Source: Malacoraja senta
Lineage: Eukaryota
Length of the DNA: 64,000 nt
Reading direction: 5' to 3'
Assembly (NCBI GenBank): GCA_038087875.1
Contig: JAXLNO010002777.1
Coordinates: 124,001 to 188,000 of the forward strand
Of this stretch, positions 1-64,000 are shown one piece after another. The notes beneath the pieces were generated by a model. The model saw only the letters and a list, made by a program, of their open reading frames with translations. It made no database searches and had not been told where the DNA came from. Made by a program: the position numbers and the translations under genes. Within the stretch, counting starts at the first letter, position 1, and each line of letters opens with the position of its first letter.

Positions 1-267
1 GTTTCCTGTGTGTGTGTAGGGGGGGGGAAGAGAGAGAGAGAGAGAGAGATTAAACTCCCATCACTCAATAGACAATAGGTGCAGGAGTAGGCCATTCGGC
101 CCTTCGAGCCAGCACCGTCATTCAATGTGATCATGGCTGATCATCCACAATCAGTACCACGGTCCTGCCTTCTTCCCATATCCCCTGACTCCGCTATCTT
201 TAAGATTCTCTATCTTAGAGGGTTTGCAGAGATACGTTGTTCAGAGTTGATTTTAATTCTCGAGCTG

Positions 268-525
268 ACCAACATGCCCCATCTACACCAGTCCCACCTG
301 CCCACGCCAACCAACATGCCCCAAAAATCTACACCAGTCCCACGCCGACCAACATGCCCCATCTACACCAGTCCCACGCCAACCAACATGCCCCATTTAC
401 ACCAGTCCCACGCCGACCAACATGCCCCATCTACACCAGTCCCACCTGCTCACGCCAACCAACATGCCCCATCTACACCAGTCCCACGTCGACCAACATG
501 CCCCATTTACACCAGTTCCACCTGC
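268..525 (+). repeat. Tandem repeat (~34-bp unit accaacatgccccatctacaccagtcccacgcc) expanded from a CR1 3' end
   Basis: About 7 copies. Explains the repetitive ORFs 127-573 and 237-758. A related array lies at 55510-55680. Confidence 0.85.
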
Positions 526-702
526 ATTTGGTCCATAACCCTCCAAAACCGTCCTATCCATATACCCGTCTAAAACATTGTGATAGTCCCAGCCTCAACC
601 ACCTCCTCCGGCAGTTCTTTCATGCACCCACCGCCCCTTTGTGTGAAAACGTTGCCCCTCGGGTTCCCATTAAACCCTCTGGTGCCTCCCACTGGCCGTT
701 AC

Positions 703-884
703 CAGAACTACGATGGGCTTCATGTAGTCGAACTCCTCTGGGTGCAGGAAGGCTGTGAACTCCTCCCGTGTGGCCACCTTGTCCCCGTCCTTGTCCGCCT
801 TCTCGAACCTCCGCACATCTCGTCTCAGCATCTTCCTGTAGCTGGCCTTGTCCTCATCATTGCTCACATCGCTGAATGTCTCAT
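703..884 (-). CDS. RCN3: Reticulocalbin-3-like (CREC EF-hand protein), third coding exon; gene continues off the left edge
   Basis: Translates (D)[60 protein letters not shown], with EF-hand [12 protein letters not shown] and the CREC motif [10 protein letters not shown] acceptor at 886-885, GT donor at 702-701. 182 bp, phases 1/0, consistent with the previous exon. Confidence 0.9.
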
Positions 885-886
885 CT

Positions 887-1500
887 GGGGGGGGGGGGGG
901 AGGGAGAGGATACAGGCTCAGACAGGGTGTGGGGGGGGGGGAGAGGATACAGCTCAGACAGGGTGTGGGGGGGGCAGATACAGGCTCAGACAGGGTGTAA
1001 GGGGGGGGGATGGGGCAGATAGAGGATACAGGCTCAGACAGGGTGTGGGGGGGGGAGGGAGAGGATACAGGCTCAGACAGGGTGTGGGGGGATGGGGCAG
1101 ATAGAGGCACAGGCTCAGACAGGGGTGTGGGGGGGATGGGGCAGATAGAGGATACAGGCTCAGACAGGGTTGGGGGGGGGGGCAGATAGAGGATACAGGC
1201 TCAGACAGGGTGTGGGGGGGGGCAGATAGAGGATACAGGCTCAGACAGGGTGTGGGGGGGAGGGAGAGGATACAGGCTCAGACAGGGTATGGGGGGGCAG
1301 ATAGAGGATTCAGGCTCAGATAGGGTGTGGGGGGGGATGGGGCAGATAGAGGATACAGGCTCAGACAGGGTGTGGGGGGGCAGATAGAGGATACAGGCTC
1401 AGACAGGGTGTGGGGGGGGAGATGGGGCAGATAGAGGATACAGGCTCATACAGGGTGTGGGGGGGGCAGATAGAGGCACAGGCTCAGACAGGGTGTGGGG
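887..1500 (+). repeat. G-rich minisatellite (~38-bp unit gatacaggctcagacagggtgtg(g)n)
   Basis: About 15 copies abutting the RCN3 exon acceptor. Confidence 0.9.
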
Positions 1501-1813
1501 AGAAATGGGATGCTGGCCCAGAGGGGGGGGGGTGGTGAGGCTCTGACCGGGAAACTCAACCAGGACTTTATTCCATGGAGCGCAGGAGGATGAGGGCTGA
1601 TCTTACCAAGGTGTACAAGATCATGGGGGGATTGACAGGGTGAATGCACGGAGTCAGTTACCCGGGAGGGGGATCAAGAAACGGGGTCCATCGGTTTAAG
1701 GCCAGAAGAGAAAGATTTAATCTGAACCCGAGGGGCAACTTTTCCACCCACAGGGTGGTGGGTGACTGGAACGAGCTGCCACGGAGGTAGTTGAGGTTCA
1801 ATAACAACTTTTA

Positions 1814-2460
1814 GACAATAGACAATAGGTGCAGGAGGAGGCCATTCGGCCCTTCGAGCCCAGCACCATTCAATGTGATCATGGCTGATCATCCCAATCA
1901 GTACCCCGTTCCTGCCTTCTCCCCATATCCCCTGACTCCGCTATTTTAAAAGAGCCCTATCTAGCTCTCTCTTGAAAGCATCCAGAGAACCTGCCTCCAC
2001 CGCCCTCTGAGGCAGAGAATTCCACAGACTCACCACTCTCTGAGAAAAAGTATTTCCTCGTCTCTGTTCTAAATGGCTTACTCCTTAATTCTTAAACTGT
2101 GGCCCTGGTTCTGGACTCCCCCAACATCGGAGTCCTGCCTCTGGCGTGTCCCAACCCTTAACAATCTTATATGTTTCATGAGAAACCCTCTCATCCTTTC
2201 TAAACTCCAGAGTGTACAAGTCCCAGCCGCCCCATTCTCTCAGCATATGACAGTCCCGCCATCCCGGGAATTAACCTTGTAAACCTACGCTGCACTCCCT
2301 CAATAGCAAGAATGTCCTTCCTCAAATTAGGACGAAAACTACACACAATACTCCAGGTGTGGTCTCACTAGGGCTCTGTACAACTGCAGAAGGACCCCTT
2401 TGCTCCTATACTCAACACCTCTTGTTATAAAGGCCAACATGCCATTCGCTTTCTTCACTG
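1814..2460 (-). mobile_element. CR1-type LINE 3' fragment
   Basis: Reverse complement of the CR1 3' end seen at 33635-34232 (ggccgaatggcctcctcctgcacctattgtcta tail) plus RT C-terminal sequence. Confidence 0.75.
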
Positions 2461-4736
2461 GAGAGGGACTTTGCTTAGAGGGGGCATCTAGATCAGCATG
2501 GGCAGTTGGACCAAAGGGCCCGTTTCTGTGCCATCTGCTTCTAAAATTAATTTAAATCACCCCAGTGGCCGCATCCCTCGTGGGGAGAGGACACATCCCA
2601 ATGTGCGAGGGATCGCCGTGCAAAGGAATATTTTCATGGCAGAGATAGACAGAGTCTTGATTAGTACGAGTGTCAGAGGTAATGGGGAGAAGGCAGGAGA
2701 ATGGGGTTAGGAGGGAGAGATAGATCAGCCATGATTGAATGGCAGAGTGGAATCGAGGGCCGAATGGCCTAATTTTACTCCTATCACTTGTGACGGAAGG
2801 AATGCAACTTAGTGAAAAATTATTACAGCAGCAATAAAAGAGATTGCAGCGTTCATCGTGAAAGATTAAAGCTCGGCTGGAAGTCGGAGAGATGAGGAAG
2901 TGTAAATAACTGGGCAGCTTCCAGCATGAGGAAGGGCAGGCATTACAAAATGGCTTTTAAAAAAGTGAACAAAAGTACTGCAGACGCTGGTTTAACAAAA
3001 AAAGGAAAAAGTGCCAGAGTGACTGGATCAGGCATAGGCAATAGGTGCAGGAGTAGGCCATTCGGCCTTCGAGCCAGCACCGTCATTCAATGTGATCATG
3101 GCTGGAGAACATGGATAGGCAAATGAAGAAGGGCGCCGACCCAAAACGTCACCTCTCCGTGTTTCCACAGATGCTGCCTGACCCGCTGAGTTACTCCAGC
3201 ACTTTGTATTAAAAAAAAAAAAAAAAAAATGAACACCGATTTAAAAAATCATATCCCAATACAAAGTGAATGAACCAGCTGCATTTGCGGATGCATGCCA
3301 CAAGGGGCAGTGTTGTTGCATGGAGCATAAGGAGCGAGGCTGGTTCTGGAGATAGCGAGTGTTTTGACCAGGATCTCAACCCCCCTCCCTTCCGTGAGCC
3401 GGGCCACAGACTGCCCCCCTGCAGCCACTCCAGCGCACCCAAGGCATCTTTTTTGTTTCACACAGAGGGTGGCGGGGGCCTGGAACACTGCAGGCAGAGG
3501 AGATGAGTTTAACAGCATTGTGTACGGCACGGACATTGTGGGCTGAAGGGGCCTGTTCCTGTGCTGCGCTGTTGTACAAGTGTTTTTTGGCATATGCACT
3601 GGGCAAGGTCAGGAACAATGAGATTGTTATTTACAGTAATGGAGTCGTAAGGCTTTGGCTCATTGAGTCTTCACCAACCATGAAGCGTCCATTGTGACGA
3701 ATCCCATTCCATTTCCCCCTCGTTCTCATTAACTCCTCCCGAGTTTTACCACTCACCTGTGCACCTGCCACAACCTACAGTGGCCAGTTTAGATTAGAGA
3801 TACAGCACGGAAACAGGCCCTTTGGCCCATCGAGGCCACGCAGACCAGCAATCACCCATTCACACTCGTTCCATGTTATCCACTTTCTCATCCCTACGTC
3901 CCTACACACTAGGAGCACCCGGAGGAAACCCACTCGGTCACAGGGAGAACTTGCACACTCCACACAGACAGCACCCGAGGTTGGGATCGACCTGTGTCTC
4001 TGGCGCTGTGAGGCTGCAAACTTGTAGCACGTTAGTTTTAGATTAGAGACACAGCATGAAAGCAGTCCCTTCGGCCCATCGAGCCCATTCCAACCATCGA
4101 TCAGCCGTTCACACCAGTTTCAATGTTAGCTCACTTTCTCATCCACTCCCTACACACTAAGGGGCAATTAACCTGCAAACCCTAAACGTGATAATAACAA
4201 AACTAAATGAGTTGGGCGTTCCATAAACTAGACCATGTTATTGCAAAACACAGGGTACACAGAGCAACCCAACATTAAGTTAACTCCCCAACAAGAGCAG
4301 TAGAGACCGTGGAGGTTTGGTGCTGAGCTGGGGCTGGGTTAGGATTGGGCAACGTTCAAGAGCCCGATGGTTGTTGGGAAGAAGCTGTTCTTGAACCTGG
4401 AGGTCAAGGTTCTCAAACTCCTGCAATAAGAGTGATAGGAGCAGAATTAGGCCATTCGGCCCATCGAGTCTACTCCGCCATTCAATCATGGCTGATCTAT
4501 TTTTCCCTCTCAACCCCATTCCCCTGCCTTCTCCCCGTAACCTTTGACACCCGTACAAATCAGCAACCTGTCGATCTCCAATTTGAAAATACCCAGTGAC
4601 TTGGCCTTCTTGCCAACAGTAGCAGTGAGAGGCGAGTGTGGCCAGGGTGTAGTGGGTCTTTGATGATATTGGCTGTGATTTGGAGGCAGTGCCCGGGCGG
4701 GGGGGGTGGGGAGGCGTGTCTGCCGTGTCTCCATAC

Positions 4737-4930
4737 CCTCGTGGAACCCATACGTGGCGTTCCTGTACTCCTCCCACGATATTTGGCCGTCCCGGTTGGC
4801 GTCGTACTCGTTCCAATGCTTCTTGACATTGTCGTCGACGTACCGGTTCTGTGCCCGCTTGATCCACGCGGTCAGCTCGTCCGCAGTCACCAGGCCGTCC
4901 TGGTCATGGTCAATGCGGTCCACGATTTTC
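4737..4930 (-). CDS. RCN3: Reticulocalbin-3-like, second coding exon (EF-hands 1-2)
   Basis: (G)KIVDRIDHDQDGLVTADELTAWIKRAQNRYVDDNVKKHWNEYDANRDGQISWEEYRNATYGFHE. AG at 4932-4931, GT at 4736-4735. 194 bp, phases 2/1. Confidence 0.9.
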
Positions 4931-5057
4931 CTGGAGGGGGGGGGGCGTGAGAGAACGAACAAACAAGACGGGCAGAAGGTGAGCGGAGGGAGTAAAGGAC
5001 ACGAGAGGATCAGGTCCACAGCCTCGCAACTCCAGAGACCTGGTTGAAGAGTAGAAA

Positions 5058-5870
5058 CAAGGAACTGCAGGCACACATAAAGTGCTGGAGTAACTCAGCG
5101 GGTCAGGCAGCATCTCTGGAGAGAAGGAATGGGTGACCTTGCGGGTCAAAACTCTCCTTCAGACTTTTTGCAGTCTGAACAAGGGTCTCGACCCAAAACG
5201 TCACCCATTCCTTCTCTCCAGAGATGCTGCCTGATTCGCTGAGTTACTCCAGCATTGGTGTCTATCTTCAGTTTAAACCAGCATCTGCAGTTCCTTGCTA
5301 CACAAAGTGTTGGAGTAACTCAGCGGGTCAAGCAATATCCTGGGAGAACAATATCCTGGAGAAACTTCTTGAGGCTCAAGAAGTAATCTATCCATGTTCT
5401 CCAGAGATGCTGCCTGACCCGCTGAGTTACTCCAGCACTCTGTGAAACGTCACCTATCCATGTTCTCCACAGATGCTGCCTGACCCGCTGAGTTACTCCA
5501 GCACTCTGGGAAACGTCACCTATCCATGTTCCGGCATCTATGGAGCGAAGGAAATAGGCAACGTTTCGGCCCGAAACCCTTCCGGGTTTCGGCCCGAAAC
5601 GTTGCCTATTTCCTTCAGGGTTTCGGCCGGAAAGGTTGCCCATTTCCTTTGCTCCACAGATGCTGCCTGACCCACTGAGTTACTCCAGCACTCTGTGAAA
5701 CATCACCTATCCATGTTCTCCACAGATGCTGCCTGACCCGCTGAGTTACTCCAGCACTCTGTGAAACATCACCTATCCATGTTCTCCACAGATGCTGCCT
5801 GACCCGCTGAGTTACTCCAGCACTCTGTGTCTTGTTTTGTAAACCAGCATCTGCAGTTCATCGTATCTAT
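5058..5870. mobile_element. Cluster of Penelope-derived termini: inverted pair plus ~65-bp tandem array
   Basis: 5058-5164 is the reverse complement of 5174-5295; 5385-5830 repeats cacctatccatgttctccacagatgctgcctgacccgctgagttactccagcactctgtgaaac. The Penelope assignment is inferred from the hammerhead-like core. Confidence 0.7.
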
Positions 5871-6974
5871 ATTAAACACTCTTGAAAAGCTCCCACCCCC
5901 AGTTCCCTAACAGCAGGATTTTACAAACTGCCTCTGGGTAATCAAGGGTGTGCACAGTCATCATTGGAAGCGGCTTAATGTTTTGGGGAAATATGTAACA
6001 GATTACTGGTCGGGGCTTCTCTGTTGGATCGCTGGGTGGGTGGAAGTGACTCAGTTCACTGCCACGTGTGAGGCTGCTATTGACAAGTCGCTCCGGTGTG
6101 GGGGTGGGGGGGAAGGGAACCCTCTCACTGCCACCTCAGCTCAGGAAGCAGCCGGCCATGTCAGGGAACTGTGAGGGGGGGGGGGGGGGGGCGGGACGGG
6201 AAACAGAGGCTGGAGTCTTCAATCCCAGGCACAAAGCAAAATAGCACAACTTCAGAAAGATTCCAAACTCCCAGCTTGTCGCAGAAAACACAAACCAGGA
6301 TCCCCGCGGTCAGAGATTGCATCAGGAATCCAGCTCGCAGTTGGAACGTCTAGTGGCCTGGGAAGTCTCAAAACTTTTAAGTTAAATTAAAATTATTATT
6401 AAGTTGAAGGCACAATGTTTAAAGGATTGATAAGTGCCAACATTTTAAGTCAAATTATTATTAAATTGAAGCTGCAATGTTTAGTGGTGTGGAAATGCCA
6501 ACGCTACAGGATTGTTCACTGAAACATCGCAAATGGGCAGAGGTTTATCAGGAGCTCCATCGCCTAACGGTTAAATAAAACGTCCTTCAATAAAACAGAC
6601 AGATGTTATCAACAACTATTAAGGTCGAGAGAACAGGGACAACTTGGCAGCTAGCTGGTGTAATGCTGGCTGGTGTCAGTGTAGCGAATGGGGTGGGGGG
6701 GGGGTCATTGTGAAGGGGATGAGGGGCAATGAAGGGGTACACAAGGAGAGTGTTGTAGGGGAGTCAAAATAGGGGGTGCACCAGGGCTGTCCTTCATCCC
6801 ATCACTTTTGAGGTCTTGTTTTCACTCCTTACCCTTCCTTATCTCTGTGTCCCCTTTTCCCTAACTCTGTCTGAAGAAGGGTCTCGACCCAAAACGTCAC
6901 CCATTCCTTCTCTCCAGTAATGCTGCCTGACCCGCTGAGTTACTCCAGCTATTTGTGTCTATCTTCTGTCACGT

Positions 6975-7137
6975 TGGGGGCAGTTTAGGGTGTGCACTGG
7001 ACCACCAGGGTGGGGGACAGTTCAGGGGGTGCACTGGGCCACCAGGGTGGGGGACAGTTTAGGGTGTGCACTGGGCCACCAGGGTGGGGGGGCAGTTTAG
7101 GGTGTGCACTGGACCACCAGGGTGGGGGACAGTTTAG
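6975..7137 (+). repeat. Minisatellite, ~37-bp unit x4
   Basis: cagtttagggtgtgcactggaccaccagggtggggg repeated. Confidence 0.85.
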
Positions 7138-7200
7138 GTGAGTGTAGCTGCTGTTCAAGGCTGAGATCAGGGGGAGCATTAGCATTGACATAGTGCCTAC

Positions 7201-7427
7201 CCCAGCCTCTCTTTGCTCTCCTCCGGAGTGAGTTGGTCGAAGGTCTGTGCGCCATCTCTCCCCATGAAGGCATCATGATCGAACTGGAAGCCGTTCTGGT
7301 CGTTTGGATCCCGCTCATCCAGGTCCTTGGAATGGTGCACGCGCTCCTTCTTCTCCGAGGTTGGTTTGCAGAATGCCACGGAGGCACATAGGGCCAGCAA
7401 CCCCAACAGGCTCCGCCGCCTCATCAT
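7201..7427 (-). CDS. RCN3: Reticulocalbin-3-like, first coding exon (signal peptide plus CREC N-terminus)
   Basis: [32 protein letters not shown]...[10 protein letters not shown]...[15 protein letters not shown]. Acceptor cttcctgcag lies 3 nt before the ATG; donor gtaggc at 7200. CREC family is certain. The RCN3 call over RCN1/CALU rests on [21 protein letters not shown] and linkage to a paired-less Pax6 paralog. Confidence 0.85.
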
Positions 7428-8994
7428 CGACTGCAGGAAGCACACACACGTTTAGACACGTACAGACACAGGGACTGAGAGCCATGGGCAGGCGAAAAAC
7501 CCAGCACAAACTCCCCCAATCCCCACAGCCTGGCGTGAAATCAGTCACAGCCACCCTGTTCTTTGTCCCACTAATGCTGCTTTAACCAATTGTCAATGTA
7601 TTCAATCAAGAATGCTCCACAGGACATTTCCAATACTGAGGGCACTAAATACAAATTATTATTTTTGTAATGTTACTACTTCCAGGCATTGCATTTCAGG
7701 TTACAGCTTGCACAGGAAACCTCAGTCTTCTTCCCCATACGTGGCCCTTTTGACTGTAACGTAAAGCTTTTCTCTTGTATTACAAACTTTATTGCAGGAC
7801 TAACAATTAAATCTGTCTACTTTTATTTCGGATAAACAACCCCCTCCCAAAGTGATAAAAGAATGTCAGTAGAATATAAATTTTAAACAGCATGGCATGC
7901 AAATGTAATTACATCCATTGCAGGTAATATTGAGGAATTAACAATTACTTTATTATTTATGGGACAGAGAACATGCTGCAAAAGCTGAAGTAGCAGATCA
8001 CACTCCCCTCAAGATTAATCAACAGATATCCCATTACTCGAGTAACTCAGCGGGACAGGCAGCATCTCAGGAGAGAAGGAATAAGGGTCTAGACCCGAAA
8101 CTTCACCCTTTCCTTCTCTCCAGAGATGCTGCCTGTCCCGCTGAGTTACTCCAGCATTTTGTGTCTGTCTGCAGTTCCTTCCCACATACATCTTATTACA
8201 CTACTCCACAAGTTAAGACTGTAAGATTTCCCTTTAACATAAAATCATCTTGGAAGTTTACTACATTGATATATTCAGCATTATTAATGTGCAAGATAAA
8301 ATTATTGTACCCTACTCAAATCAAAAAGGTGTTCATCAAATTTAATGCCAGATAATTGTTGCCACCTTAAAGAATTATAACTGTTCCCAAGAACCGGTTG
8401 ATCAGCTCTGCAGTTAGTGCTTAAACATGCGATAGTCATTTACTAAAATCAAAGTTCAGAATATGCAATACAAAATAGAACCTTTCCATTACCATCTTAG
8501 CGGCATTTATAGATTCTCAGCTCTATTTTGATATCACAGATCCGTCACGATCTTCAGTAATTATTTAAAAATTCTCCCAGAGCTCTCCAATTAGCTTTTT
8601 AAAATCACCCCCAAAACTGTCATTTTATACCTTACAAGTTTTAAATAACATCGAATTGTGCTGAAGCTTTTATCAGCTTGCAAAACAAAACTCTTGACAT
8701 CTCTTTATCGAATTAATTAATTTGATACAGTGAGAGGCACCAAAGCACAATAATAATTCTGATCAATAAAAATCTGAAAGGGAGCTATGTGCAAACTTCA
8801 GAACTCAGCTTTTTTTGCACAAATTAAATTGAAACTCCAAGGTTTTGGGTAATAAAAGTTGAAATGTTTTTACTACAACACACACATACACACACACAAA
8901 ATCAAAGTAGAGTAAACGATTAGCCTTACCAGTGGGGTTATCAATGAGTGTGATAAGAAACTGCAATAATCACGCCCTGGACCCTGAATAAATA

Positions 8995-9200
8995 CTCACC
9001 GCGGCCGGAGAGAGGATTGTAAACTTCCCCAATCAGCGCCGGCCTTTCTCCCGGCTCGTTGGCCGAGCGCCTTTGTCACGGCTCCTGCCATTGGTCGAGC
9101 GTCCCCGGGTTTCCCATTGGCTGGGAATCGCCACGTTGACACGGGGAGCGACCACTGCGCCTGCGCGTCGCACGCGTTGCCTTCTGGTACTTGTAGTCGT
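8995..9200 (-). promoter_or_regulatory. RCN3 proximal promoter (CpG-rich; CCAAT boxes, NRF1-like site)
   Basis: CCAAT/ATTGG at 9029-9033, 9090-9094 and 9116-9120; TGCGCCTGCGC (NRF1-type) at 9156-9166; CpG density far above the flanks. Confidence 0.65.
9000..9030 (-). other. RCN3: Probable non-coding exon 1 of RCN3 (3' boundary at 9000; 5' end uncertain)
   Basis: Strong minus-strand donor G|GTGAGT at 8999 at the edge of the CpG-rich region; a second donor G|GTAAGG at 8929. The first coding exon has its own acceptor, so an upstream exon must exist. Confidence 0.55.
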
Positions 9201-9414
9201 TTTTTTAAATTTATTTGAAAAAAGTTAAAATGGCATCTGTGAAGAAAGAAGAAGGCCAGCATTTGCTAAACAACGTTAAAAGACCAGGATTATAAAAGCA
9301 AAAATGAGAGGAAAAGCGAGTTAAAACGACCACGCGTGATGGGCATGTCATCCTGCCAATGGTGTTTGGCTTTGGTTTGATGGACGTGGCAGTTAGTGAA
9401 TGGGGGCAGGAACA

Positions 9415-9740
9415 GCCCGCCCTCTGTTAGGGCCGACCAATCACAGCGCTCCGGGGCTCGGCAAGGTCCCGCCCTCTGTCAGGGGGTCGACCAATCATAG
9501 CGCGACGGGGCCCGGCGAGGTCCCTCCCTACGTCAGGGTCGCCCAATCACAGCGCTCCGGGGCTCGGCAAAGTCCCGCCCTATGTCAGGGTCGACCAATC
9601 ACAGCGCGTCGAGGCTCGGCATAGTCCCGCCCTACGTCCGGCTCGACCAATGATAGTGCGATGGGACTCGTCAAAGACCCGCCCCCTGTCAGGATCGGCC
9701 AATCACAGGTCGCCGGGGCCCGGCGCGGTCCCGTCCCCCG
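9415..9740 (+). promoter_or_regulatory. Tandem array of six ~52-bp GC-box + CCAAT units in the FBXO47-side promoter
   Basis: CCAAT at 9437, 9491, 9543, 9595, 9647 and 9699 (spacing 54,52,52,52,52), each preceded by cccgccc or ccctccc. Confidence 0.85.
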
Positions 9741-9779
9741 GTGATTGACGGGCTGGTTTGGGCGGGAGCGTGGCGGCGG

Positions 9780-9935
9780 CGAGTTGTTCGCGGGTGGACG
9801 GGCGGGCGGGCGCGAGGCCGTAGGCGGCGCTGCAGCTCAAACCATCACCTACTGTAAACAAAGCCTGGAGGCACCAACACTATAGGCCACACAGGATAAG
9901 GTGGCTGCTCTATATCTAGCTCGCCAAACAAGGAG
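9780..9935 (+). other. FBXO47: Probable non-coding first exon of FBXO47 (5' end uncertain)
   Basis: GC-rich sequence directly downstream of the CCAAT array, ending at donor GAG|GTGAGG (9936). The first coding exon begins right after an AG, so an upstream exon is implied. Confidence 0.45.
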
Positions 9936-10291
9936 GTGAGGAGTGAAAACAACATAATTATGGAGGAAAAGAAACAATGAAGACTTATTTTTCCGTCAAA
10001 AGCCCGCAAATCTCTTTAAACAAAAACAGAACCCAAGCTGTTGCAACTATTCTTTCTGTCAGAAGGGGTGTTGTTCTGGTGCCAGGCTGCATGCACCCTG
10101 CGGAAATGGGTTGGTGAGGGAGACTTGTCTTGAACCAACCTTTAAAAGTCAATGCAAATCCTTGCAGCGAAGTCCTGAGAGGCTGCAGGTCAATCTGGTG
10201 GAAATATCTATCAAACTGCAGCTGCTTGAAGCCCTTGGGGGGAAAACCCCCCAAAAATGCTGGAATTACTCAGCAGGTCAAGCAGCGTCTG

Positions 10292-10328
<37 letters not shown>

Positions 10329-13320
10329 CTTCGACGTTTTGGGTTTTATGACCTTTAGCCAGTTCTTTTGCTTGGTTAATGTGGTTCAATGGTTCACCAC
10401 CCAGCTTCTGCACCAAAGACTTCAGGAAACATCAGTCCAAAACTCTTAACAACATATTAGAACAATCACTTTATTTCCATCTCTCTTCTATTTTCCCCTC
10501 TAGCTTTAAATTGTTAAGTGTCCATCGCTTTGCAAAAGATGCATAAGAGTTTGGTTTAATGATACAACATTGAAACAGGCCCTTTGGCCCATTGAGTCCA
10601 AGCCGACCATTGATCATCCATTCACACTAGTTCTACGTTATCCTGTTGAATCTCATCCATTCCCTACACATTAGGGGCAATTTAATTTATAGAGGCCAAC
10701 TAATCTGGGATGTGGGAGGAAACACAACGAGAACTTGCAGATTCCTCACAGACCACCCGAGGTCAGGATAAAACCTGGGTCTCTTGCTATGAGCCAGCAA
10801 CTCCACCAGCTGTGCCACCCTATAGAGATTCACTGAAATTGTGGGAATGGGGGACTTGAGGTACATTGGTAGACTGGAAAAATTGGGGTTGTGCTCCTTG
10901 GAAAGAGGAGGAAGAAGGAATTGCAGATGCTGGTGCACAAAAGTAGGCGCAAAGTGCTGGACTAACTCAGCGGTCTGAAGAAAGGGTCCCGACCCCAAAA
11001 CCTCACCAATCACATGTTCTCCAGAAATGCTGCCTGACCCGCTGAGTTAATCCAGCTCTACGTTTTACTTAGAATTGAGGAGGTTGTCAGGGATCAGATA
11101 GTGGTATTTAAAATGTAGAGGATGTAAACAGAGAAATTGACTCATTGACAGTGGGACCAGTAACAGAATGAAGGTGATTGACGGAATAAGCCAAAGTAAA
11201 AGATTTTCTTGCAGAGTGAATTCAGTAAAACTGATTATCTGACACCCTCAGAATTTTGGTGGAGCTAGATTAGCAGATCGCTGTACTATTGGATTTTCTT
11301 CCTATTCATACCCAAACACACATAATAATCATTTTTTTTACAAATTACACAATAATGTAATAAATTGTGATGAGCAAGAAATACACTAGTGCTCAAGACC
11401 TTGGCTTCAGTTGCAGATGTACCTATGTTCCTCACCTTTCGTGCTCTGGATCCTGATCCAGTTTTGGCTGCAGACAAATGTGTAGGAAGGAACCGCAGAT
11501 ACTGGTTTACCCTGAAGATAGACACAAAATGCTGGAGTAACTCAGCGGGATTGGCAGCATCTCTGGAGAGAAGGAATGGGAATTTGGGCTGCATTACCAG
11601 GAGACAGATCCACTGTATCTTGGTACACATGGCAATAATAACCCAATACCAATACAGATCTAATTTTGACCAGTGGCCTATATGTCACAAAGCTTTATGA
11701 TCACAAAGACATGGTGTATCAGAACATTGTTCTTGTGCTAAATGACTACAAAGAATAAGGACTTATTGAGCCATAGATTTATTTTGGAAGAAGTGAGCTG
11801 CCCAGTAATTGGAATAAAAATGTTTAAGCTTTATTCGAGTGTGAGCAAAATTACAGCTATGCCTATAAACTGTAGATCCAAGTCTGGTTTAAGCTTTGAT
11901 GAATTTATTCCTTGGAAGAACCAAGCTATTCAACAAACATTTTGACAAGAACACCTTTGTTGGGAAAGAACAAAGAAGGATAACTGTAGGATGCAGTTAA
12001 ATTGTGGTTTTATAATGGCCTTTATTGCAATCGTGTCTTTTATGCCTTTTGCCAGAACTGTCTGTCACCCAAACTTTCCATAAGTCAGAAATGCAGACGA
12101 TTGGGATCACAAAAGTTGCGCTGGTTGGTTAATTACCTCAGTTAATTTTGGGCCTCAGTTAGAATTAGCTAACTAGCATAGTAGATCTGAATTATGGATT
12201 CAAAACATGCTGAATCACAGAATGTGAGACTGGGGCGTTTCAACATATTTTGTGTATTCTTGACAGGAGTATTTCAAATTGAGAGGTACATATTTGCTTT
12301 CCTTTTCAGAGAAAGCTGAAAGTATTTTGAAAAGGCACCTTGGAGAGAACAAGGGCAATTGAGCAGTCTTTATGAAATCATCAGAAAAACAGAAGCAAGA
12401 AGACTCCATGAAGGTTAGCAGCAAACCCAAGTAAGATTATGGCCAGGGACTTTATTTCAGGTCAACTTTTAGAAACTGGTTACAGTACAGGGAATCTGCT
12501 TTGTTGAATAGTAATAGTTAAGCTCTGCATTTTCAAAGAAATCTTTTGCATAGCTGTACTTTTGGGGGAAGATTTATTAAAATTAGATTTTTAAGAGTCA
12601 ACCCCATTGGTCTATAGTGCTTGTCCCACTGTTTTCTAAAATAAGATAAAATTGTGATAATAGGTTATAATGACAGGCATTTTAATGTGACTACTGAGCT
12701 CAATTACCACATGGCACAATTATCTGGTAAAAATATACTCTAGTTCATGAGGACTGAAAATGTGTGTACTGAAATAGTCATGGGCTTAAGGGAAAGAAAG
12801 AGACTATCTGTGGTAAAGAATGTAAATTATGGTCATAATTCCCAGCTTCTTACAAAGTACTGGATTGTGTCTGAAAAAACAAATTAGTTTGATCTTTTGT
12901 GGATAATATAAGTGTGGATATTAGTTTAGTAGATTATTCCTATAGTAGGACTCTTCTATTCAGCTGTTTGTATGCCATATCACAAGAGTGGAAAGGAACT
13001 TTCTGTCAGATGCATGTTCGTGCTGCAAACGCTGAAACGATTTTAAAAATGGCGTTAAATGTTATCATTATTTTAACTTTTGCAAACAGTTTAAAACTAT
13101 CATGTTAGTCAGATTTTGTGCTTTGAATTGTCTTTCAAATGGTTTTCTAAAGCTGAATGTTAAGAGTGACCACCGGTGTGACGGACAGCTTTAGATTATG
13201 CTTCTGCCTAACCAATAAAGCCTTAAGCAAAAATCAAAGGAAAGAGATAAAGAAAGTAGTCTGAAGCATGCATTTTTTTACATGTAAAATAAGGTAATCT
13301 GTTTGTTTTGCAAATAATAG

Positions 13321-13525
13321 ATGAAACCTATGGAGAGAGATGAGGTACCACTGAGAATAAATGCTTTCACCCTCATTCCAAATCAAAAATACAGAAGAAG
13401 TTGCAGACATCTACAATCCAAGAAAGGTGGTGATAGACTGGAAAACTTCCACATACAGTATAACTGCGGCTATTTCCAGTTAATACCAGTTGAAATCTTT
13501 CACAAAGTGTTGTGTTACCTTTCAG
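13321..13525 (+). CDS. FBXO47: F-box only protein 47, coding exon 1
   Basis: MKPMERDEVPLRINAFTLIPNQKYRRS...GYFQLIPVEIFHKVLCYLS matches the FBXO47 N-terminus (FTLIPNQK) and F-box start. AG at 13319-20, GT at 13526. Confidence 0.9.
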
Positions 13526-13649
13526 GTACAATATCACAATAAGTAAATTTTTAAAGTAAATAATTTTTTCTCCTTGTATTGATTTCTGAGTAATTTTAAC
13601 TCCATCTCTCCTGAAAATGTTGATTCACGAGAATCAACATTTTCGTGAA

Positions 13650-14501
13650 TCAGCTGTTGTCGGCCTCATTAAAGGGGGCAATGAGGAGGAGTATAGAGAC
13701 ATAATAAGTAACTTTGTGGAGTGGAGTGCACACAATAACCTCCATCTTAACACCACAAAAACCAAGGAGATAGTTGTGGACTTCAGGAGGGGGAGGAGGA
13801 GGACTCAAGCAACACCAATCACCATTAAGGGCACTGAGGTGGAGGTGGTCGCTAACCACAGGTACCTTGGTGTGCAGCTTGACAGTGAGCTGGACTGGAA
13901 GTGTCATGGAGGCGGTGTACAGGAAGGGACAAAGCCGACTGTATTTTTTAAGGAGGCTGAGGTCATTTAACATCTGCCAACCCCTACTGTGCAGTGTCTA
14001 CCATTCAGTGGTGGCCAGTGCTCTGTTTTTTGCTGTGGCCTGTTGGGGAGATGGCGCCCGCATAGCGGACAAAAACAGACTGTACAAGCTGATCAGGAAG
14101 GCCGGCTCAGTGGTCGGGGCTGAGCAACGAACGGTCCAGCAGGTGGCAGAGGCCAGAACTCTGAACAAACTGGGTTCTATAATGACCAACCCCACTCACC
14201 CACTCCATGCCCTGAAGGTGATCAAGAGCAGCATCTTCAGTCAGAGACTGATTGCACCAATGTGCAAAACTGAGAGACATAGGAAGTCCTGTTTACCAGC
14301 TGCTATAAGGTTATATAATGCGCATAAATAACTGCACTTTTTTTTTCATTAATTGTATTTTAACTTGTATTTTAACTTGTATTTTAACTTGTTAAGTATG
14401 GAAGCTATTTGAGGAAATGTGTGGTGTTATGTCTGTCTTGAAGCTGTCGTGGCACTGTAATTTCCTGTAAAGGATTATTAAAGGTATATCTATCTATCTA
14501 T
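13650..14501 (+). mobile_element. 5'-truncated Rex1/Babar-type LINE (RT C-terminus + 3' UTR), frameshifted
   Basis: SAVVGLI...NNLHLNTTKTKEIVVDFRR...YLGVQLDSELDW, then a frameshift into MEAVYRKGQSRLYFLRRLRSFNI...PAAIRLYN; 3' end attaaag followed by (tatc)n tail. Confidence 0.85.
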
Positions 14502-15500
14502 GTCATGAGATATTGAAGCATTCTGGTTGCGTTATTGGACTAGCAAACCAGAGGTTTTCACTAGTATAGCAGAGATAGGAATTCAAATTCCATCACTCCT
14601 TTTAGGGAATTTAAATGTAATTCATTAATCTGGTCTAAAAAAAGTGAATGGCATTTCCCAGTGACCGTTAAACAACTTGACATTATAAACACCCATGTAA
14701 TTCACTAGTGAATAGACAGACCTGTGGCCTTGACCCCTATTGACTCTAGATTTGTCCAAATATCCTTTGAAATGGCTGGTTCAAGGGCATTTTTAAGGAT
14801 GAATATTAAATGATGGTCTGATCACAATGACACGTCCATGAAGGAAAAGTAATATTCGGACAATAGCTCAACTCTCCAACTGGCTGAGTATCTTATTGAG
14901 CCCATTTTCTCAGTATTCTGCACACAATAGCTTTCCTTCAAAAGAGGTTGATGCTTTTTCAATTTTCCCTTCCCAATATCCTTCTCACAATATTAACACT
15001 CAGTACAGCTTAGTAATGGTGCCTGGGATCCTTGAGATTTCTAACCAGACAAGATGAGTTTCTATGGTGAGACGATTCTGGTTAACTATTTTATCTGTCA
15101 ATGAGTTCAGTTACCTTGCTAATGATTGGTGACGAATTATGTTAGTGAAGCAGTGGTTTCCATTGTAATATTTTCCTCAAATCTAAATTATAAGCATGGG
15201 GTATTATTGGTGATTTACAATATCTTTATAAATAAAATCATTTAGTGCTGAGGCACTGAGATAAATAAACGATAAGGTCTCACGTTCAATTATTGCTCTG
15301 TCCTCAGTTTGCAAATTCCTGAAAGCCTTCCCTGAAAGTGGATGATATTTTTGTTGAAAACAAGATTGATGTTTTTCAAACCTGTTTTCTCTCCATTCAC
15401 ACATATTCACTGGTTAATTATTGTCATTCGGACTCTGCCTGGGATGAGATGGTAATTTTGAAAGATTTGAGGTGAAAGATTTTAAAAAAGGTAAAACATA

Positions 15501-17085
15501 CAGTGGCTTGCAAAAGTTTTCATACCCCTTGAACTTTTCCACATTTTGTCACGTTACAACCACAAACGTAAATGTATTTTATTGGGATTTTATGTGATAG
15601 ACCAACACAAAGTGGTGCATAATTGTGAAGTGGAAGGAAAATGATACATGGTTTTCAAATTTTTTTACAAATAAAAAACTGAAAAGTGTCGCGTGCAAAA
15701 GTATTCAGCCCCCCTGAGTCAATACTTTGTAGAACCACCTTTCGCTGCAATTACAGCTGCAAGTCTTTTGGGGTATGTCTCTACCAGCTTTGCACATCTA
15801 GAGACTGAAATTTTTGCCCATTCTTCTTTGCAAAATAGCTCAAGCTCAGTCAGATTGGATGGAGAGCGTCTGTGAACAGCACTTTTCAAGTCTTGCCAGA
15901 GATTCTCAATTGGATTTAGGTCTGGACTTTGACTGGGCCATTCTCACATGAATATGCTTTGATCTAAACCATTCCATTGTAGCTCTGGCTGTATGTTTAG
16001 GGTCGTTGTCCTGCTGGAAAGTGAACCTCCGCCCCAGTCTCAAGTCTTTTGCAGACTCTAACAGGTTTTCATCCAAGATTGCCCTGTATTTGGCTCCATC
16101 CATCTTCCCATCAAGTCTGACCAGCTTCCCTGTCCCTGCTGAAGAAAAGCATCCCCACAGCATGATGCTGCCACCACCATGTTTCACAGTGGGGATGGTG
16201 TGTTCAGGGTGATGTGCAGTGTTAGGTTTCCGCCACACATAGCATTTTGCATTTCGGCTAAAAACTTCAATTTTGGTCTCATCTGACCAGAGCACCTTCC
16301 TCCACATGTTTGCTGTGTCCCCCACATGGCTTGTGGCAAACAGCAAACGGGACTTCTTATGGCTTTTTTTCAACAATGGCTTTCTTCTTGCCACTCTTCC
16401 ATAAAGGCCCGATTTGTGGAGTGCACGACTAATAGTGGTCCTGTGGACAGATTCTCCCACCTGAGCTGTGGATCTCTGCAGCTCCTCCAGAGTTACCATG
16501 GGCCTCTTGGCTGCTTCTCTGATCAATGCTCTCCTTGCCCGGCCTGTCAGTTTAGGTGGACGGCCATGTCTTGGTAGGTTTGCAGTTGTGCCATACTCTT
16601 TCCATTTTCGGATGATGGATTGAACAGTGCTCCGTGAGATGTTCAAAGCTTGGGATATTTGTTTATAACCTAACCCTGCTTTAAACTTCTCCACAACTTT
16701 ATCCCTGACCTGTCTGGTGTGTTCCTTGGGCTTCATGATGCTGTTTGTTCACTAATGTTCTCTAACAAACCTCTGAGGCCTTCACAGAACAGCTGTATTT
16801 ATACTGAGATTAGATTACACACAAGTGGACTCTATTTACTAATTAGGTGACTTCTGAAGGCAATTGGTTGCACTAGATTTTATTTAGGGGTATCAGAGTA
16901 AACGGAGCTGAATACTTTTGCACGCGACACTTTTCAGTTTTTTATTTGTAAAAAAATTTGAAAACCATGTATCATTTTCCTTCCACTTCACAATTATGCG
17001 CCACTTTGTGTTGGTCTATCACATAAAATCCCAATAAAATACATTTACGTTTGTGGTTGTAATGTGACAAAATGTGGAAAAGTTC
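15501..17085 (-). mobile_element. Tc1/mariner DD34E transposon, Passport-like IR/DR type; right TIR truncated
   Basis: Left end TA|CAGTGGCTTGCAAAAG. ~210-bp TIRs (15501-~15709 vs ~16907-17085) are near-identical, with inner and outer direct repeats. The last ~30 bp of the right TIR are missing. Confidence 0.95.
15719..16736 (-). pseudogene. Tc1 transposase with a single 2-bp frameshift near 15945
   Basis: 276-aa ORF (HTH, GRPPK, WSDETK, QDNDPKH) continues in another frame as [20 protein letters not shown]...KGGSTKY* (stop 15721-15719). Restoring 2 nt gives 339 aa with D-34-E spacing. Confidence 0.92.
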
Positions 17086-17089
17086 TAAA

Positions 17090-17143
17090 CCCTAACCCTA
17101 ACCCTAACCCTAACCCTAACCCTAACCCTAACCCTAACCCTAA
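17090..17143 (-). repeat. Interstitial telomeric repeat (TTAGGG)9
   Basis: Nine perfect CCCTAA units on the + strand, four nt from the truncated Tc1 TIR. Confidence 0.97.
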
Positions 17144-17808
17144 TGCTTCATGGAGGAAAAGTAAAAATACTTAACATTCTCAAAGAAAACACTTAAACCA
17201 GGCATTGTATCTATGTAGAAGGCAGGAAAGGGGTACTTATTGGGGATGATCCGCCCCAATAAGTTGAAGAATTGGTTGCAAGGTACTTATTGGTTGCGAT
17301 CAGCCCCTATGTAGAGGGCAGGAAAGGGGTACTTATTGGGGATGATCACATTGAATAATGCTGGCTCGAAGGGCCGAATGGCCTCCTCCTGCGCCTATTG
17401 TCTATTGTCTATTTTTAAATAATGCATGAGAGAGATAGAAGCTATAATAAATACTGTATGTAAAAAAATAATAATGAATGGTGTGCCATGGAGCTGCCAG
17501 AAACCCACATGGGCATGCAATCCCACATAGATCAGGCCATAGCAAAGACAAATGTCCTTCTACGAGAATTAATAAACCAGATTTTTGTTTGACAGTCAAG
17601 CAATGTTATGAATTCACTGTTACTGTTGCAGAACTAGCTTTTTATTTGACATCTTTTTAATTCATGTAAATTCCGCAGCTCGTGTCTGTGGATCTTAAGT
17701 GTGGGCCTCTGGATTGCAAGTAACCCAACCTATGCTACCATGTCCCTAATTCAAGTTTTATGATAATAATCAGGTGTGGTACCTTATTTTGTCTTCTGTT
17801 TTTATCAG

Positions 17809-17970
17809 TGACAGACATCAGTGTTCTGAGCATGGCATCAAAGGTGGTTGGCACTCAGGTTGTGGGTTATATTGCCACTTCATCAGGAATAAGACGGCTT
17901 CTATTGGAGGGTTTCCATTCCACTGATGTTTCCAAGAAATCAGTTGCAATGGAACACTACAGATCTTTAG
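17809..17970 (+). CDS. FBXO47: FBXO47 coding exon 2
   Basis: VTDISVLSMASKVVG...RRLLLEGFH...MEHYRSL; AG/GT boundaries, phases 1/1. Confidence 0.92.
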
Positions 17971-19614
17971 GTAATTTTCTAAAGGAGAGTAAGACATACA
18001 AAGTGGAGCCTAAGGCCATGATTTAAAGCTTACAAATTAATATTCATGCAGATTCCAATTCGCCTGTCCATGAAAATCAATTTGCTAGGGTACTGATCCA
18101 TGGGTATTAGCCACCCACTGGCCTTTTGTTCCATTGGCATACTTTATGAAGCAGAAATGTATTTCATAATAAAATATTTGAAGGTTAAATGTTTTTGTGC
18201 AGATGGTTATTGAAGCTGGTTTTAGTTATAATGTTACAGGAACATGACAAAGAATAATATGAAAGGGTTGGGAGAAAAGCTGCATAATGGCATGACGGTG
18301 CATTGCTGATATTAACCATGACATAGGCACAGTTGGCAGAAGTTGTTTCCTCCTGTGCTTAAATAGTTGTCATTCTGTGACATGCATGCATGTGGTTGAA
18401 AGGGCAGGAGTTTTGATAATAGTTGGGGGAGTGAATAGGCAACAGTGCAGAGTTCACCTTATCTCTCTCAACAAATAGACATGTACACAATTAGTCGGAC
18501 ACATAGAGCTCACTGAGCAGAATTCTGAGCAGCTTCCCCACTTCCTTGGTTTTAAATATTACTGATAGAAAAAGAATAACGCATCTGGAAAACTCAGAAA
18601 GGCCATTAAATGCAATTAAAGAGCAGGAACTTGTCTCTTATGCTAAGGAGTGTCAAACAATTGAGCAACATTTATAGCAGACATTAAGGCTTTTTGGCCA
18701 GTTAGGCTAACTGCTGTTAATGCATAACTAGAGATTGTCCCAATTTTTTATTTTATCTCATCCTGACAACAGTTCCTGCCATACCTTTACTTTCCTAATA
18801 CCACCTGGTTCTCCTGAAATGTATTTTTGCTATTCGGCTTAATGTGGCCGCGAATTTAATAATCTTATCACATGCATGATTTGGAAATGGATGTAGGAGG
18901 TATGATTAGTAAGTTGGTTGATGAGACAGAGATTGGTGGGGTTGTTGATGGTGTGGAGAGTAGATACATAGATACATAGAAAATAGGTGCAGGAGTAGGC
19001 CATTCGGCCCTTCGAGCCTGCACCGCCATTCAATATGATCATGGCTGATCATCCAACTCAGTATCCCGTACCTGCCTTCTCTCCATACCCCCTGATCCCC
19101 TTAGCCACAAGGGCCACATCTAACTCCCTCTTAAATATAGCCAATGAACTGGCCTCAACTACCCTCTGTGGCAGGCTTCAGAATGTTATGAGAGTAATGG
19201 TGAATGGCCTGAGAAATGGCAGATGGAGTTTAAATTGGAGTGGTGCATTTGGGAGTACTAATGAGGCTAGGATATACACCATGACAGATAAGGTTGGGGT
19301 GTATTTGGTACCAGAGGGACTTTGTGTGCAAGGTCAAACATCTTTAAAGTTCCAGCACTGGTAGATAACTTGGTTAGGTAGGCATATGGGTTACTGGCTT
19401 TCATTATTTGGGGCACCGAGTATAGGAACAGGAAGGTTATGCTCCATCTTTATGATACATTGGTCAGACCTCAGCTGTAGCACTACACGCAGTTCTGGTC
19501 ATGACACCATAGGAAGAATTGGGCCAGATCTAGCAATATCCATTTTGCCATCATTGACCTTATCTATCTGCAGCACCATGTTACATAAACTAACATTTGG
19601 TTTTGTTTACTCAG

Positions 19615-19691
19615 GATTGCTGTTTAAAAGATGTACGCTACTGCTTCCCACGAAGGAAAGACTAAAATTTGTGCATAATCAATTATTAAAG
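19615..19691 (+). CDS. FBXO47: FBXO47 coding exon 3
   Basis: GLLFKRCTLLLPTKERLKFVHNQLLK; tcag| ... |gtaag, phases 1/0. Confidence 0.93.
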
Positions 19692-19754
19692 GTAAGATAT
19701 TGTATTTGCAAAACCTTCACCAAATGCGGTGCATACAAAAGAGTAAGAATCTTT

Positions 19755-20460
19755 CAATGTTTCAAGGTCAGTTTGTTGTCACATGCACCGATTAAGGTAC
19801 AGTGAAATTCGAGTTACCATACAGCCATACTAACTGAAAAGCAACAAGACACACAACCACATAAAAGTTAACATAAACATCCACCACAGTGGATTCCACA
19901 TTCCTAACTGGGATGGAAGGCAATAAAGTTCAAACTTCTTCCTCTTTGTTCCACGCAGTCAGGGCAGTCAAACCATCCGCAGTCGGGGCGATCGAAGCCC
20001 CCCCGTTGGGGTGATCGAAACTCCCGCGTCGGGGCGGTTGAAACTCTCTCCGCGGCATGGAGCTCCCGAGTCGGCCTCTTCTTACCAGAAATTGCGGGCT
20101 TCACGATGTTAAAGTCCACAGGCCCCGCTGTTGGAGCTTCGATCCCCGGCAAAGGGATCGCAAGATCCGCGATGTTAAAGTCCCACAGATTCCCGTGGCT
20201 TGGAGCGCCCGTCGGTCTCCAGGAAACGCCGCCAACTCCACGATGTTAGGCTGCAGTGGGGACGGAGATACGATATGGGAAAAAATCGCATATCCGGTGT
20301 GGTAAGAGATTGAAAAAAAAGTGTCCCCCAACCCCCCCCCCACACACACATAAAACAAATCAAGGAACACTAAAACATACTTTTTAACAGATACTAAAAA
20401 TAACAAAAAGGAAGAAAGGACAGACAGACTGTTGGCGAGGCAGCCACTGCTGGTGGCAAT
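19755..20460 (-). mobile_element. Young CpG-rich non-autonomous retroelement (LINE-type 3' end), family unassigned
   Basis: Reverse-oriented LINE-like 3' end (...ttgtcacatgcaccg...gtacagtgaaatt, related stubs at 29575 and 41340) followed by a CpG-rich body unlike the AT-rich intron. Confidence 0.5.
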
Positions 20461-21878
20461 ACCCAGTGTTCATTGACAGATCAAAAGATAACCAGAATTG
20501 TCTCACCATAGAAACCCATCTAGTCTGAGCTGCATGGAGAAATTGGGCAGGCTAGGACTTAATTGCTTGGAACGTAGGAGGCGGAGGGGAGATCTTAGAG
20601 AGGTGTATAAAGTCATGAGGGTAATAGATGGGGTGAATGTAGAGTCTTTTTCCAAGGGTAGGAGAATCAAGAACCAGAGGGCATAGGTTTAAGGGGAAAG
20701 ATTAAATAGTAACCTGAGGGGCATCTTTATCCACACAGTGGTGGGTATATGGAATGAGCTGTCAGACAAAGTTGTCAAGAGAGACACAATAACAGCATTT
20801 AAAATATTTTTGGACAAGCACGTGAAAGGATCACAGGGATATGGCACAATTGCAGGCATACGAGACTAGTTTAGATGGGGCATCTTGGTCAGCATGGACG
20901 AGTTGTGTGGAAGGGCCTGTTAAAGTGCTGTATGACTCTGATTCTCATAGCACCTTCTACTCCGTGCTACCTCAGACAATCAGCTCTGGTACAACAGTAA
21001 TCTGGGTTTGACCATGATCTCTGGTGCAGTCTGTAGAGTTTGCATGTTCTCCCTTAAGGGAGAGTGAGAATTTCTTCAGGGTGCTCCAGTTTTCTTTCAT
21101 ATCCCAAAGATGTGCTGATAATTGATTTGGCTGCTAGAAATTACCCCTTGATTTAGCTGGGCGACAAATATGGGGAATAGACAGCCTATATGGAATACAG
21201 AAATATGAAAAAGAAACCTGTATGCCAATTAGTTTAATTACTAGGTTTTATATTTTGTGTTCTTCAACACCAGTACATTTTTTCCTTAACGAATATTATA
21301 GTCTTTTGCTCCATTCTGATAAATATCTCAGAAAACGTTTGAAAGGAAATATTTTGCAACTGTTGATGTTGAGGGAAACCAAAGAAAATGGTACACGTTT
21401 CAATCATTTGTGCCTCAAAATTGCATCAGGTCTTACAAATGACATTTATCTCTGATTTTTATCTTATAACTGAACTTGTGATTGAGATGTCTGAGCATTT
21501 GATTGCTTATTTCTAAAATGGGTAATGTATGGTTCAAACCGTCCCCAAAGTGAGTCTTGAAAAAAGTTTCCTTTAATCTCTCCTGCCTTAGCCAAGAATG
21601 TGCTTTTTGGATCTGATGCTGAACTGAGGCTTGATTGGATAAAAGGAAAGTTGCCTTTGTACCTTCAGAAATGTCTAACTAATATAACTGAAACAGATTA
21701 TCTGGGCACTCGTTGTTGAAGTTTGCAGGATGTTTTGTGCAGTAATTACTGCCATGTTCTCTACATTACGGCAGTGACCAGAATTTTAAAACAGCTCCTT
21801 TTGGGATTGCAAAATACTTTGCCTCAAAATTAAAATAATTTGCTGATATTCCAATCATCTCAAAATAATTATCATTGT

Positions 21879-22069
21879 AGGTAGACAAAAGTGCTGGAGA
21901 AACTCAGCGGGTGCGTCAGCATCTGTGGAGCGAAGGAAATAGGCAACGTTCGTTTCGGCCCGAAAAGTTGCCTATTTCCTTCGCTCCATAGATGCTACAG
22001 CACCCGCTGAGTTTCTCCAGCACTTTTGTCTACCTTCGATTTTCCAGCATCTGCAGTTCCTTCTTAAAC
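21879..22069 (+). mobile_element. Penelope-derived short insertion with inverted 5' segment and 13-bp TSD
   Basis: taattatcattgt on both sides (21866-21878 and 22070-22082); 21879-21950 is the reverse complement of ~21965-22035. Confidence 0.8.
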
Positions 22070-23495
22070 TAATTATCATTGTGATGTTTTAACTATTCAG
22101 AAAGCTGCCATTATCTCCTCATTTGATTCTTCAATGATTCAAAAAAATTGGGATAGATATGTGTCCTTGATCACTGGTGCAAAGCATGGAATATAATAGT
22201 GGCCACTTATTGCACTCTGATTTCAAAATTTGAATTAGTTATAGTCAATAGAACTGCACTTTGGAATCACTGTACAAACAGCTCCAACTTATGCATGTTC
22301 ACTGAAAAGATGAGCGTATATTTCTCCCCCTGTTGTCTCTATCTTTTGTTTTATCCTAAACATTAATGACACTTATCATGCACTTGGTTGTAAATATACT
22401 TCTTGCTAGTTTGATCTCATGTTCTGTTGACACATTCTCACAATTTAGTTGAAGATGTTATTTCAGGCGTGTTATTTTTCTTTCCCTAACTCAAGCAAAA
22501 TATAGCAGCAAAGAATTTTAAAAAAAACAGAGATTAGTGAGGATGTTAAATTTGCCACCAAATAGTACAGTTAATGTGAATACTATGCATGCATTGAAGA
22601 GATAGCTAATTGAAGTCTGAAAAGAGAAAGGAATTGAAAGAATATGCTGGTAGGGTGGAGAAAGTCTTGTGAGGAGCGCAGACAATGGGCCAGATCAGTT
22701 TTGCCTCATGACCAGCTTCTGTGTAGTATTTCAATGTTAGCTCTGAGTTCCTTCTTATCCTGATAGATAGATAGACACATATATAAGATATGAAACCATA
22801 CTCCGTCTACTGAGTTTCCATCAACATCAAGCTCCCATTTACATTAATCCTACACCAATTGCATTTTATCCTCAGAATCGACCGTTCACCTACCTACACG
22901 CCAGAGACAATTTATGAAGCCAGTTTACCTACTGACTCACACGTCTTTGGGATGTGGGAGGAAACTGGAGCATCCGGAATAAACCATGCAACCGCAAAGG
23001 AACCTGCAAACACCAGGCAAACAGAAATAGGAATCAGGATTGAACTTGGATTGTTGGACTTCCTTCTATCTCAGATCTTTGACTTGAGAAATCAGTAAAA
23101 TGGCTCTCTGAGTGCCACCTCTACCACTTGAACGTTTAGAATCAAGTACTCAAGGTGCTTCTGACTGGGGAATTGTACATTGATCATTAATTTCTTTGGC
23201 AGAAGACTAGTCCCTCTGGATTAGTTTCTTCTGTTTAGGTGGTTCTTATCCAAGATTTTTATTATCATCAAAGACATAACCATAAAAACTGCACCTTGAA
23301 ATAAATTAACATGCTAAATGTTTTCCCAAGTCAATCAGCATCTGGAAGAGATGGGTGATGTTTGTGATGTGACTCATCATCAGAGATGGATAACCATAAA
23401 GGAACCCTACCAAACAATTATCCCGTATTTTTCTTAAGAATATTGTGTGTTAAAGCTGTTCATGAAAGTATCTTTTTTATTTTCTCCCTTGACAG

Positions 23496-23573
23496 AATCC
23501 ATGTTTTCGGATGGGCGGCTGTACAATGGTTGTGCAGTGTTCAGGATTTGCTTGTTTTGGGATGTTATTACAG
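23496..23573 (+). CDS. FBXO47: FBXO47 coding exon 4
   Basis: NPCFRMGGCTMVVQCSGFACFGMLLQ (frame not in the ORF track); gacag| ... |gtaag, 78 bp, phases 0/0. Confidence 0.9.
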
Positions 23574-24893
23574 GTAAGACTCAAGCAACACTTTATATGT
23601 CGTAGTTACAGTTATTTTATCGGTGATCTAAAAGGATGTTGAAGGTTCTGGAGATAGAATAGATTTATTTGATATACACAGAAAAACATCTAACTTGGAA
23701 GTCATGCTGGGCAAGTTACAGTAGGAATCTACTAACTTAGAAGGATAATATTGAAACAAAGTCCTGGGTTTTTATGCAGTAAAATAGATCAAAATTGTCC
23801 TCCATGAAGAAAAATGCATTATTATTATTTAATTACTTTATTTTTTAATTGATTTTATCAGTATGTAGGGCATTATTATTATTGGCTGAAGCACATTGGA
23901 ACAAATTTTCTGACAATGTGTTTTGGGCTGTAACTCAATATCACTAAATAATGAAAATATTTAGTCCTTAGTGCTAAACACATAAAAGACTATCAGTGCC
24001 CGATGAACTTACCTTTGCAGTTTTGGAATGTGTAGGGATCAGTACATTGGGCTACCAACATGCTTTGTACACAGTTAGCAATCAGAGATGTGAAGCCTCA
24101 ACGAATATCTTCCCCTTTCTCAAACTGCAGTTATATTACATCCTTACAATGCTGAATTGATACAGATTTTGCCAGTGATCTCATCCCCCTAAAGTATTAT
24201 ATGAGGGCATAGCGTGAAAGGAAGGGAACATTTGGTGAATCATCTTGCCACCTCCTGTTTATTGTCCTATTTACTGAGGGCAGGAGTTGGAAATTGTCAG
24301 GAGTTTGGAGTTCACTCACCTGAAAAGGAATTGAAACAGAAACCCTTACCACATTTAACCAGTGCTGGGAGGAGTACTTGTTGTGGCAGAGCTTACAGAA
24401 GTGTCGACCAAAGGTTGGGAAGTAGCAATAGTTTTAGTAGTTCATATTTGGCTAGAATGGACACAATGGACTGAATGGCCACCATCTGTGCTTCTTCTTA
24501 TCCAGTCCACATCACAAGATTAGAAATTATTCAGCCAGACCTGAACACACTTCTCGGCATCAAGTCAAGTCAAGAGAGGCAAGTCAAGAGAGTTTATTGT
24601 CATGTGTCCCAGATAGGACAATTAAATTCTTGCTTGCTGCAGCACAACAGAATATTGTAAGCATAAATACAGAACAGTTCAGTTCAATATACGCATAAGT
24701 AAACAGATAAAATGCATCTGTATACAATGGCGTCTTGCGCTTCTTGTACGTAGTGGTGGAAAGATTGGTGGAAACAACGCTCTTTCCTTGACCCCACCAT
24801 CTGTGCTGAAATTTTATGAGTTACAGGAAGTGTACATTTTATTTTTGCCTTACAATAAATACTTTCTTGTCTCTTCTTGCCACCTCCTTGCAG

Positions 24894-25002
24894 ACTCTTA
24901 TAGCGGGCTGGGATGAGCTGGAATGTCACCGAGTGTTCAACTTTTTGAATGAAAGTGCAAATCTGCCTCGAAAAATGCAAAGTGTGGTGTGCAGTAGACC
25001 AG
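24894..25002 (+). CDS. FBXO47: FBXO47 coding exon 5
   Basis: TLIAGWDELECHRVFNFLNESANLPRKMQSVVCSRP; phases 0/1. Confidence 0.93.
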
Positions 25003-27681
25003 GTAACAAGTATCGCAATGAAGCAGACATGCTCAGCCTGTAAAACTATGATATGGAAACGCTGTACACATGCAGAATGATAAAAGTAATTTTGCTATTG
25101 CTAGGTCAAAGGATGGTTTGAGGGAAAAGTGACTAAACCCTACATTGTTATAGAAATTAGATTAAATATTTGAAGATACTGTATGGCCATTAACAGTATT
25201 TCGCTTCAGTGAACATGTCATTCCAACTCTGTCTGTTAATTCAGCACCCATGCAATGCTAGACTCAGCAACTCTTTCCAGCCACGAGCCTCAGTGACTAT
25301 CATTAGCAATCACTGTTTGAATAAAAATTAATATGTACAGACAGTAATGATTCAGTGAGTAGGTGAAATCTTGGTATGACACTAAGCTTCACCAACCAGC
25401 AAGTCACAAATGTGATTGCTTCTTTGCATTGAAAGAACTGATTTCCAGCTAATTCAACAGTTGACTTCATTGTCATTCGATTGTACAGAACATGTCCTTG
25501 CATCCAATTGTTTTCTGGTGACTGGAGCTTCCTAATATGCTGGAATAACTTGCTGGCACTTGCAACCAACATTCATGCATGAAAAAGCCCAGCAAAGACA
25601 AAGTTTCATACTGTGGTAGACAAAAGTGCTGGAGAAACTCAGCGGGTGCGGCAGCATCTATGGAGCGAAGGAAATAGGCAACGTTTCGGGCCGAAACCCT
25701 TCTTCATACTGTGGCTAGCACCAACAAGGGGCAACAACTTCAAGGAAACAGGAATGTTGATTTCCTTCCATAATCTTACGTAACTATTTAAATTTAAGCA
25801 AATTCCTTTTTTAAAACTCATTTTTTTATACTCTAAACTAAACTAAATATAAATGATTTTACTTCTGAACATTTACAGTGAATCACATTTAATTATATAA
25901 TGCATTTTACAGAGGATGGAATGATGAAATATACGATACGGCAGGGAAAGAGGCCCTTCGACCCACAGAGTCCATGTCGATCATTGGGCACCCGTTCACA
26001 TTAGTTTTATCCCACTTTCTCATTAATTCCCTACACATTAGGGGCAATTTTACGACGGCCAATTAACCTACAAACCTGTACGTTTTTAGGATGTGGGAGG
26101 ACAACTGGAGGAAACACATGTGGTCGCAGGGAGAACGTGCAAACCCCACGCAGACAGAACCTGAGGTCAGGATCGAGCCTGGGTCTCTGGAGCTATGAGG
26201 CATCAGCTCTATCAGCTGCGCGACTGTGCTGCCCTTATAAACTATTTAGAAAGGAGCTTCACCACTGAATTGATTTGATTCATTGATATAAAATAAATGG
26301 TCCCATGAAATCTCAATGTAAATAGGTTGTCACAAATGGCAATAAACGATCAGTAAACTTTGGCTTAGCCCTATTTGAATGAATTTTGCAGATGCAGTGA
26401 TTAATCTTGCCACCAGAGGCTGCTGAGGTATAATGAAAATTGTATTTATTTTGTCAAGTGAGTAAAAATTTTAAGGTCTCCTGTTAGAGGGTAAAGTTTA
26501 TCAGCCCGATGAAAACATTGTTTGGAAGAACTGAAGTTGAAAGATAGCGTTCTTTAGAATGGTGGTGCACGGTTCTGGTGAGATTTGTGTCTATATTCTT
26601 GTGTGTCTTGGTTTGGTGAGTTTCATACTCCTCACTTGATGGTTGAATGGCAAAAGAACTTGGTCTTTAGCTTTTACCATTGGCATTCTTGGTCTGGTTG
26701 AAACAAGAGGCAACTACAAGGAAAACAAGGATTCCCATCTCTGACCTGGCTCAGGAGAAATGCCTTTTATCCGCTCTGCATATTTGTCACTGGCTGCATG
26801 GCTCATCAGCAAATAACTGCAGGAGAAGTGTAGGTGCTTACTATAGGATTATCACTATTTCAAAGCACATTAGAACACTATAACTGACATAGCACTTTTG
26901 TTGAAGAGACTTTGTGGAAACAACCGTTGCAGAGGGCATAAACTTGTTCAGTGCATCATGTAGCGAATGCAGTTCTGAACCTGTACCTGTGTTTTGTACA
27001 ATATTTTATACGCGTTTTGATGTGGCAGCTGGTCCTTTTCAATTTACAGAAGAAACCATCAGTGATTTCTAGCACAAGAGCCCTCAACTCTTGTTTAGCA
27101 TTTTAAAAGATGTTTCTGCATGCTCAGTGTTTCTTTGTGCTCCTGTGTCATTTTAAGTGCAAATAATACATTGACAATGTTTGTTTGATACAATTACCCT
27201 TTGCAGTTATTTGTCTCATCAGATATATTAGCAATTTTTTTATCATCAAAATCTAAAATTATGGAATTTATATTCTGTTTTTCCCTGCTCCTGTCTCGTG
27301 CGATCTATATGTTTTTAAAATGTAAGCCCTGGTAAATAATTACTTTCTTTTCCTATTTAAATACGTTAGTACATACAGATGATGCTTAATTATTTGCTCT
27401 GAGTTGGAGTTCAAAATGAAATCCTGAGTGCCAGAGTAAGATTGGGTGAAAGGAGAGGGTTTTCATTATTATCTTCTAGATTAAATTGTAATACCTTGCA
27501 TGAACTTTCTATTTCATATTTTTCATGCCTTTAGTTCTCATTCCCAAACTCTTGATTTGCCCACTAAAACAAAATACATATGATGCTATCACACAAAGTC
27601 AATACAATTTGATTCTTATAAATTATGGTTTTAAGTTTCATACAATTCTTTAAATTATTTTTTGCGTTAATTTCAAATTAG

Positions 27682-27858
27682 GTGCAACCAGAAAGCTGGA
27701 GTTACAGATTCGTCTGTTTTACCGACGGGTTCTTCTAGATCACTGGGTACATCAGAGCGATATCGCTTTCTGGCTGACTCGCATCCTTAAACCTTGGCCA
27801 ATGGTCAACCAAGCTAGACTGCTGTACTTGCTCTATGGACCTATGTCCATCAATGATG
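27682..27858 (+). CDS. FBXO47: FBXO47 coding exon 6
   Basis: GATRKLELQIRLFYRRVLLDHWVHQSDIAFWLTRILKPWPMVNQARLLYLLYGPMSIND (manually translated); ttag| ... |gtaag, phases 1/1. Confidence 0.93.
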
Positions 27859-28668
27859 GTAAGAGCTGGTTTCGAACACGTTTCAGTCTTCATGTACTTT
27901 AAAAAAAATCAAGTTCTCTACGATTTTTTGATATCATCTGAATCTGTTAACTGACAACTGTCATTACCTCACTCATGTAAGGGTTTGGACAATGTGTGGC
28001 TAATCTGTCACAAAGTAGACTACCAATATTGTCCATTTTAAACCAAATGTATACAAAAGTATTTAGATTTCAGTAAATTAACATTATCAATAGTGATATC
28101 CCAGAAAAAATCATTTCAAGATTTAATTAAAGGCTTTTCTTTCCCTTTGAAAATTAATTTCCTGCTGTGCCTGCATCTAACTTTCAATGATTCCTGTGCA
28201 ATGATCTATCAATCTCTCGTCATTTAAAAATCACTATCTTTCTCCTTTTCATACATTCACATTTTTCTACATTATATTCTATTTGGCATGTCCTTGCCTG
28301 TTTACTTAACTTGTCTGTATCCCCATGAAGCCTTTTTACATTTTCTTTACAGCCCACACTACCCCCTAGCTGTATATCACTAACAAACATATAAATGTTG
28401 CACTTTTCTCCGATTTTAATACATCATACAAACTGGTTCACCCATTTCTATTCTGCTAATTACAATATCGGAAAACTCTCACCAAATAGTGAAACTAATG
28501 GTGAGATGAAAAATCAACCATGATACTATTGAAAGGTGGAACACATATGAGGGGCCAAATTGCCATTCTCGTTTCTATTTCTTCTGTTTTTCTAAGAGTG
28601 TATGAAATGAATTATTTCTACAATGTTCTATAAATACAACATTTTGTTTGCTTATTTTGAATGTTCAG

Positions 28669-28812
28669 GTCAAATCCATTGGCATCATATGAACCAGATC
28701 CCTGCAGGCGAGGAGAGTATAAAAGGTCTTGCTGCAGCAGTTAGGTTGCTACATGAAAATGCCAAGGAATGGACAGCCGATGACATTTTTACCTTGTTGG
28801 AAGAGTTAGCAG
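28669..28812 (+). CDS. FBXO47: FBXO47 coding exon 7
   Basis: GQIHWHHMNQIPAGEESIKGLAAAVRLLHENAKEWTADDIFTLLEELA; phases 1/1. Confidence 0.92.
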
Positions 28813-29758
28813 GTAACAACTATTTAAACATTCTCAAAGATCATGAGAGATGATCAATGAGTAAAGTACCTAGCTTCAACATTTTAATGTCTTCTGAAAG
28901 AACAATTATTCCCTAACACAATTAAAAATGTGCAAGATTGTCATAGAATGTTGGGAAGATATAACAATTGAATGATTACAGTATTGAAAAAGAAGAAAGT
29001 AAATTCAGAAGAGCATTGATTAATACTATAGAGGCAAGGAATGCTGGAAAATTAAGAATTATTGAGGAGAAGTACAGTGAATGGCATGAGGAACAGAGCT
29101 TGAGGGGATCTTTCTGATTAGGTACATGGTTGGCATTTCGGTAATCCCACCAGCAGCAGGACTATAATATTCCATGGAGTATCCTTGTCTGTAAATATCT
29201 TTCTAATCATCAGACCATTTTGTTAACCAGATGTTTTATTTTTTTTAATACATTGTCTAACATAACATGGGTAGTTGTTGCTAGCAGCATTCTTATTATT
29301 CATTGACAGTTTTCTGCATTTTGTACCTCTGACAGTTAGAGCTTTTGAATTTGCAGCTCTGAATTGTGTGCATTAAAATACCAATTAAAATAGTGCCTAT
29401 CCATTTGGTTGAGTGGGTCCTGTTTAATTATATGTTCCAAATGAGTTGATCTTATTTTCAAGCATTGTTTAGGATGTTAGAGCTGACCCCAGCAAGCTCA
29501 GACTAAGAAGGGAATAGCCTGAAATAAGAAGGGATCAAAGACTCACTCAGGGGTTTGTCTTTTTTTTAGTTTAGTTTATTGTCACGTGTACCGAGGTACA
29601 GCGAAAGGGTCTCTTTCAAGAGACTGGTCCTTGATTATGCTGGTGGCCTTGCAGAGGCAGCGTGAAGTGTAGATGTTTATGCCTTGAGACAAAGCAAAAC
29701 AGAGGAGGGATATGGAACAATTTAAAGGGTACTGATGCATTGTCTTTGTTCATTCCAG

Positions 29759-29901
29759 GGTTTCCCCAAGAATGGCTTCTGGAGAATAGTGCTCGTCTTC
29801 TGATCTGTTGTGGAAATAACATGTGCTTTACATTTCTGGCCAATAAAGCTGTAAATGGGAGGCTCAATGAACTTGCCACACTCATTGTATTCCTATCTTT
29901 G
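29759..29901 (+). CDS. FBXO47: FBXO47 coding exon 8
   Basis: GFPQEWLLENSARLLICCGNNMCFTFLANKAVNGRLNELATLIVFLSL; donor gtgagt, phases 1/0. Confidence 0.93.
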
Positions 29902-30561
29902 GTGAGTGGATAAAACTGAATCAGGTATTATCATCCCGGGAAAGAGTACTTCATATGCTCAGGTATCCTCAAGATAGTACAGTTATGGATGATAAACAAA
30001 GTTGATGTTTTCAATATCTGAATCTTTATTAAGGGCCTTGATAATAAATTTGTAAGTAGTGAGCTGATAACTGAAAGGAGAGATTCTGAAAATTAAGTGT
30101 TTCTAAGATTCTCAAGAGACGTCATGGCATTGAGGTCCACCAGCATTATAAAAATGAGAAGTTGCATAATTACTGTGTTAAGAACATTAATCTTTTGCAA
30201 CTGAATCTTAAATTTGGAAATGATCTAAATTAATAGCAGAAAATTAGCTCTTTATAAGCTGATTACATGGGTCTAGTTTGCAAATACTGTACTGTTTGTA
30301 ATGAAGGTACAGCACCAACTTGTTCAAAATCAATAACATTGACATTACATTGGCAGTCATGCTTGGAGAGAACACGACTGAAATAAAAACAGAAAAGATA
30401 GAATTATCAAGTAAACAATGCCCATTTATGAGAAGAAAAACAGTTAACAATTTATCTTAAAGACGTCTTATCAGAACTTCATCTAAGAATCTCTAGCAGA
30501 GTGTAGTGTTTGTGCTTTTAAGAAAGTATCAACATCAGCAGTCCCTTTCATTTTTGTCTAG

Positions 30562-30721
30562 GTATGTGAAAAGGATGGATATTGCATGGACTGGACTGTG
30601 AAAATGGTTCACAGAATCTGCAAGGTTATAACCAGCAGTGAAAGCAGGTGGAATTTTTTACAGACCATTGAGAAGGTTTTTGCTCGAGTTACCATGGACA
30701 TGATTGAATCATTAATGTTCA
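30562..30721 (+). CDS. FBXO47: FBXO47 coding exon 9
   Basis: VCEKDGYCMDWTVKMVHRICKVITSSESRWNFLQTIEKVFARVTMDMIESLMF; phases 0/1. Confidence 0.93.
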
Positions 30722-31601
30722 GTGAGTACATTTCATGTTTACACTTAATTGGCCTGTACTTTTTATATCATGGATAATTCAAGATGTTACATTGTAATTG
30801 GGGGAGGGGCAGGTGATCGTCTTTGACAAAAAAACAATTCTCCACCAACATTGGTCTTGAGTTCAACAATTATGTAGCATTTTTACTACCTAGCGAAAAC
30901 ATTTTGAGAATCTAATTTAAAAACACATATTGGTATATTATCAATCTGAGCAATGTAAAATATACAAACCTACAATCTAGTACGGGCAACCACCGTGTTA
31001 CCAAGTGTTTGCAGTCTTCGATTTAACCTCAGTAATTTAGAAAGATACAAGTGAATGAACTTCCCTGTGTGTAGGAAAGAACTGCAGATGCTGGTTTAAA
31101 CCGAAGATAGACACAAAATGCTGGAGTAACTCAGCGGGACAGGCAGCATCTCTGGAGGGAAGGAAAGGAGCATCTCTGGAAAGAAGAAAATGAACTTTCG
31201 TGTGTGTTGTACGCAAGTTAAAATCTGAAAGCCACATTACTGAGAAAATTCAGGTAGGGTACGACAAAATTAGCATTTTTAGAGTGAAACAAATGGAAAT
31301 TGTCTGGACATTACTCAGCCATTTCTTTTGTTCAAGATAAGGTTATTTTGTCGTACACTACCTGAATTCTCCAGGCAATGTGGTTTTCAAAATTTAATTT
31401 GTATACAACCCACAAGAAAATTAATTCACTTATATAGGGCGGCACGGTGGCACAGCAGTAGAGTTGCTGCTTTACAGCGCTTGCTGCACCATATCACACA
31501 TGCCTCGAACAACAACAGCCTGCATTTGTGTAGCACCTTGGAACATTCCAAGCCACTTCTCAGGAGTCATTAGCAAATAACATTTGACAGGAATGTTTAC
31601 A

Positions 31602-31900
31602 GGTGGCACGGTGGTACAGAGGGGAGAGCTGCTGCCTCACAGCACCAGAGACCCGGGTTCGATCCTGCTACGGGTGCTGTCCGTATGGAGTTTGTACGTT
31701 CTCCCCGTGACCCCGTAGGTTTTCTTCGAGATCTTCTGTTTCCTCCCACACTCCAAAGACATACAGGTTTGCAGGTTAATTGGCTTGGTAAATGGAAATT
31801 GTCCCTAGTCTGTGTAGGATAGTGTTAATGTGCGGGGATTGCTGGTCGGTGGGCCGAAGGGCCTGTTTCCGTGCTGTATCTCTAAACCAAACTAAACTAA
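31602..31900 (+). mobile_element. V-SINE
   Basis: Same family. Further copies at approx. 3787-4015(-), 10550-10820(-), 25935-26235(-), 35146-35373(+), 42850-43125(-), 43645-43845(-), 47336-47620(-), 56683-56962(-), 61228-61540(+), 61915-62195(-) and 63638-63890(-). Confidence 0.8.
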
Positions 31901-33634
31901 AATTAGTAACAGGGAAAATGCTCAAGTCTATTATATATCTTTCTAAATTACTGAGGTTAGATCTAAGAACACAACCACTAACTAACACGGGAGACGCCCC
32001 TACTGTAAGTAGTAGATTTGAATATTGTAAGGAATATAAATGCAGCTCGCTTTCTCAAGGTGGTTAAAATGCGGCTCTTGTGACAAGATGAATTGGTATG
32101 ATAACATAACATAGGTGTGTTTAAGGATAAGTTAGATGTAGTTGGGGGGGGGAGGGAGGGGGGAGAAAGTATGTGATATTGTCAATTGAAATAGGATTGG
32201 ATGAAGCCCATATGGAGCATAAAAGCCTGACATGGACCTCTTGGGTTGAATGGCTTATTTCTGTTCTCTGTTTAATTTTGTGAAAGGTATCATTTCATTA
32301 TATCATTAGTCAGATTACTGAGAATGGCCTCTTGTGACATCATAAGTTTAGCTGCAGGCATTGACTACCGATCTCAGGCACAGACTGACAAACATAAATG
32401 CCAAATCAATCAAATCGAATGTTCTTTTAAGGAAAGGTTGTCAGTTTGAAGTTATGGGGGTGGGGAAGTCAGAATAAGAAGATAAATTAGTGACAGCATT
32501 GAAACAGGTTCTACTCAAATCTTATTTACATTGTCATGGAAAGTTATGGCAATTGATTGAAAACTGATAAACCTATGCAAAATTGTAGCTGTCTTGTTTC
32601 ATATGCATTGGAATTTTTGCAATAGTGATATGTAAATCTTAATTTTATTCAGTAGCTTTTTCTTTCTAGCTTATTCTGTTCATGTTTGTTCCCATCTGCT
32701 CGCTAATTTATCTCATATTTCTAAGACTTATTGGGTCTGAGCATCTTGGACAGTAACTCAGAATGGGTGATAAGGAATTTGAATATTTTACGTGGTGTTT
32801 GATCGTTTTTCTTTTATTGTGAAAAAGAGTCAGGTAAAATATGAAACAAACTTCTTTGGAAATTTTCCCATTTTGCATTATTCCCCTCCTCCTCCTCTCA
32901 TACTCCCATCACCAGAAAAATATTCACCCTTGTTTCTTCCCAGCAGATGAGCATTAACTGGGAAAACAAGTAACGCTACAAGTGAACTGATTATTAATCT
33001 CGCATTAAAATAAATCCTTCCCCCCCTAGGTAATTTCAGAAATGTTGTACCATTCTTGAATCTATGTCATCTGACACCACCCTCCAACAAATAGAGAATA
33101 AAAATAGCCAGTTTTATCCATTACATTAATGCATTCTGACAGTTCCAGCTCCTTCCAATGCAGGCTCGCAGCTTTCCTCTACCTAAAACAAACAGCTGAA
33201 AAATATGATAGCAATTATGACAATCGGCTTAATAAAGTGCATGTTAGGGAGAAATGGCAAGGTTCTTTGAATAATTTCACTCAAGTGGAATATATCTGTG
33301 AAATAATTCATCCAATTAACTTACATAATATCCTCTCCACCACCTTCATGCTTCTTTTAATCAACATTTCATTACTGAGGTTACAATAAGATTAACCATG
33401 ATCTTATTAAATTCTAAAGCCAGCTTGTGGGCTGAATGGCCTGCTCCTGGTCCTAATTTTCACTCAACTTGCCCTGTGAGATTGGTGTGTGTAGTTAAAA
33501 TGGCTGCGAAAATACTTTCTGTTCCTTTTCTGCTTGATTAGTGCCCAAGGCTATGGGGAGAGATTGGGCAGGCTGGAACTTTATTCCTTGGAGGCTAAGG
33601 TGTGATCTTGGAGAGGCGTATAAAATCATGAGAG

Positions 33635-34232
33635 CAGGGAGGTTCTACTGCAGTTGTACAGGGTCTTGGTGAGACCACACCTGGAGTATTGCGTACAGTT
33701 TTGGTCTCCTAATCTGAGGAAAGACATTCTTGCCATAGAGGGAGTACAGAGAAGGTTCACCAGACTGATTCCTGGGATGGCAGGACTTTCATATGAGGAA
33801 AGACTGGATAGACTCGGCTTGTTGGAATTCAGAAGACTGAGGGGGGATCTTATAGAAACTTACAAAATTCTTAAGGGGTTGGACAGGCTAGATGCAGGAA
33901 GATTATTCCCGATGTTGGGGAAGTCCAGAACTAGGGGTCACAGTTTAAGGATAAGAGGGAAGACTTTTAGGACTGAGATGAGGAAATCATTTTTTACACA
34001 GAGAGTGGTGAATCTGTGGAATTCTCTGCCACAGAAGGTAGTTGAGGCCAGTTCATTGGCTATATTTAAGAGGGAGTTAGATGTGGCCCTTGTGGCTAAA
34101 GGGATCAGGGGGTATGGAGAGAAGGCAGGGATGGGATACTGAGTTGGATGATCAGCCATGATCATATCAAATGGCGGTGCAGGCTCGAAGGGCCGAATGG
34201 CCTACTCCTGCACCTATTTTCTATATTTCTAT
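33635..34232 (+). mobile_element. CR1 LINE 3' fragment nested in an older CR1 fragment
   Basis: ORF 33654-34142 (LVRPHLEYCVQFWSP...RGDLIETYKI...FFTQRVVNLWNSLP) is a CR1 ORF2 C-terminus; flanked by atgagag duplication. The host CR1 continues at 33550-33634 and 34233-34550. Confidence 0.9.
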
Positions 34233-35914
34233 GAGAGGAATTGACAGTTAATTCACAGTCTTTTATCCAGGGTAGGGCAATCAAGAATCAGAGGACATAG
34301 TTTTAAGGCGAAAGGAAAAATTTAATAGGAGCCTGAGGGACAACTTTTTCACTCAAAAGGTCATAAATAGGAGGAGGTAATTAAGGCAGGTACTATAACA
34401 GCATTTAAAAGACACTTGGATAAGTACATGGATAGGAACAGTTTAGAGGGATGTGGGCCAAATTCAGGCAAATGGGACTAGCTTAGATGGGGCATCTTGG
34501 TCGGCATGGAGGAACTGGGCTGAAGGGCCTGTTTCCATGCTATATGACTGTCGAAGTACTTGATTGACTGAGATGAGAGTCTTATTAGTCCATGCCAATT
34601 GGCATCTAATGTTATCTAAAGGACCCCAGTGGTATTCCTATGACGTGGCTGGGAAGGTCTTCTGAAGTGAGTCAAGAATTTTCTTTGCCAAGTGTTGCCA
34701 GGAGGAATATTGTCAATGTGCAGAATTCCAATTCCTGCGTATTCCTATGCCATTCAGCACTATTCTCGAAGGAAACAATGTTTTCAGGAGCACAAGCATT
34801 CAGAACTGTAGCAGTGTTGGTTACTTGGTTTGATCCTAAATTTAGAATGAAACATATGATGGGTCATGAAGATGCAGATTAAAATGGGGTACAGGTGCAG
34901 GTGGTGATCAACAGTGCCACATATATTTGAGCTGCCACATCTATCTGCAATCTTTTCATTTACTATAACAATAATGCTACATGACGGGATGTGGAATATC
35001 CTTGGTGTGAAGACAGGTCTTTGTCTCTCCAAGGACTGATGGTGGTCATTCCTAACAATAGAGTCATGGACAGATGCTTCTGCAGCAGACAGATAGATGA
35101 AGGAGTGGTGAGATAGGCTCATCCCTTTTAGTTTAGTTTAGTTTACGTTCTCCCCGTGACCGCGTGGGTTTTCTCAGAGATCTTCGGTTTCCTCCCACAC
35201 TCCAAAGAGGTACAGGTTTGTAGGTTAATTGGCTTGGGTTTGTATACTTGGTATAAGTGTAAATTGTCCCTAGTGTGTGTAGGCTTGTGTTAATGTGCAG
35301 GGATCGCTAGTCGTTGCGGACACGGTGGGCCGAAGGGCTTGTATCCGCGCTATATCTCTAAACTAAACTAAACTTTGTAACAGTTGTTTTCAATGACAGG
35401 CTGGTGAGACTACTTGAGCAGGAAAAGTTATTTGCAAGCCAGGGTTGAAAGAGGTGACAGACTGCAGTTGCAAAAGATATTGGAAAACTAACTGAATTTA
35501 AAGCAATTCAGCAACTTTTACAATGGATTTTCTGGCCTTTAGTTGCCATTGTTCTTGTTGGTTTTGTTGATTTGTTTTGTTGAAGTAGTAACTTCTCATG
35601 ATGTTTACAGACAATGTGTAGTGGTTGGATTAATGTGTATCAACATGGGGGTATGATCATTAAAATAAATACAGGATAATGACTGGATATCACCCTTTGT
35701 TAATCCTGCTATCTGATGAATTAATAGTATCAGGAAATTCTCCTGTTTAAATCAGTGAAGATTCTTAACTAAGTTGACCTTAAATTTAATAATAATTATG
35801 TGTACTACTCTAATTTTTGTTCTTTGATAGATTTCTGATACTGAAAATCATTTTTCAATCGTTTTAAGCCTATATTGTGGACTAAGCTGTTAATAACTGC
35901 TGTCTGTCCTACAG

Positions 35915-36027
35915 GTGGCCTTGAGGAGGACGAAGGAGTAACATACAACATGTACAATATGGTGAACGCCCAAGCTGAATTTCATAAAGAAATCATGCTA
36001 CATGCCTTCAGCAACGTACTAACGTGA
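35915..36027 (+). CDS. FBXO47: FBXO47 last coding exon (stop TGA 36025-36027)
   Basis: SGLEEDEGVTYNMYNMVNAQAEFHKEIMLHAFSNVLT* matches the FBXO47 C-terminus (AQAxFHKE). The ten exons sum to 1368 nt = 455 aa + stop. Confidence 0.92.
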
Positions 36028-39000
36028 AAGATGTTCCTGAAATCAATGGTCAGATCAAGCAATCTATGTTTATTTTGTTCTTATTTTTCCTGACTGAAAG
36101 TGAATTTTATTTGACTCAGATAGCATTTTATGTACTTGCTTCTAAGAGTAAAACTAATTCTAGTTAAAATAATATCTCTTGGTGCCACAGTTTGATTCAG
36201 GAACCGCTTGGATCAAGTTGAAATGATAATCCACAATCTTGTACTAATCTGGCCATGAGCAGGTACCTACTGCTTATTATTTGTAATTGATTTTAGCCAT
36301 GAGAAGGCAAAAACATTTCATTAATTCTCAAAGCCACCCCACCTTTGGGAATGAAGTATTGCCAACTCATGATCCTCAGCCTGCTTTCCTTTCTATGGAG
36401 ACAGGCTTTAGCTTGCACACAGCTCTGTTGCTAATTGTGGCTGTGAAGTAATGTATAGGTACAGACTTGAAGTTGTTGGATGTTCAAGTGGAAAAGACTA
36501 AAATGGATAAAACCCAGGTGCCAGATTCCAATTCCAGAAATGTATACTTTGATCAATTAGAAATTCCAAATTCCATAAATGATCCATTACTTGTCAGGTT
36601 TAAAAACAATCTCCTTGGAGATGTTACACTAGGATGGAAATACAGTGTTTATGGTACATGTAGTCAGTTAAACCAACTTTACCTCCAGGTTGAAACTATG
36701 CTGCTTAACAGATGAGCATCGGAAATTGCTGCTGTTAGCTGAGGTCTCACACAAGCACATTATAATGACTGTACTGTATTTATTGTCATTTTATTAATAC
36801 TTTTTAATAGGGGTGTGTTGTATCTAATGCACAGAAATTTAATATTACAGAAATCCTGATATTGAAAGATAAGTTAACAAGAGGTACAAACATTGGATAT
36901 AAATTCATACTGCTTCTGATTTTCGAGTCAATTGGTTGGACAAAACACCGCATGGCACCTTATTTTTCATTCTGTGCGGTATAGGAATAGTTATAAATAT
37001 AATACACGGAGCATTGGGTTACATTTTTGGTGTATACAAAATATAGCTACAAAACAAATGTATCAATACCTTTTCTGTCATTAGTACAGCACGGAAGTTG
37101 GCACATCTAGAAAAATACTCCAGTTGCCAAATAATGTTGTAGAACATATACAGAATGAACTCGAACATGAGTAGAGATGCAAAGTGGTCTCCTGTGTCTC
37201 CATTGTTAAATGTTATATGGCATGGTCTTTGGCATATAGGTAACAGTAGATTCTCCTCAAAGCTCCTTAGTGATCTGCAGCTTACCTGATGGGGAATTGG
37301 TAATGTAATTGTGTACTAAAATGCGATGTACAAGGCAAATGTTATGTATTATAGATGTTGGACCTTCAGGATCACACAGCAATGTCTTGCTGAGAACCAA
37401 TAGATCTGGGCGACTCCTGAGCTTCTGACAATGCATCACCTCACACTATTCTCTAAGAAGGGTATTTGAGAAAGCCATTGCTTTTATGCTGCCTGTGGTG
37501 AACTGTTTGAACACTTTGAATCTCTTTTTTTCCACCACCCTGCAGCACAGCAGAGGTTGTAGCCTTGTCCAATGCAACGATGTGTGCAAGTAAACGTTAC
37601 TGAAAGACAAAGCAAAGTAGATCCACAAGCTGTTACGCTAATCCTTACCTGTTGTATACCATTTCTCTTCTTCAAAATTAGCAAATTACTAAGTCCAGTA
37701 CCTATGAAGGCATGTGAGAGAGGCAAGTATTTTTGCCGCCCCACTGCTGATAACTTGGATTGTCAAACCATCAGCATGCCTCAGACATCAAAATAATTTT
37801 AATAAAGAGGCTTTGGAACTGAACACCACTGTTTCACAGCCATTGTAATTAATTTATTACTCTCCTCTTTTACACAATGGTGTTAAATTTTAAATTTAAT
37901 GGTGCCAATTTCTAAAGACATGTTTATGGGTTTTTTGACCTGTAGCCACTGCTGTCCATTGATGGCTGTAAAGAGCAGGCAAAGTGGAAAATATTAATTT
38001 TGGATGAATTAACAGATCCATAACAAACCACCTGATATTTATTTGCAAATAAAATTATTGTTCTTTGTTAATCAGCACCTTTCAAGCCTGAGATTTTCTC
38101 TCCTCCATTTCTAATTGATTATGGTTCAGCTGCTGGCAGAAAGCTCTAGTGGTGAGTTCCCCTGTTCTCCCCCCCCCCCCCATTTACCTTTCTGTGGGCC
38201 TTAAGTACCCCCCCCCCACCCCACCCCCACACACACATGGCCATATTATAATGATAAGCAAGAGAAATACAAATGCATTTTTGCCGTTGACTCCACATTC
38301 TACATAAGTATCAAAAATAACCATCCTGAATTGCTTTAATGATTGCCACATGTTATATAGGTTTTAAATCGATGAGTGTGCAATTGATTGTCATCCTAAT
38401 GTAGAAGGAGGTCGCCATTTTGCCAATGGCTCAAGGAGTCTCTAGTAGTAAAGCTATCCTGTCCAAACTTGCTGATGGGATCCTTGAAGCCTAGCAGATG
38501 TGTTAGTAAATCTGAGGTTCAAAAGATTTTCTGGGATTAAGGATTTTTTTTCCGAGTGAAGGTGGATCTCCAGCTCCATTGAAAGTGTGGCCCAGTTCCA
38601 GGAAGGAAAGCTTCCAAACCCTCCATTTCCAGCCACACTTTTGTCTGGTGAAATGTGCTGCATCCAATAGATAGCCTGATTATTGTAAGCAGCTAATGAT
38701 CTATCCCTCAGGAAGCATCATACCTGCCATGCTCCAAACATTTCCAAATATCAGCTGAATGTCATGAGGACAGTTTCTCCCTTCCAAAACTTATGTTGCA
38801 AAAATTGTATTGAAGTTTAATGCTCTTTTACTCATTTCTGATTTGTTCTCTAAAGGAAATGTATTCAAAAATACATTCATTGCAGTGATCAGTGAACATG
38901 TTCTGTGGAGTTGCTAACTGGGTACATGACACAAGGACAATATTTATTATTTTTGTTGAGATATGGTGGCTTGGACTAGTTATGCAACCTTTACTCATCA

Positions 39001-39390
39001 AATTAATAACAACATGCATAATAGCTCAATGGTCATGTGTACCTATTTATTACTGAAGCCAAAAAGAAGCAAACAAATAAAACAATGTTAAAATTAGTCA
39101 TAATCTTTGCAACATTTTTATTTTGAACAAAAATGAGTACGTAACAAGACTACCTCCCAAATGTTGAGTAATTGTTTTAGCTAAAAATTAGTTTTAATTT
39201 ACAAGTAAAATATATATAAATATATTGTTTATTGTTATTATTTTGTGCTAGATAATTTAGATATTTTAAAGTATTGAAACATAACATGCAAAATAATTTA
39301 AATTATTTATTTGTAAATAGATTTATGAATGTATTCTTCATGTTTGTTGTTGATGAACATTAAAGCTTCAAAACTACACATGGAATTTAG
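36028..39390 (+). other. Candidate long 3' UTR of FBXO47
   Basis: About 3.3 kb with no recognisable TE. AATAAA at 37801, ~38048 and ~39076; ATTAAA at 39359; AU-rich terminal block with TGTAAATA at 39312. Confidence 0.45.
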
Positions 39391-42300
39391 TGTTTTCATT
39401 CAACTGTGACAATGTCACACTATAGTTCATAACTAATTGTCTTTCCTGCCCCCTTGACAGTGCTAACTGCAGTACCTCACCCAAAGTGCTAACTGCAGTA
39501 CCTCACCCAGTATCCATTAGTGTAGGTAGGTTGTTTCCCCATGTCGGAGACTGCGCTAAAGTCAATTGCCAAGAAATAAGAGAGTGATCAAAAAACATTT
39601 GCACTCTTTTTATTTCCATTTTAACATTTTCTAACAAATATACAATAGAATTATATTTCACATAATCTGAAGAATAGTCTGAAGAAGGGTCTCGACCCAA
39701 AACATCGCCCATTCCTACTCTCCAGAGATGCTGCCTGTCCCGCTGAGTTACTCCAGCATTTTGTGTCCATCTTATATTTCACATAAATTGTGTGGGCATG
39801 AATGTTGAAATCATGTGGGTATCTATAACTCATTTATTATTTATTACTAAAAAGACAATTAGCCTCATCTGAATCCCCGGTTAGCCATGAGCCTTGGGAT
39901 GGAGGAGGATGTTGCTGCTGTTGTGGTAAGTGACTCGCTAGCACCCTATGGTGTAACTAATTACTAAATGTTGTGGAAAGATGACGTGTTGCAGATTGGA
40001 GCAATGATACATGGAATCATGATAATGGAAAAAACTGATCACAAAACAATTGCAGACACCGATCAATGTTATTTTCAGTTTTTACTCATGGTGTGCCAAA
40101 CAAAGTGTGGTGTGAGGAGGAATGGGGTTAAGGTCATAATTCAATTTGTTTTAGAACTGGCAAATCACTTGTGGAATTTACGAATGGCTGTTTCATAAGT
40201 TCATAAGTGATAAGCATTAGGCCATTTGGCCCATCAAGTCTACTCCGCCATTCATTCATGGCTGATCTATCTTTCCCTGTCAATCCCATTCTCCTACCTT
40301 CTCCCCATAACCCCTAACACCTGTACTAATCAAGAATCTATCTATCTCTGCCTTAAAGATATCCATTGGTGTGGCCTCCACAGCCTTCTGTGGCAATGAA
40401 TCCCACAAATTCACCACCCTCTGACTAAAGAAATTTCTCCTCATCTCTATGCTCTAACTTCTATTTATAAAGTACATTAAATATGGTAAAATTGTCACAA
40501 TGGGAAAATAATCAGAAGCAGTAGAAAATATGTCAAAATGACTGGTAAAGGTAGATCTCTAATGCTGATATATATTTTCTTATACAGGGGACCAAAACTG
40601 CAAAGTGCTCTACTTGTGACCTCACCAATTCTCTGTACAATTAAAACGATATTTCCCTATTTATAAACCCACCCTCTTTTAGTATCTTAAAGGAGAAGAT
40701 ATATGTGGAGAGATACAGAGTTCTAAGCCAGCAATTCCACAGCTTAGGGTTGAGGAGAATTTTCAGAATCATCTCCTTCAATCATTTGTCTCAGCCTGAA
40801 TTTGATGAGACAGTGCAATTGTCTTCTCTTCCTCTGAAGCCTCTTCTCACATAGTATAATCAAAAACAGGCTTGACTTGATTCCATAAAATAGTAAAATA
40901 TATCTTTGACAGACAAATAAATCATATCTGTCATTTTTACAACCAATTACATGTTGCAGGTTCAACTTCAGTGGAAGAGATGGAGTGATTCAGGTCTCCA
41001 AACCTTGTAGATCCAGGAGATTTCACTCAAGCTGTTTCATCCTCCATGTTTCTTGTCAACAACTGTCTTTAGGAGTGACTCAGTCAATGCTAGGTCTCGG
41101 ACTTAGGCTGAGAGGTGTGTGAAATAGGTATGGACAATGTGGACCATCAGGTTAAGTTAAATTAGTACAAGACCTGTTGGATATTGAGTATCTTCCAGCA
41201 TCCTGCAAGAATTTGGTGACTTCAGTGACAGGAGAGTAGAAACAGTTAGGGGAAAAAAGGCCGATCTGTCCAGCGGTATTGTTTCCTCCTTATATCAAAC
41301 AGAATGTATAAAACATGTGCCTTTTATGGTATGGTATGGTACGTTATTTGTCACATGTACCGAGGTACAGTGAAACTCATTTCTGTATACAGTTCAGTAC
41401 AAGTATCACCATACATAAGCACTTAGATGCATATTAGACAGGCATCTTGGATACAGTACAAGTGTGTAGCAGTAGTACACTGAGCTATTTTCAAGTCCCA
41501 GTTGTTGTAAGTGCAGGGGGATCTTGAGGCAACTCTACCGCTGTGCCACCCTGCAGATTGAGGTCTATAGGTAAAGGTGGTTAAACATATATCTTTGTGA
41601 CTAAAATGAACTGGGTGGAAAAATGGGTGGAGCAACGAGCATAGGAAAGTACACTGGGGACAATGAAGAAAACCTACAAAATATTTCTGCATTCTAATCA
41701 TTTCTCGTTTTGTTGTGGCATAGTCATCCCAATTTAAACTAAACTATATTGGAGATGACAGTCTTCTGACTCTACCCAAAGAAAGTCCTGATTGTTTGTG
41801 AAATATTGTCTCTTTCTGTCGATAAAACTGCTCAGAAGTCTTTCTGAATGTGAATTTCGACTGTTGTACTGGGGAATAAATGTGTTATTTTCTTTAAAGG
41901 AAGTTGACTCTGAACTGACAGTGGATGACACCTTAAATAAAAGGAGATATTTGTTCTCTGTAAAGTCAGAAGAATGATGTGTTGCTGTGCTAAATGTGAC
42001 TGTGTAACTGCTAAAAAACCTTCACAACTCCCAACAGTTTGAAGAAGGGTCTCGACCCGAAACATCACCCATTCCTTCTCTCCAGAGATGTTGCCTGTCC
42101 CGCTGAGTTACTCCAACATTTTGTGTCTATCTTCAATTTAAACCAGCATCTGAAGTTCTTTCCTATACAGCACAATATACTTATATCCCATACAATTTCC
42201 AGCTTTCTCACTTGTTCTCCAAAATGACCAACTTTTTCTGGGAGACAGATCCACTGATGTTGATTCCATGGAGACGTTTCTCTATCTCCAAGTGGCTGCA

Positions 42301-45300
42301 CAGTGAAGCTTCATTTCTCATGTGTGACGGTTATTTTAACAACATTGAGAGTAACTTTCACCTGCACCATCCATGCACTAATCTGGTGAAGCAGACGACA
42401 ATGAGAGTTTCCATTTTTCACCCTGTTGAAATTTTCCATGAATGAAGACTGGGCAAGTTCCACAAAAGTATTCTTTGAACTAGACGATGATTAGATTGAG
42501 GGCCATGATTTGGGTCCTGATCACACTATTTGTTCCGCAACTAACATCACTAAAACATTTGTTTTTGTTGTTACCACTGCAGTGTTTGCAAATTGATCAC
42601 AACCGTAATTAGACTTTTTTTTTTAATTGTGCAGGATTATGAAGCACTTGGAACATCCTGAGGTTATGGATGATTCTATCCAAATCGTTAAATCTCGCTA
42701 AAGCAGACCATTGAATAATTTTCCTGGAATGAGTGGACACAGGTAATGAAGTGAATATCTTTTCACTGGATTTTCATTAACATGCCACATTATAATGAGG
42801 CGTGGAATATAAGAGCAAGGCTTGAAGTGTACAAATCTACTTTTTTTTGGTTTAGAGATATAGCCCACCGAATCCATGCCGACCAGCCATCACCTCGTAC
42901 ACTGGTTCTATCCTACACACTTGGGACAATTTACAGAAGCCAATTAACCTACAAACCTGCATGTCTTAGGAATGTGGGAGGAAACCGAAGCACCTAGAGA
43001 AAACCCATGCAGGTCACGGGGAGAACGTACAAACTCCGTGCGAACAGTACCCACAGTCAGGATTGAACCCTGATCGCCGGGCTGTAAGGCAGCAACTCTA
43101 CCACTGCGGCACCATGCAGCCCACACCACGGAACACAGACAAAGTAATGTGCCTACTTTCAAGGTAATGTTTACTGTTTTGAATGAATTATAGGGAGATC
43201 TTTTTTTAGAAAAAAGTGGACTTGCGGAGGACATTCTTGAAAAGGTTGACAGAGTTAGACCATTTTAGTTATGAGGGAGAGATTATCAAGCCACCTGGGA
43301 CCTCCTAGAGCAAGACATAGAGGGTGTAGGAAATGTAATGTTACACTTGTCTTGAAAAGCAAAGATTGAGAGGTGATATTTAAAATTATGAAAGATTGAG
43401 ATGATGTAGAGTCTAAGGATTATAAAACCCATCACATTGCCAATATGTTCATGTTTCCCTGGATATGCATTTGCAGAGCATTACGAAGAACAGGTCTTGA
43501 CTGCAGGAGAAGATTAAAGACAACTCTAGAACCTACCTGCACCTCTGCTCAGTAATCTGGGTTACCGTAAAAAAAAACTTGCCATAAACTTTACCGTAAA
43601 AAACACCCATAAAATTAATAAAATCAAAACCACGCACGAGATGTTTTAGTTTTTCATTTTAGAGATACAGGGTGGGAACAGGCCCTTCAGCCCACCGAGT
43701 CCGCACCGACCAGCGATCCCCGCGCATGAACACTATCCTACACAAGGGACAATTTTTACATTTACACCAAGCCAATTAACCTACAAACCTGTACAACTTT
43801 GGAGTGTAGGAGGAAAACAAAGATCTCGGAGAAAAGCCACGCAGATTTTAAAGCTTTGGGCAAATAATTCCTGTGTGTCTTTACATGAAGCATGCGGTAC
43901 TCTTTTCCCCTTGTGAGTTTGAAGAAATCGTTCTAAAGAGGCAGCAAACACATCCAATATTTTCAGGCTGTTGACAGTAATTTGCCAAGAGAACTACTGT
44001 GCCGTGAACAAGCTTGTTCAAAATATAACACACAGAATCCTTCAAGCAGTATTTGCAACAATATTGGGAGTGCAATTACACTGTGTTCACTCTACACCCT
44101 CATAAATACCTATTAACGCTGGCCGGAGCAGTTCTGGGCTGTTGTTTCACAAAATGAACAAGACACTTTGATTCGCATTCCTAACCACAACATAAGCATT
44201 GGGTTGAAAACTAGGCTTTGCTCTGTAGTTCAACCCCGATGTATTGACTGTGACAATAACGAAGTGTAGCCCGAGGCTGTGTTCACACATGAGTCAATCC
44301 ATGTAGCTTTTTTAATAGATCTAACCTGAAGTACAGTAGATTTCACTTATCTCTGTGTTCGGTAGACATGTTAAAAAAAAGACTTGCCTCAAATGCAAAT
44401 TTAAAATCTTCCTTCATTGTGATGTCTTTTTGAGGGTCAACTACCACAATAACAACTTGCATTTGTTTAGCACCTTTAACCATAGTATCATGTCCCAAGG
44501 CACTTATTATTGACGAGCATTTCCATTGGTAGTGTTCTGCCCTAGGTACAAGCTTGATTACATTTTACACAGATGACCTTTGAGCTACTTACGTGGCTAT
44601 TTTAGCTGAGGAGAATCTCCAATGCCTCCGCTCGGTCCGACTAAACCTTCATCCCCTTTGATCACTCGGTTTCACACCTTACCCTTCCATATCTCTGTCT
44701 TCCTCTCCCTGACGCTCAGTTTGAAGAAGGGTCAAGACCCTTCTATCCAGAGATGCTGCCTGTCTTTCTATCCAGATGCATTCCTTCTATCCAGAGATGC
44801 TGCTTGTCCCGCTGTGTCACTCCAGCATTTTGTGTGTACCAATCCTTAGAGATGGCCTGTAATTGAGAGAACACATTTTGTCATTTACAGTAGAGTATCC
44901 AAAGGTTTGCACAAATTGGACCCATCATCCCAGATGGACATCAAAGCCATGAAAAAGTGAAGTAAATTTGTTTTTAACAGTCTGAATATTTGTTATGGGT
45001 AGGAAGGAACTGCAGATGCAGGTTTAAACTGAAGATAGACGCCAAGTGTTGGAGTAGCTCAGCGGGTCAGGCAGCATCTCTGGAGAAAAGAAATAGGTGA
45101 TGTTTCAGGTTGAGACCCTTCTTCAAACAGAGAATCAGGGGAAAGGGAAGAAAGATATAAGCGGTGATATAGAGAGATATAGAACATATTGATGAAAGAT
45201 ATGCAAAAAAGTAAAAAAGTAGCAATTATCAAGGAAAGGTTGAGCCCACAATGGTCCATTGTTGGCTGTGGTCAATGTGATAACCAGTTATACGGATAAT

Positions 45301-45396
45301 GAAACTCATTGTTTTAGGTATGATTGGGTACATGGCAAAAGGAATGTCTAATCACCTCGACCCCCTGCAGGTGAGCATGTCATTTTTAGGTTTTTT

Positions 45397-45690
45397 TCAG
45401 TTTTAGAGATACAGCGCGGAAGCAGACCCTTCGACCCACCAAGTCCGTGCCGACCAGCGATCCTTGCACATTAACACTATCCTAGGGACAATTTACACAT
45501 ACACCAAGCCAATTAACCAGCAAACCTGCACGTCTTTGGAGTGTGGGAAGAAACTGAAGATCTCTGAGAAAACCCGGGGAGAACGTACAAACTGCGTACA
45601 GATAGCACCCGCATTCGGGATGGAACCCGGGTCTCCGGCGCTGCAGGCGCTGTAAGGCAGCAACTCTACCGCTGCGCCACCGTGTCGCCC
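45397..45690 (-). mobile_element. V-SINE
   Basis: Reverse complement of the same SINE consensus. Confidence 0.8.
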
Positions 45691-48689
45691 CATGATGTTA
45701 CTTGGAAATATGTAGAAGCTGGAATATCAACTGCCTTTATCAAGTGCAAGATATTACCCAGTTGAACATCCAGTATAACTAGTTTTTACCTGAAAGATTT
45801 ACTGTTTCTCTTCCCATTGACCTAATAAGTATTTGGTGACACAAGGAACTGCAGAAGTTGGAATCTTGAACACAACACAAAGTGCTGGAGCAACTCAGCG
45901 AATCAGGCAACATCTGTGGATGCAATAGACATGAAACGTTTCAGAAGGGTCCCGACCCAAACCGTTGTCTGAACATTTCCTCCACAGGTGTTGCCTGAGC
46001 CGTTGTGTCCCTCCTGCACTCTGTGTCTTGCTGCTGGGTATTAACTGCTTTAGTCTTTATTGTGGTCATAATCGTATTGCAATTAACAGGAACTTGGCAA
46101 ATTGGCGGCAGGGTTCCTATAATTTCCTCAGTGACTGGATCTCAAAAGTCCTACCTTGGCTGAAAAATCTTTGGCAGATCCTGAAAGATGAGCTCTTGAA
46201 AGATGCTTCAGAAATTGAGAGATGCAAGTATTCTATGAAAAGCAAGTGAGGTTTTATTGTTTAATTAGCTTTGAAATACAATAATGTGTAGGTCCTGAAA
46301 AAAGTTCCAACCCTCTACTGTTTCAGTATACATTGTAGATTGCACAACAATTTTCATTTGGAGGCATTGGAGACAATTTACCTTTTGGGAAACCAAAATA
46401 AAGTTCTTTCACTAAATACAATAAATTTGCAGCTGCAAAGCATGAAATCCAACTGGAATCGTTGTCATCGCTATAAAGATTGTGTGGTCCTTTGTCACAT
46501 TGTGCTTGAGTTGATTAAAATAATCTGTGCCTTCTGGACTCAGCCTGCAGTTACGTTGTTTTAATTTTTGATCTTTCTTGGCTGCACACAGCCGAAAACC
46601 CTTCAGCTGGCATGCATGGACGCGTGTCGCTGCCTGTGGCGTAAAGCAGGCATGGAGATGTGTGACAGAGAGGGAGAGATGAAGAGAAAATGGGGAGATT
46701 GTCAGAAAGAATCTAGTGTCTGTTGTCTGAAATGAAGCTGTATGTGTCAACCGTATATAAATTATACAGCTAGTCGTCTGAAAATGTACCTGGCCTACTA
46801 AAGGGCAATGGCCTTCATTATTTAATCTGTTTTCTCTTTCTACTTTATTTTCTCTTTCGCTTCCTTCCTTGATCTTCCACTCCTTGTTTTTCTGTTCCTT
46901 TCTTTCCAAGCTCCACGTTCTTTCTTCATTTTTCTTCCCGAGTAACACATGTTCTGCACTGCCATTTAAGAGTGATGGTTAGGAGATGAGTGCGTGCGAG
47001 TTTGTTCTTGAAACAAAGGACATTTTGAGAAGATTTAATTGAAGTACATTTCGTTTTATGATTCCCGCAAGACAGTATAGATGGGAAAGATATACTTCCC
47101 TCAGAAAATAGGTCAACATTTAGGATAGTAGATTGAAGGTAGTTGGTAAAAGGATTTAAGATAGAGTTAGATAGAGCTCTAGGGGCTAGTGGAATCAAGG
47201 GATATGGGGAGAAGGCAGGCACGGGTTATTGATTGGGGACGATCAGCCATGATCACAATGAATGGCGGTGCTGGCTCGAAGGGCCGAATGGCCTCCTCCT
47301 GCACGTATTTTCTATGTTTCTATGTTTCTATGATAGTTTAGTTTAGTGATACAGCGCAGAACAGGCCTTTCGGCCCTCCGCACCAACCTGTGATCCCCAT
47401 ACATTAACACTATTCTACACACACACTAGGAACTATTTTACATTCATACCAAGCCAATTAACCTACAAACCTGGACATCTTTGGAGTGTGGGAGGAGAAA
47501 CCCATGCAGGTCACGGGGAGAACGTACAAACTCCGTATAGACAGCACCTGTGGTCTGGATCGAACCCGGGTCTCTGGCGCTGTTAGGCAGTCGCTCTACT
47601 GCTCCACCACCGTGCTGCCAGAATTGGAGGGACTTGAAGAAAACAAATTTTCATCCAAAGGGTGAGGGTGAAGAGCTCTTGCCTGAATGGATAGTGGAGG
47701 CAGACGTTCACACCGTGTTTCAGGTGTGCCTGGACATTCCCAGACCTACCTGGGTTTGTATAGAGAGCTGGCAGTTGAGGTTAGCTTCAATAGTTACTTC
47801 TTGGCTAGCATGGACACTGTGGGGTGAATGAATTGTGTCTGTACCATGAATATCTGTATCATGGAGACATAGAGTCCTACAGCACGGCAACAGACCCTTT
47901 GGCCCAACTCGTCCATTGCCAACCAAGATGCCCCATCTAAGCCAATCCCATTTAACCCACATCCCTCTAAACCTTTCCTATCCATGTACCTGTCCAAGTG
48001 TCTTTTAAATGTTGTTATAGTGTCAGCCTCAACTACCTTCTCTGGCAGCTCGTTCCATATACCTACCACTCTGAGTGAAAATGTTGACCCTCGGGTTCCT
48101 ATCTTTCCCCTCTCACCGTAAACCTATATCCTCTGATTCTTGATTAACCTACCCTTGGTAGAGTCCTTTACCAAGATGCCCCAATCTAAGGTGTCCCATT
48201 TCCTTATGTTTGTGCATTCACCCTGTCTATTCCCCTCCTAATAGAACACAAAGTACTGGAGCAACTCGGCAGGCCAGGCAGCGTTTCTGGAGAACATGGA
48301 TAGGTGATGTTTAGGGTCGGGTGGTGAATCTGTGGAATTATTTTTCATAGACGGCTGTGGAAGCCAAGTCAATGGATATATTTAAGGCGGAGACAGATAG
48401 ATTCTTGATTAGTACGGGTGTGGGGAGAAGGCAGGAGAATAGGTTAGGAGGGAGAGATAGATCAGCCATGATTGAATGGCGGAGTAGACTTCACAAGTTA
48501 TAAGAGTAGAATTAGGCCATTCGGCCCATCGAGTCCACCACCATTCAATCATGGCTGATTTCTGCCTCCTGTCCCATTTTCCTGCCTTCTCTCCATAACC
48601 CTTGATGGTCGAATTGGCCTAATTAGTGATAGATTAGTCTCCCATCATTAATGAGACCCCTTTTTCCAGAGATGCTGCCTGACCTGCTG

Positions 48690-50313
48690 AGGTGGTGGGC
48701 TGAAGGATCTGCTCCAGTGCTGGCTCTCTTGTGACTTCTCCTCCTCCCAGCCTTTCTTTCCTCTTCTCTTCTTCCCCCTTCCTTGAGATTGCCTTGAGAG
48801 AGGATCTGGCTGCTGTGTTTTGCCCCCGCCTCTCCCTCCACCGTCTGACGAACAGAAATGGACAGCTTGACCCCTCCGATCATGCCGGTGCTTTGTGGCG
48901 AACAGCCAACTTTAAAGTAAAGAACACAAGGCGTTGACACGAAGTGACAAGGCTGCCACGAACGTTTCCAGTGATCTTTCCAGGCAGCCTAGCGTACATG
49001 ATACCTCTAGACTCCTTCAGCCCATTCTGGGGAATTAAGTTCAAAGTTGACGTTAATGCTACCAACAAATGTCACAAAGATTCATCTCCTCTTGTTTGCA
49101 TTTTCAAGAACTTATTTATTCACACGGGTTCCACATTTAGAATCAGTTACACGCGGACCATCGGCGCAGGAGTTAGCCATCCAGCTCTAGGCTGAGTATG
49201 CCTATATTTTTTATTTTATGGAATTTTTTTCTTTAAGGCTTTAGTTTTTTTTTTGTTTCTTTAAATAGGGAGGGGAAAGGGTGGTGCGAGTATGCATGAT
49301 GTTTACCTAGAACTCGAAGAAGCATCGATGTTGGAATCAAAACCTAAGTCTTTCTTATTGCTTCATGTTTTGAACATTTTGACTCAAGTTGTGAAAGATT
49401 AGAATCAGTGGCAAGAGGATTTTTAAGACATCTTTGAACATTTTCAGGGAATTTGTAGTGAAATGCTGTGGAGTTGTTAGAATGGGTTTCCTTTTTTAAA
49501 AAAAACAAGCAATGAAGGGTTTGGAGTTGAATTTTGTACCGAGGATATTTCTTTGAGTCTTATTTCGCCTTTTAAATGGTCTCTCTGACTGGTAAATATT
49601 TTACTGTTGACAAAATGACTCAATTCCAACGAGTTTTATCATTGCTGGTGTTTACAAGTATTGAGGACAGCTAGATGTTTTATTTTTGAAGATCAGGGCG
49701 ATTCTTGTGATTTCTTTCTGATAAGGAGCGTGAAGTGATCGCGGTCACTGTTTCGGAGATATCTTTAGATCAGGGGCCGTGTTTCAGCAGCGATGAAATT
49801 TTGTTCCAATTTAACTCCGAAAAGTTAATTATTCGTTGTGAAGTGACCAACTTGCACTCTGCGAATTCAGGCAACGAATGTCGTAAATGCTGCTCGCAAT
49901 TGTACGAATACTCACCCGCTTGTTTAATTATGGAGTTGGAGTTTTGATATTTATCGTTTCGTTTATTCAGGGAGCGAATAAGATTTGCAATTTTAACCAT
50001 GGATTAAAAATTATCTTGAGGAAAGTCGAAAGGGGCGTTGCTTTTCTTTTATGGGTGGAACGATTTAAATTGTATTGAAGATGAATGTATACCAATCGCT
50101 CGGAAGAGACCGAAATGGTTTTTGTCGTCATCTGCAAATAGTCTTCTCAATCCTTGCCTTTTATTTGCTGTTTGCCTTATGAAACATCTCCAAAGTTCCA
50201 TCTTTAAAATTACATTTCAGAATATTTCATATATATACTGTTTATTAAGGGCTGTTATTTCTATTTACATAGAAACCCCTAACATAGAGAAATGTATGAT
50301 GATTATTTAATAC
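48690..50313 (+). promoter_or_regulatory. Candidate promoter / exon-alpha-like region of Pax10
   Basis: About 1.6 kb free of recognisable TEs, with retained CpGs, a polypyrimidine tract (48730-48790) and the NRE-like core; exon boundaries not resolvable. Confidence 0.45.
48925..49005 (+). promoter_or_regulatory. Likely homologue of the Pax6 alpha/neuroretina enhancer (NRE) core
   Basis: CAAGGCGTTGACACGAAGTGACAAGGCTGCCAC...TGATCTTTCCAGGCAGCCTAGCGTACATGAT resembles the mammalian Pax6 alpha-enhancer core as I recall it (AAGTGACAAGGCTGCCAC...TGATCTTTTCAATTAGCCTTCCATGCATGAT). It lies in a TE-free, CpG-retaining block upstream of a Pax6-like exon. Confidence 0.7.
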
Positions 50314-50675
50314 NNNNNNNNNNNNNNNNNNNNNNNNNNNNNNNNNNNNNNNNNNNNNNNNNNNNNNNNNNNNNNNNNNNNNNNNNNNNNNNNNNNNNNN
50401 NNNNNNNNNNNNNNNNNNNNNNNNNNNNNNNNNNNNNNNNNNNNNNNNNNNNNNNNNNNNNNNNNNTANNNNNNNNNNNNNNNNNNNNNNNNNNNNNNNN
50501 NNNNNNNNNNNNNNNNNNNNNNNNNNNNNNNNNNNNNNNNNNNNNNNNNNNNNNNNNNNNNNNNNNNNNNNNNNNNNNNNNNNNNNNNNNNNNNNNNNNN
50601 NNNNNNNNNNNNNNNNNNNNNNNNNNNNNNNNNNNNNNNNNNNNNNNNNNNNNNNNNNNNNNNNNNNNNNNNNNN
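50314..50675. other. Assembly gap (N run)
   Basis: N bases, with an isolated 'ta' at 50467-50468. Confidence 0.99.
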
Positions 50676-52106
50676 TATTCCTAATGCATATTTTAGGTAA
50701 GAGCAGCCAAGTATTGAGCTCTAATAGAATCAGCTGTGAAATACAGCCTGATGCTGCTGTTCTCCAGCCCAGTACAAAAGGCTACTTGTAGCCGTGTCAG
50801 TTCTTTGGAAGAGCTCTCCAATAAATCCCACTTCCCTGCTCTTCCCAGAGCCCTGTACTTCTTTCCTTTCACATCTTTATTTCATTCTCTTTTGGATATT
50901 CTGACCGGATTTGCTTCCATCACCCTTCCCTGAATGATAACGTCCCACTGAGGTTTTAAATGTTCTCCTTATTCTCCCACTGACTCCTTAGTAAATTATC
51001 CTAAACCTGAAGAAGGGTCTCGACTCGAAATGTCACCTATACCTTCTCTCCAGAGATGCTGCCCGTCCCGCTGAGTTACTCCAGCTTTTTGCGTCTAGCC
51101 GAACATACATGTTGGGTTAGGACTATTCCTGTGAGTTTGGGGCCATGGAGCTCTGTTTGAGGCAATTGGACGGAGATTTACCCTCAGTCTCAGACAGACA
51201 CAATGCTGGAGTAACTTAGCGGGCCAGGCAGCATCTCTGGAGAGAAGGAATGGGTGACGTTTCGGGTTGGAATCCTTCTTCAGAGTCAAGAGGCATACAA
51301 GAGACTCATAGCGACATACACTAGGACTTCTTCATTTAAGCTTGGAGTGTGTGATGCTGAGCCAAGAGACTGCACTCTGCTGCTGTTTAATGGGTGCATA
51401 ATGAGTGAGTAATGTTGGTGATTTATTGTTTCACAGGAAGGGGAGATTTCTCGTAAGGCTAGTATTTATTGCCGGGACTTAATAATGGGGCCCCATCAGT
51501 AAGAGCTAAGCTGTTTAATCGACATTTGAATTCTTGTTTAGGTCAGTCGGACAACGTATTTCTTAAAACATATTTGTGAACGGGATGGCTTTTCATTGTA
51601 ATCCGATCCGACACAGACCTATACAGGACAGAAACCAGTCCTTTGGCCCAACTTGACCAAGATGCCCCTTCTAAGCTCGTTCCAGTTACCCGCACTTAGC
51701 CCATATATATTCCTCAAAGTCTGCAAAGTTTCATGGTGTAGAGTATTAATAATTAAACATTTAAATATTTCAGACATTGCGGTGGAAATTCAACTCATGT
51801 CTGCAGATTATAAATCTAGGTTTCTGAATTGCTAGTCCGTTAGCATAATCACACTATAGTTGCATTGTTTACTATTCCTCATCATTAACATCCCTGGAAT
51901 TCGCAAGCCAACAGATAAATTGATGATAGACACAAAAATCTGGAGTAACTCAGAGGGTCAGGCAACATCTCTGGAGAAATGGAATAGGTGACGTTTTGGG
52001 TCGAGACCCTTCTTCATATGCTTCAGATTTGGTTGATTTACTAACTAGTAATAGGTTTAAAGTGAGAGAGGAAAGATATAATAGGAACCTGAGATTCTTC
52101 AGAGGG

Positions 52107-52294
52107 GGTGTTTAAGAAGGAACTGCAGATGCTGGAAAATCGAAGGTAGACAAAAATGCTGGAGAAACTCAGCGGGTGCAGCAACATCTATGGAGCGAAG
52201 GAAGAATGGTTTCGGCCCAAAACGTTGCCTATTTCCTTCGCTCCATAGATGCTGCTGCACCCGCTGAGTTTCTCCAGCATTTTTGTGTACCTTC
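52107..52294 (-). mobile_element. Penelope-derived short insertion with inverted segment and 13-bp TSD
   Basis: attcttcagaggg at 52094-52106 and 52295-52307; internal fold-back. Confidence 0.8.
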
Positions 52295-52737
52295 ATTCTT
52301 CAGAGGGAGTCTTCTTCACCCATTCCTTCTCTCCAAAGATGCTGCCTGCCCCGCTGAGTTACTCCAGCATTTTGTGTCTATCTTTGGTTTAAAGCAGCAT
52401 CTGCAAGTTCCTTCCTGCAGATAAGCTACTGGAACAGTTTGGTGTTGCCCTGAATGGTTAGTAAGGAATGGGTTGTTTCCATGGCTCTGAGGAGGTCTAA
52501 GTGGAGAGGAGGTCTAAGTGGAGCGTAGCTAATTTCATGCAACGTGTTGTTGTGCTAATTCGAAGTGACAGAGGTGATACAAGAAGGAGTGAGTGGCAAG
52601 GTGAGTGTCAGGTTGTTTGTCCAAGTTCAGAGATTTGTGACCGGCACATGGATATGCAGGGAATGGAGAGGGTTAGATTATGTGGAAGGAGATAGAAGTT
52701 ACCCTTGGCATCATGTTCGACACAGACATTGTGGGCA

Positions 52738-53085
52738 AGCTAGATGCGGGAAATATGTTCCCAATGTTGGGCGAGTCCAGAACCAGGGGCCACAGTCTTA
52801 GAATAAAGGGGAGGTCATTTAAGACTGAGGTGAGAAAAAACATTTTCGCCCAGAGAGTTGTGAATTTGTGGAATTCCCTGCCACAGAGGGCAGTGGAGGC
52901 CAAGTCACTGGATGGGTTTAAGAGAGAGTTAGATAGAGCTCTAGGGGCTAGTGGAGTCAAGGAATATGGAGAGAAGGCAGGCACGGGTTATTGATAGGGG
53001 ACGATCAGCCATGATCACAATGAATGGCGGTGCTGGCTCGAAGGGCCGAATGGCCTCCTCCTGCACCTATTTTCTATGTTTCTAT
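52738..53085 (+). mobile_element. CR1 LINE 3' fragment
   Basis: LDAGNMFPMLGESRTRGHSLRIKG...QRVVNLWNSLP plus ctatgttt tail. Similar stubs at 18961-19172(-), 47153-47332(+), 20530-20940(+) and 54495-54848(+). Confidence 0.85.
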
Positions 53086-54030
53086 GAAGGGCCTGTTACT
53101 GTCCTGCACTGTTCCATGTTCCATGATGTTAAGTTCAGAAGGCGACAATGCACCAAGTCAGAAGACGAACAGCAGTTCCTTGAAATTTTACTGAACATTA
53201 TTGGAACCGCCCGGGAGGCCAGAGTGGTGAGAACATCCGCAGGCTCAGGGTCACTCTGTGGACTGAAGGGATGTTCTCTGCAAAGCAGCAACCTGTGTCT
53301 GCGTTTGGTTTCCCAATGTTGATGGCACCACGGCGCCAGCATCCAAGTCTAAAACGGAGCACGGCAAAGTTGATTGCTGCTTCGCTGATGTGGGATGAAG
53401 GCAGTAGATTCTCCAACCATCATCCTGGTAACCAGAACCCAACTATCACTAGTAAAAATACATTATCCGATCATTTATACAATATAGAACATGGAACACA
53501 ACAGGTTTGTAGGTCGTTTGGCTTGGTATGAATGTAAAATTGTCCCCAGTGTACAACAGCGCAACACAAGAATGGACCCTACAGCCATCAATGTTTGTGT
53601 CGAACATGATGCCAAGTTTAGCTGATCTCATCTGCCTGTATCTGATCCATATCCCTCTATTCCCCGCACTTCCATGTGACTATTTAAAAGTCTCTTAGAT
53701 GCCACTATTGTATCTGCCACCACCACCACCCCTGGCAAACGTTCTATGCACCCACCACCCTCTGTGTCAACCACTGGTTCATACCCTTTAAACTTTCCCC
53801 CTCGCATCTTAAATCTGTGCCCTCTAGTTTTGGACCCCGAGGAAAAAGATTCTGACTGTCTACCCTCTCATAATATTACATACTTCTATCAGTCTCCCCT
53901 CAACCTCTGACTGTACCTAGGACACGTGACAATAACTAAACCATTTTATTGACCATTGACGTCCCAGAGAATCTCCAACGTTCCAGAGAGTTTATGTTAG
54001 TATTTGTAGTAAACAGAAGCTTAAACATTG

Positions 54031-54160
54031 TCTGAAGAAGGGTCTCGACCCGAAACGTCACCTAACCCTTCGCTCCATAGACGCTGCCTCACCCGCTGAG
54101 TTTCTCCAGCATTTTTGTCTACCTTCGAATTTTCCAGCATCTGCAGTTCTTTCTTAAACA
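54031..54160 (+). mobile_element. Penelope-derived terminus with hammerhead-ribozyme-like core
   Basis: CTGAAGA-A-GGGT(CTCG)ACCC-GAAA-CGTC at 54032-54059; flanking duplication cttaaacattgtctg. Confidence 0.7.
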
Positions 54161-54903
54161 TTGTCTGCTGTGTTTATTCACCAAGAATAAGAGGTGTATG
54201 GTTGACTACCTCATAGAGTCATACAGGACAGAAACAAGCCCTTCGTCCCAACGCTCATGCTGACCGAGATGCCCGTCTACGCGAGTCCCACCTGCCTGCG
54301 TTTGGCCCTTATCCCTCTAAACCTTTCCTATCCTGGTGCCTGTCTAAATATCTTTTAAGTGCTGTTATCGTATCTGCCTCTACTAACTCCTCTGGCAGCT
54401 CATTCCATATACCCACCACCCTCTGTGTGAAAAGATTTGCCTGTCAGGTTCCTATTAAATCTTTTTCCTCTCACCTCCTACAAATGAATTTGTCCATACA
54501 CAAAATCATGAGAGGAAGAGATTGGGTTAGATGCACAGTCTCTTGTCCAGAGTTGAGGAATTGAAAACATGAGGACATCGGTTTAAGGTGAGGGGGGAAT
54601 ATTTAATAGGAACCTGAGGGGTAACATTTTTTACACAAAGGGTGGTGGGTGTATGGAACGAGCTGCTGGAGGAGGCAGTTCAGGCAGGCACTATCGCAAC
54701 GTTTAAGAAACAGTTAGACAGGTACATTGGTAGGACAGGTTTGGAAGGATATGGACCAAACGCGAGCAGGTGGGACTGGTGTAGATGGGGCATGTTGGTC
54801 AGTGTGGGCAAGTTGGCCTGAAGGGCCTGTTTCCACGCTGTATGACACTTTGACACACTTTGTTTTTTTTGTACTTGGTAAAAGTTGTACTCGTAGTATC
54901 AGT

Positions 54904-55219
54904 GGCAGCACGGTGGTGCAGCGGTAGAGTTGCTGCCTCACAGCGCCGGAGACCCGGGTTCGATCCCGACTACGGGTGCTGTCTGTACGGTGTTTGTATG
55001 TTCTCCCCGTGACCTGCGTGGGTTTTCTTTGAGATCTTCGGTTTCCTCCCACACTCCAAAGACGCGCAGGTTTGCAGGTTAATTAGTTTGGTATAAATGT
55101 AAATTGTCCCTAGTGTGTGTAGGATAGTGTTAGTGTGCGGGGATCGCTGGTCGGCACGGACTCGGTGGGCTGAAAGGCCTGTTTCCGTGCTGTATCTCTA
55201 AACTAAACTAAACTAAACT
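54904..55219 (+). mobile_element. Full-length tRNA-derived V-SINE (HE1-like)
   Basis: A box tggtgcagcgg, B box ggttcgatccc, V-domain ttctccccgtgacctgcgtgggttt...tcccacactccaaagac, CR1-like 3' end and (taaac)n tail. Confidence 0.85.
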
Positions 55220-57464
55220 GTCGATCACATTTCAGAATGTCGCAGTGTGTGGTCTTCCAACTCCTGCCTGAACCGCCTGTGAGGCAACAGCAGGACACAG
55301 GTTGCCTTGGCAACACAGGCGGATCAGGAGAGGCAGTCGAGCAGCAAGGGCTTTCGCCGAGTGACAGCTAAGGACACACATGTCAGGCCTTGTCATCTCC
55401 TACCCAACTCGTGAGAAGTTGTTGCTGAGCAACAATGACTGAAGTCATAGAGTTTTGTATCTCTAAACTAAACTAAACATGGAAACAGGCCCTTCAGCTC
55501 AACTTGACCCATGCCAACCAACATGCCCCATCTACACTAATCCCACCTGCCCACGCCAACCAACATGCCCCAACTACACTAGTCCCAACTTGATCACGCC
55601 AACCAACATGCCCCATCTACACTAGTCCCACCTGCCCACGCCAACCAACATGCCCCATCTACACTAGTCCCACCTGCCCGCGGTTGGCCCATATCTCTCT
55701 AAACCTGTCCTACCCATGTACCTGTCTAAATGTTTCGTAAACGTTGCAATAGTAACGGGAAAGTCTGAAGGTTCCCGAACCGAAACGTCACCTAGCCTTG
55801 ATCTCCAGAGATGCTGCCTGACCCGCTGAGTTCCTCCAGCACTCTGTGAAACGTCACCTATCCATGTTCCCCACAGATGCTCCCTCACCCGCTGAGTTAC
55901 TCCAGCACTCTGTGTCTAACATTGACATGTTGCAGTTTGCTTGCATACTGGAGTTAAAGAGGAAGACATGAGGATGTTATACCCAGAGTGTCGAGAGTCA
56001 ATAATGTTATATTCACACATGTTCCAAAACAGAACAGTGAATGTCTTACATGTTGGAGCATAACACATCTGTAAACACAGGACTCATAAGTTCACAATAA
56101 ATTCTTAAGTGATAGGAGCATAATTAGGCCATTTGACCCATCAAGTCTACTCCGCCATTCAATCATGGCTGATCTATCTTTCCCTCTCAACCACATTCTC
56201 CAGCCTTTTCCCCATAACCCCTGACACCTGTACTAATCAAGAATTAGTGGATAACATAATTTTTAAAAAATTTAAAAAAGTTCAAAAGATGTCCAAAGTC
56301 CTTATTGACAATTAAGAACAGGCAGGGAACACAATCCAGCCTCCAATTGCTCAGAAATTGTCAGCAAACAAGCCAAAGTGCTGGAGGAACTCAGCATCTG
56401 TGGAGGGAAATGGACTTGCAACGTGTCAGGTCAGGATTTTACTCCAGTCTGAAGAAGGACCCCAACCTGAAACATCACCTGCCCATTCCCTCCACAGATG
56501 CTGCCCGGCCCGCTGAGTTCATCCAGAAATTTGTGCTTTGCTCAAGATTCCTGCGTCAACACTTCCTTGTGTCTCCCTTTTGTTGTTTCAAAATCCTAGC
56601 ACCTGATTCACTCATTAGTCCGGAATATGTGCACGCAAAGTTGGAGTTGATGTCTAGAACACATGTTTAGCCACATGTTTAGTTTACTTTAGTTTAGAGA
56701 TACAACATGCAAACAGGCCCTTTGGCCCACCGAGTCCATGCTGACCAGCGATCCCTGTACACCAGCAATATCCTACACACTACGGATAATGTTATAATTT
56801 TACAAAGCCAATTAACCTACAAACTCTTTGGAGTGTGGGAGGAAACCGGAGCATCCAGAGGAAACTCATGCAGGTCACGGGGAGAACGTACAAACTCCGT
56901 ACAGACAGCACCAATAGTTAATTTTGAACCCGGGTCTCAACTCTACTGCTACGCCACTGTGCAGGCCTGGGTTTGTGGCTGGAGCCAGAGCCAAGACAAC
57001 TTATGTATTTCCAGCACTCTAAACTGACCAAGTTCACTGGAAAAAATATTATACTATTCTGTAACATGTACATAAGTGAAAGAAAGTGTTTTGTGTATTA
57101 TTTAAGAGAAAACATCCTAAAATTCAGAATATCTGCTTGTATGGCAAGACCAAAGTCTCCACGTGTGCCAGAGTTTCAGATGGATGTCCAGTGTAAATGT
57201 GACATAAAATGCCGGAAGGTATATAAAGGCAGCATCTCTGGAGAGAAGGAATGGGTGAAGAAGGGTCTTGACCTGAAACGTCACCCATTCCTTCTCTCCA
57301 GAGATGCTGCCTGACCCGCTGAATTACTCCAGCATTTTGTGTATATCTTCGGCTTAAACCAGCATCTGCAGTTCCTTGCTGCACGTCCAGTGTAAGCGTG
57401 GTGTATGACCTGGGACAGGCTGGCCAATGCTGATGGCCCTTTGGGACAACTTTTCCCTGAGTGA

Positions 57465-58645
57465 CAGTGGTCACACATTGGTGATGGTGATCACAAGTTG
57501 ATAACAGTGATCACATTGATGATAGTAGTCACAAATTGGTGATGGTGATCACAGGATGATGGTGATCAAGTTGACGATGATGATCAAGTTGATGATGGTG
57601 ATCACATTGATGATGGTGATCAAGTTGATGATGGTGATCAAGTTGTTGATGATGATCAAGTTGATGATGGTGATCACATTGATGATGGTGATCACGTTGA
57701 TGATGGTGATCATGTTGATGATGGTGATCAAGTTGATGATGGTGATCACGTTTATGATGGTGATCAAGTTGATGATGGTGATCATGTTTATGATGGTGAT
57801 CAAGTTGATGATGGTGATCACGTTGATGATGGTGATCACGTTGATGAGGGTGATCATGTTGATGATGGTGATCACGTTGATGATGGTGATCACGTTGATG
57901 ATGGTGATCATGTTGATGATGGTGATCACGTTGATGATGGTGATCACGTTGATGATGGTGATCACACGTTGATGATGATGATCAAGTTGATGATGGTGAT
58001 CACGTTGATGATGGTGATCACACGTTGATGATGGTGATCACATTGATGATGGTGATCAAGTTGATGATGGTGATCACACGTTGATGATGGTGACCACGTT
58101 GATGATGGTGATCACATTGATGATGGTGATCACGTTGATGATGGTGATCACGTTGATGATGGTGATCACGTTGATGATGGTGATCAAGTTGATGATGGTG
58201 ATCACACGTTGATGATGGTGACCACGTTGATGATGGTGATCACACGTTGATGATGGTGATCACACGTTGATGATGGTGATCAAGTTGACGATGGTGATCA
58301 TGTTGATGATGGTGACCACGTTGATGATGGTGATCAAGTTGATGATGGTGATCACAAGTTGATGATGGTGATCAAGTTGATGATGGTGATCAAGTTGATG
58401 ATGGTGATCACACGTTGATGATGGTGACCACGTTGATGATGGTGATCACGTTGATGATGGTGATCAAGTTGATGATGGTGATCACACGTTGATGATGGTG
58501 ACCACGTTGATGATGGTGATCACACGTTGATGATGGTGATCACGTTGACGATGGTGATCAAGTTGACGATGGTGATCACGTTGATGATGGTGATCAAGTT
58601 GACGATGGTGATCAAGTTGACGATGGTGATCACACATTGATGGTG
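57465..58645 (+). repeat. 18-bp minisatellite (gatgatggtgatcacgtt)n, roughly 60 copies
   Basis: Directly visible, with variants cac/caa/cat and 20-bp units (cacac). Confidence 0.95.
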
Positions 58646-61600
58646 TTGGGATATTTTTAAACCTTTATCTTTGCATAGTTTGACCTTTAAAAGAGGCTGA
58701 ACAGCCAGGATCATGTCTTATTCAAAAGGCCGAGGCATAAATGTTTTTCACTACTGTGGGAGGCAGGTTAGATTCTTGTTTACGTTTTGGAATAAAACTT
58801 GAATATAATATCCCAAGGCAGTGAAGACTGTGGAGAAAATGATACCAAGTTGAAGGTTATTGTCATATGCACGGGCCAGTGAGATATAAAATAACTGGTT
58901 TGCAGCAGCAACACAACAACAAACTACACATAAACTACACAATTAATTCTAAAAGAAAGAAGACTATGCAAAAAAGAAAACATTAATGCAAAAACATAAT
59001 TAGAACAATGAACGTCAATTGTAGTTTAGGGGAGGATTATAGTGACCTGCTGTTGAGGTAATATTAGGGTTACGTAGGAAAGACACAAAGTGTACGGGGT
59101 GATCGCTGGTTGGCGCGGACTCGATGGGCCGAAGGGCCTTTATTCACTCTATACTAAACTAACTTAGTGCGAAGATAGACACAAAAAGCTGGAGTGACTC
59201 ATCGGGTCAGGCAGCATCTCTGGCGAAAAATAATATGTGGCGTTTCGGGCCGAGACCCTTCTTCAGGCTGAGTCAGGGGAGAGGGAAACGAGAAATATAG
59301 ACGGTACATAGAACAAATGAATGAAAGACGAGCAAAAAGCAACGATGATCTAGAAAAGGTGGAGCCCACAATGGTCCATTGTTGGCTGTGGGCTAGGTGA
59401 TAACGAGTGATACTGACAGTGAAACTCATCCAGATGACAGTGAAACTAGTACAACAACTAGGGTGGAGAAGAGACGGGGAGAGTGCGGCTGTAAGGGATA
59501 CTTGGTTAGAGAACTCAAAGAAGGGACTCGATCTGAAACATCACCCATTCCTTCTCTCCAGAGATGCTGCCTGTCCCGCTGAGTTATTCCAGCATTTTGT
59601 GTCTATCTTCAATATTCACTCCACTGGGGTGTAAGATGCCGAAATGAAATATGAGGTGGTGTTCCTCCAATTTGTATTTGGCCCCACTCTGAGAGTGGAG
59701 GAGGGCCAGGACAGAAAGATCAGTGTGGGAGTGGGGAGGGGAGTTAAAGTGTTTAGCAACTGGGAGATCATGTAGGTCCAGGCGGACTGAGCGAATGTGT
59801 TCAGCGAAACGATGGCCCAGTCGCCGCTATGAAAGAGTCCACGCCTGGAACAGCGGATATATCGTGTTTGCAGCCGGAAAGCAGGTCACACGGAAATGTT
59901 TAGTATATTTCTGTTCGTGGGACTTTGTTCTGCAAAGTTGGCTGCAAATTTGTGCTCACACAGGTCCCATGAACAGCTTGTTTCCGCGCTGTATCTCTAA
60001 AACGTTTTAAAAAACTAAATGAATAACGAACTAAAAAAAAATACTTTTGGAAACTGAAACGAAAATAGGAAATATTGGATTCTCGAAGGACCATGGAATG
60101 ACAGATGGAATGAATGTTTCAGCTTTATGGCCTTTCACAGGGATACAGGCCCAGTGCTGGAAAGTGGGGCTAGGTGGGCAGCTTGATGTGTTTCATGATG
60201 GGCTGAATGGCTTTCTGTGCCTCAATGTTCTATGATGCTGGGATTGTACTGAATATGTGTGACCAAAGCCAACATCTGTGCACGCGTGCTCATGTGTGCG
60301 TTTGTGCCTGCACACACGTGTGTGCAAGCATGCGCATGCACGTGATTCTGTTTGTCTTACACAGCTGTGTGTGAAGAAGGGTCTCGACCCGAAAAGTCAC
60401 CCATTCTTTCTCTCCAGAGATGCTGCCAGTCCCGCTGAGTTACTCCAGCATTTTGTGTCTATCTTCGGTTTAAACCAGCATGGCAAAGCATTGTGTAGGA
60501 AAGAACTGCAGATGCTGGTTTAAATCGAAGATACACTCTAGACACAAAATGCTGGAGTAACTCAGCGGGACAGGCAGCATCTCTGGAGAGAAGTAATGGG
60601 TGACGTTTTGGGTTGAGACCCTTCTTCGACTTCTGCAGTTCCTTCCTGCACACAGCTGTGTGTGTCTGCCATTGTGTCTGTCTGTGTCTTTATGTATGTA
60701 TGTATGTATGTATGCGTGTGAATGCTGCTTGTACATGTGTATGTGTGTGAGGGAGACAGTGCGTCTCTGTTTGTGAGTGTATGAATCAGTCTGTTAGTGT
60801 ATGCCTGTGTGTTCAGAACTGGTCACAGTTCTTCACGTGGTGTTTGACTGAAACTGTGCAACTCACAGATAACTTGCTTAAGGTCACAAGTGATAGGAAC
60901 AGAATTAGGCCATTCGGCCCATCAAGTCTACTCCGCCATTCAATCATGGCTGATCTATCTCTCCCTCCTAACCCCATTCTCCTGCCTTCTCCCCATAACT
61001 CCCGACACCCGTACTAATCATGTTTCCTGTCATGGCTCCCACAGTCTTGTAGACATCAAGTGTTAAAACAAGCATCTTATGTAATATGATGGGAGGTTGT
61101 GAAAATCGAGAGAAAAAAGGAGAAGGGGAAAGTGATAGCTCTTTTTAAAAGAAGTATTTTCACTTGTTTATCAGGTTTTTAAAAAATAAAATTATAGGTT
61201 GAAATAATCATTAATAAAAGGGGGGGGGCTCAGTAGTACATTTGGTAAAGCCACTGCCTCACGGCACCCAGGCTCAATCCTTATCTTGAGTGCTGCCTGT
61301 GTGGAGTTTGTACGTTCTCCCTGTGACCACGTGAGTTCCCCCTTGGTGCTCCGGTTTCCTCCCACATCCCAAAGACGTGCGGGTTTGTAGATTGATCGGC
61401 CCTCTGTAAATTGCCCCCTAGTGTGTAGGGAGTGGATGAGAAAGTGGGATAACACAGAACTAGTGTGAATGGGTGATCGATGGTCTGTGCAAACTCGGTG
61501 GGCTGAAGGGCCTGTATCCATGGTGTATCTCTAAACTAAATTATACGAACTAATTGGAACTGTTCTCCTGTCTTTACCTTGCACGGTTCCAGCTTCTGCT

Positions 61601-62564
61601 CACTGATGTGACCAAGGAGAGGTGCCATAAATTGGCGGGAGGTCCCTCTCCTTCCCCTCCGTCGGCTGTCCACTGACGGTGAAATCATCGAGATTCCTCA
61701 ATCACCAGATCTCTGGGGTGCAACGATTCTTCTCTCTGATCTCATGACTGAGGTGAGTTCATCTCTCCCCTCCTCCGCCCCCCCCTCCCCCCCTCCCCTC
61801 CCCTTCCACCTACATTCCTTCCTCCAGCTTCACAATTTGCAACTCTTCAATCCTTTTGTCTCGCACCTTCTGTCTTTTCATCTCTGGCCTTTGTCCAACC
61901 ATCTGCCCATCTTTAGACTTTAGATATACAGAGTGGAATCAGGCCCTTTGACCCACCGAGTCCGCGCCGACCAGAAATCACCCCGTACGCTAACACTATC
62001 CTACACATACAGAAGCCAATTAACCTATAAAACCTGTATGTATTTGGAGTGTGGGAGGAAACCGGAACACCCAGAGAAAACCCACGTGGTCACGGGAAAA
62101 ACGTACAAACTCTGTACAGACAACACCTGTAGTCAGGATAGAACCCGGGTCTCTGGCACTGTGAGGCAGCAACTCTACCGCTGCACCACCGTGCCGGCCT
62201 CTAGCAAACCGCACCCCCCCCCCCCTCCTCTCCTGTATCAACCTATTTCCTGCCAGGCTTTGTCCTGTCCCTCCTCTCTTCCAGCTTTCTTTCTCCCAGT
62301 CTGAAGAAGACCCGAAACGCCACCTATCCATGCTCTCCAGAAATGCTGCCTAACCTGCTGTCACTCCAGCATTTTGTGTCATTTTTCGTGAACCAGCATC
62401 TGAACTTCCTTGTTTCTAAAATAACACCCCCCCCCCAACCCCCGCTTCAAACCCTTGATTATATCCCGACCCACAGCTCACTAATGCACCTGGAATTTTA
62501 AACAAATGCCCCTCAATCAAGGAGCACTCAGTAAGTCATTCAGCCTTGTTGCGCACATACCCCT

Positions 62565-62896
62565 NNNNNNNNNNNNNNNNNNNNNNNNNNNNNNNNNNNN
62601 NNNNNNNNNNNNNNNNNNNNNNNNNNNNNNNNNNNNNNNNNNNNNNNNNNNNNNNNNNNNNNNNNNNNNNNNNNNNNNNNNNNNNNNNNNNNNNNNNNNN
62701 NNNNNNNNNNNNNNNNNNNNNNNNNNNNNNNNNNNNNNNNNNNNNNNNNNNNNNNNNNNNNNNNNNNNNNNNNNNNNNNNNNNNNNNNNNNNNNNNNNNN
62801 NNNNNNNNNNNNNNNNNNNNNNNNNNNNNNNNNNNNNNNNNNNNNNNNNNNNNNNNNNNNNNNNNNNNNNNNNNNNNNNNNNNNNNNNNNNNNNNN
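62565..62896. other. Assembly gap (N run)
   Basis: N bases. Confidence 0.99.
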
Positions 62897-62933
62897 CACA
62901 ATGCATTGACTACGCTGACGGCAGAACTGAGGG

Positions 62934-63251
62934 CGGGCACGGTGGCTCAACGGTAGAGTCGCTGCCTTACAGCGCTTGCAGCGCCTGAGGCCCGGGTTCC
63001 ATCCCGACTACGGGGGCTGTCTGTACGGAGTCTGTATGTTCTCCCCGTGACCTGCGTGGGTTTTCTCCAAGATCTTCGGTTTCATCCCACACTCCAAAGA
63101 CGTGCAGGTTTGTAGGTTGATTGGTTTGGTATAAATGTAAAATTGTCCCCAGTGTGTGTTGGATAGTGTTAGTGTGCGGGGATCGCTGGTCGGCACGGAC
63201 CCGGTGGGCCGAAGGGCCTGTTACCGCGCTGTATCACTAAACTAAACTAAA
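62934..63251 (+). mobile_element. Full-length V-SINE
   Basis: Same architecture as 54904-55219. Confidence 0.85.
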
Positions 63252-63448
63252 AACAACAGTTGACCCTGTTGAAGTGGAGTGGACGATAGTTACATTCTCA
63301 CAATGAGCTGACAATGTCACACTGGAGAGAAGGCACCAGCTCCAAGCATATTCCGTCCATGGCTCAGATAGCCCTCTGTGCTGACCCTGAACTGAACCCT
63401 GTGTCCGTGCTTTATCTCTAATCTAAACTGAACTCCTTGCTGTGTTAG

Positions 63449-63614
63449 GTGCTGGCTGCAGGCGGATCCTTGCAGACCCTGGCCACCGAGGAGCATCCGA
63501 TGGGAGCAGACGGGATGTACGACAAACTGCGGATGTTGAACGTGCAGCCGGGAAGCTGGGGCGCCCGGTCGGGCTGGTACCAGGGAGGCTCCATGGCAGG
63601 GCAAGCCGCTGCAG
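63449..63614 (+). CDS. PAX10: Pax6-family exon homologous to Pax6 exon 7; probable first coding exon of paired-less Pax10 (Pax6.2), ATG at 63500
   Basis: ttag|[55 protein letters not shown]|gtaagg versus Pax6 [55 protein letters not shown]. Same 166-bp length and 0/1 phases. Pax6-family identity is strong; the Pax10 assignment comes from divergence, absence of paired exons and RCN3 linkage. Confidence 0.82.
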
Positions 63615-64000
63615 GTAAGGGTCTACACTGGTCCCGTTCAGAGATACGGCAGATTGGGGGGGAACAGGCCCTTCGGCCCACTGAGTCCGTGCTGGCCACC
63701 GATCGCCCATTCACACTTATACCACTTTTGCACACACTCCAGGGCCAATTAACCTACAAACCTGCACGTCTTTGGATGTGGGAGGAAACCGGAGCACCCG
63801 GAGGAAACGGGGGGAACGTGTAAACTCCACACAGGCAGCACTCAAGGTCAGGGTCGAACCCAGGTCTGTGGCACTGTGAGGCAGCAGCCTTACTGATTCT
63901 GGAGGAGGCATTGGGCTGGGCAAACTTGGACATGAATGATCCAATGTCCTCTGCTGCCTTTACTGGACTTTACCTTACAGTAAACGTTATTCCCCTTATC

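What the first reader, a model, noticed from the sequence alone, without database searches (positions are those of the whole stretch)
9415..9770. Helically phased promoter array: six ~52-bp units each pairing a GC/E2F6-type box with a CCAAT box, upstream of a meiotic gene
Seen: CCAAT boxes spaced 54,52,52,52,52 bp (52 bp is about 5 helical turns). Spacer bases vary between units but CCAAT is intact in all six. Three units contain TCCCGCC, and a reverse copy GGCGGGA lies at 9761-9767. Known: NF-Y and Sp1 cooperate at TATA-less promoters, TCCCGC is the E2F6 (PRC1.6) motif used to silence meiotic genes in soma, and FBXO47 is a meiotic prophase gene. Inference: tandem amplification built a multivalent activator/repressor switch, and copy number could tune expression.
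Basis: partly seen in the sequence, partly recalled or inferred. Interest (0 to 1): 0.7.

Follow-up and report, generated by a model that had tools for sequence, protein, structure and literature searches.

The report
Amplified CCAAT-box module, skate FBXO47 promoter
In skates, a 52-base piece of the very old control region of the meiosis gene FBXO47, carrying a CCAAT box, has been copied head-to-tail 6 to 14 times and the CCAAT boxes have stayed intact while the rest drifted; it is a clean natural example of a promoter enlarged by tandem duplication, not a new kind of element.

Summary
A 52-bp x 5.9 tandem array (9416-9724) has six in-phase CCAAT boxes and sits in a CpG island. It lies between a reticulocalbin-like gene (- strand) and FBXO47 (+ strand).

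I fetched the orthologous locus from seven cartilaginous fishes. The array is orthologous and varies in copy number in three skates: 6 units in the window, 7 in Amblyraja and 14 in Leucoraja. Sawfish, electric ray, whale shark and chimaera carry one copy of the same module. In all of them it is followed by an inverted CCAAT box, an invariant E2F-type site (GGGCGGGA) and a conserved non-coding exon 1.

So the unit is not a transposon or satellite. It is an amplified piece of an ancient core promoter.

Across 27 units CCAATCACAG is far more conserved than the spacers (P about 0.0005 after removing CpG-capable columns). The GC/E2F6-type box is intact in only about 60% of units and is not distinguishable from spacer. 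The 52-bp phasing is simply the repeat period.

NF-Y binding, the TSS and any dosage effect are inferred, not shown. A CR1 monomer array with CCAAT boxes was noted elsewhere in this genome.

The parts
9414..9728 (+). Six tandem units of 52-54 bp (TRF call: 9416-9724). Each unit reads: C-rich GC/E2F-like box, about 14 nt, CCAATCACAG, about 25 nt of CpG-rich spacer. The GC-type boxes start at 9416, 9467, 9521 (broken, TCCCTCCC), 9573, 9625 and 9677.
   Evidence: orthologous arrays at L002 5825-6169 and L003 6245-6968
9437..9446 (+). NF-Y-type CCAAT box 1 (CCAATCACAG)
9491..9500 (+). CCAAT box 2 (CCAATCATAG)
9543..9552 (+). CCAAT box 3 (CCAATCACAG)
9595..9604 (+). CCAAT box 4 (CCAATCACAG)
9647..9656 (+). 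CCAAT box 5 (CCAATGATAG, the most diverged flank)
9699..9708 (+). CCAAT box 6 (CCAATCACAG). Positional counterpart of the single forward CCAAT box of sawfish, whale shark and chimaera.
9729..9739 (+). C-rich box after the array (TCCCGTCCCCC). Counterpart of GTCCCACCCC in sawfish and GTCCCACC in electric ray. Probable right-hand microhomology for the original duplication (inference).
9742..9748 (+). Decayed inverted CCAAT box (TGATTGA). It reads TGATTGG in sawfish, electric ray, whale shark and chimaera, and TGATTGA in all three skates.
9756..9767 (+). Single-copy E2F-type element GTTTGGGCGGGA. The 12-mer is invariant in six species; the core GGGCGGGA is also present in the electric ray.
9770..9935 (+). 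Putative non-coding exon 1 of FBXO47. The 5' end (TSS) is not mapped. The 3' end is set by the donor GAG|GTGAGGA, with the intron starting at 9936.
   Evidence: The donor is invariant in five elasmobranchs, 176-214 bp after the E2F element. Exon 2 begins directly at an acceptor.
12310..12413 (+). Counterpart of an alternative internal exon that opens the coding sequence of Leucoraja erinacea FBXO47-like isoform X1. In Leucoraja it has both an acceptor and a donor. The window coordinates are projected from an ungapped 350-bp alignment.
   Evidence: 97% identity to L003 and 98% L003 to L002, against about 90-94% for the surrounding intron
13321..13526 (+). FBXO47 first coding exon (ATG at 13321, contains the F-box)
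   Evidence: 88.6% amino-acid identity to Chiloscyllium punctatum XP_072444822
9000..9200 (-). Divergent promoter and short non-coding exon 1 of the reticulocalbin-like EF-hand gene. The minus-strand donor GCG|GTGAGT has its last exon base at 9000. CCAAT lies at 9029 and ATTGG at 9090 and 9116; CCACGTTGACA lies at 9131-9141.
   Evidence: The segment is conserved in sawfish, electric ray and chimaera. The same divergent gene pair is present in bamboo shark, sawfish, two skates and chimaera.

Best explanation
The array is a skate-lineage tandem amplification (6-14 copies) of the distal half of an ancient FBXO47 core promoter. The ancestral promoter is still single-copy in sawfish, electric ray, whale shark and chimaera. 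It reads: C-rich box, forward CCAAT box, C-rich box, inverted CCAAT box, E2F-type site (GGGCGGGA), then a short non-coding exon 1. In skates the roughly 52-bp segment between the two C-rich boxes was duplicated and then expanded, probably by slippage or unequal exchange between those boxes (inferred). The three skates share at least three unit subtypes, so the array predates their split and later grew or shrank in blocks. Each unit keeps a good NF-Y-type site (CCAATCACAG), and that block has been held by purifying selection. The most likely function is a multi-site NF-Y platform just upstream of the FBXO47 start. It would keep the CpG-island promoter open and feed the conserved proximal E2F-type element, which is the better candidate for cell-cycle or germline gating. 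The array may also compensate for the proximal inverted CCAAT box, which is mutated (ATTGG to ATTGA) in exactly the lineage that has the array. Shown here: the anatomy, orthology, amplification history and CCAAT constraint. Inferred: NF-Y occupancy, the TSS position, and any effect on expression.
For: The array and its motifs are confirmed.

Orthologous arrays occur at the same position in Amblyraja radiata (6.6 copies) and Leucoraja erinacea (14.1 copies).

No array is found in Pristis, Narcine, Rhincodon or Callorhinchus, which each have one module.

The six-species alignment has invariant CCAATC, TGATTG and GTTTGGGCGGGA.

The exon-1 donor is invariant in five elasmobranchs, and exon 2 starts at an acceptor.

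Across 27 units there are 117 parsimony steps over 52 columns. CCAAT takes 1 step where 11 are expected. CCAATCACAG takes 5 where 22.5 are expected and is the best 10-mer window.

The result holds after dropping CpG-capable columns: P=0.003 for CCAAT and P=0.0005 for CCAATCACAG. Within the window alone, motif columns also beat spacers: 0/10 against 14/22 variable non-CpG columns, P=0.0007.

Unit subtypes A, B and C are shared across species.

The unit is absent from the rest of the window and the first five fetched loci, about 275 kb in all.

All five bases of CCAAT and the immediate flanks matter for NF-Y binding, and promoter CCAAT boxes sit about 80 bp upstream of the TSS (PMC3730095).
Against: There is no transcript, chromatin or binding data, so the TSS is inferred only from the conserved donor and core elements.

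A Leucoraja isoform uses an exon inside intron 1, so an additional start site cannot be excluded.

The conservation test rests on one locus in three related species. Units were anchored on the CCAAT position, and the tree was built from the same 52 columns.

CCAAT boxes work in either orientation, so the array could also, or instead, serve the divergent reticulocalbin-like gene, whose exon-1 donor lies about 415 bp from the array's left edge.

The link between loss of the inverted CCAAT box and the amplification is a single co-occurrence.
Confidence: 0.65

Rival explanations
1. One reading: the repeated TCCCGC boxes form a multivalent E2F6/PRC1.6 landing pad. They would silence this meiotic gene in somatic cells, paired unit by unit with NF-Y activator sites, so the array is an activator/repressor switch whose copy number tunes expression.
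For: TCCCGC is the E2F6 site enriched in mouse E2F6 peaks at CpG islands (2153 of 2533 peaks; PMC8195999). TCCCGC precedes 16 of the 27 CCAAT boxes. It shows a nominal excess of conservation before CpG correction (6 steps against 13.5 expected, P=0.014), slightly better than the Sp/KLF core CCGCCC (P=0.12). An invariant E2F-type site lies just downstream. Copy number differs between species.
Against: After removing CpG-capable columns the box is indistinguishable from spacer (P=0.2-0.3). It is lost in 41% of units, while CCAAT is lost in 4%. No CACGTG E-box partner occurs on the FBXO47 side. According to the same paper, the motif is not specific to germline genes. Fbxo47 is not mentioned in that paper's main text. 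The sequence equally fits an Sp/KLF GC box.
Confidence: 0.2
2. A neutral promoter minisatellite. Slippage in a CpG island produced the array, it persists by chance, and the intact CCAAT boxes reflect low mutability of an A/T-containing, CpG-free block rather than selection.
For: CpG-capable columns do vary about twice as much as others (80 steps in 27 columns against 37 in 25), so mutational heterogeneity is real. Copy number changes freely between species. One unit in Leucoraja has lost its CCAAT box and 10 bp.
Against: Among non-CpG columns only, CCAATCACAG still shows 5 steps against 14.8 expected (P=0.0005). Its single-copy counterpart is conserved from chimaera to skates. The array has persisted across three genera with diverged spacers.
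Confidence: 0.15
3. The array mainly serves the divergent reticulocalbin-like gene, or it acts as a spacer or boundary within the bidirectional CpG island rather than as an FBXO47 activator.
For: The two genes are head-to-head in every species where the neighbour was visible. CCAAT boxes are orientation-independent. The reticulocalbin-side promoter has its own CCAAT boxes, one of which shares a 12-nt flank with a unit in inverted orientation.
Against: The amplified module is the one that directly abuts the FBXO47-side E2F element and exon 1 in all species. The array ends about 45-210 bp from the putative FBXO47 exon 1, whereas its left edge lies about 415 bp from the other gene's exon-1 donor. 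The reticulocalbin-side elements are conserved separately and were not amplified.
Confidence: 0.12
4. The unit is transposon-derived, for example promoter monomers of a LINE or U3 repeats of an LTR that were co-opted by the gene.
For: An earlier scan note (s1-177990) describes a CR1 element in this genome with 148-bp 5' monomers that carry a CCAAT box. Human LTR12 has about 41-bp CCAAT repeats (PMC11853044).
Against: The unit aligns to single-copy promoter sequence at the same position in four outgroup species. No other copy exists in the window or the first five fetched loci. No transposon ORF or terminal structure flanks it. I could not compare it with the CR1 monomer sequence, which was not available.
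Confidence: 0.03

Closest known systems
ERV9 / LTR12 U3 enhancer repeats (human)
   Same: Both have 5-17 head-to-tail units of about 41 bp placed just upstream of a transcription start. Each unit has a conserved CCAAT box bound by NF-Y plus a second factor site, and copy number varies (PMC11853044; PMC3730095).
   Different: LTR12 is a dispersed retroviral LTR, and its partner motifs are GATA and MZF1. The skate array is single-locus, derived from the gene's own promoter, has 52-bp units, and its partner is a GC/E2F-like box.
Multi-CCAAT cell-cycle and housekeeping promoters (for example the TOP2B CCAAT pair with an Sp1 site)
   Same: Several NF-Y sites combine with a GC box and, here, an E2F-type site next to the start site of a TATA-less CpG-island promoter (PMC4982600).
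   Different: Those promoters have two to a few boxes at a preferred 31-32 bp spacing, and the boxes are not recent duplicates of one another. Here 6-14 boxes at 52 bp are paralogous copies.
Promoter minisatellites (VNTRs) made of transcription-factor sites, such as the SV40 21-bp GC-box repeats, the TYMS 28-bp repeats and the ALOX5 Sp1-site repeats (from general knowledge, not checked here)
   Same: A short promoter module carrying a factor site is tandemly repeated, with copy number as a possible expression variable.
   Different: Those cases are mostly polymorphic within a species and evolutionarily young. This array has persisted across three genera with diverged spacers and a measurable constraint on one motif. 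Polymorphism within a species was not tested here.
E2F6/PRC1.6-controlled germline-gene CpG islands (mouse)
   Same: A meiotic gene with a CpG-island promoter and a TCCCGC/GGGCGGGA element at the start region (PMC8195999).
   Different: No E-box partner is present, there is no methylation or binding data, and Fbxo47 is not named in that paper's main text. The best-conserved site is single-copy, not the repeated one.
LINE 5' promoter monomers (mouse L1; skate CR1 noted in s1-177990)
   Same: Tandem promoter-like monomers that carry a CCAAT box.
   Different: Those belong to mobile elements and are near-identical within one copy. The present units are 63-87% identical within the window and belong to a host gene promoter.

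Membership tests
Promoter minisatellite / VNTR | Head-to-tail copies with a constant period | tested here: met
   TRF reports period 52 with 5.9, 6.6 and 14.1 copies in three skates.
Promoter minisatellite / VNTR | Copy number differs between genomes | tested here: met
   There are 6, 7 and 14 units in three species. Variation within a species could not be tested.
Promoter minisatellite / VNTR | Lies in the promoter, just upstream of the transcription start | tested here: inconclusive
   The array lies in a CpG island and ends 32 bp before the invariant E2F-type site and about 210 bp before the conserved exon-1 donor. No transcript data were available.
NF-Y-dependent multi-CCAAT promoter | Intact CCAAT pentamer with favourable flanks | tested here: met
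   26 of 27 units have CCAAT, and most read (G/A)ACCAATCACAG. The pentamer and its flanks are required for binding (PMC3730095).
NF-Y-dependent multi-CCAAT promoter | The motif is under constraint relative to its surroundings | tested here: met
   CCAATCACAG shows 5 steps against 14.8 expected in non-CpG columns, P=0.0005.
NF-Y-dependent multi-CCAAT promoter | NF-Y occupancy and dependence of transcription on it | not testable with these tools
   This needs ChIP or CUT&RUN and reporter assays.
E2F6/PRC1.6-repressed germline CpG-island promoter | TCCCGC / GCGGGA site at the start region | tested here: met
   GGGCGGGA at 9760-9767 is invariant in seven cartilaginous fishes. Repeated TCCCGC occurs in 3 of the 6 window units.
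E2F6/PRC1.6-repressed germline CpG-island promoter | The repeated boxes are conserved as E2F6 sites | tested here: not met
   The box is intact in 16 of 27 units and is not different from spacer after the CpG correction (P=0.34).
E2F6/PRC1.6-repressed germline CpG-island promoter | MGA/MAX E-box CACGTG nearby (present at a subset of targets) | tested here: not met
   There is no CACGTG between 9200 and 9950 (read). CACGTT lies on the reticulocalbin side at 9132.
E2F6/PRC1.6-repressed germline CpG-island promoter | E2F6 binding and somatic CpG-island methylation | not testable with these tools
   This needs skate ChIP and bisulfite data.
Transposon-derived promoter repeat (LTR U3 repeats, LINE monomers) | Dispersed copies attached to a transposon body | tested here: not met
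   The only matches are the orthologous arrays and the single-copy chimaera counterpart, across the window and the first five fetched loci. No transposon ORFs flank the array. A whole-genome search was not possible.

The most novel reading that the evidence does not exclude
The array is an adaptive rebuild of a roughly 400-million-year-old meiotic-gene promoter. After, or together with, loss of the proximal inverted CCAAT box in the skate ancestor, the distal NF-Y plus E2F-like module was amplified. Copy number (6-14) now sets FBXO47 dosage or the sharpness of its germline on/off switch, with the repeated TCCCGC boxes adding PRC1.6 valency. That would be a documented case of compensatory promoter evolution by module amplification, with copy number as an evolvable dial for a meiosis gene.
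Probability: 0.15. Interest if true: 0.6.

Novelty: new member of a known kind. Interest (0 to 1): 0.4.

Why it matters
Tandem repeats of factor-binding modules in promoters are known, and multi-CCAAT promoters are known. What this locus adds is a complete natural history in one place. The single-copy ancestral promoter is still visible in four outgroups. The amplified state occurs in three skates with different copy numbers. There is a statistical signature that one motif (the NF-Y box) is kept while its partner and the spacers drift.

The locus also shows that the FBXO47 core promoter (forward CCAAT, inverted CCAAT, GGGCGGGA, non-coding exon 1) is conserved from chimaera to skates. That makes it a compact test bed for how NF-Y site number affects a germline gene. 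Leucoraja erinacea is a laboratory species in which this could be tested.

It does not open a new category of element.

Tried and rejected
1. Protein search with the ORF that reads through the array, hoping to catch homologous arrays in public assemblies: no candidates.

2. Exhaustive search with the 68-aa exon-2 peptide: only three short hits. It did give the shark identity through the cluster look-up.

Latimeria was not on record.

4. A mixed alignment used as a profile brought up the elasmobranch full-length proteins and unlocked seven loci.

5. Rfam scan of 7000-14000: nothing in the array; only sub-threshold miRNA-like hits on a hairpin at 8040-8150.

6. The bacterial promoter and terminator scan is irrelevant here.

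7. From the six window units alone I first concluded that the T of TCCCGC is poorly conserved, which would favour an Sp/KLF reading. With 27 units the T is well kept, and TCCCGC does slightly better than CCGCCC. I withdrew that argument, and the two readings cannot be separated by sequence.

8. A gecko locus (L006) has a small CpG island with two GGCGGGA sites 3.3 kb upstream of the coding sequence, but it is not alignable, so no claim is made.

9. The full spliced FBXO47 protein of the window was not submitted anywhere, because it has no reference and would have had to be typed.

Full report
**1. The observation**

Tandem Repeats Finder reports a single array at 9416-9724: period 52, 5.9 copies, 78% matches, score 348.
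- CCAAT begins at 9437, 9491, 9543, 9595, 9647 and 9699, giving spacings of 54, 52, 52, 52 and 52.
- TCCCGCC is at 9467, 9573 and 9625, and GGCGGGA is at 9761.
- A 15-mer centred on the CCAAT box matches six times in the window, all in the array, against 1.1 expected.
- The array lies in a CpG island (9001-10000; the array alone has GC 0.68 and CpG o/e 0.96), flanked by CpG-poor DNA.

The C-rich box before each CCAAT is CCCGCCC in five of six units and TCCCGC in only three.

**2. Genes and strands**

FBXO47 lies on the + strand.
- Exon-sized ORFs at 13321-13526, about 17.8 kb, 19.6 kb, 24.8 kb, 28.6 kb and 29.7 kb encode FBXO47.
- Exon 2 is 88.6% identical to the FBXO47-like protein of Chiloscyllium punctatum.
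- The ATG at 13321 follows a splice acceptor directly, so a 5' non-coding exon must exist.

Upstream on the - strand lies an EF-hand gene; I read its exon translations as reticulocalbin-like.
- Its first coding exon also follows an acceptor.
- A strong minus-strand donor sits at 9000/8999.

The CpG island is therefore a head-to-head promoter pair. The same gene pair is found in bamboo shark, sawfish, two skates and chimaera.

**3. Getting related loci**

Direct routes failed. A profile built from a long teleost FBXO47, the shark fragments and the window's own exons brought up full-length elasmobranch proteins. A cluster look-up then named 16 species.

DNA could be fetched for these loci:

| Locus | Species | Group |
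|---|---|---|
| L001 | Pristis pectinata | sawfish |
| L002 | Amblyraja radiata | skate |
| L003 | Leucoraja erinacea | skate |
| L004 | Callorhinchus milii | chimaera |
| L005 | Rhincodon typus | whale shark |
| L007 | Narcine bancroftii | electric ray |

The window is about 90% identical to both skates in intron and intergenic DNA, while the two skates are about 93-94% identical to each other. The window therefore comes from a third skate. This agrees with the earlier scan note s1-177990, which calls this genome a skate.

**4. The array is orthologous, varies in copy number and is specific to skates**

The window's 8900-10100 segment aligns to L002 5314-6559. It aligns to L003 in two pieces, window 8900-9736 with L003 5697-6561 and window 9416-10100 with L003 6650-7330.
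- TRF finds the same 52-bp array at L002 5825-6169 (6.6 copies) and L003 6245-6968 (14.1 copies, with a 208-bp higher-order period).
- Counting CCAAT positions gives 6, 7 and 14 units. One Leucoraja unit has decayed to TCAAT and is shortened by 10 bp.
- No such array exists within 10 kb upstream of FBXO47 in sawfish, electric ray or whale shark, nor in the chimaera promoter island scanned (L004 7400-8300).
- The unit is found nowhere else in the window or the first five loci.

**5. What was amplified**

The four non-skates have one copy of the module, in the same order:
- a C-rich box;
- a forward CCAAT box;
- a second C-rich box (in sawfish and electric ray);
- an inverted CCAAT box (TGATTGG);
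- GGGCGGGA(A/G).

A six-species alignment starting at the last skate unit has invariant CCAATC, TGATTG and the 12-mer GTTTGGGCGGGA. The chimaera's single box reads GTCGACCAATCAGAGGCCGGCG, almost the skate unit sequence. The unit is therefore a piece of the gene's own promoter, conserved since the chimaera-elasmobranch split (roughly 400 million years by general knowledge).

Downstream, the donor GAG|GTGAGGA is invariant in five elasmobranchs and lies 176-214 bp after the E2F-type element. This defines a conserved exon 1 that ends at 9935 in the window.

In sawfish the amplified segment is bracketed by two C-rich boxes about 55 bp apart. I infer that exchange or slippage between them set the 52-bp period.

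All three skates carry ATTGA where the other four species carry ATTGG. The proximal inverted CCAAT box is thus lost in the lineage that multiplied the forward one.

**6. Age and dynamics**

Units fall into subtypes by their 3' spacer.
- Type A is shared by the window and Leucoraja.
- Types B and C are shared by all three species.
- Type D is confined to Leucoraja.
- The last unit is type C in every species.

The ancestor of the three skates therefore already had at least three units. Later change came from block duplication and loss, not homogenisation. Within the window, units are 63-87% identical.

**7. Motif versus spacer**

Window alone: 28 of 52 columns are invariant.
- CCAAT is the only invariant 5-mer window and CCCGCCC is the joint best 7-mer window, tied with CCAATCA.
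- Among non-CpG columns, 0 of 10 motif columns vary against 14 of 22 others (P=0.0007).

All 27 units were aligned from CCAAT to CCAAT, and Fitch steps were counted on a unit tree. There were 117 steps in total, a mean of 2.25 per column.

| Motif | Steps observed | Steps expected | Note |
|---|---|---|---|
| CCAAT | 1 | 11.2 | |
| CCAATCACAG | 5 | 22.5 | most conserved 10-mer window |
| TCCCGC | 6 | 13.5 | nominal P=0.014 |
| CCGCCC | 9 | 13.5 | P=0.12 |

CpG-capable columns change about twice as fast as others, 80 steps in 27 columns against 37 in 25. Restricting the test to the other columns gives:
- CCAAT P=0.003;
- CCAATCACAG P=0.0005;
- GC/E2F-type box P=0.2-0.3.

Intact counts are CCAAT 26/27, TCCCGC 16/27 and CCCGCCC 17/27.

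It is not failed for the GC/E2F6 box.

Caveats: this is one locus, units were anchored on CCAAT, and the tree comes from the same short alignment.

**8. Phasing**

Of 24 CCAAT-to-CCAAT intervals, 17 are 52 bp, four are 53, and one each is 54, 51 and 42. The net drift is 2 bp in the window and in Amblyraja. The period is inherited with the repeat, so equal spacing is not independent evidence of selection for helical phase. The preferred spacing of CCAAT pairs reported in human promoters is 31-32 bp (PMC4982600). I found nothing that tests phase selection either way.

**9. Mechanism**

All five CCAAT bases and the immediate flanks are needed for NF-Y binding, and promoter CCAAT boxes sit about 80 bp upstream of the start (PMC3730095). 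NF-Y keeps regions upstream of start sites nucleosome-free (as reviewed in PMC11853044).

The best-supported reading is a multi-site NF-Y platform directly upstream of the FBXO47 start. It would feed an invariant proximal E2F-type site and might compensate for the lost inverted CCAAT box.

The E2F6/PRC1.6 idea is reasonable for the single-copy site. TCCCGC is the E2F6 motif at CpG-island promoters in mouse, but it is not specific to germline genes (PMC8195999). The idea is weak for the repeated boxes.

No data here bear on expression, so function is inferred (confidence 0.65).

**10. Comparison and novelty**

The closest working analogue is the LTR12/ERV9 U3 region, which has 5-17 units of about 41 bp, each with an NF-Y CCAAT box. 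That is a dispersed retroviral LTR, and this array fails the transposon tests. It is best filed as a promoter minisatellite made from a core-promoter module, which makes it a new member of a known kind. Its value is the unusually complete before-and-after series and a measurable constraint on one motif.

Noticed in passing
window 9020-9200 (minus-strand promoter); L001 1740-1890, L007 650-800, L004 7735-7860: The reticulocalbin-side promoter is deeply conserved too. It has two inverted CCAAT boxes followed by CCACGTTGACA, and in skates and sawfish a TTGCCTTCTGGTACTTGTAGT segment that resembles a ZNF143-type site. The CCAAT-plus-CCACG arrangement recalls ER-stress elements, which would suit an ER calcium-binding protein, but the spacing does not fit the textbook ERSE.
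   Followed up: partly
window about 12310-12413 (L003 9939-10042; L002 about 8938-9041): An alternative internal exon with an acceptor and a donor opens the coding sequence of Leucoraja erinacea FBXO47-like isoform X1 with 14 residues. The surrounding 350 bp are 97-98% identical among skates, against about 90-94% for the rest of the intron.
   Followed up: partly
window 9742-9748: In skates the former inverted CCAAT box reads TGATTGAC, which resembles a PBX/MEIS-type site. Many units also contain CTGTCA (a MEIS/TGIF-type core). These are possible new factor sites, but the GTCAG block is not significantly conserved.
   Followed up: no
window 8040-8150: A near-perfect hairpin made of two inverted copies of the common SINE-like core (GCTGCCTG.CCCGCTGAGTTACTCCAGCA). 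It gives sub-threshold miRNA-family hits in Rfam.
   Followed up: no
L003 6248-6969: The Leucoraja array has a 208-bp (four-unit) higher-order period of 3.5 copies, so recent growth was by blocks of four units. Amblyraja shows a weaker 105-bp period.
   Followed up: partly
L005 1365-1480: Whale shark has two CCCAATCACT boxes about 95 bp apart plus two ATTGG boxes. This may be an older, non-tandem duplication of the same box.
   Followed up: no
L004 8270-8700: In the chimaera, a long C/A-rich simple repeat (CACAGACACCCC-like) directly follows the FBXO47 core promoter.
   Followed up: no
window 57474-58633: An 18-bp satellite (63 copies, score 1684) built on GATGAT-like triplets.
   Followed up: no
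L006 6700-6800 (gecko Eublepharis macularius): A small CpG island 3.3 kb upstream of the FBXO47 coding start has GGGCGGGAG and GGCGGGAAA close to a TATAAAA. It may be the counterpart of the E2F-type element, but it is not alignable.
   Followed up: partly

What the first reader, a model, noticed from the sequence alone, without database searches (positions are those of the whole stretch)
15499..17150. Tc1 transposon end replaced by a telomere tract: candidate fossil of telomerase healing at a transposase cut
Seen: the right TIR matches the left up to aagttc (17085). The terminal ~30 bp, including the outer transposase-binding repeat and CACTG end, are missing and replaced by taaa + (CCCTAA)9, followed by unique flank. 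The last unit ends ...cccTAatgcttca, so the TA expected as the Tc1 target duplication sits at 17141-42, in register with the repeat. On the minus strand the flank reads ...gaagcatTA->GGGTTAGGG..., a 3' TTA end pointing into the element. Known: Tc1 transposases cut at the TIR/TA boundary, and short vertebrate interstitial telomeres are attributed to telomerase acting at breaks with in-frame microhomology. Inference: single-end cleavage, telomerase extension of the flank, then end-joining to the resected element, which immobilised it.
Basis: partly seen in the sequence, partly recalled or inferred. Interest (0 to 1): 0.85.

Follow-up and report, generated by a model that had tools for sequence, protein, structure and literature searches.

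The report
Telomere repeats at a deletion scar
A Tc1 transposon copy lost the tip of one end, together with at least 225 bases of neighbouring DNA, and nine perfect telomere repeats fill the gap; this is an ordinary short interstitial telomere left by break repair, with nothing tying the break to the transposase.

Summary
A Tc1-like element (TA 15499-15500, body 15501-17085) has a complete left inverted repeat. Its right repeat lacks the outer 30 bp plus the TA. In their place are taaa and (CCCTAA)9 (17086-17143), the only telomeric tract in the window.

Four related organisms each have one single-copy contig over the left flank (96-97% identical) that passes the insertion point without the Tc1. 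None continues with the predicted 'TAatgcttcatgg'.
- Two of them read ...aaaaca(T/G)A followed by GATTAAAGCGG..., at least 225 bp that are absent from the window.
- The other two jump from 15488 to window 17472.

So the telomere tract lies at a deletion junction. The deletion removed the Tc1 tip and at least 225 bp of flank inside a collinear locus. The 'TA in register' is simply part of the last repeat unit.

This fits the commonest published class of short interstitial telomeric sequences: insertion during double-strand-break repair, with deletion and a few filler bases. The G-strand orientation fits telomerase extending the right-hand broken end.

A transposase origin of the break is not excluded, but nothing now specifically supports it. 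The junction itself could not be checked on reads because the tool masks it. I class this as a new member of a known kind, of low to moderate interest.

The parts
15489..15500 (+). Left remnant of a lineage-specific segment X (aggtaaaaca + TA). The TA at 15499-15500 is the Tc1 target site.
   Evidence: Organisms A and C share these bases and then continue with other sequence. Organisms J and B leave the alignment at 15488.
15501..15712 (+). Complete left inverted repeat of the Tc1-like element. It has an outer repeat at about 15501-15530 and a similar inner repeat near 15690-15716.
   Evidence: I1, I3. Other copies' contigs end at 15498/15499 with heterogeneous flanks (table 7, X17).
15719..16736 (-). 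Tc1 (DD34E-type) transposase gene, in two frames because of one frame shift near 15944.
   Evidence: A 2-letter length difference at 15944 is seen in a minority of other copies (table 4).
16904..17085 (+). Right inverted repeat, truncated. The inner part is kept. The outer 30 bp and the TA are missing.
17086..17089 (+). Four filler bases (taaa), neither Tc1 sequence nor an in-phase telomere unit.
17090..17143 (-). Short interstitial telomeric sequence: nine perfect units, (TTAGGG)9 on the minus strand, with the G-strand 3' end pointing into the Tc1.
17144..17468 (+). Right remnant of segment X. It has a low-copy part (17144-17210), a very abundant SINE-like repeat (about 17298-17413), AATAAA at 17446 and an A-run at 17462-17468.
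   Evidence: The segment is absent from organisms J and B.
17472..17496 (+). Start of the downstream flank that directly follows position 15488 in organisms J and B. It shows the locus is collinear.
   Evidence: 24/24 and 24/25 identities, E = 4e-9 and 3e-7 against the whole window.

Best explanation
This is a short interstitial telomeric sequence laid down when a germline double-strand break was repaired. The repair also deleted DNA on both sides of the break.

Order of events:
1. A segment X was already present at this locus (shared with organisms A and C).
2. In the lineage of the sequenced species, a complete Tc1-like element inserted at a TA 12 bp into X.
3. Later a break occurred at or near the element's right end. 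The outer 30 bp of the right inverted repeat, the duplicated TA and at least 225 bp of X were lost.
4. The 3' end of the right-hand broken end was extended with TTAGGG repeats, most likely by telomerase.
5. That extended end was joined to the chewed-back Tc1 end by end-joining, with four filler bases.

The copy was left without its outer transposase-binding repeat and cleavage site, so it cannot be excised from that end.

Shown here: the anatomy, the absence of the Tc1 at the orthologous site in four relatives, the mismatch between the relatives' flank and the present flank, and the collinearity of the locus.

Inferred: that the deletion and the tract arose in one event, that telomerase made the tract, and that the copy is immobile.
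For: - Anatomy.
- Tc1 is absent at the orthologous site. In each of four related organisms, exactly one contig at single-copy depth lies on 15150-15500 at 96-97% identity and runs on past the insertion point without Tc1.
- A continues after the TA with 225 nt that lie nowhere on 15300-17500. The first 30 of them are absent from the whole window. C shows the same sequence.
- At 17197 the only A contig has a different depth (76.5 versus 35.1), so the left-flank contig does not reach the present right flank (table 3).
- J and B join 15488 to 17472. Both sides of the Tc1/telomere block therefore belong to one locus.
- The tract is perfect, single-orientation and short. There is no TERC-like fragment.
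- Published short ITSs arise at break sites. About 50% come with a flanking deletion, some also have random additions, and several lie inside repeats and were judged against the repeat consensus (PMC2246262). The same is reported across vertebrates including sharks (PMC8537989).
- A cut-and-paste element must have had both ends intact to insert, so the right end was complete at insertion (established Tc1/mariner mechanism).
Against: - The right breakpoint could not be compared with the ancestral sequence. It is therefore unknown whether relatives already carry telomeric repeats just left of 'tgcttcatgg', and whether there is in-register microhomology.
- The deletion is inferred from 225 nt of one relative and 30 visible letters of another. 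An independent insertion at exactly this TA in the A/C lineage is unlikely but not excluded.
- No read or contig available here spans 17085-17143. The tool masks the region, and same-species contigs do not cover 17150-17229.
- Telomerase is inferred from orientation and by analogy. Capture of a telomeric DNA fragment would look the same.
Confidence: 0.62

Rival explanations
1. Tc1 transposase cut only the right end of the element. Telomerase extended the flank end, and the product was joined to the resected element.
For: The break lies within about 32 bp of a transposase cleavage site. The family is very abundant and young: this copy differs by about 0.6% from the majority letter, and there are thousands of near-identical contigs. 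The G-strand orientation fits extension of the flank end.
Against: Its one specific prediction fails. The relatives' sequence next to the TA is not the present right flank, so the flank-side junction is not at the TIR/TA boundary and the 'TA in register' is only part of a repeat unit. More DNA was lost on the flank side (at least 225 bp) than on the element side (32 bp). Published surveys found no link between such insertions and transposons (PMC8537989). Only this one of 32 Tc1 notes in the scan of this genome mentions telomeric repeats.
Confidence: 0.1
2. The telomeric tract already existed inside segment X, for example as part of a repeat that carries telomeric units. A plain deletion then joined the Tc1 repeat to it.
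For: An unchecked first-stage note reports a MITE carrying telomeric repeats elsewhere in this genome. Interstitial telomeric tracts are known fragile sites (general knowledge). The ancestral sequence left of 17144 was not seen.
Against: A breakpoint falling exactly at the edge of a rare 54-bp tract is improbable a priori. All nine units are perfect, although the locus differs by about 3% from its relatives. No other copy of 17144-17210 or of the tract exists in the window.
Confidence: 0.13
3. Assembly artefact: a chimeric or collapsed join at a telomere-like read.
For: No independent read or contig spanning 17085-17143 could be examined. Same-species Logan contigs do not cover 17150-17229.
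Against: Both sides belong to one locus in the relatives: the left flank, and 17472 onward directly adjoining it in J and B. The assembly gaps are more than 33 kb away. The same-species contig matches 15300-15521 exactly, and others match 17230-17347 and 17387-17500 exactly.
Confidence: 0.05
4. A telomeric DNA or cDNA fragment was captured at the break, without telomerase acting on the broken end.
For: The end product is indistinguishable from telomerase extension. The four filler bases show untemplated or patchwork joining.
Against: Published loci show in-register microhomology far above expectation, which points to telomerase (PMC2246262). That could not be tested here.
Confidence: 0.1

Closest known systems
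Short interstitial telomeric sequences (s-ITS) inserted during double-strand-break repair (Nergadze et al.; PMC2246262)
   Same: A short, exact, single-orientation TTAGGG array at an internal site. It is accompanied by deletion of flanking DNA and a few added bases. It interrupts a repeat whose intact form is known. The orientation is compatible with telomerase priming on one broken end.
   Different: It is found in a cartilaginous fish rather than a mammal. It truncates the terminal inverted repeat of a young Tc1 copy. Absence of the tract in relatives and in-register microhomology could not be verified.
TERC-ITS loci, where telomeric repeats are flanked by retrotranscribed telomerase RNA (PMC8537989; includes two shark loci)
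   Same: Telomerase-linked repair insertions with deletion and random addition at the site. Some interrupt transposable elements.
   Different: No TERC-like fragment flanks this tract. An Rfam scan at E<=1 of 15000-18000 found none.
Telomere-bearing elements (TBE) of Oxytricha, Tc1/mariner-related transposons with telomeric repeats at their inverted-repeat tips (recalled from memory, not checked here)
   Same: Telomeric repeats abut the inverted repeat of a Tc1/mariner-type element.
   Different: In TBEs the repeats are a family feature at both intact ends. Here it is one copy and one end, the end is truncated, and the left end plus other copies' left ends carry no telomeric repeats.
De novo telomere addition at breaks during programmed genome rearrangement in ciliates, where domesticated piggyBac-type transposases make the DNA-elimination cuts (reviewed in PMC7599177, seen in search only)
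   Different: The ciliate process makes new chromosome ends in somatic nuclei. Here the tract is internal, germline and fixed, and a transposase cut is not shown.

Membership tests
Short interstitial telomeric sequence (s-ITS) inserted at a break | Few to few hundred bp of exact or near-exact TTAGGG hexamers in one orientation (not head-to-head) | tested here: met
   Nine perfect units on one strand only.
Short interstitial telomeric sequence (s-ITS) inserted at a break | Internal site within a locus that is collinear with relatives | tested here: met
   The left flank and 17472 onward are adjacent in organisms J and B. The left flank is single-copy in all four relatives.
Short interstitial telomeric sequence (s-ITS) inserted at a break | End-joining-type changes at the site (deletion, random addition) | tested here: met
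   32 bp of Tc1 end and at least 225 bp of flank are missing, and there are 4 filler bases.
Short interstitial telomeric sequence (s-ITS) inserted at a break | Tract absent from the orthologous locus of related species (sudden appearance) | tested here: inconclusive
   The relatives lack the Tc1 and show no telomeric repeats in the 30 letters visible after the insertion point. The ancestral sequence at the right breakpoint was not seen, because read laying masks 17080-17151.
Short interstitial telomeric sequence (s-ITS) inserted at a break | [quoted passage not shown] | not testable with these tools
   This needs the ancestral sequence at the right breakpoint. Both read-laying runs were used.
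Tc1/mariner, Tc1-like DD34E element with long IR/DR-type inverted repeats | Transposase with paired-like HTH domains and a D,D,E catalytic core | tested here: met
   Pfam HTH_Tnp_Tc3_2 at 8.6e-25 and HTH_SB at 5e-18. The DE..., DNDPKH and NPIE motifs are read in two frames.
Tc1/mariner, Tc1-like DD34E element with long IR/DR-type inverted repeats | TA target site and CAGTG-type termini on long inverted repeats | tested here: met
   The left end is TA|CAGTGG. The arms are 182 nt at 98%. Relatives diverge exactly after the TA. The right terminus is missing in this copy.
   A reads ...aaaacaTA + GATTAAAGCGG.... C reads ...aaaacaGA + GATTAAAGCGG.... J and B skip from 15488 to 17472.
   Only 64 kb of the genome is readable. 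The scan's notes list three telomeric-repeat findings and 32 Tc1 findings in this genome, with only this one in both. These notes are not a census.

The most novel reading that the evidence does not exclude
The break was made by the Tc1 transposase itself (abortive, one-ended cleavage of the right end). After resection on both sides it was repaired with telomerase. This would be a germline fossil linking cut-and-paste transposase activity to telomerase-mediated repair in a vertebrate. The reading would gain weight only if short telomeric tracts prove enriched and consistently oriented at Tc1 termini across this Tc1-rich genome.
Probability: 0.1. Interest if true: 0.6.

Novelty: new member of a known kind. 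Interest (0 to 1): 0.25.

Why it matters
As it stands this is one more short interstitial telomere at a repair scar. Its modest value has three parts.
- The event can be ordered in time. It follows a species-specific Tc1 insertion that four relatives lack.
- It lies in a cartilaginous fish, where few such loci have been described. PMC8537989 lists two TERC-ITS loci in a catshark.
- The intact form of one side is known exactly from the element's own left end, so the loss on that side (32 bp) can be read to the base.

It would matter more only if a genome-wide survey showed that telomeric tracts cluster at Tc1 ends. This single locus gives no support for that.

Tried and rejected
- Another element inserted into the inverted repeat. 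The missing 32-nt end is nowhere else in the window with up to 3 mismatches, so the tip is not simply displaced to the far side of an insertion.
- Family feature. The left end of this copy, and the flanks of other copies' left ends, carry no telomeric repeats. The right ends of other copies could not be seen because the tool masks 17080-17151.
- TERC-ITS. No telomerase-RNA-like hit at E<=1. The only hits were weak NRON matches on the Tc1 repeats, far below threshold.
- Chromosome fusion or terminal healing. The tract has a single orientation, and both flanks belong to one locus in the relatives.
- Fetching other copies from public collections. An exact 22-mer of the inverted repeat found nothing in metagenome contigs. 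The other collections are microbial or viral and were not scanned.
- Searching the scan's notes by sequence for 17080-17310 gave nothing.
- A weak local similarity between the A/C continuation and 17193-17211 (15 of 18 bases with two gaps) was judged chance.
- Literature search for Tc1 together with interstitial telomeric sequences gave only cytogenetic fusion-type cases.

Full report
**1. The observation**

- A Tc1-like element starts with TA|CAGTGG at 15499-15506.
- Its inverted-repeat arms, 15531-15712 and 16904-17085, are 182 nt long and 98% complementary (the three mismatches are listed).
- The left repeat continues outward for another 30 bp to the CAGTG terminus. The right one stops at ...aagttc (17085).
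- The 32 nt expected next (30 bp of repeat plus TA) occur in the window only at the left end, even with three mismatches allowed.
- In their place are taaa (17086-17089) and nine perfect CCCTAA units (17090-17143).
- This is the only telomeric run in the 64 kb on either strand, against about zero expected.

The element is a genuine Tc1.
- The minus-strand ORF matches HTH_Tnp_Tc3_2 (8.6e-25) and the Sleeping Beauty HTH domain (5e-18).
- It carries the D, D and E motifs, read in two frames because of one frame shift near 15944.
- An inner copy of the terminal repeat (pair I3) gives the IR/DR layout.

One correction. The tract is nine whole units ending at 17143. The 'TA' at 17141-42 is part of the last unit and carries no information of its own.

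**2. What related genomes show**

The index found one run of what is evidently the same species, X15. Its contigs are identical to the window over 15300-15521, 17230-17347 and 17387-17500. It also found many other coded organisms that hold the Tc1.

Laying contigs on 15300-17500 showed three things.
- The Tc1 family is present in tens of thousands of contigs per run.
- Other copies' left ends stop at 15498/15499 with unrelated flanks.
- This copy differs from the majority letter at about ten positions, or 0.6%.

In each of four other organisms (A, C, J, B) exactly one contig, at that run's single-copy depth, lies on the flank at 96-97% identity. Each runs on past the insertion point without Tc1. 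The Tc1 is therefore a lineage-specific insertion, and its left boundary at the TA is exact.

- A reads ...aaaacaTA and then GATTAAAGCGGCC..., for 225 nt.
- C reads ...aaaacaGA and then the same sequence.
- J and B leave the alignment at 15488 and continue with a sequence that is window 17472-17496 (24/24 and 24/25 identities, E = 4e-9 and 3e-7).

The A/C continuation is absent from the whole window. In one search, A's contig had no second piece anywhere on 15300-17500. At 17197 the only A contig has a different depth (76.5 against 35.1).

**3. Reconstruction**

- Positions 15489-17468 form a segment, here called X, that J and B lack. X is bounded by A-runs and ends with AATAAA, ten bases and A7. 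It looks like an old retroposed insertion, although a deletion in J/B between the A-runs is equally possible.
- A, C and the window's species share the start of X.
- In the window's lineage a complete Tc1 inserted at the TA 12 bp into X. A cut-and-paste element needs both ends to integrate, so the right end was whole at that time.
- Later the outer 30 bp of the right repeat, the duplicated TA and at least 225 bp of X were lost. The gap now holds taaa plus (CCCTAA)9.
- The remaining right part of X (17144-17468) and the downstream flank are in place. The event was therefore a local deletion with insertion, not a fusion, a translocation or an assembly misjoin. The assembly gaps are more than 33 kb away.

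**4. Mechanism**

On the minus strand the tract reads ...gaagca(TTAGGG)9TTTA-gaacttttcc.... The G-strand thus runs 5'->3' from the right flank into the element. That is the polarity expected if the 3' end of the right-hand broken end was extended by telomerase and then joined, with four filler bases, to the resected Tc1 end.

This is the published origin of short interstitial telomeric sequences.
- They appear suddenly at break sites.
- About half come with a deletion of flanking sequence, and some also with random additions.
- Several lie inside repeats and were interpreted from the repeat's consensus, exactly as here (PMC2246262).
- The same signatures are reported across vertebrates including sharks, with no enrichment for transposons around the sites (PMC8537989).
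- There is no TERC-like fragment at this locus.

Shown: the anatomy, the lineage-specific Tc1, the flank mismatch and the collinearity. Inferred: that the tract and the deletion arose together, that telomerase made the tract, and that the copy can no longer be excised.

**5.

The general idea, a telomere tract added at a break and joined to a resected element, stands. The specific claim does not. The flank next to the TA in relatives is not the present flank, so the flank-side junction is not the TIR/TA boundary, and the 'TSD in register' argument falls.

A transposase cut followed by resection of 32 bp on one side and at least 225 bp on the other remains possible. Nothing distinguishes it from any other break in or near X. 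In this scan's notes for the genome, only this one of 32 Tc1 notes involves telomeric repeats. Those notes are unchecked and are not a census.

**6. Limits**

- Read laying masks 17080-17151, so the junction could not be seen on reads or contigs.
- No same-species contig listed covers 17150-17229. The tool warns that holes prove nothing, and contigs containing human-like telomere repeats may be filtered.
- The ancestral sequence at the right breakpoint was not recovered. Two rivals therefore stay open: a pre-existing telomeric tract in X, and capture of a telomeric fragment rather than telomerase extension.
- An independent insertion in A/C at the very same TA would mimic the inferred deletion. 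I consider it unlikely.

**7. Verdict**

This is a real feature and an ordinary kind: a short interstitial telomere at a deletion scar that happens to truncate a young Tc1 copy. I class it as a new member of a known kind. Interest is 0.25.

Noticed in passing
window 15489-17468 (excluding the Tc1 and the tract): Segment X is present (at least its start) in the window's species and in organisms A and C, but absent from J and B, which join 15488 directly to about 17469-17472. It ends with AATAAA (17446), ten bases and A7, and is bounded by A-runs. That suits a retroposed insertion at a TTTT/AAAA site, or alternatively a deletion in J/B between the A-runs.
   Followed up: partly
window 17298-17445 (also 68-188, 1812-1976, 18967-19143, 34057-34233, 47154-47330, 52917-53086): A SINE-like repeat of about 110-177 nt containing ...ggccgaatggcctcctcctgc... 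is even more abundant than the Tc1 in all four organisms laid (summed contig depth 10^6-10^7). Its family boundaries are near 17359 and 17405-17413.
   Followed up: partly
window 15944 (Tc1 transposase, minus strand): This copy's reading frame shifts here. In contigs of other copies, only a minority (about 13% of depth in the same-species run) differ by two extra letters at this place. Most copies therefore seem to share the interrupted frame, suggesting that a defective lineage made up most of the amplification.
   Followed up: partly
window 15501-17085: Thirty-one-letter words of this Tc1's inverted repeat are held by runs of at least twelve differently coded organisms. Three other organisms besides the window's own carry thousands of contigs 95-100% alike. 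This points to a very young or very widely shared family. Other first-stage notes call it Passport-like and raise horizontal transfer.
   Followed up: no
window 17211-17251 and 17307-17347: A 41-nt direct repeat (97.6% identical) brackets an imperfect 26-nt inverted repeat (17239-17264 / 17285-17310) just upstream of the SINE-like core. This may be an internal duplication of the repeat's 5' part.
   Followed up: no
window 15506-15601 and 17015-17108: Weak Rfam matches to NRON (18.7 and 14.6 bits, threshold 50) fall on the two Tc1 inverted repeats. They most likely reflect Tc1-derived sequence in that family's seed and are not an RNA gene here.
   Followed up: no

Follow-up and report, generated by a model that had tools for sequence, protein, structure and literature searches.

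A skate Pax10 (Pax6.2) gene with a conserved, apparently translated relic of the paired-domain end behind a predicted upstream start exon

We analysed a 64-kb stretch of DNA from the skate Malacoraja senta (64,000 nt; referred to below as the window), which holds at its right end one exon of a gene that we identify as Pax10 (Pax6.2), together with an upstream mini-exon, part of a reticulocalbin gene and three conserved non-coding sequences. The window stops 386 nt past the Pax10 exon, such that the homeodomain exons fall outside it; in orthologous loci these are found downstream. The features referred to in the text are as follows.

7427-7200, 4929-4741 and 885-697, minus strand: first three coding exons of reticulocalbin-3 (Rcn3), from tblastn and EF-hand Pfam matches
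48830-49147, no strand: conserved non-coding element, 81% identical over 319 nt to elephant shark (E = 1e-78)
46473-46603 and 46664-46796, no strand: two further conserved blocks, 77-79% identity (E = 6e-19 and 3e-23)
50314-50466 (153 nt), 50469-50675 (207 nt) and 62565-62896 (332 nt): runs of N, 692 nt in total
61551-61743, plus strand: conserved block, presumed 5'UTR and core promoter, 81% identical over 215 nt to Pristis and 68% to Heptranchias
61744-61752, plus strand: predicted coding part of the mini-exon, ATG ACT GAG (MTE), followed by the consensus donor GTGAGT
61753-63448, plus strand: predicted intron 1, 1,696 nt, with SINE-like repeats and the N run at 62565-62896
63449-63614, plus strand: probable second coding exon, homologue of Pax6 exon 7, 166 nt, with ttAG on its 5' side and GTAAGG on its 3' side
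63449-63499, plus strand: paired-domain-tail relic, 17 codons, from a fixed-register test, 6PAX, conservation and pN/pS
63500-63614, plus strand: remainder of the exon from the internal Met, 38 codons plus 1 nt, from tblastn, phmmer and an identity table

The exon at 63449-63614 reads in frame 1 as 55 codons plus one nucleotide, with the donor GT at 63615, and both its sequence and its translation confirm the 166-bp AG..GT exon that a first-pass annotation of this DNA had proposed. Since the TAG of the acceptor is itself a stop in this frame, the ORF is closed against the intron. Pax6 exon 7 has the same length (166 nt), phase and borders, and it consists of the same 55 codons plus one nucleotide, as shown by genomic ORF-type matches that read ..FQ/VSSINRV...GQPTQ/G, with the slashes at the exon borders. 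From codon 18 onward the exon had been described as close to Pax6, and both phmmer and tblastn agree with this: 14 consecutive residues, counted from the internal Met, are identical between the two. When the exon peptide was compared with 1.84 billion representative proteins using phmmer, 57 matches were returned, the best of which are Pax6 exon-7 fragments and full Pax6 proteins (E = 7e-13 and below, 64-67% identity). The alignments to these begin at query residue 7 or 8, within the 17 codons upstream of the Met. In a second group, query residue 18 is aligned exactly to protein residue 1; these proteins, whose first residue is the internal Met, are entries from squamates, turtles and the coelacanth, named 'Pax-6-like' or 'paired box 10' and having no PAX domain, and they include Anolis V5ZDW9. 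A PDB search with the exon peptide returned chance matches only, and a word-index protein search with the 124-aa ORF at 63449-63820 gave no match.

Both exon borders are supported by a 197-nt contig from a related species (run X14, its kind guessed to be RNA), which covers 63449-63614 only and carries 31 extra letters at the donor end that do not match the intron, as is expected of a spliced transcript. The contig comes from a relative, stops at 63449 and shows no upstream partner; the break exactly at 63449 is compatible with alternative upstream partners. In an alignment of the exon from five species, conservation falls abruptly at both splice sites.

Codons 18-55 are 87% identical to Pax10 of Pristis, 84% to that of Narcine and 84% to that of Mobula, and 74-79% identical to shark and elephant shark Pax10. 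Identity to Pax6, shark Pax6 included, is 66-71%, and the exon is nearer to Pax10 orthologues (74-87%) than to Pax6. The same codons carry the Pax10 signature NVQ / WG[GA]R / WYQ, where Pax6 has NGQ / WGTR / WYP, and at the DNA level the exon is 84% identical to its Pristis Pax10 counterpart. Judging from these identities, from Rcn3 synteny and from the 319-nt element upstream, we identify the gene, in agreement with the first-pass annotation, as the known paired-less Pax10/Pax6.2 rather than Pax6. Within the Pax4/6/10 class, Pax10 is known to be paired-less, and it encodes a retinal homeodomain transcription factor; its lack of a paired box, Rcn3 synteny, enhancer and retinal role have been published (PMC3554528, PMC4122933, PMC6925180).

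Rcn3 lies upstream of Pax10 and head-to-head with it, and extends beyond the start of the window. Its exons are 93-95% identical to an Amblyraja radiata protein (tblastn), which marks the DNA as that of a skate (Rajiformes), and the closest named relatives of the protein encoded at 697-7427 are reticulocalbin-3 of skates, rays and sharks. Rcn3 and Pax10 are located on the same contigs in six species (Pristis, Rhincodon, Heterodontus, two Scyliorhinus species and Narcine), and for the elephant shark, too, Rcn3 has been published as lying upstream of Pax6.2 (PMC3554528). The element at 48830-49147 aligns to positions 1593-1906 of the Callorhinchus locus sequence (L003), 7.4 kb upstream of Pax6.2, and its position fits that of a homologue of the neuroretina (NRE/P-alpha) enhancer. 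The NRE is the sole conserved element upstream of Pax6.2 (Ravi 2013, PMC3554528), and for the homology of this element to the Pax6 intron-4 element we follow the same paper (PMC3554528). The two further conserved blocks, 46473-46603 and 46664-46796, match in collinear order the sequence that precedes the NRE in the elephant shark.

Other sequences in the window are of less certain nature. An element of about 75 nt is present in two copies (47240-47312 and 53002-53074), each of the Pax10 loci of Callorhinchus and Heptranchias has one site that matches it (75-85% identity), and it may be an ancient repeat core. An ORF at 13774-14331 with a Pfam ALKBH8_N match (E = 2.4e-11) lies in an AT-rich, repeat-like region and is probably a retroelement fragment. 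No Rfam match was found in the whole 64-kb window.

We then consider the 17 codons that precede the internal Met. The crystallised Pax6 paired domain (6PAX, 133 residues) ends exactly with VSSINRVLRNLASEKQQ, residues 117-133, so that the relic covers only the last 17 of the 133 residues. The translated codons were scored against this Pax6 tail with BLOSUM62 in a fixed register, leaving no search freedom. The window sequence scores 17, with five of the 17 positions identical. Compared with 54,569 stop-free 17-mers drawn from the window, p is 8e-4; compared with shuffles, it is 3.5e-4. Its orthologues score 21 (Pristis), 24 (Mobula), 27 (Scyliorhinus, Cetorhinus and Heterodontus) and 31 (Callorhinchus, with 8/17 identities); scores of 27 and 31 are reached by none of the 54,569 random 17-mers, corresponding to p below 2e-5 for the elephant shark. 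In the alignment, Pax10 and Pax6 share V1, L8, L11, A12 and E14 without exception. S3 is invariant among the aligned proteins, yet is Ala in the window, and this S3A change and A7S are found in no other examined species; a Q is also present at an already variable site. The S and R of the ancestral paired-domain helix are also kept by most other species' relics.

These comparisons support descent of codons 1-17 from the end of the paired box. The first-pass annotation had read them in this way, from the retained length, frame and a few residues, and the fixed-register score (p = 8e-4) and the invariant V, L, L, A and E point in the same direction; it had also reported the loss of SSINR, in whose place stands LAAGG. 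An AlphaFold model of Pristis Pax10 residues 1-160 has a helix at residues 7-16, with pLDDT of only ~50-60, and was set aside as too weak.

The search for a start codon upstream of the exon used the pattern ATGACNGARGT, to which the window has two matches. The one at 55435 is unconserved, has no usable donor context after it and was rejected. The other, at 61744-61754, reads ctcATGACTGAG followed by GTGAGT, a perfect donor, and the resulting MTE exon joins 63449 in phase 0, in frame with the 17 codons. In Pristis, Heptranchias, Callorhinchus and Rhincodon the exon is likewise preceded, at a distance of 0.65-4.5 kb, by ATGAC[T/C]GAG followed by GTRA, and the only difference among the mini-exons is a synonymous ACT/ACC. 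In the conserved block upstream of the start exon there is a two-codon ATG TGA (61606-61611) that is kept in Pristis and Heptranchias; the aligned Callorhinchus sequence is GCGTCTAC, without an ATG.

Public proteins from Callorhinchus, Chiloscyllium, Heterodontus, two Scyliorhinus species, Cetorhinus, Rhincodon/Stegostoma, Heptranchias, Mobula and Pristis begin with an N-terminus of the form MTEVLSA.G.L.TLA.E.HP. The records include Heterodontus 'paired box 10' and AGD98731 (Callorhinchus 'paired box 6.2', 302 aa, 2013), which is the protein record accompanying Ravi et al. 2013 (PMC3554528); most of the MTE-starting proteins are automatic predictions, which favour the longest ORF. Several other public models have the internal Met as their first residue (Chiloscyllium X4, Hemiscyllium, Mustelus, Narcine, Hypanus, Hemitrygon, and Callorhinchus X1/X2). 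The context of the upstream ATG is weak, with C at -3 and A at +4, and the internal ATG has G at +4. In the sevengill Heptranchias perlo the internal Met (of MGADG) is replaced by CTG (Leu; positions 12007-12009 of locus sequence L002) and the MTE exon is intact, such that the annotated protein can start only upstream. In Stegostoma tigrinum, two proteins (P0197 and P0200) begin differently, with MVATSD- spliced to these 17 codons, so that in sharks the acceptor is used by at least two first exons.

From conservation and the models of other species, we infer that the skate transcript has a junction between 61752 and 63449 and that the upstream ATG is used in this species; alongside it there are probably isoforms initiated at the internal Met (63500), produced by leaky scanning or from alternative first exons. 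The exon had previously been taken to be the first coding exon, with translation starting at 63500. The conserved in-frame MTE exon at 61744-61752 makes it the second instead, and the proposed start does not agree with public proteins that begin MTE, AGD98731 included, or with the missing internal ATG of Heptranchias.

To describe the substitution pattern we compared the two parts of the exon across five species, with pN and pS as summed values. In codons 1-17 the variable columns at codon positions 1, 2 and 3 number 4, 2 and 10 (pN 0.085, pS 0.35, pN/pS 0.25), and in codons 18-55 they number 12, 8 and 25 (pN 0.096, pS 0.59, pN/pS 0.16). The pairwise relic values for this skate are higher, 0.19-0.86, from few sites. 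Neither stops nor frameshifts are present in codons 1-17 in the five genomic sequences or in the public proteins. In contigs from three closely related species, compared over 63250-63800, all four listed differences are synonymous third-position changes, in codons 15, 20, 38 and 52. A pseudogene was rejected, because the frame is intact, pN/pS is low and the close relatives differ only synonymously.

The relic thus appears to evolve under purifying selection, and to be conserved and apparently translated. The first-pass annotation had regarded the 51 nt upstream of the Met as an eroding ex-coding remnant, and had named a comparison of codons 1-17 with codons 18-55 across chondrichthyans as a way of checking this. 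The outcome (0.25 versus 0.16) is against erosion, as are the third-position bias of 4, 2 and 10 and conservation from the elephant shark to sharks and rays. Of that earlier account, the Pax10 identity, the origin of the relic and the lack of an upstream paired box hold, whereas its first coding exon and its eroding, untranslated remnant do not. We favour, with a probability of roughly 0.8, a reading in which the exon, homologous to exon 7 of Pax6, is the second coding exon of a gene that has lost its paired exons but retains a 17-codon relic behind the MTE exon, under purifying selection.

An alternative is that translation begins at the ATG at 63500, with the exon being the first coding one and the 51 nt upstream an untranslated and eroding part of the 5'UTR. 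Some public isoforms do begin at the internal Met, the Kozak context of the upstream ATG is weak, and in tetrapods the Pax10 sequence before the Met is unlike the paired-domain tail (score -24), with the alligator stretch between acceptor and ATG being 70 nt long and its frame lost. However, across holocephalans, sharks and rays the 51 nt are conserved like the rest of the exon, their variation is third-position biased (4, 2, 10) with a pN/pS of 0.25, and stops and frameshifts are absent from the five genomic sequences and the public proteins. Together with the conserved in-frame start mini-exon and the missing internal ATG in Heptranchias, this makes an untranslated remnant unlikely in cartilaginous fishes.

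It is also conceivable, but quite improbable, that conservation of the 51 nt reflects a role at the RNA or regulatory level, such as a splicing enhancer, a 5'UTR element or a uORF tuning the internal ATG, with no functional peptide being made. The pS is lower in codons 1-17 than in codons 18-55 (0.35 versus 0.59), which would fit an added constraint at the nucleotide level, and both the weak context of the upstream ATG and the low-confidence AlphaFold N-terminus (pLDDT ~50-60) are compatible with such a role. Nevertheless, the third-position bias and the amino-acid conservation are typical of coding sequence, and the upstream ORF runs without a break and in the same frame into the main one, such that its translation yields an extended protein and no separate peptide. 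The loss of the internal Met in Heptranchias further argues that the long form suffices.

The preferred reading also includes loss of the paired exons. A tblastn search of all 64 kb with the full Pax6 protein gave the exon at 63449-63614 as the only match (E = 4e-14), and no paired box was found by this search in the preceding 63 kb, in a window of which 692 nt are N; the absence first noted for the preceding 14 kb is therefore borne out and extended to 63 kb. A weak paired-like tblastn match at 16709-16587 falls in a Tc1 transposase helix-turn-helix and was set aside. The region has an intact 276-aa ORF (15906-16736, minus strand) with Tc1/Sleeping-Beauty-type transposase helix-turn-helix domains, which accounts for this match, the only weak paired-like one in the window.

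The orthologous loci gave the same picture. A paired-domain query against the N-free Pristis, Heptranchias and Callorhinchus loci, with 10 kb upstream, found nothing better than E = 0.37; for Callorhinchus the sequence searched takes in everything between the enhancer-like element and the exon. The gap-free Pristis intron 1 (1,711 nt) has no paired box, and in it a tblastn extension over Pax6 residues 84-119 contains stops and has weak similarity, and was judged to be an over-extension and not a relic of exon 6. The Pfam PAX domain (PF00292) has no match in the exon peptide or in full Pristis or Callorhinchus Pax10, even at E = 10, although it matches Mustelus Pax6 at 2.3e-22, and down to E = 10 the only Pfam match in the orthologous Pax10 proteins is the homeodomain.

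We consider it extremely improbable that the gene is canonical Pax6 or a full-length paralogue with paired-box exons in the N runs or farther upstream. The N runs fall downstream of the NRE homologue and ahead of the exon, in the interval expected for Pax6 exons 5 and 6, and their sizes (153, 207 and 332 nt) are physically able to hold these exons, exon 5 of Pax6 being about 131 nt and exon 6 being 216 nt (derived from 72 residues). But the exon groups with Pax10, apart from shark Pax6, and the neighbouring gene is Rcn3 instead of Rcn1; since Rcn3 begins at 7.4 kb, there is no space for paired-box exons farther upstream. SSINR, a recognition-helix motif whose loss would be unexpected if a paired domain were still made, is gone, with LAAGG in its place. 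The MTE exon separates gap 1 from the exon and is joined to the latter directly in the models of other species, and intron 1, inside which the 332-nt gap falls, is of near-equal length in the skate and in Pristis (1,696 versus 1,711 nt). The N-free orthologous loci have no paired box and the orthologous proteins no Pfam PAX domain. Paired-box exons 5 and 6, an intact VSSINRVLRNLASEKQQ and, on the upstream side, Rcn1/Elp4 synteny, all of which would mark a Pax6 gene, were not found at this locus.

The probable history is that Pax10 lost its paired-domain exons but kept the exon carrying the last 17 codons of that domain. In cartilaginous fishes, a small upstream exon would supply ATG ACT GAG and be spliced in phase 0 onto the relic exon, and the main predicted protein would then comprise MTE, the 17-residue relic and the 14 Pax6-identical residues onward. 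That the 20-residue N-terminal peptide might have a function of its own is pure conjecture. We propose tentatively, and with less than even confidence, that cartilaginous-fish Pax10 is not fully paired-less, and that a translated relic with its own function has been present since before the holocephalans diverged from sharks and rays, with the start exon holding it in frame. If this is true, the relic would act without paired-domain DNA binding, for example in protein interaction, in stability or by modulating homeodomain binding, and a relic of the last helix of the paired domain would have been kept in cartilaginous fishes, having decayed into 5'UTR in bony vertebrates.

Pax10/Pax6.2 itself has already been described, and the extended N-terminus is already present in public protein records. 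The published accounts describe the gene as being without paired-domain coding sequence and make no remark on a retained tail (PMC3554528, PMC4122933, PMC6925180). For the skate Pax10, the analysis shows its orthology and exon structure, a conserved start exon and a substitution pattern of coding type; beyond what was known, the window adds only an orthologue from a skate in which Rcn3, the enhancer-like element and the paired-less gene are arranged as published. The locus illustrates domain loss in which the paired exons are gone and the linker-shared exon borders are kept, with the leftover 17 codons apparently coding behind a new start exon in one vertebrate lineage and decayed in the other. 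This offers a natural comparison for asking whether the relic peptide has a function, and leaves the picture of the Pax family unchanged. Overall, the gene was already known and what is new is a modest evolutionary detail, one that corrects a reading of the 17 codons as an eroding fossil.

In comparison with known systems, canonical Pax6 (Pax6.1) has an invariant VSSINRVLRNLASEKQQ that closes a complete paired domain, whereas the skate gene has neither SSINR nor the upstream paired exons. A closer parallel is the Pax6 delta-PD form, which is produced from the P-alpha promoter in intron 4 and has the homeodomain and PST domain without the paired domain (PMC3554528). The same exon and the same internal Met are involved as in skate Pax10; however, the paired-less form of Pax6 is an isoform from the internal Met, whereas in skate Pax10 the gene itself is without paired exons, and in cartilaginous fishes the start exon appears to return the 17 preceding codons to the protein.

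The elephant shark Pax6.2/Pax10 gene (PMC3554528, PMC4122933) shares with the skate its exon borders, MTE mini-exon, 17-codon relic, Rcn3 neighbour and upstream element, and is likewise without a paired box. The two differ in that the skate relic has two unique changes and the Q at the variable site, and in that the skate introns and intergenic regions are much larger: the element is 12.6 kb from exon 1 in the skate and 7.4 kb in the elephant shark, and the distance from Rcn3 to exon 1 in the skate is 54 kb.

Bony-vertebrate Pax10 (coelacanth, lizards, turtles, crocodilians, frogs and teleosts) is orthologous and paired-less, with the same internal Met and exon end, and shares the signature in the form NIQ / WGGR / WYQ. 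It differs in having no recognisable paired-domain tail before the Met (extended tetrapod models score -24), and its annotated proteins mostly begin at the Met. In Alligator mississippiensis, a candidate shark-like acceptor (ccag/GTGC) precedes the Pax10 ATG, and the 70 nt between the two (positions 5931-6000 of locus sequence L005) are out of register and have no similarity to the paired-domain tail, such that this stretch looks like a decayed state of the same tail. The alligator stretch and the tetrapod score indicate that erosion did occur in bony vertebrates, and it is these, instead of the cartilaginous fishes, that the erosion proposed in the first-pass annotation fits.
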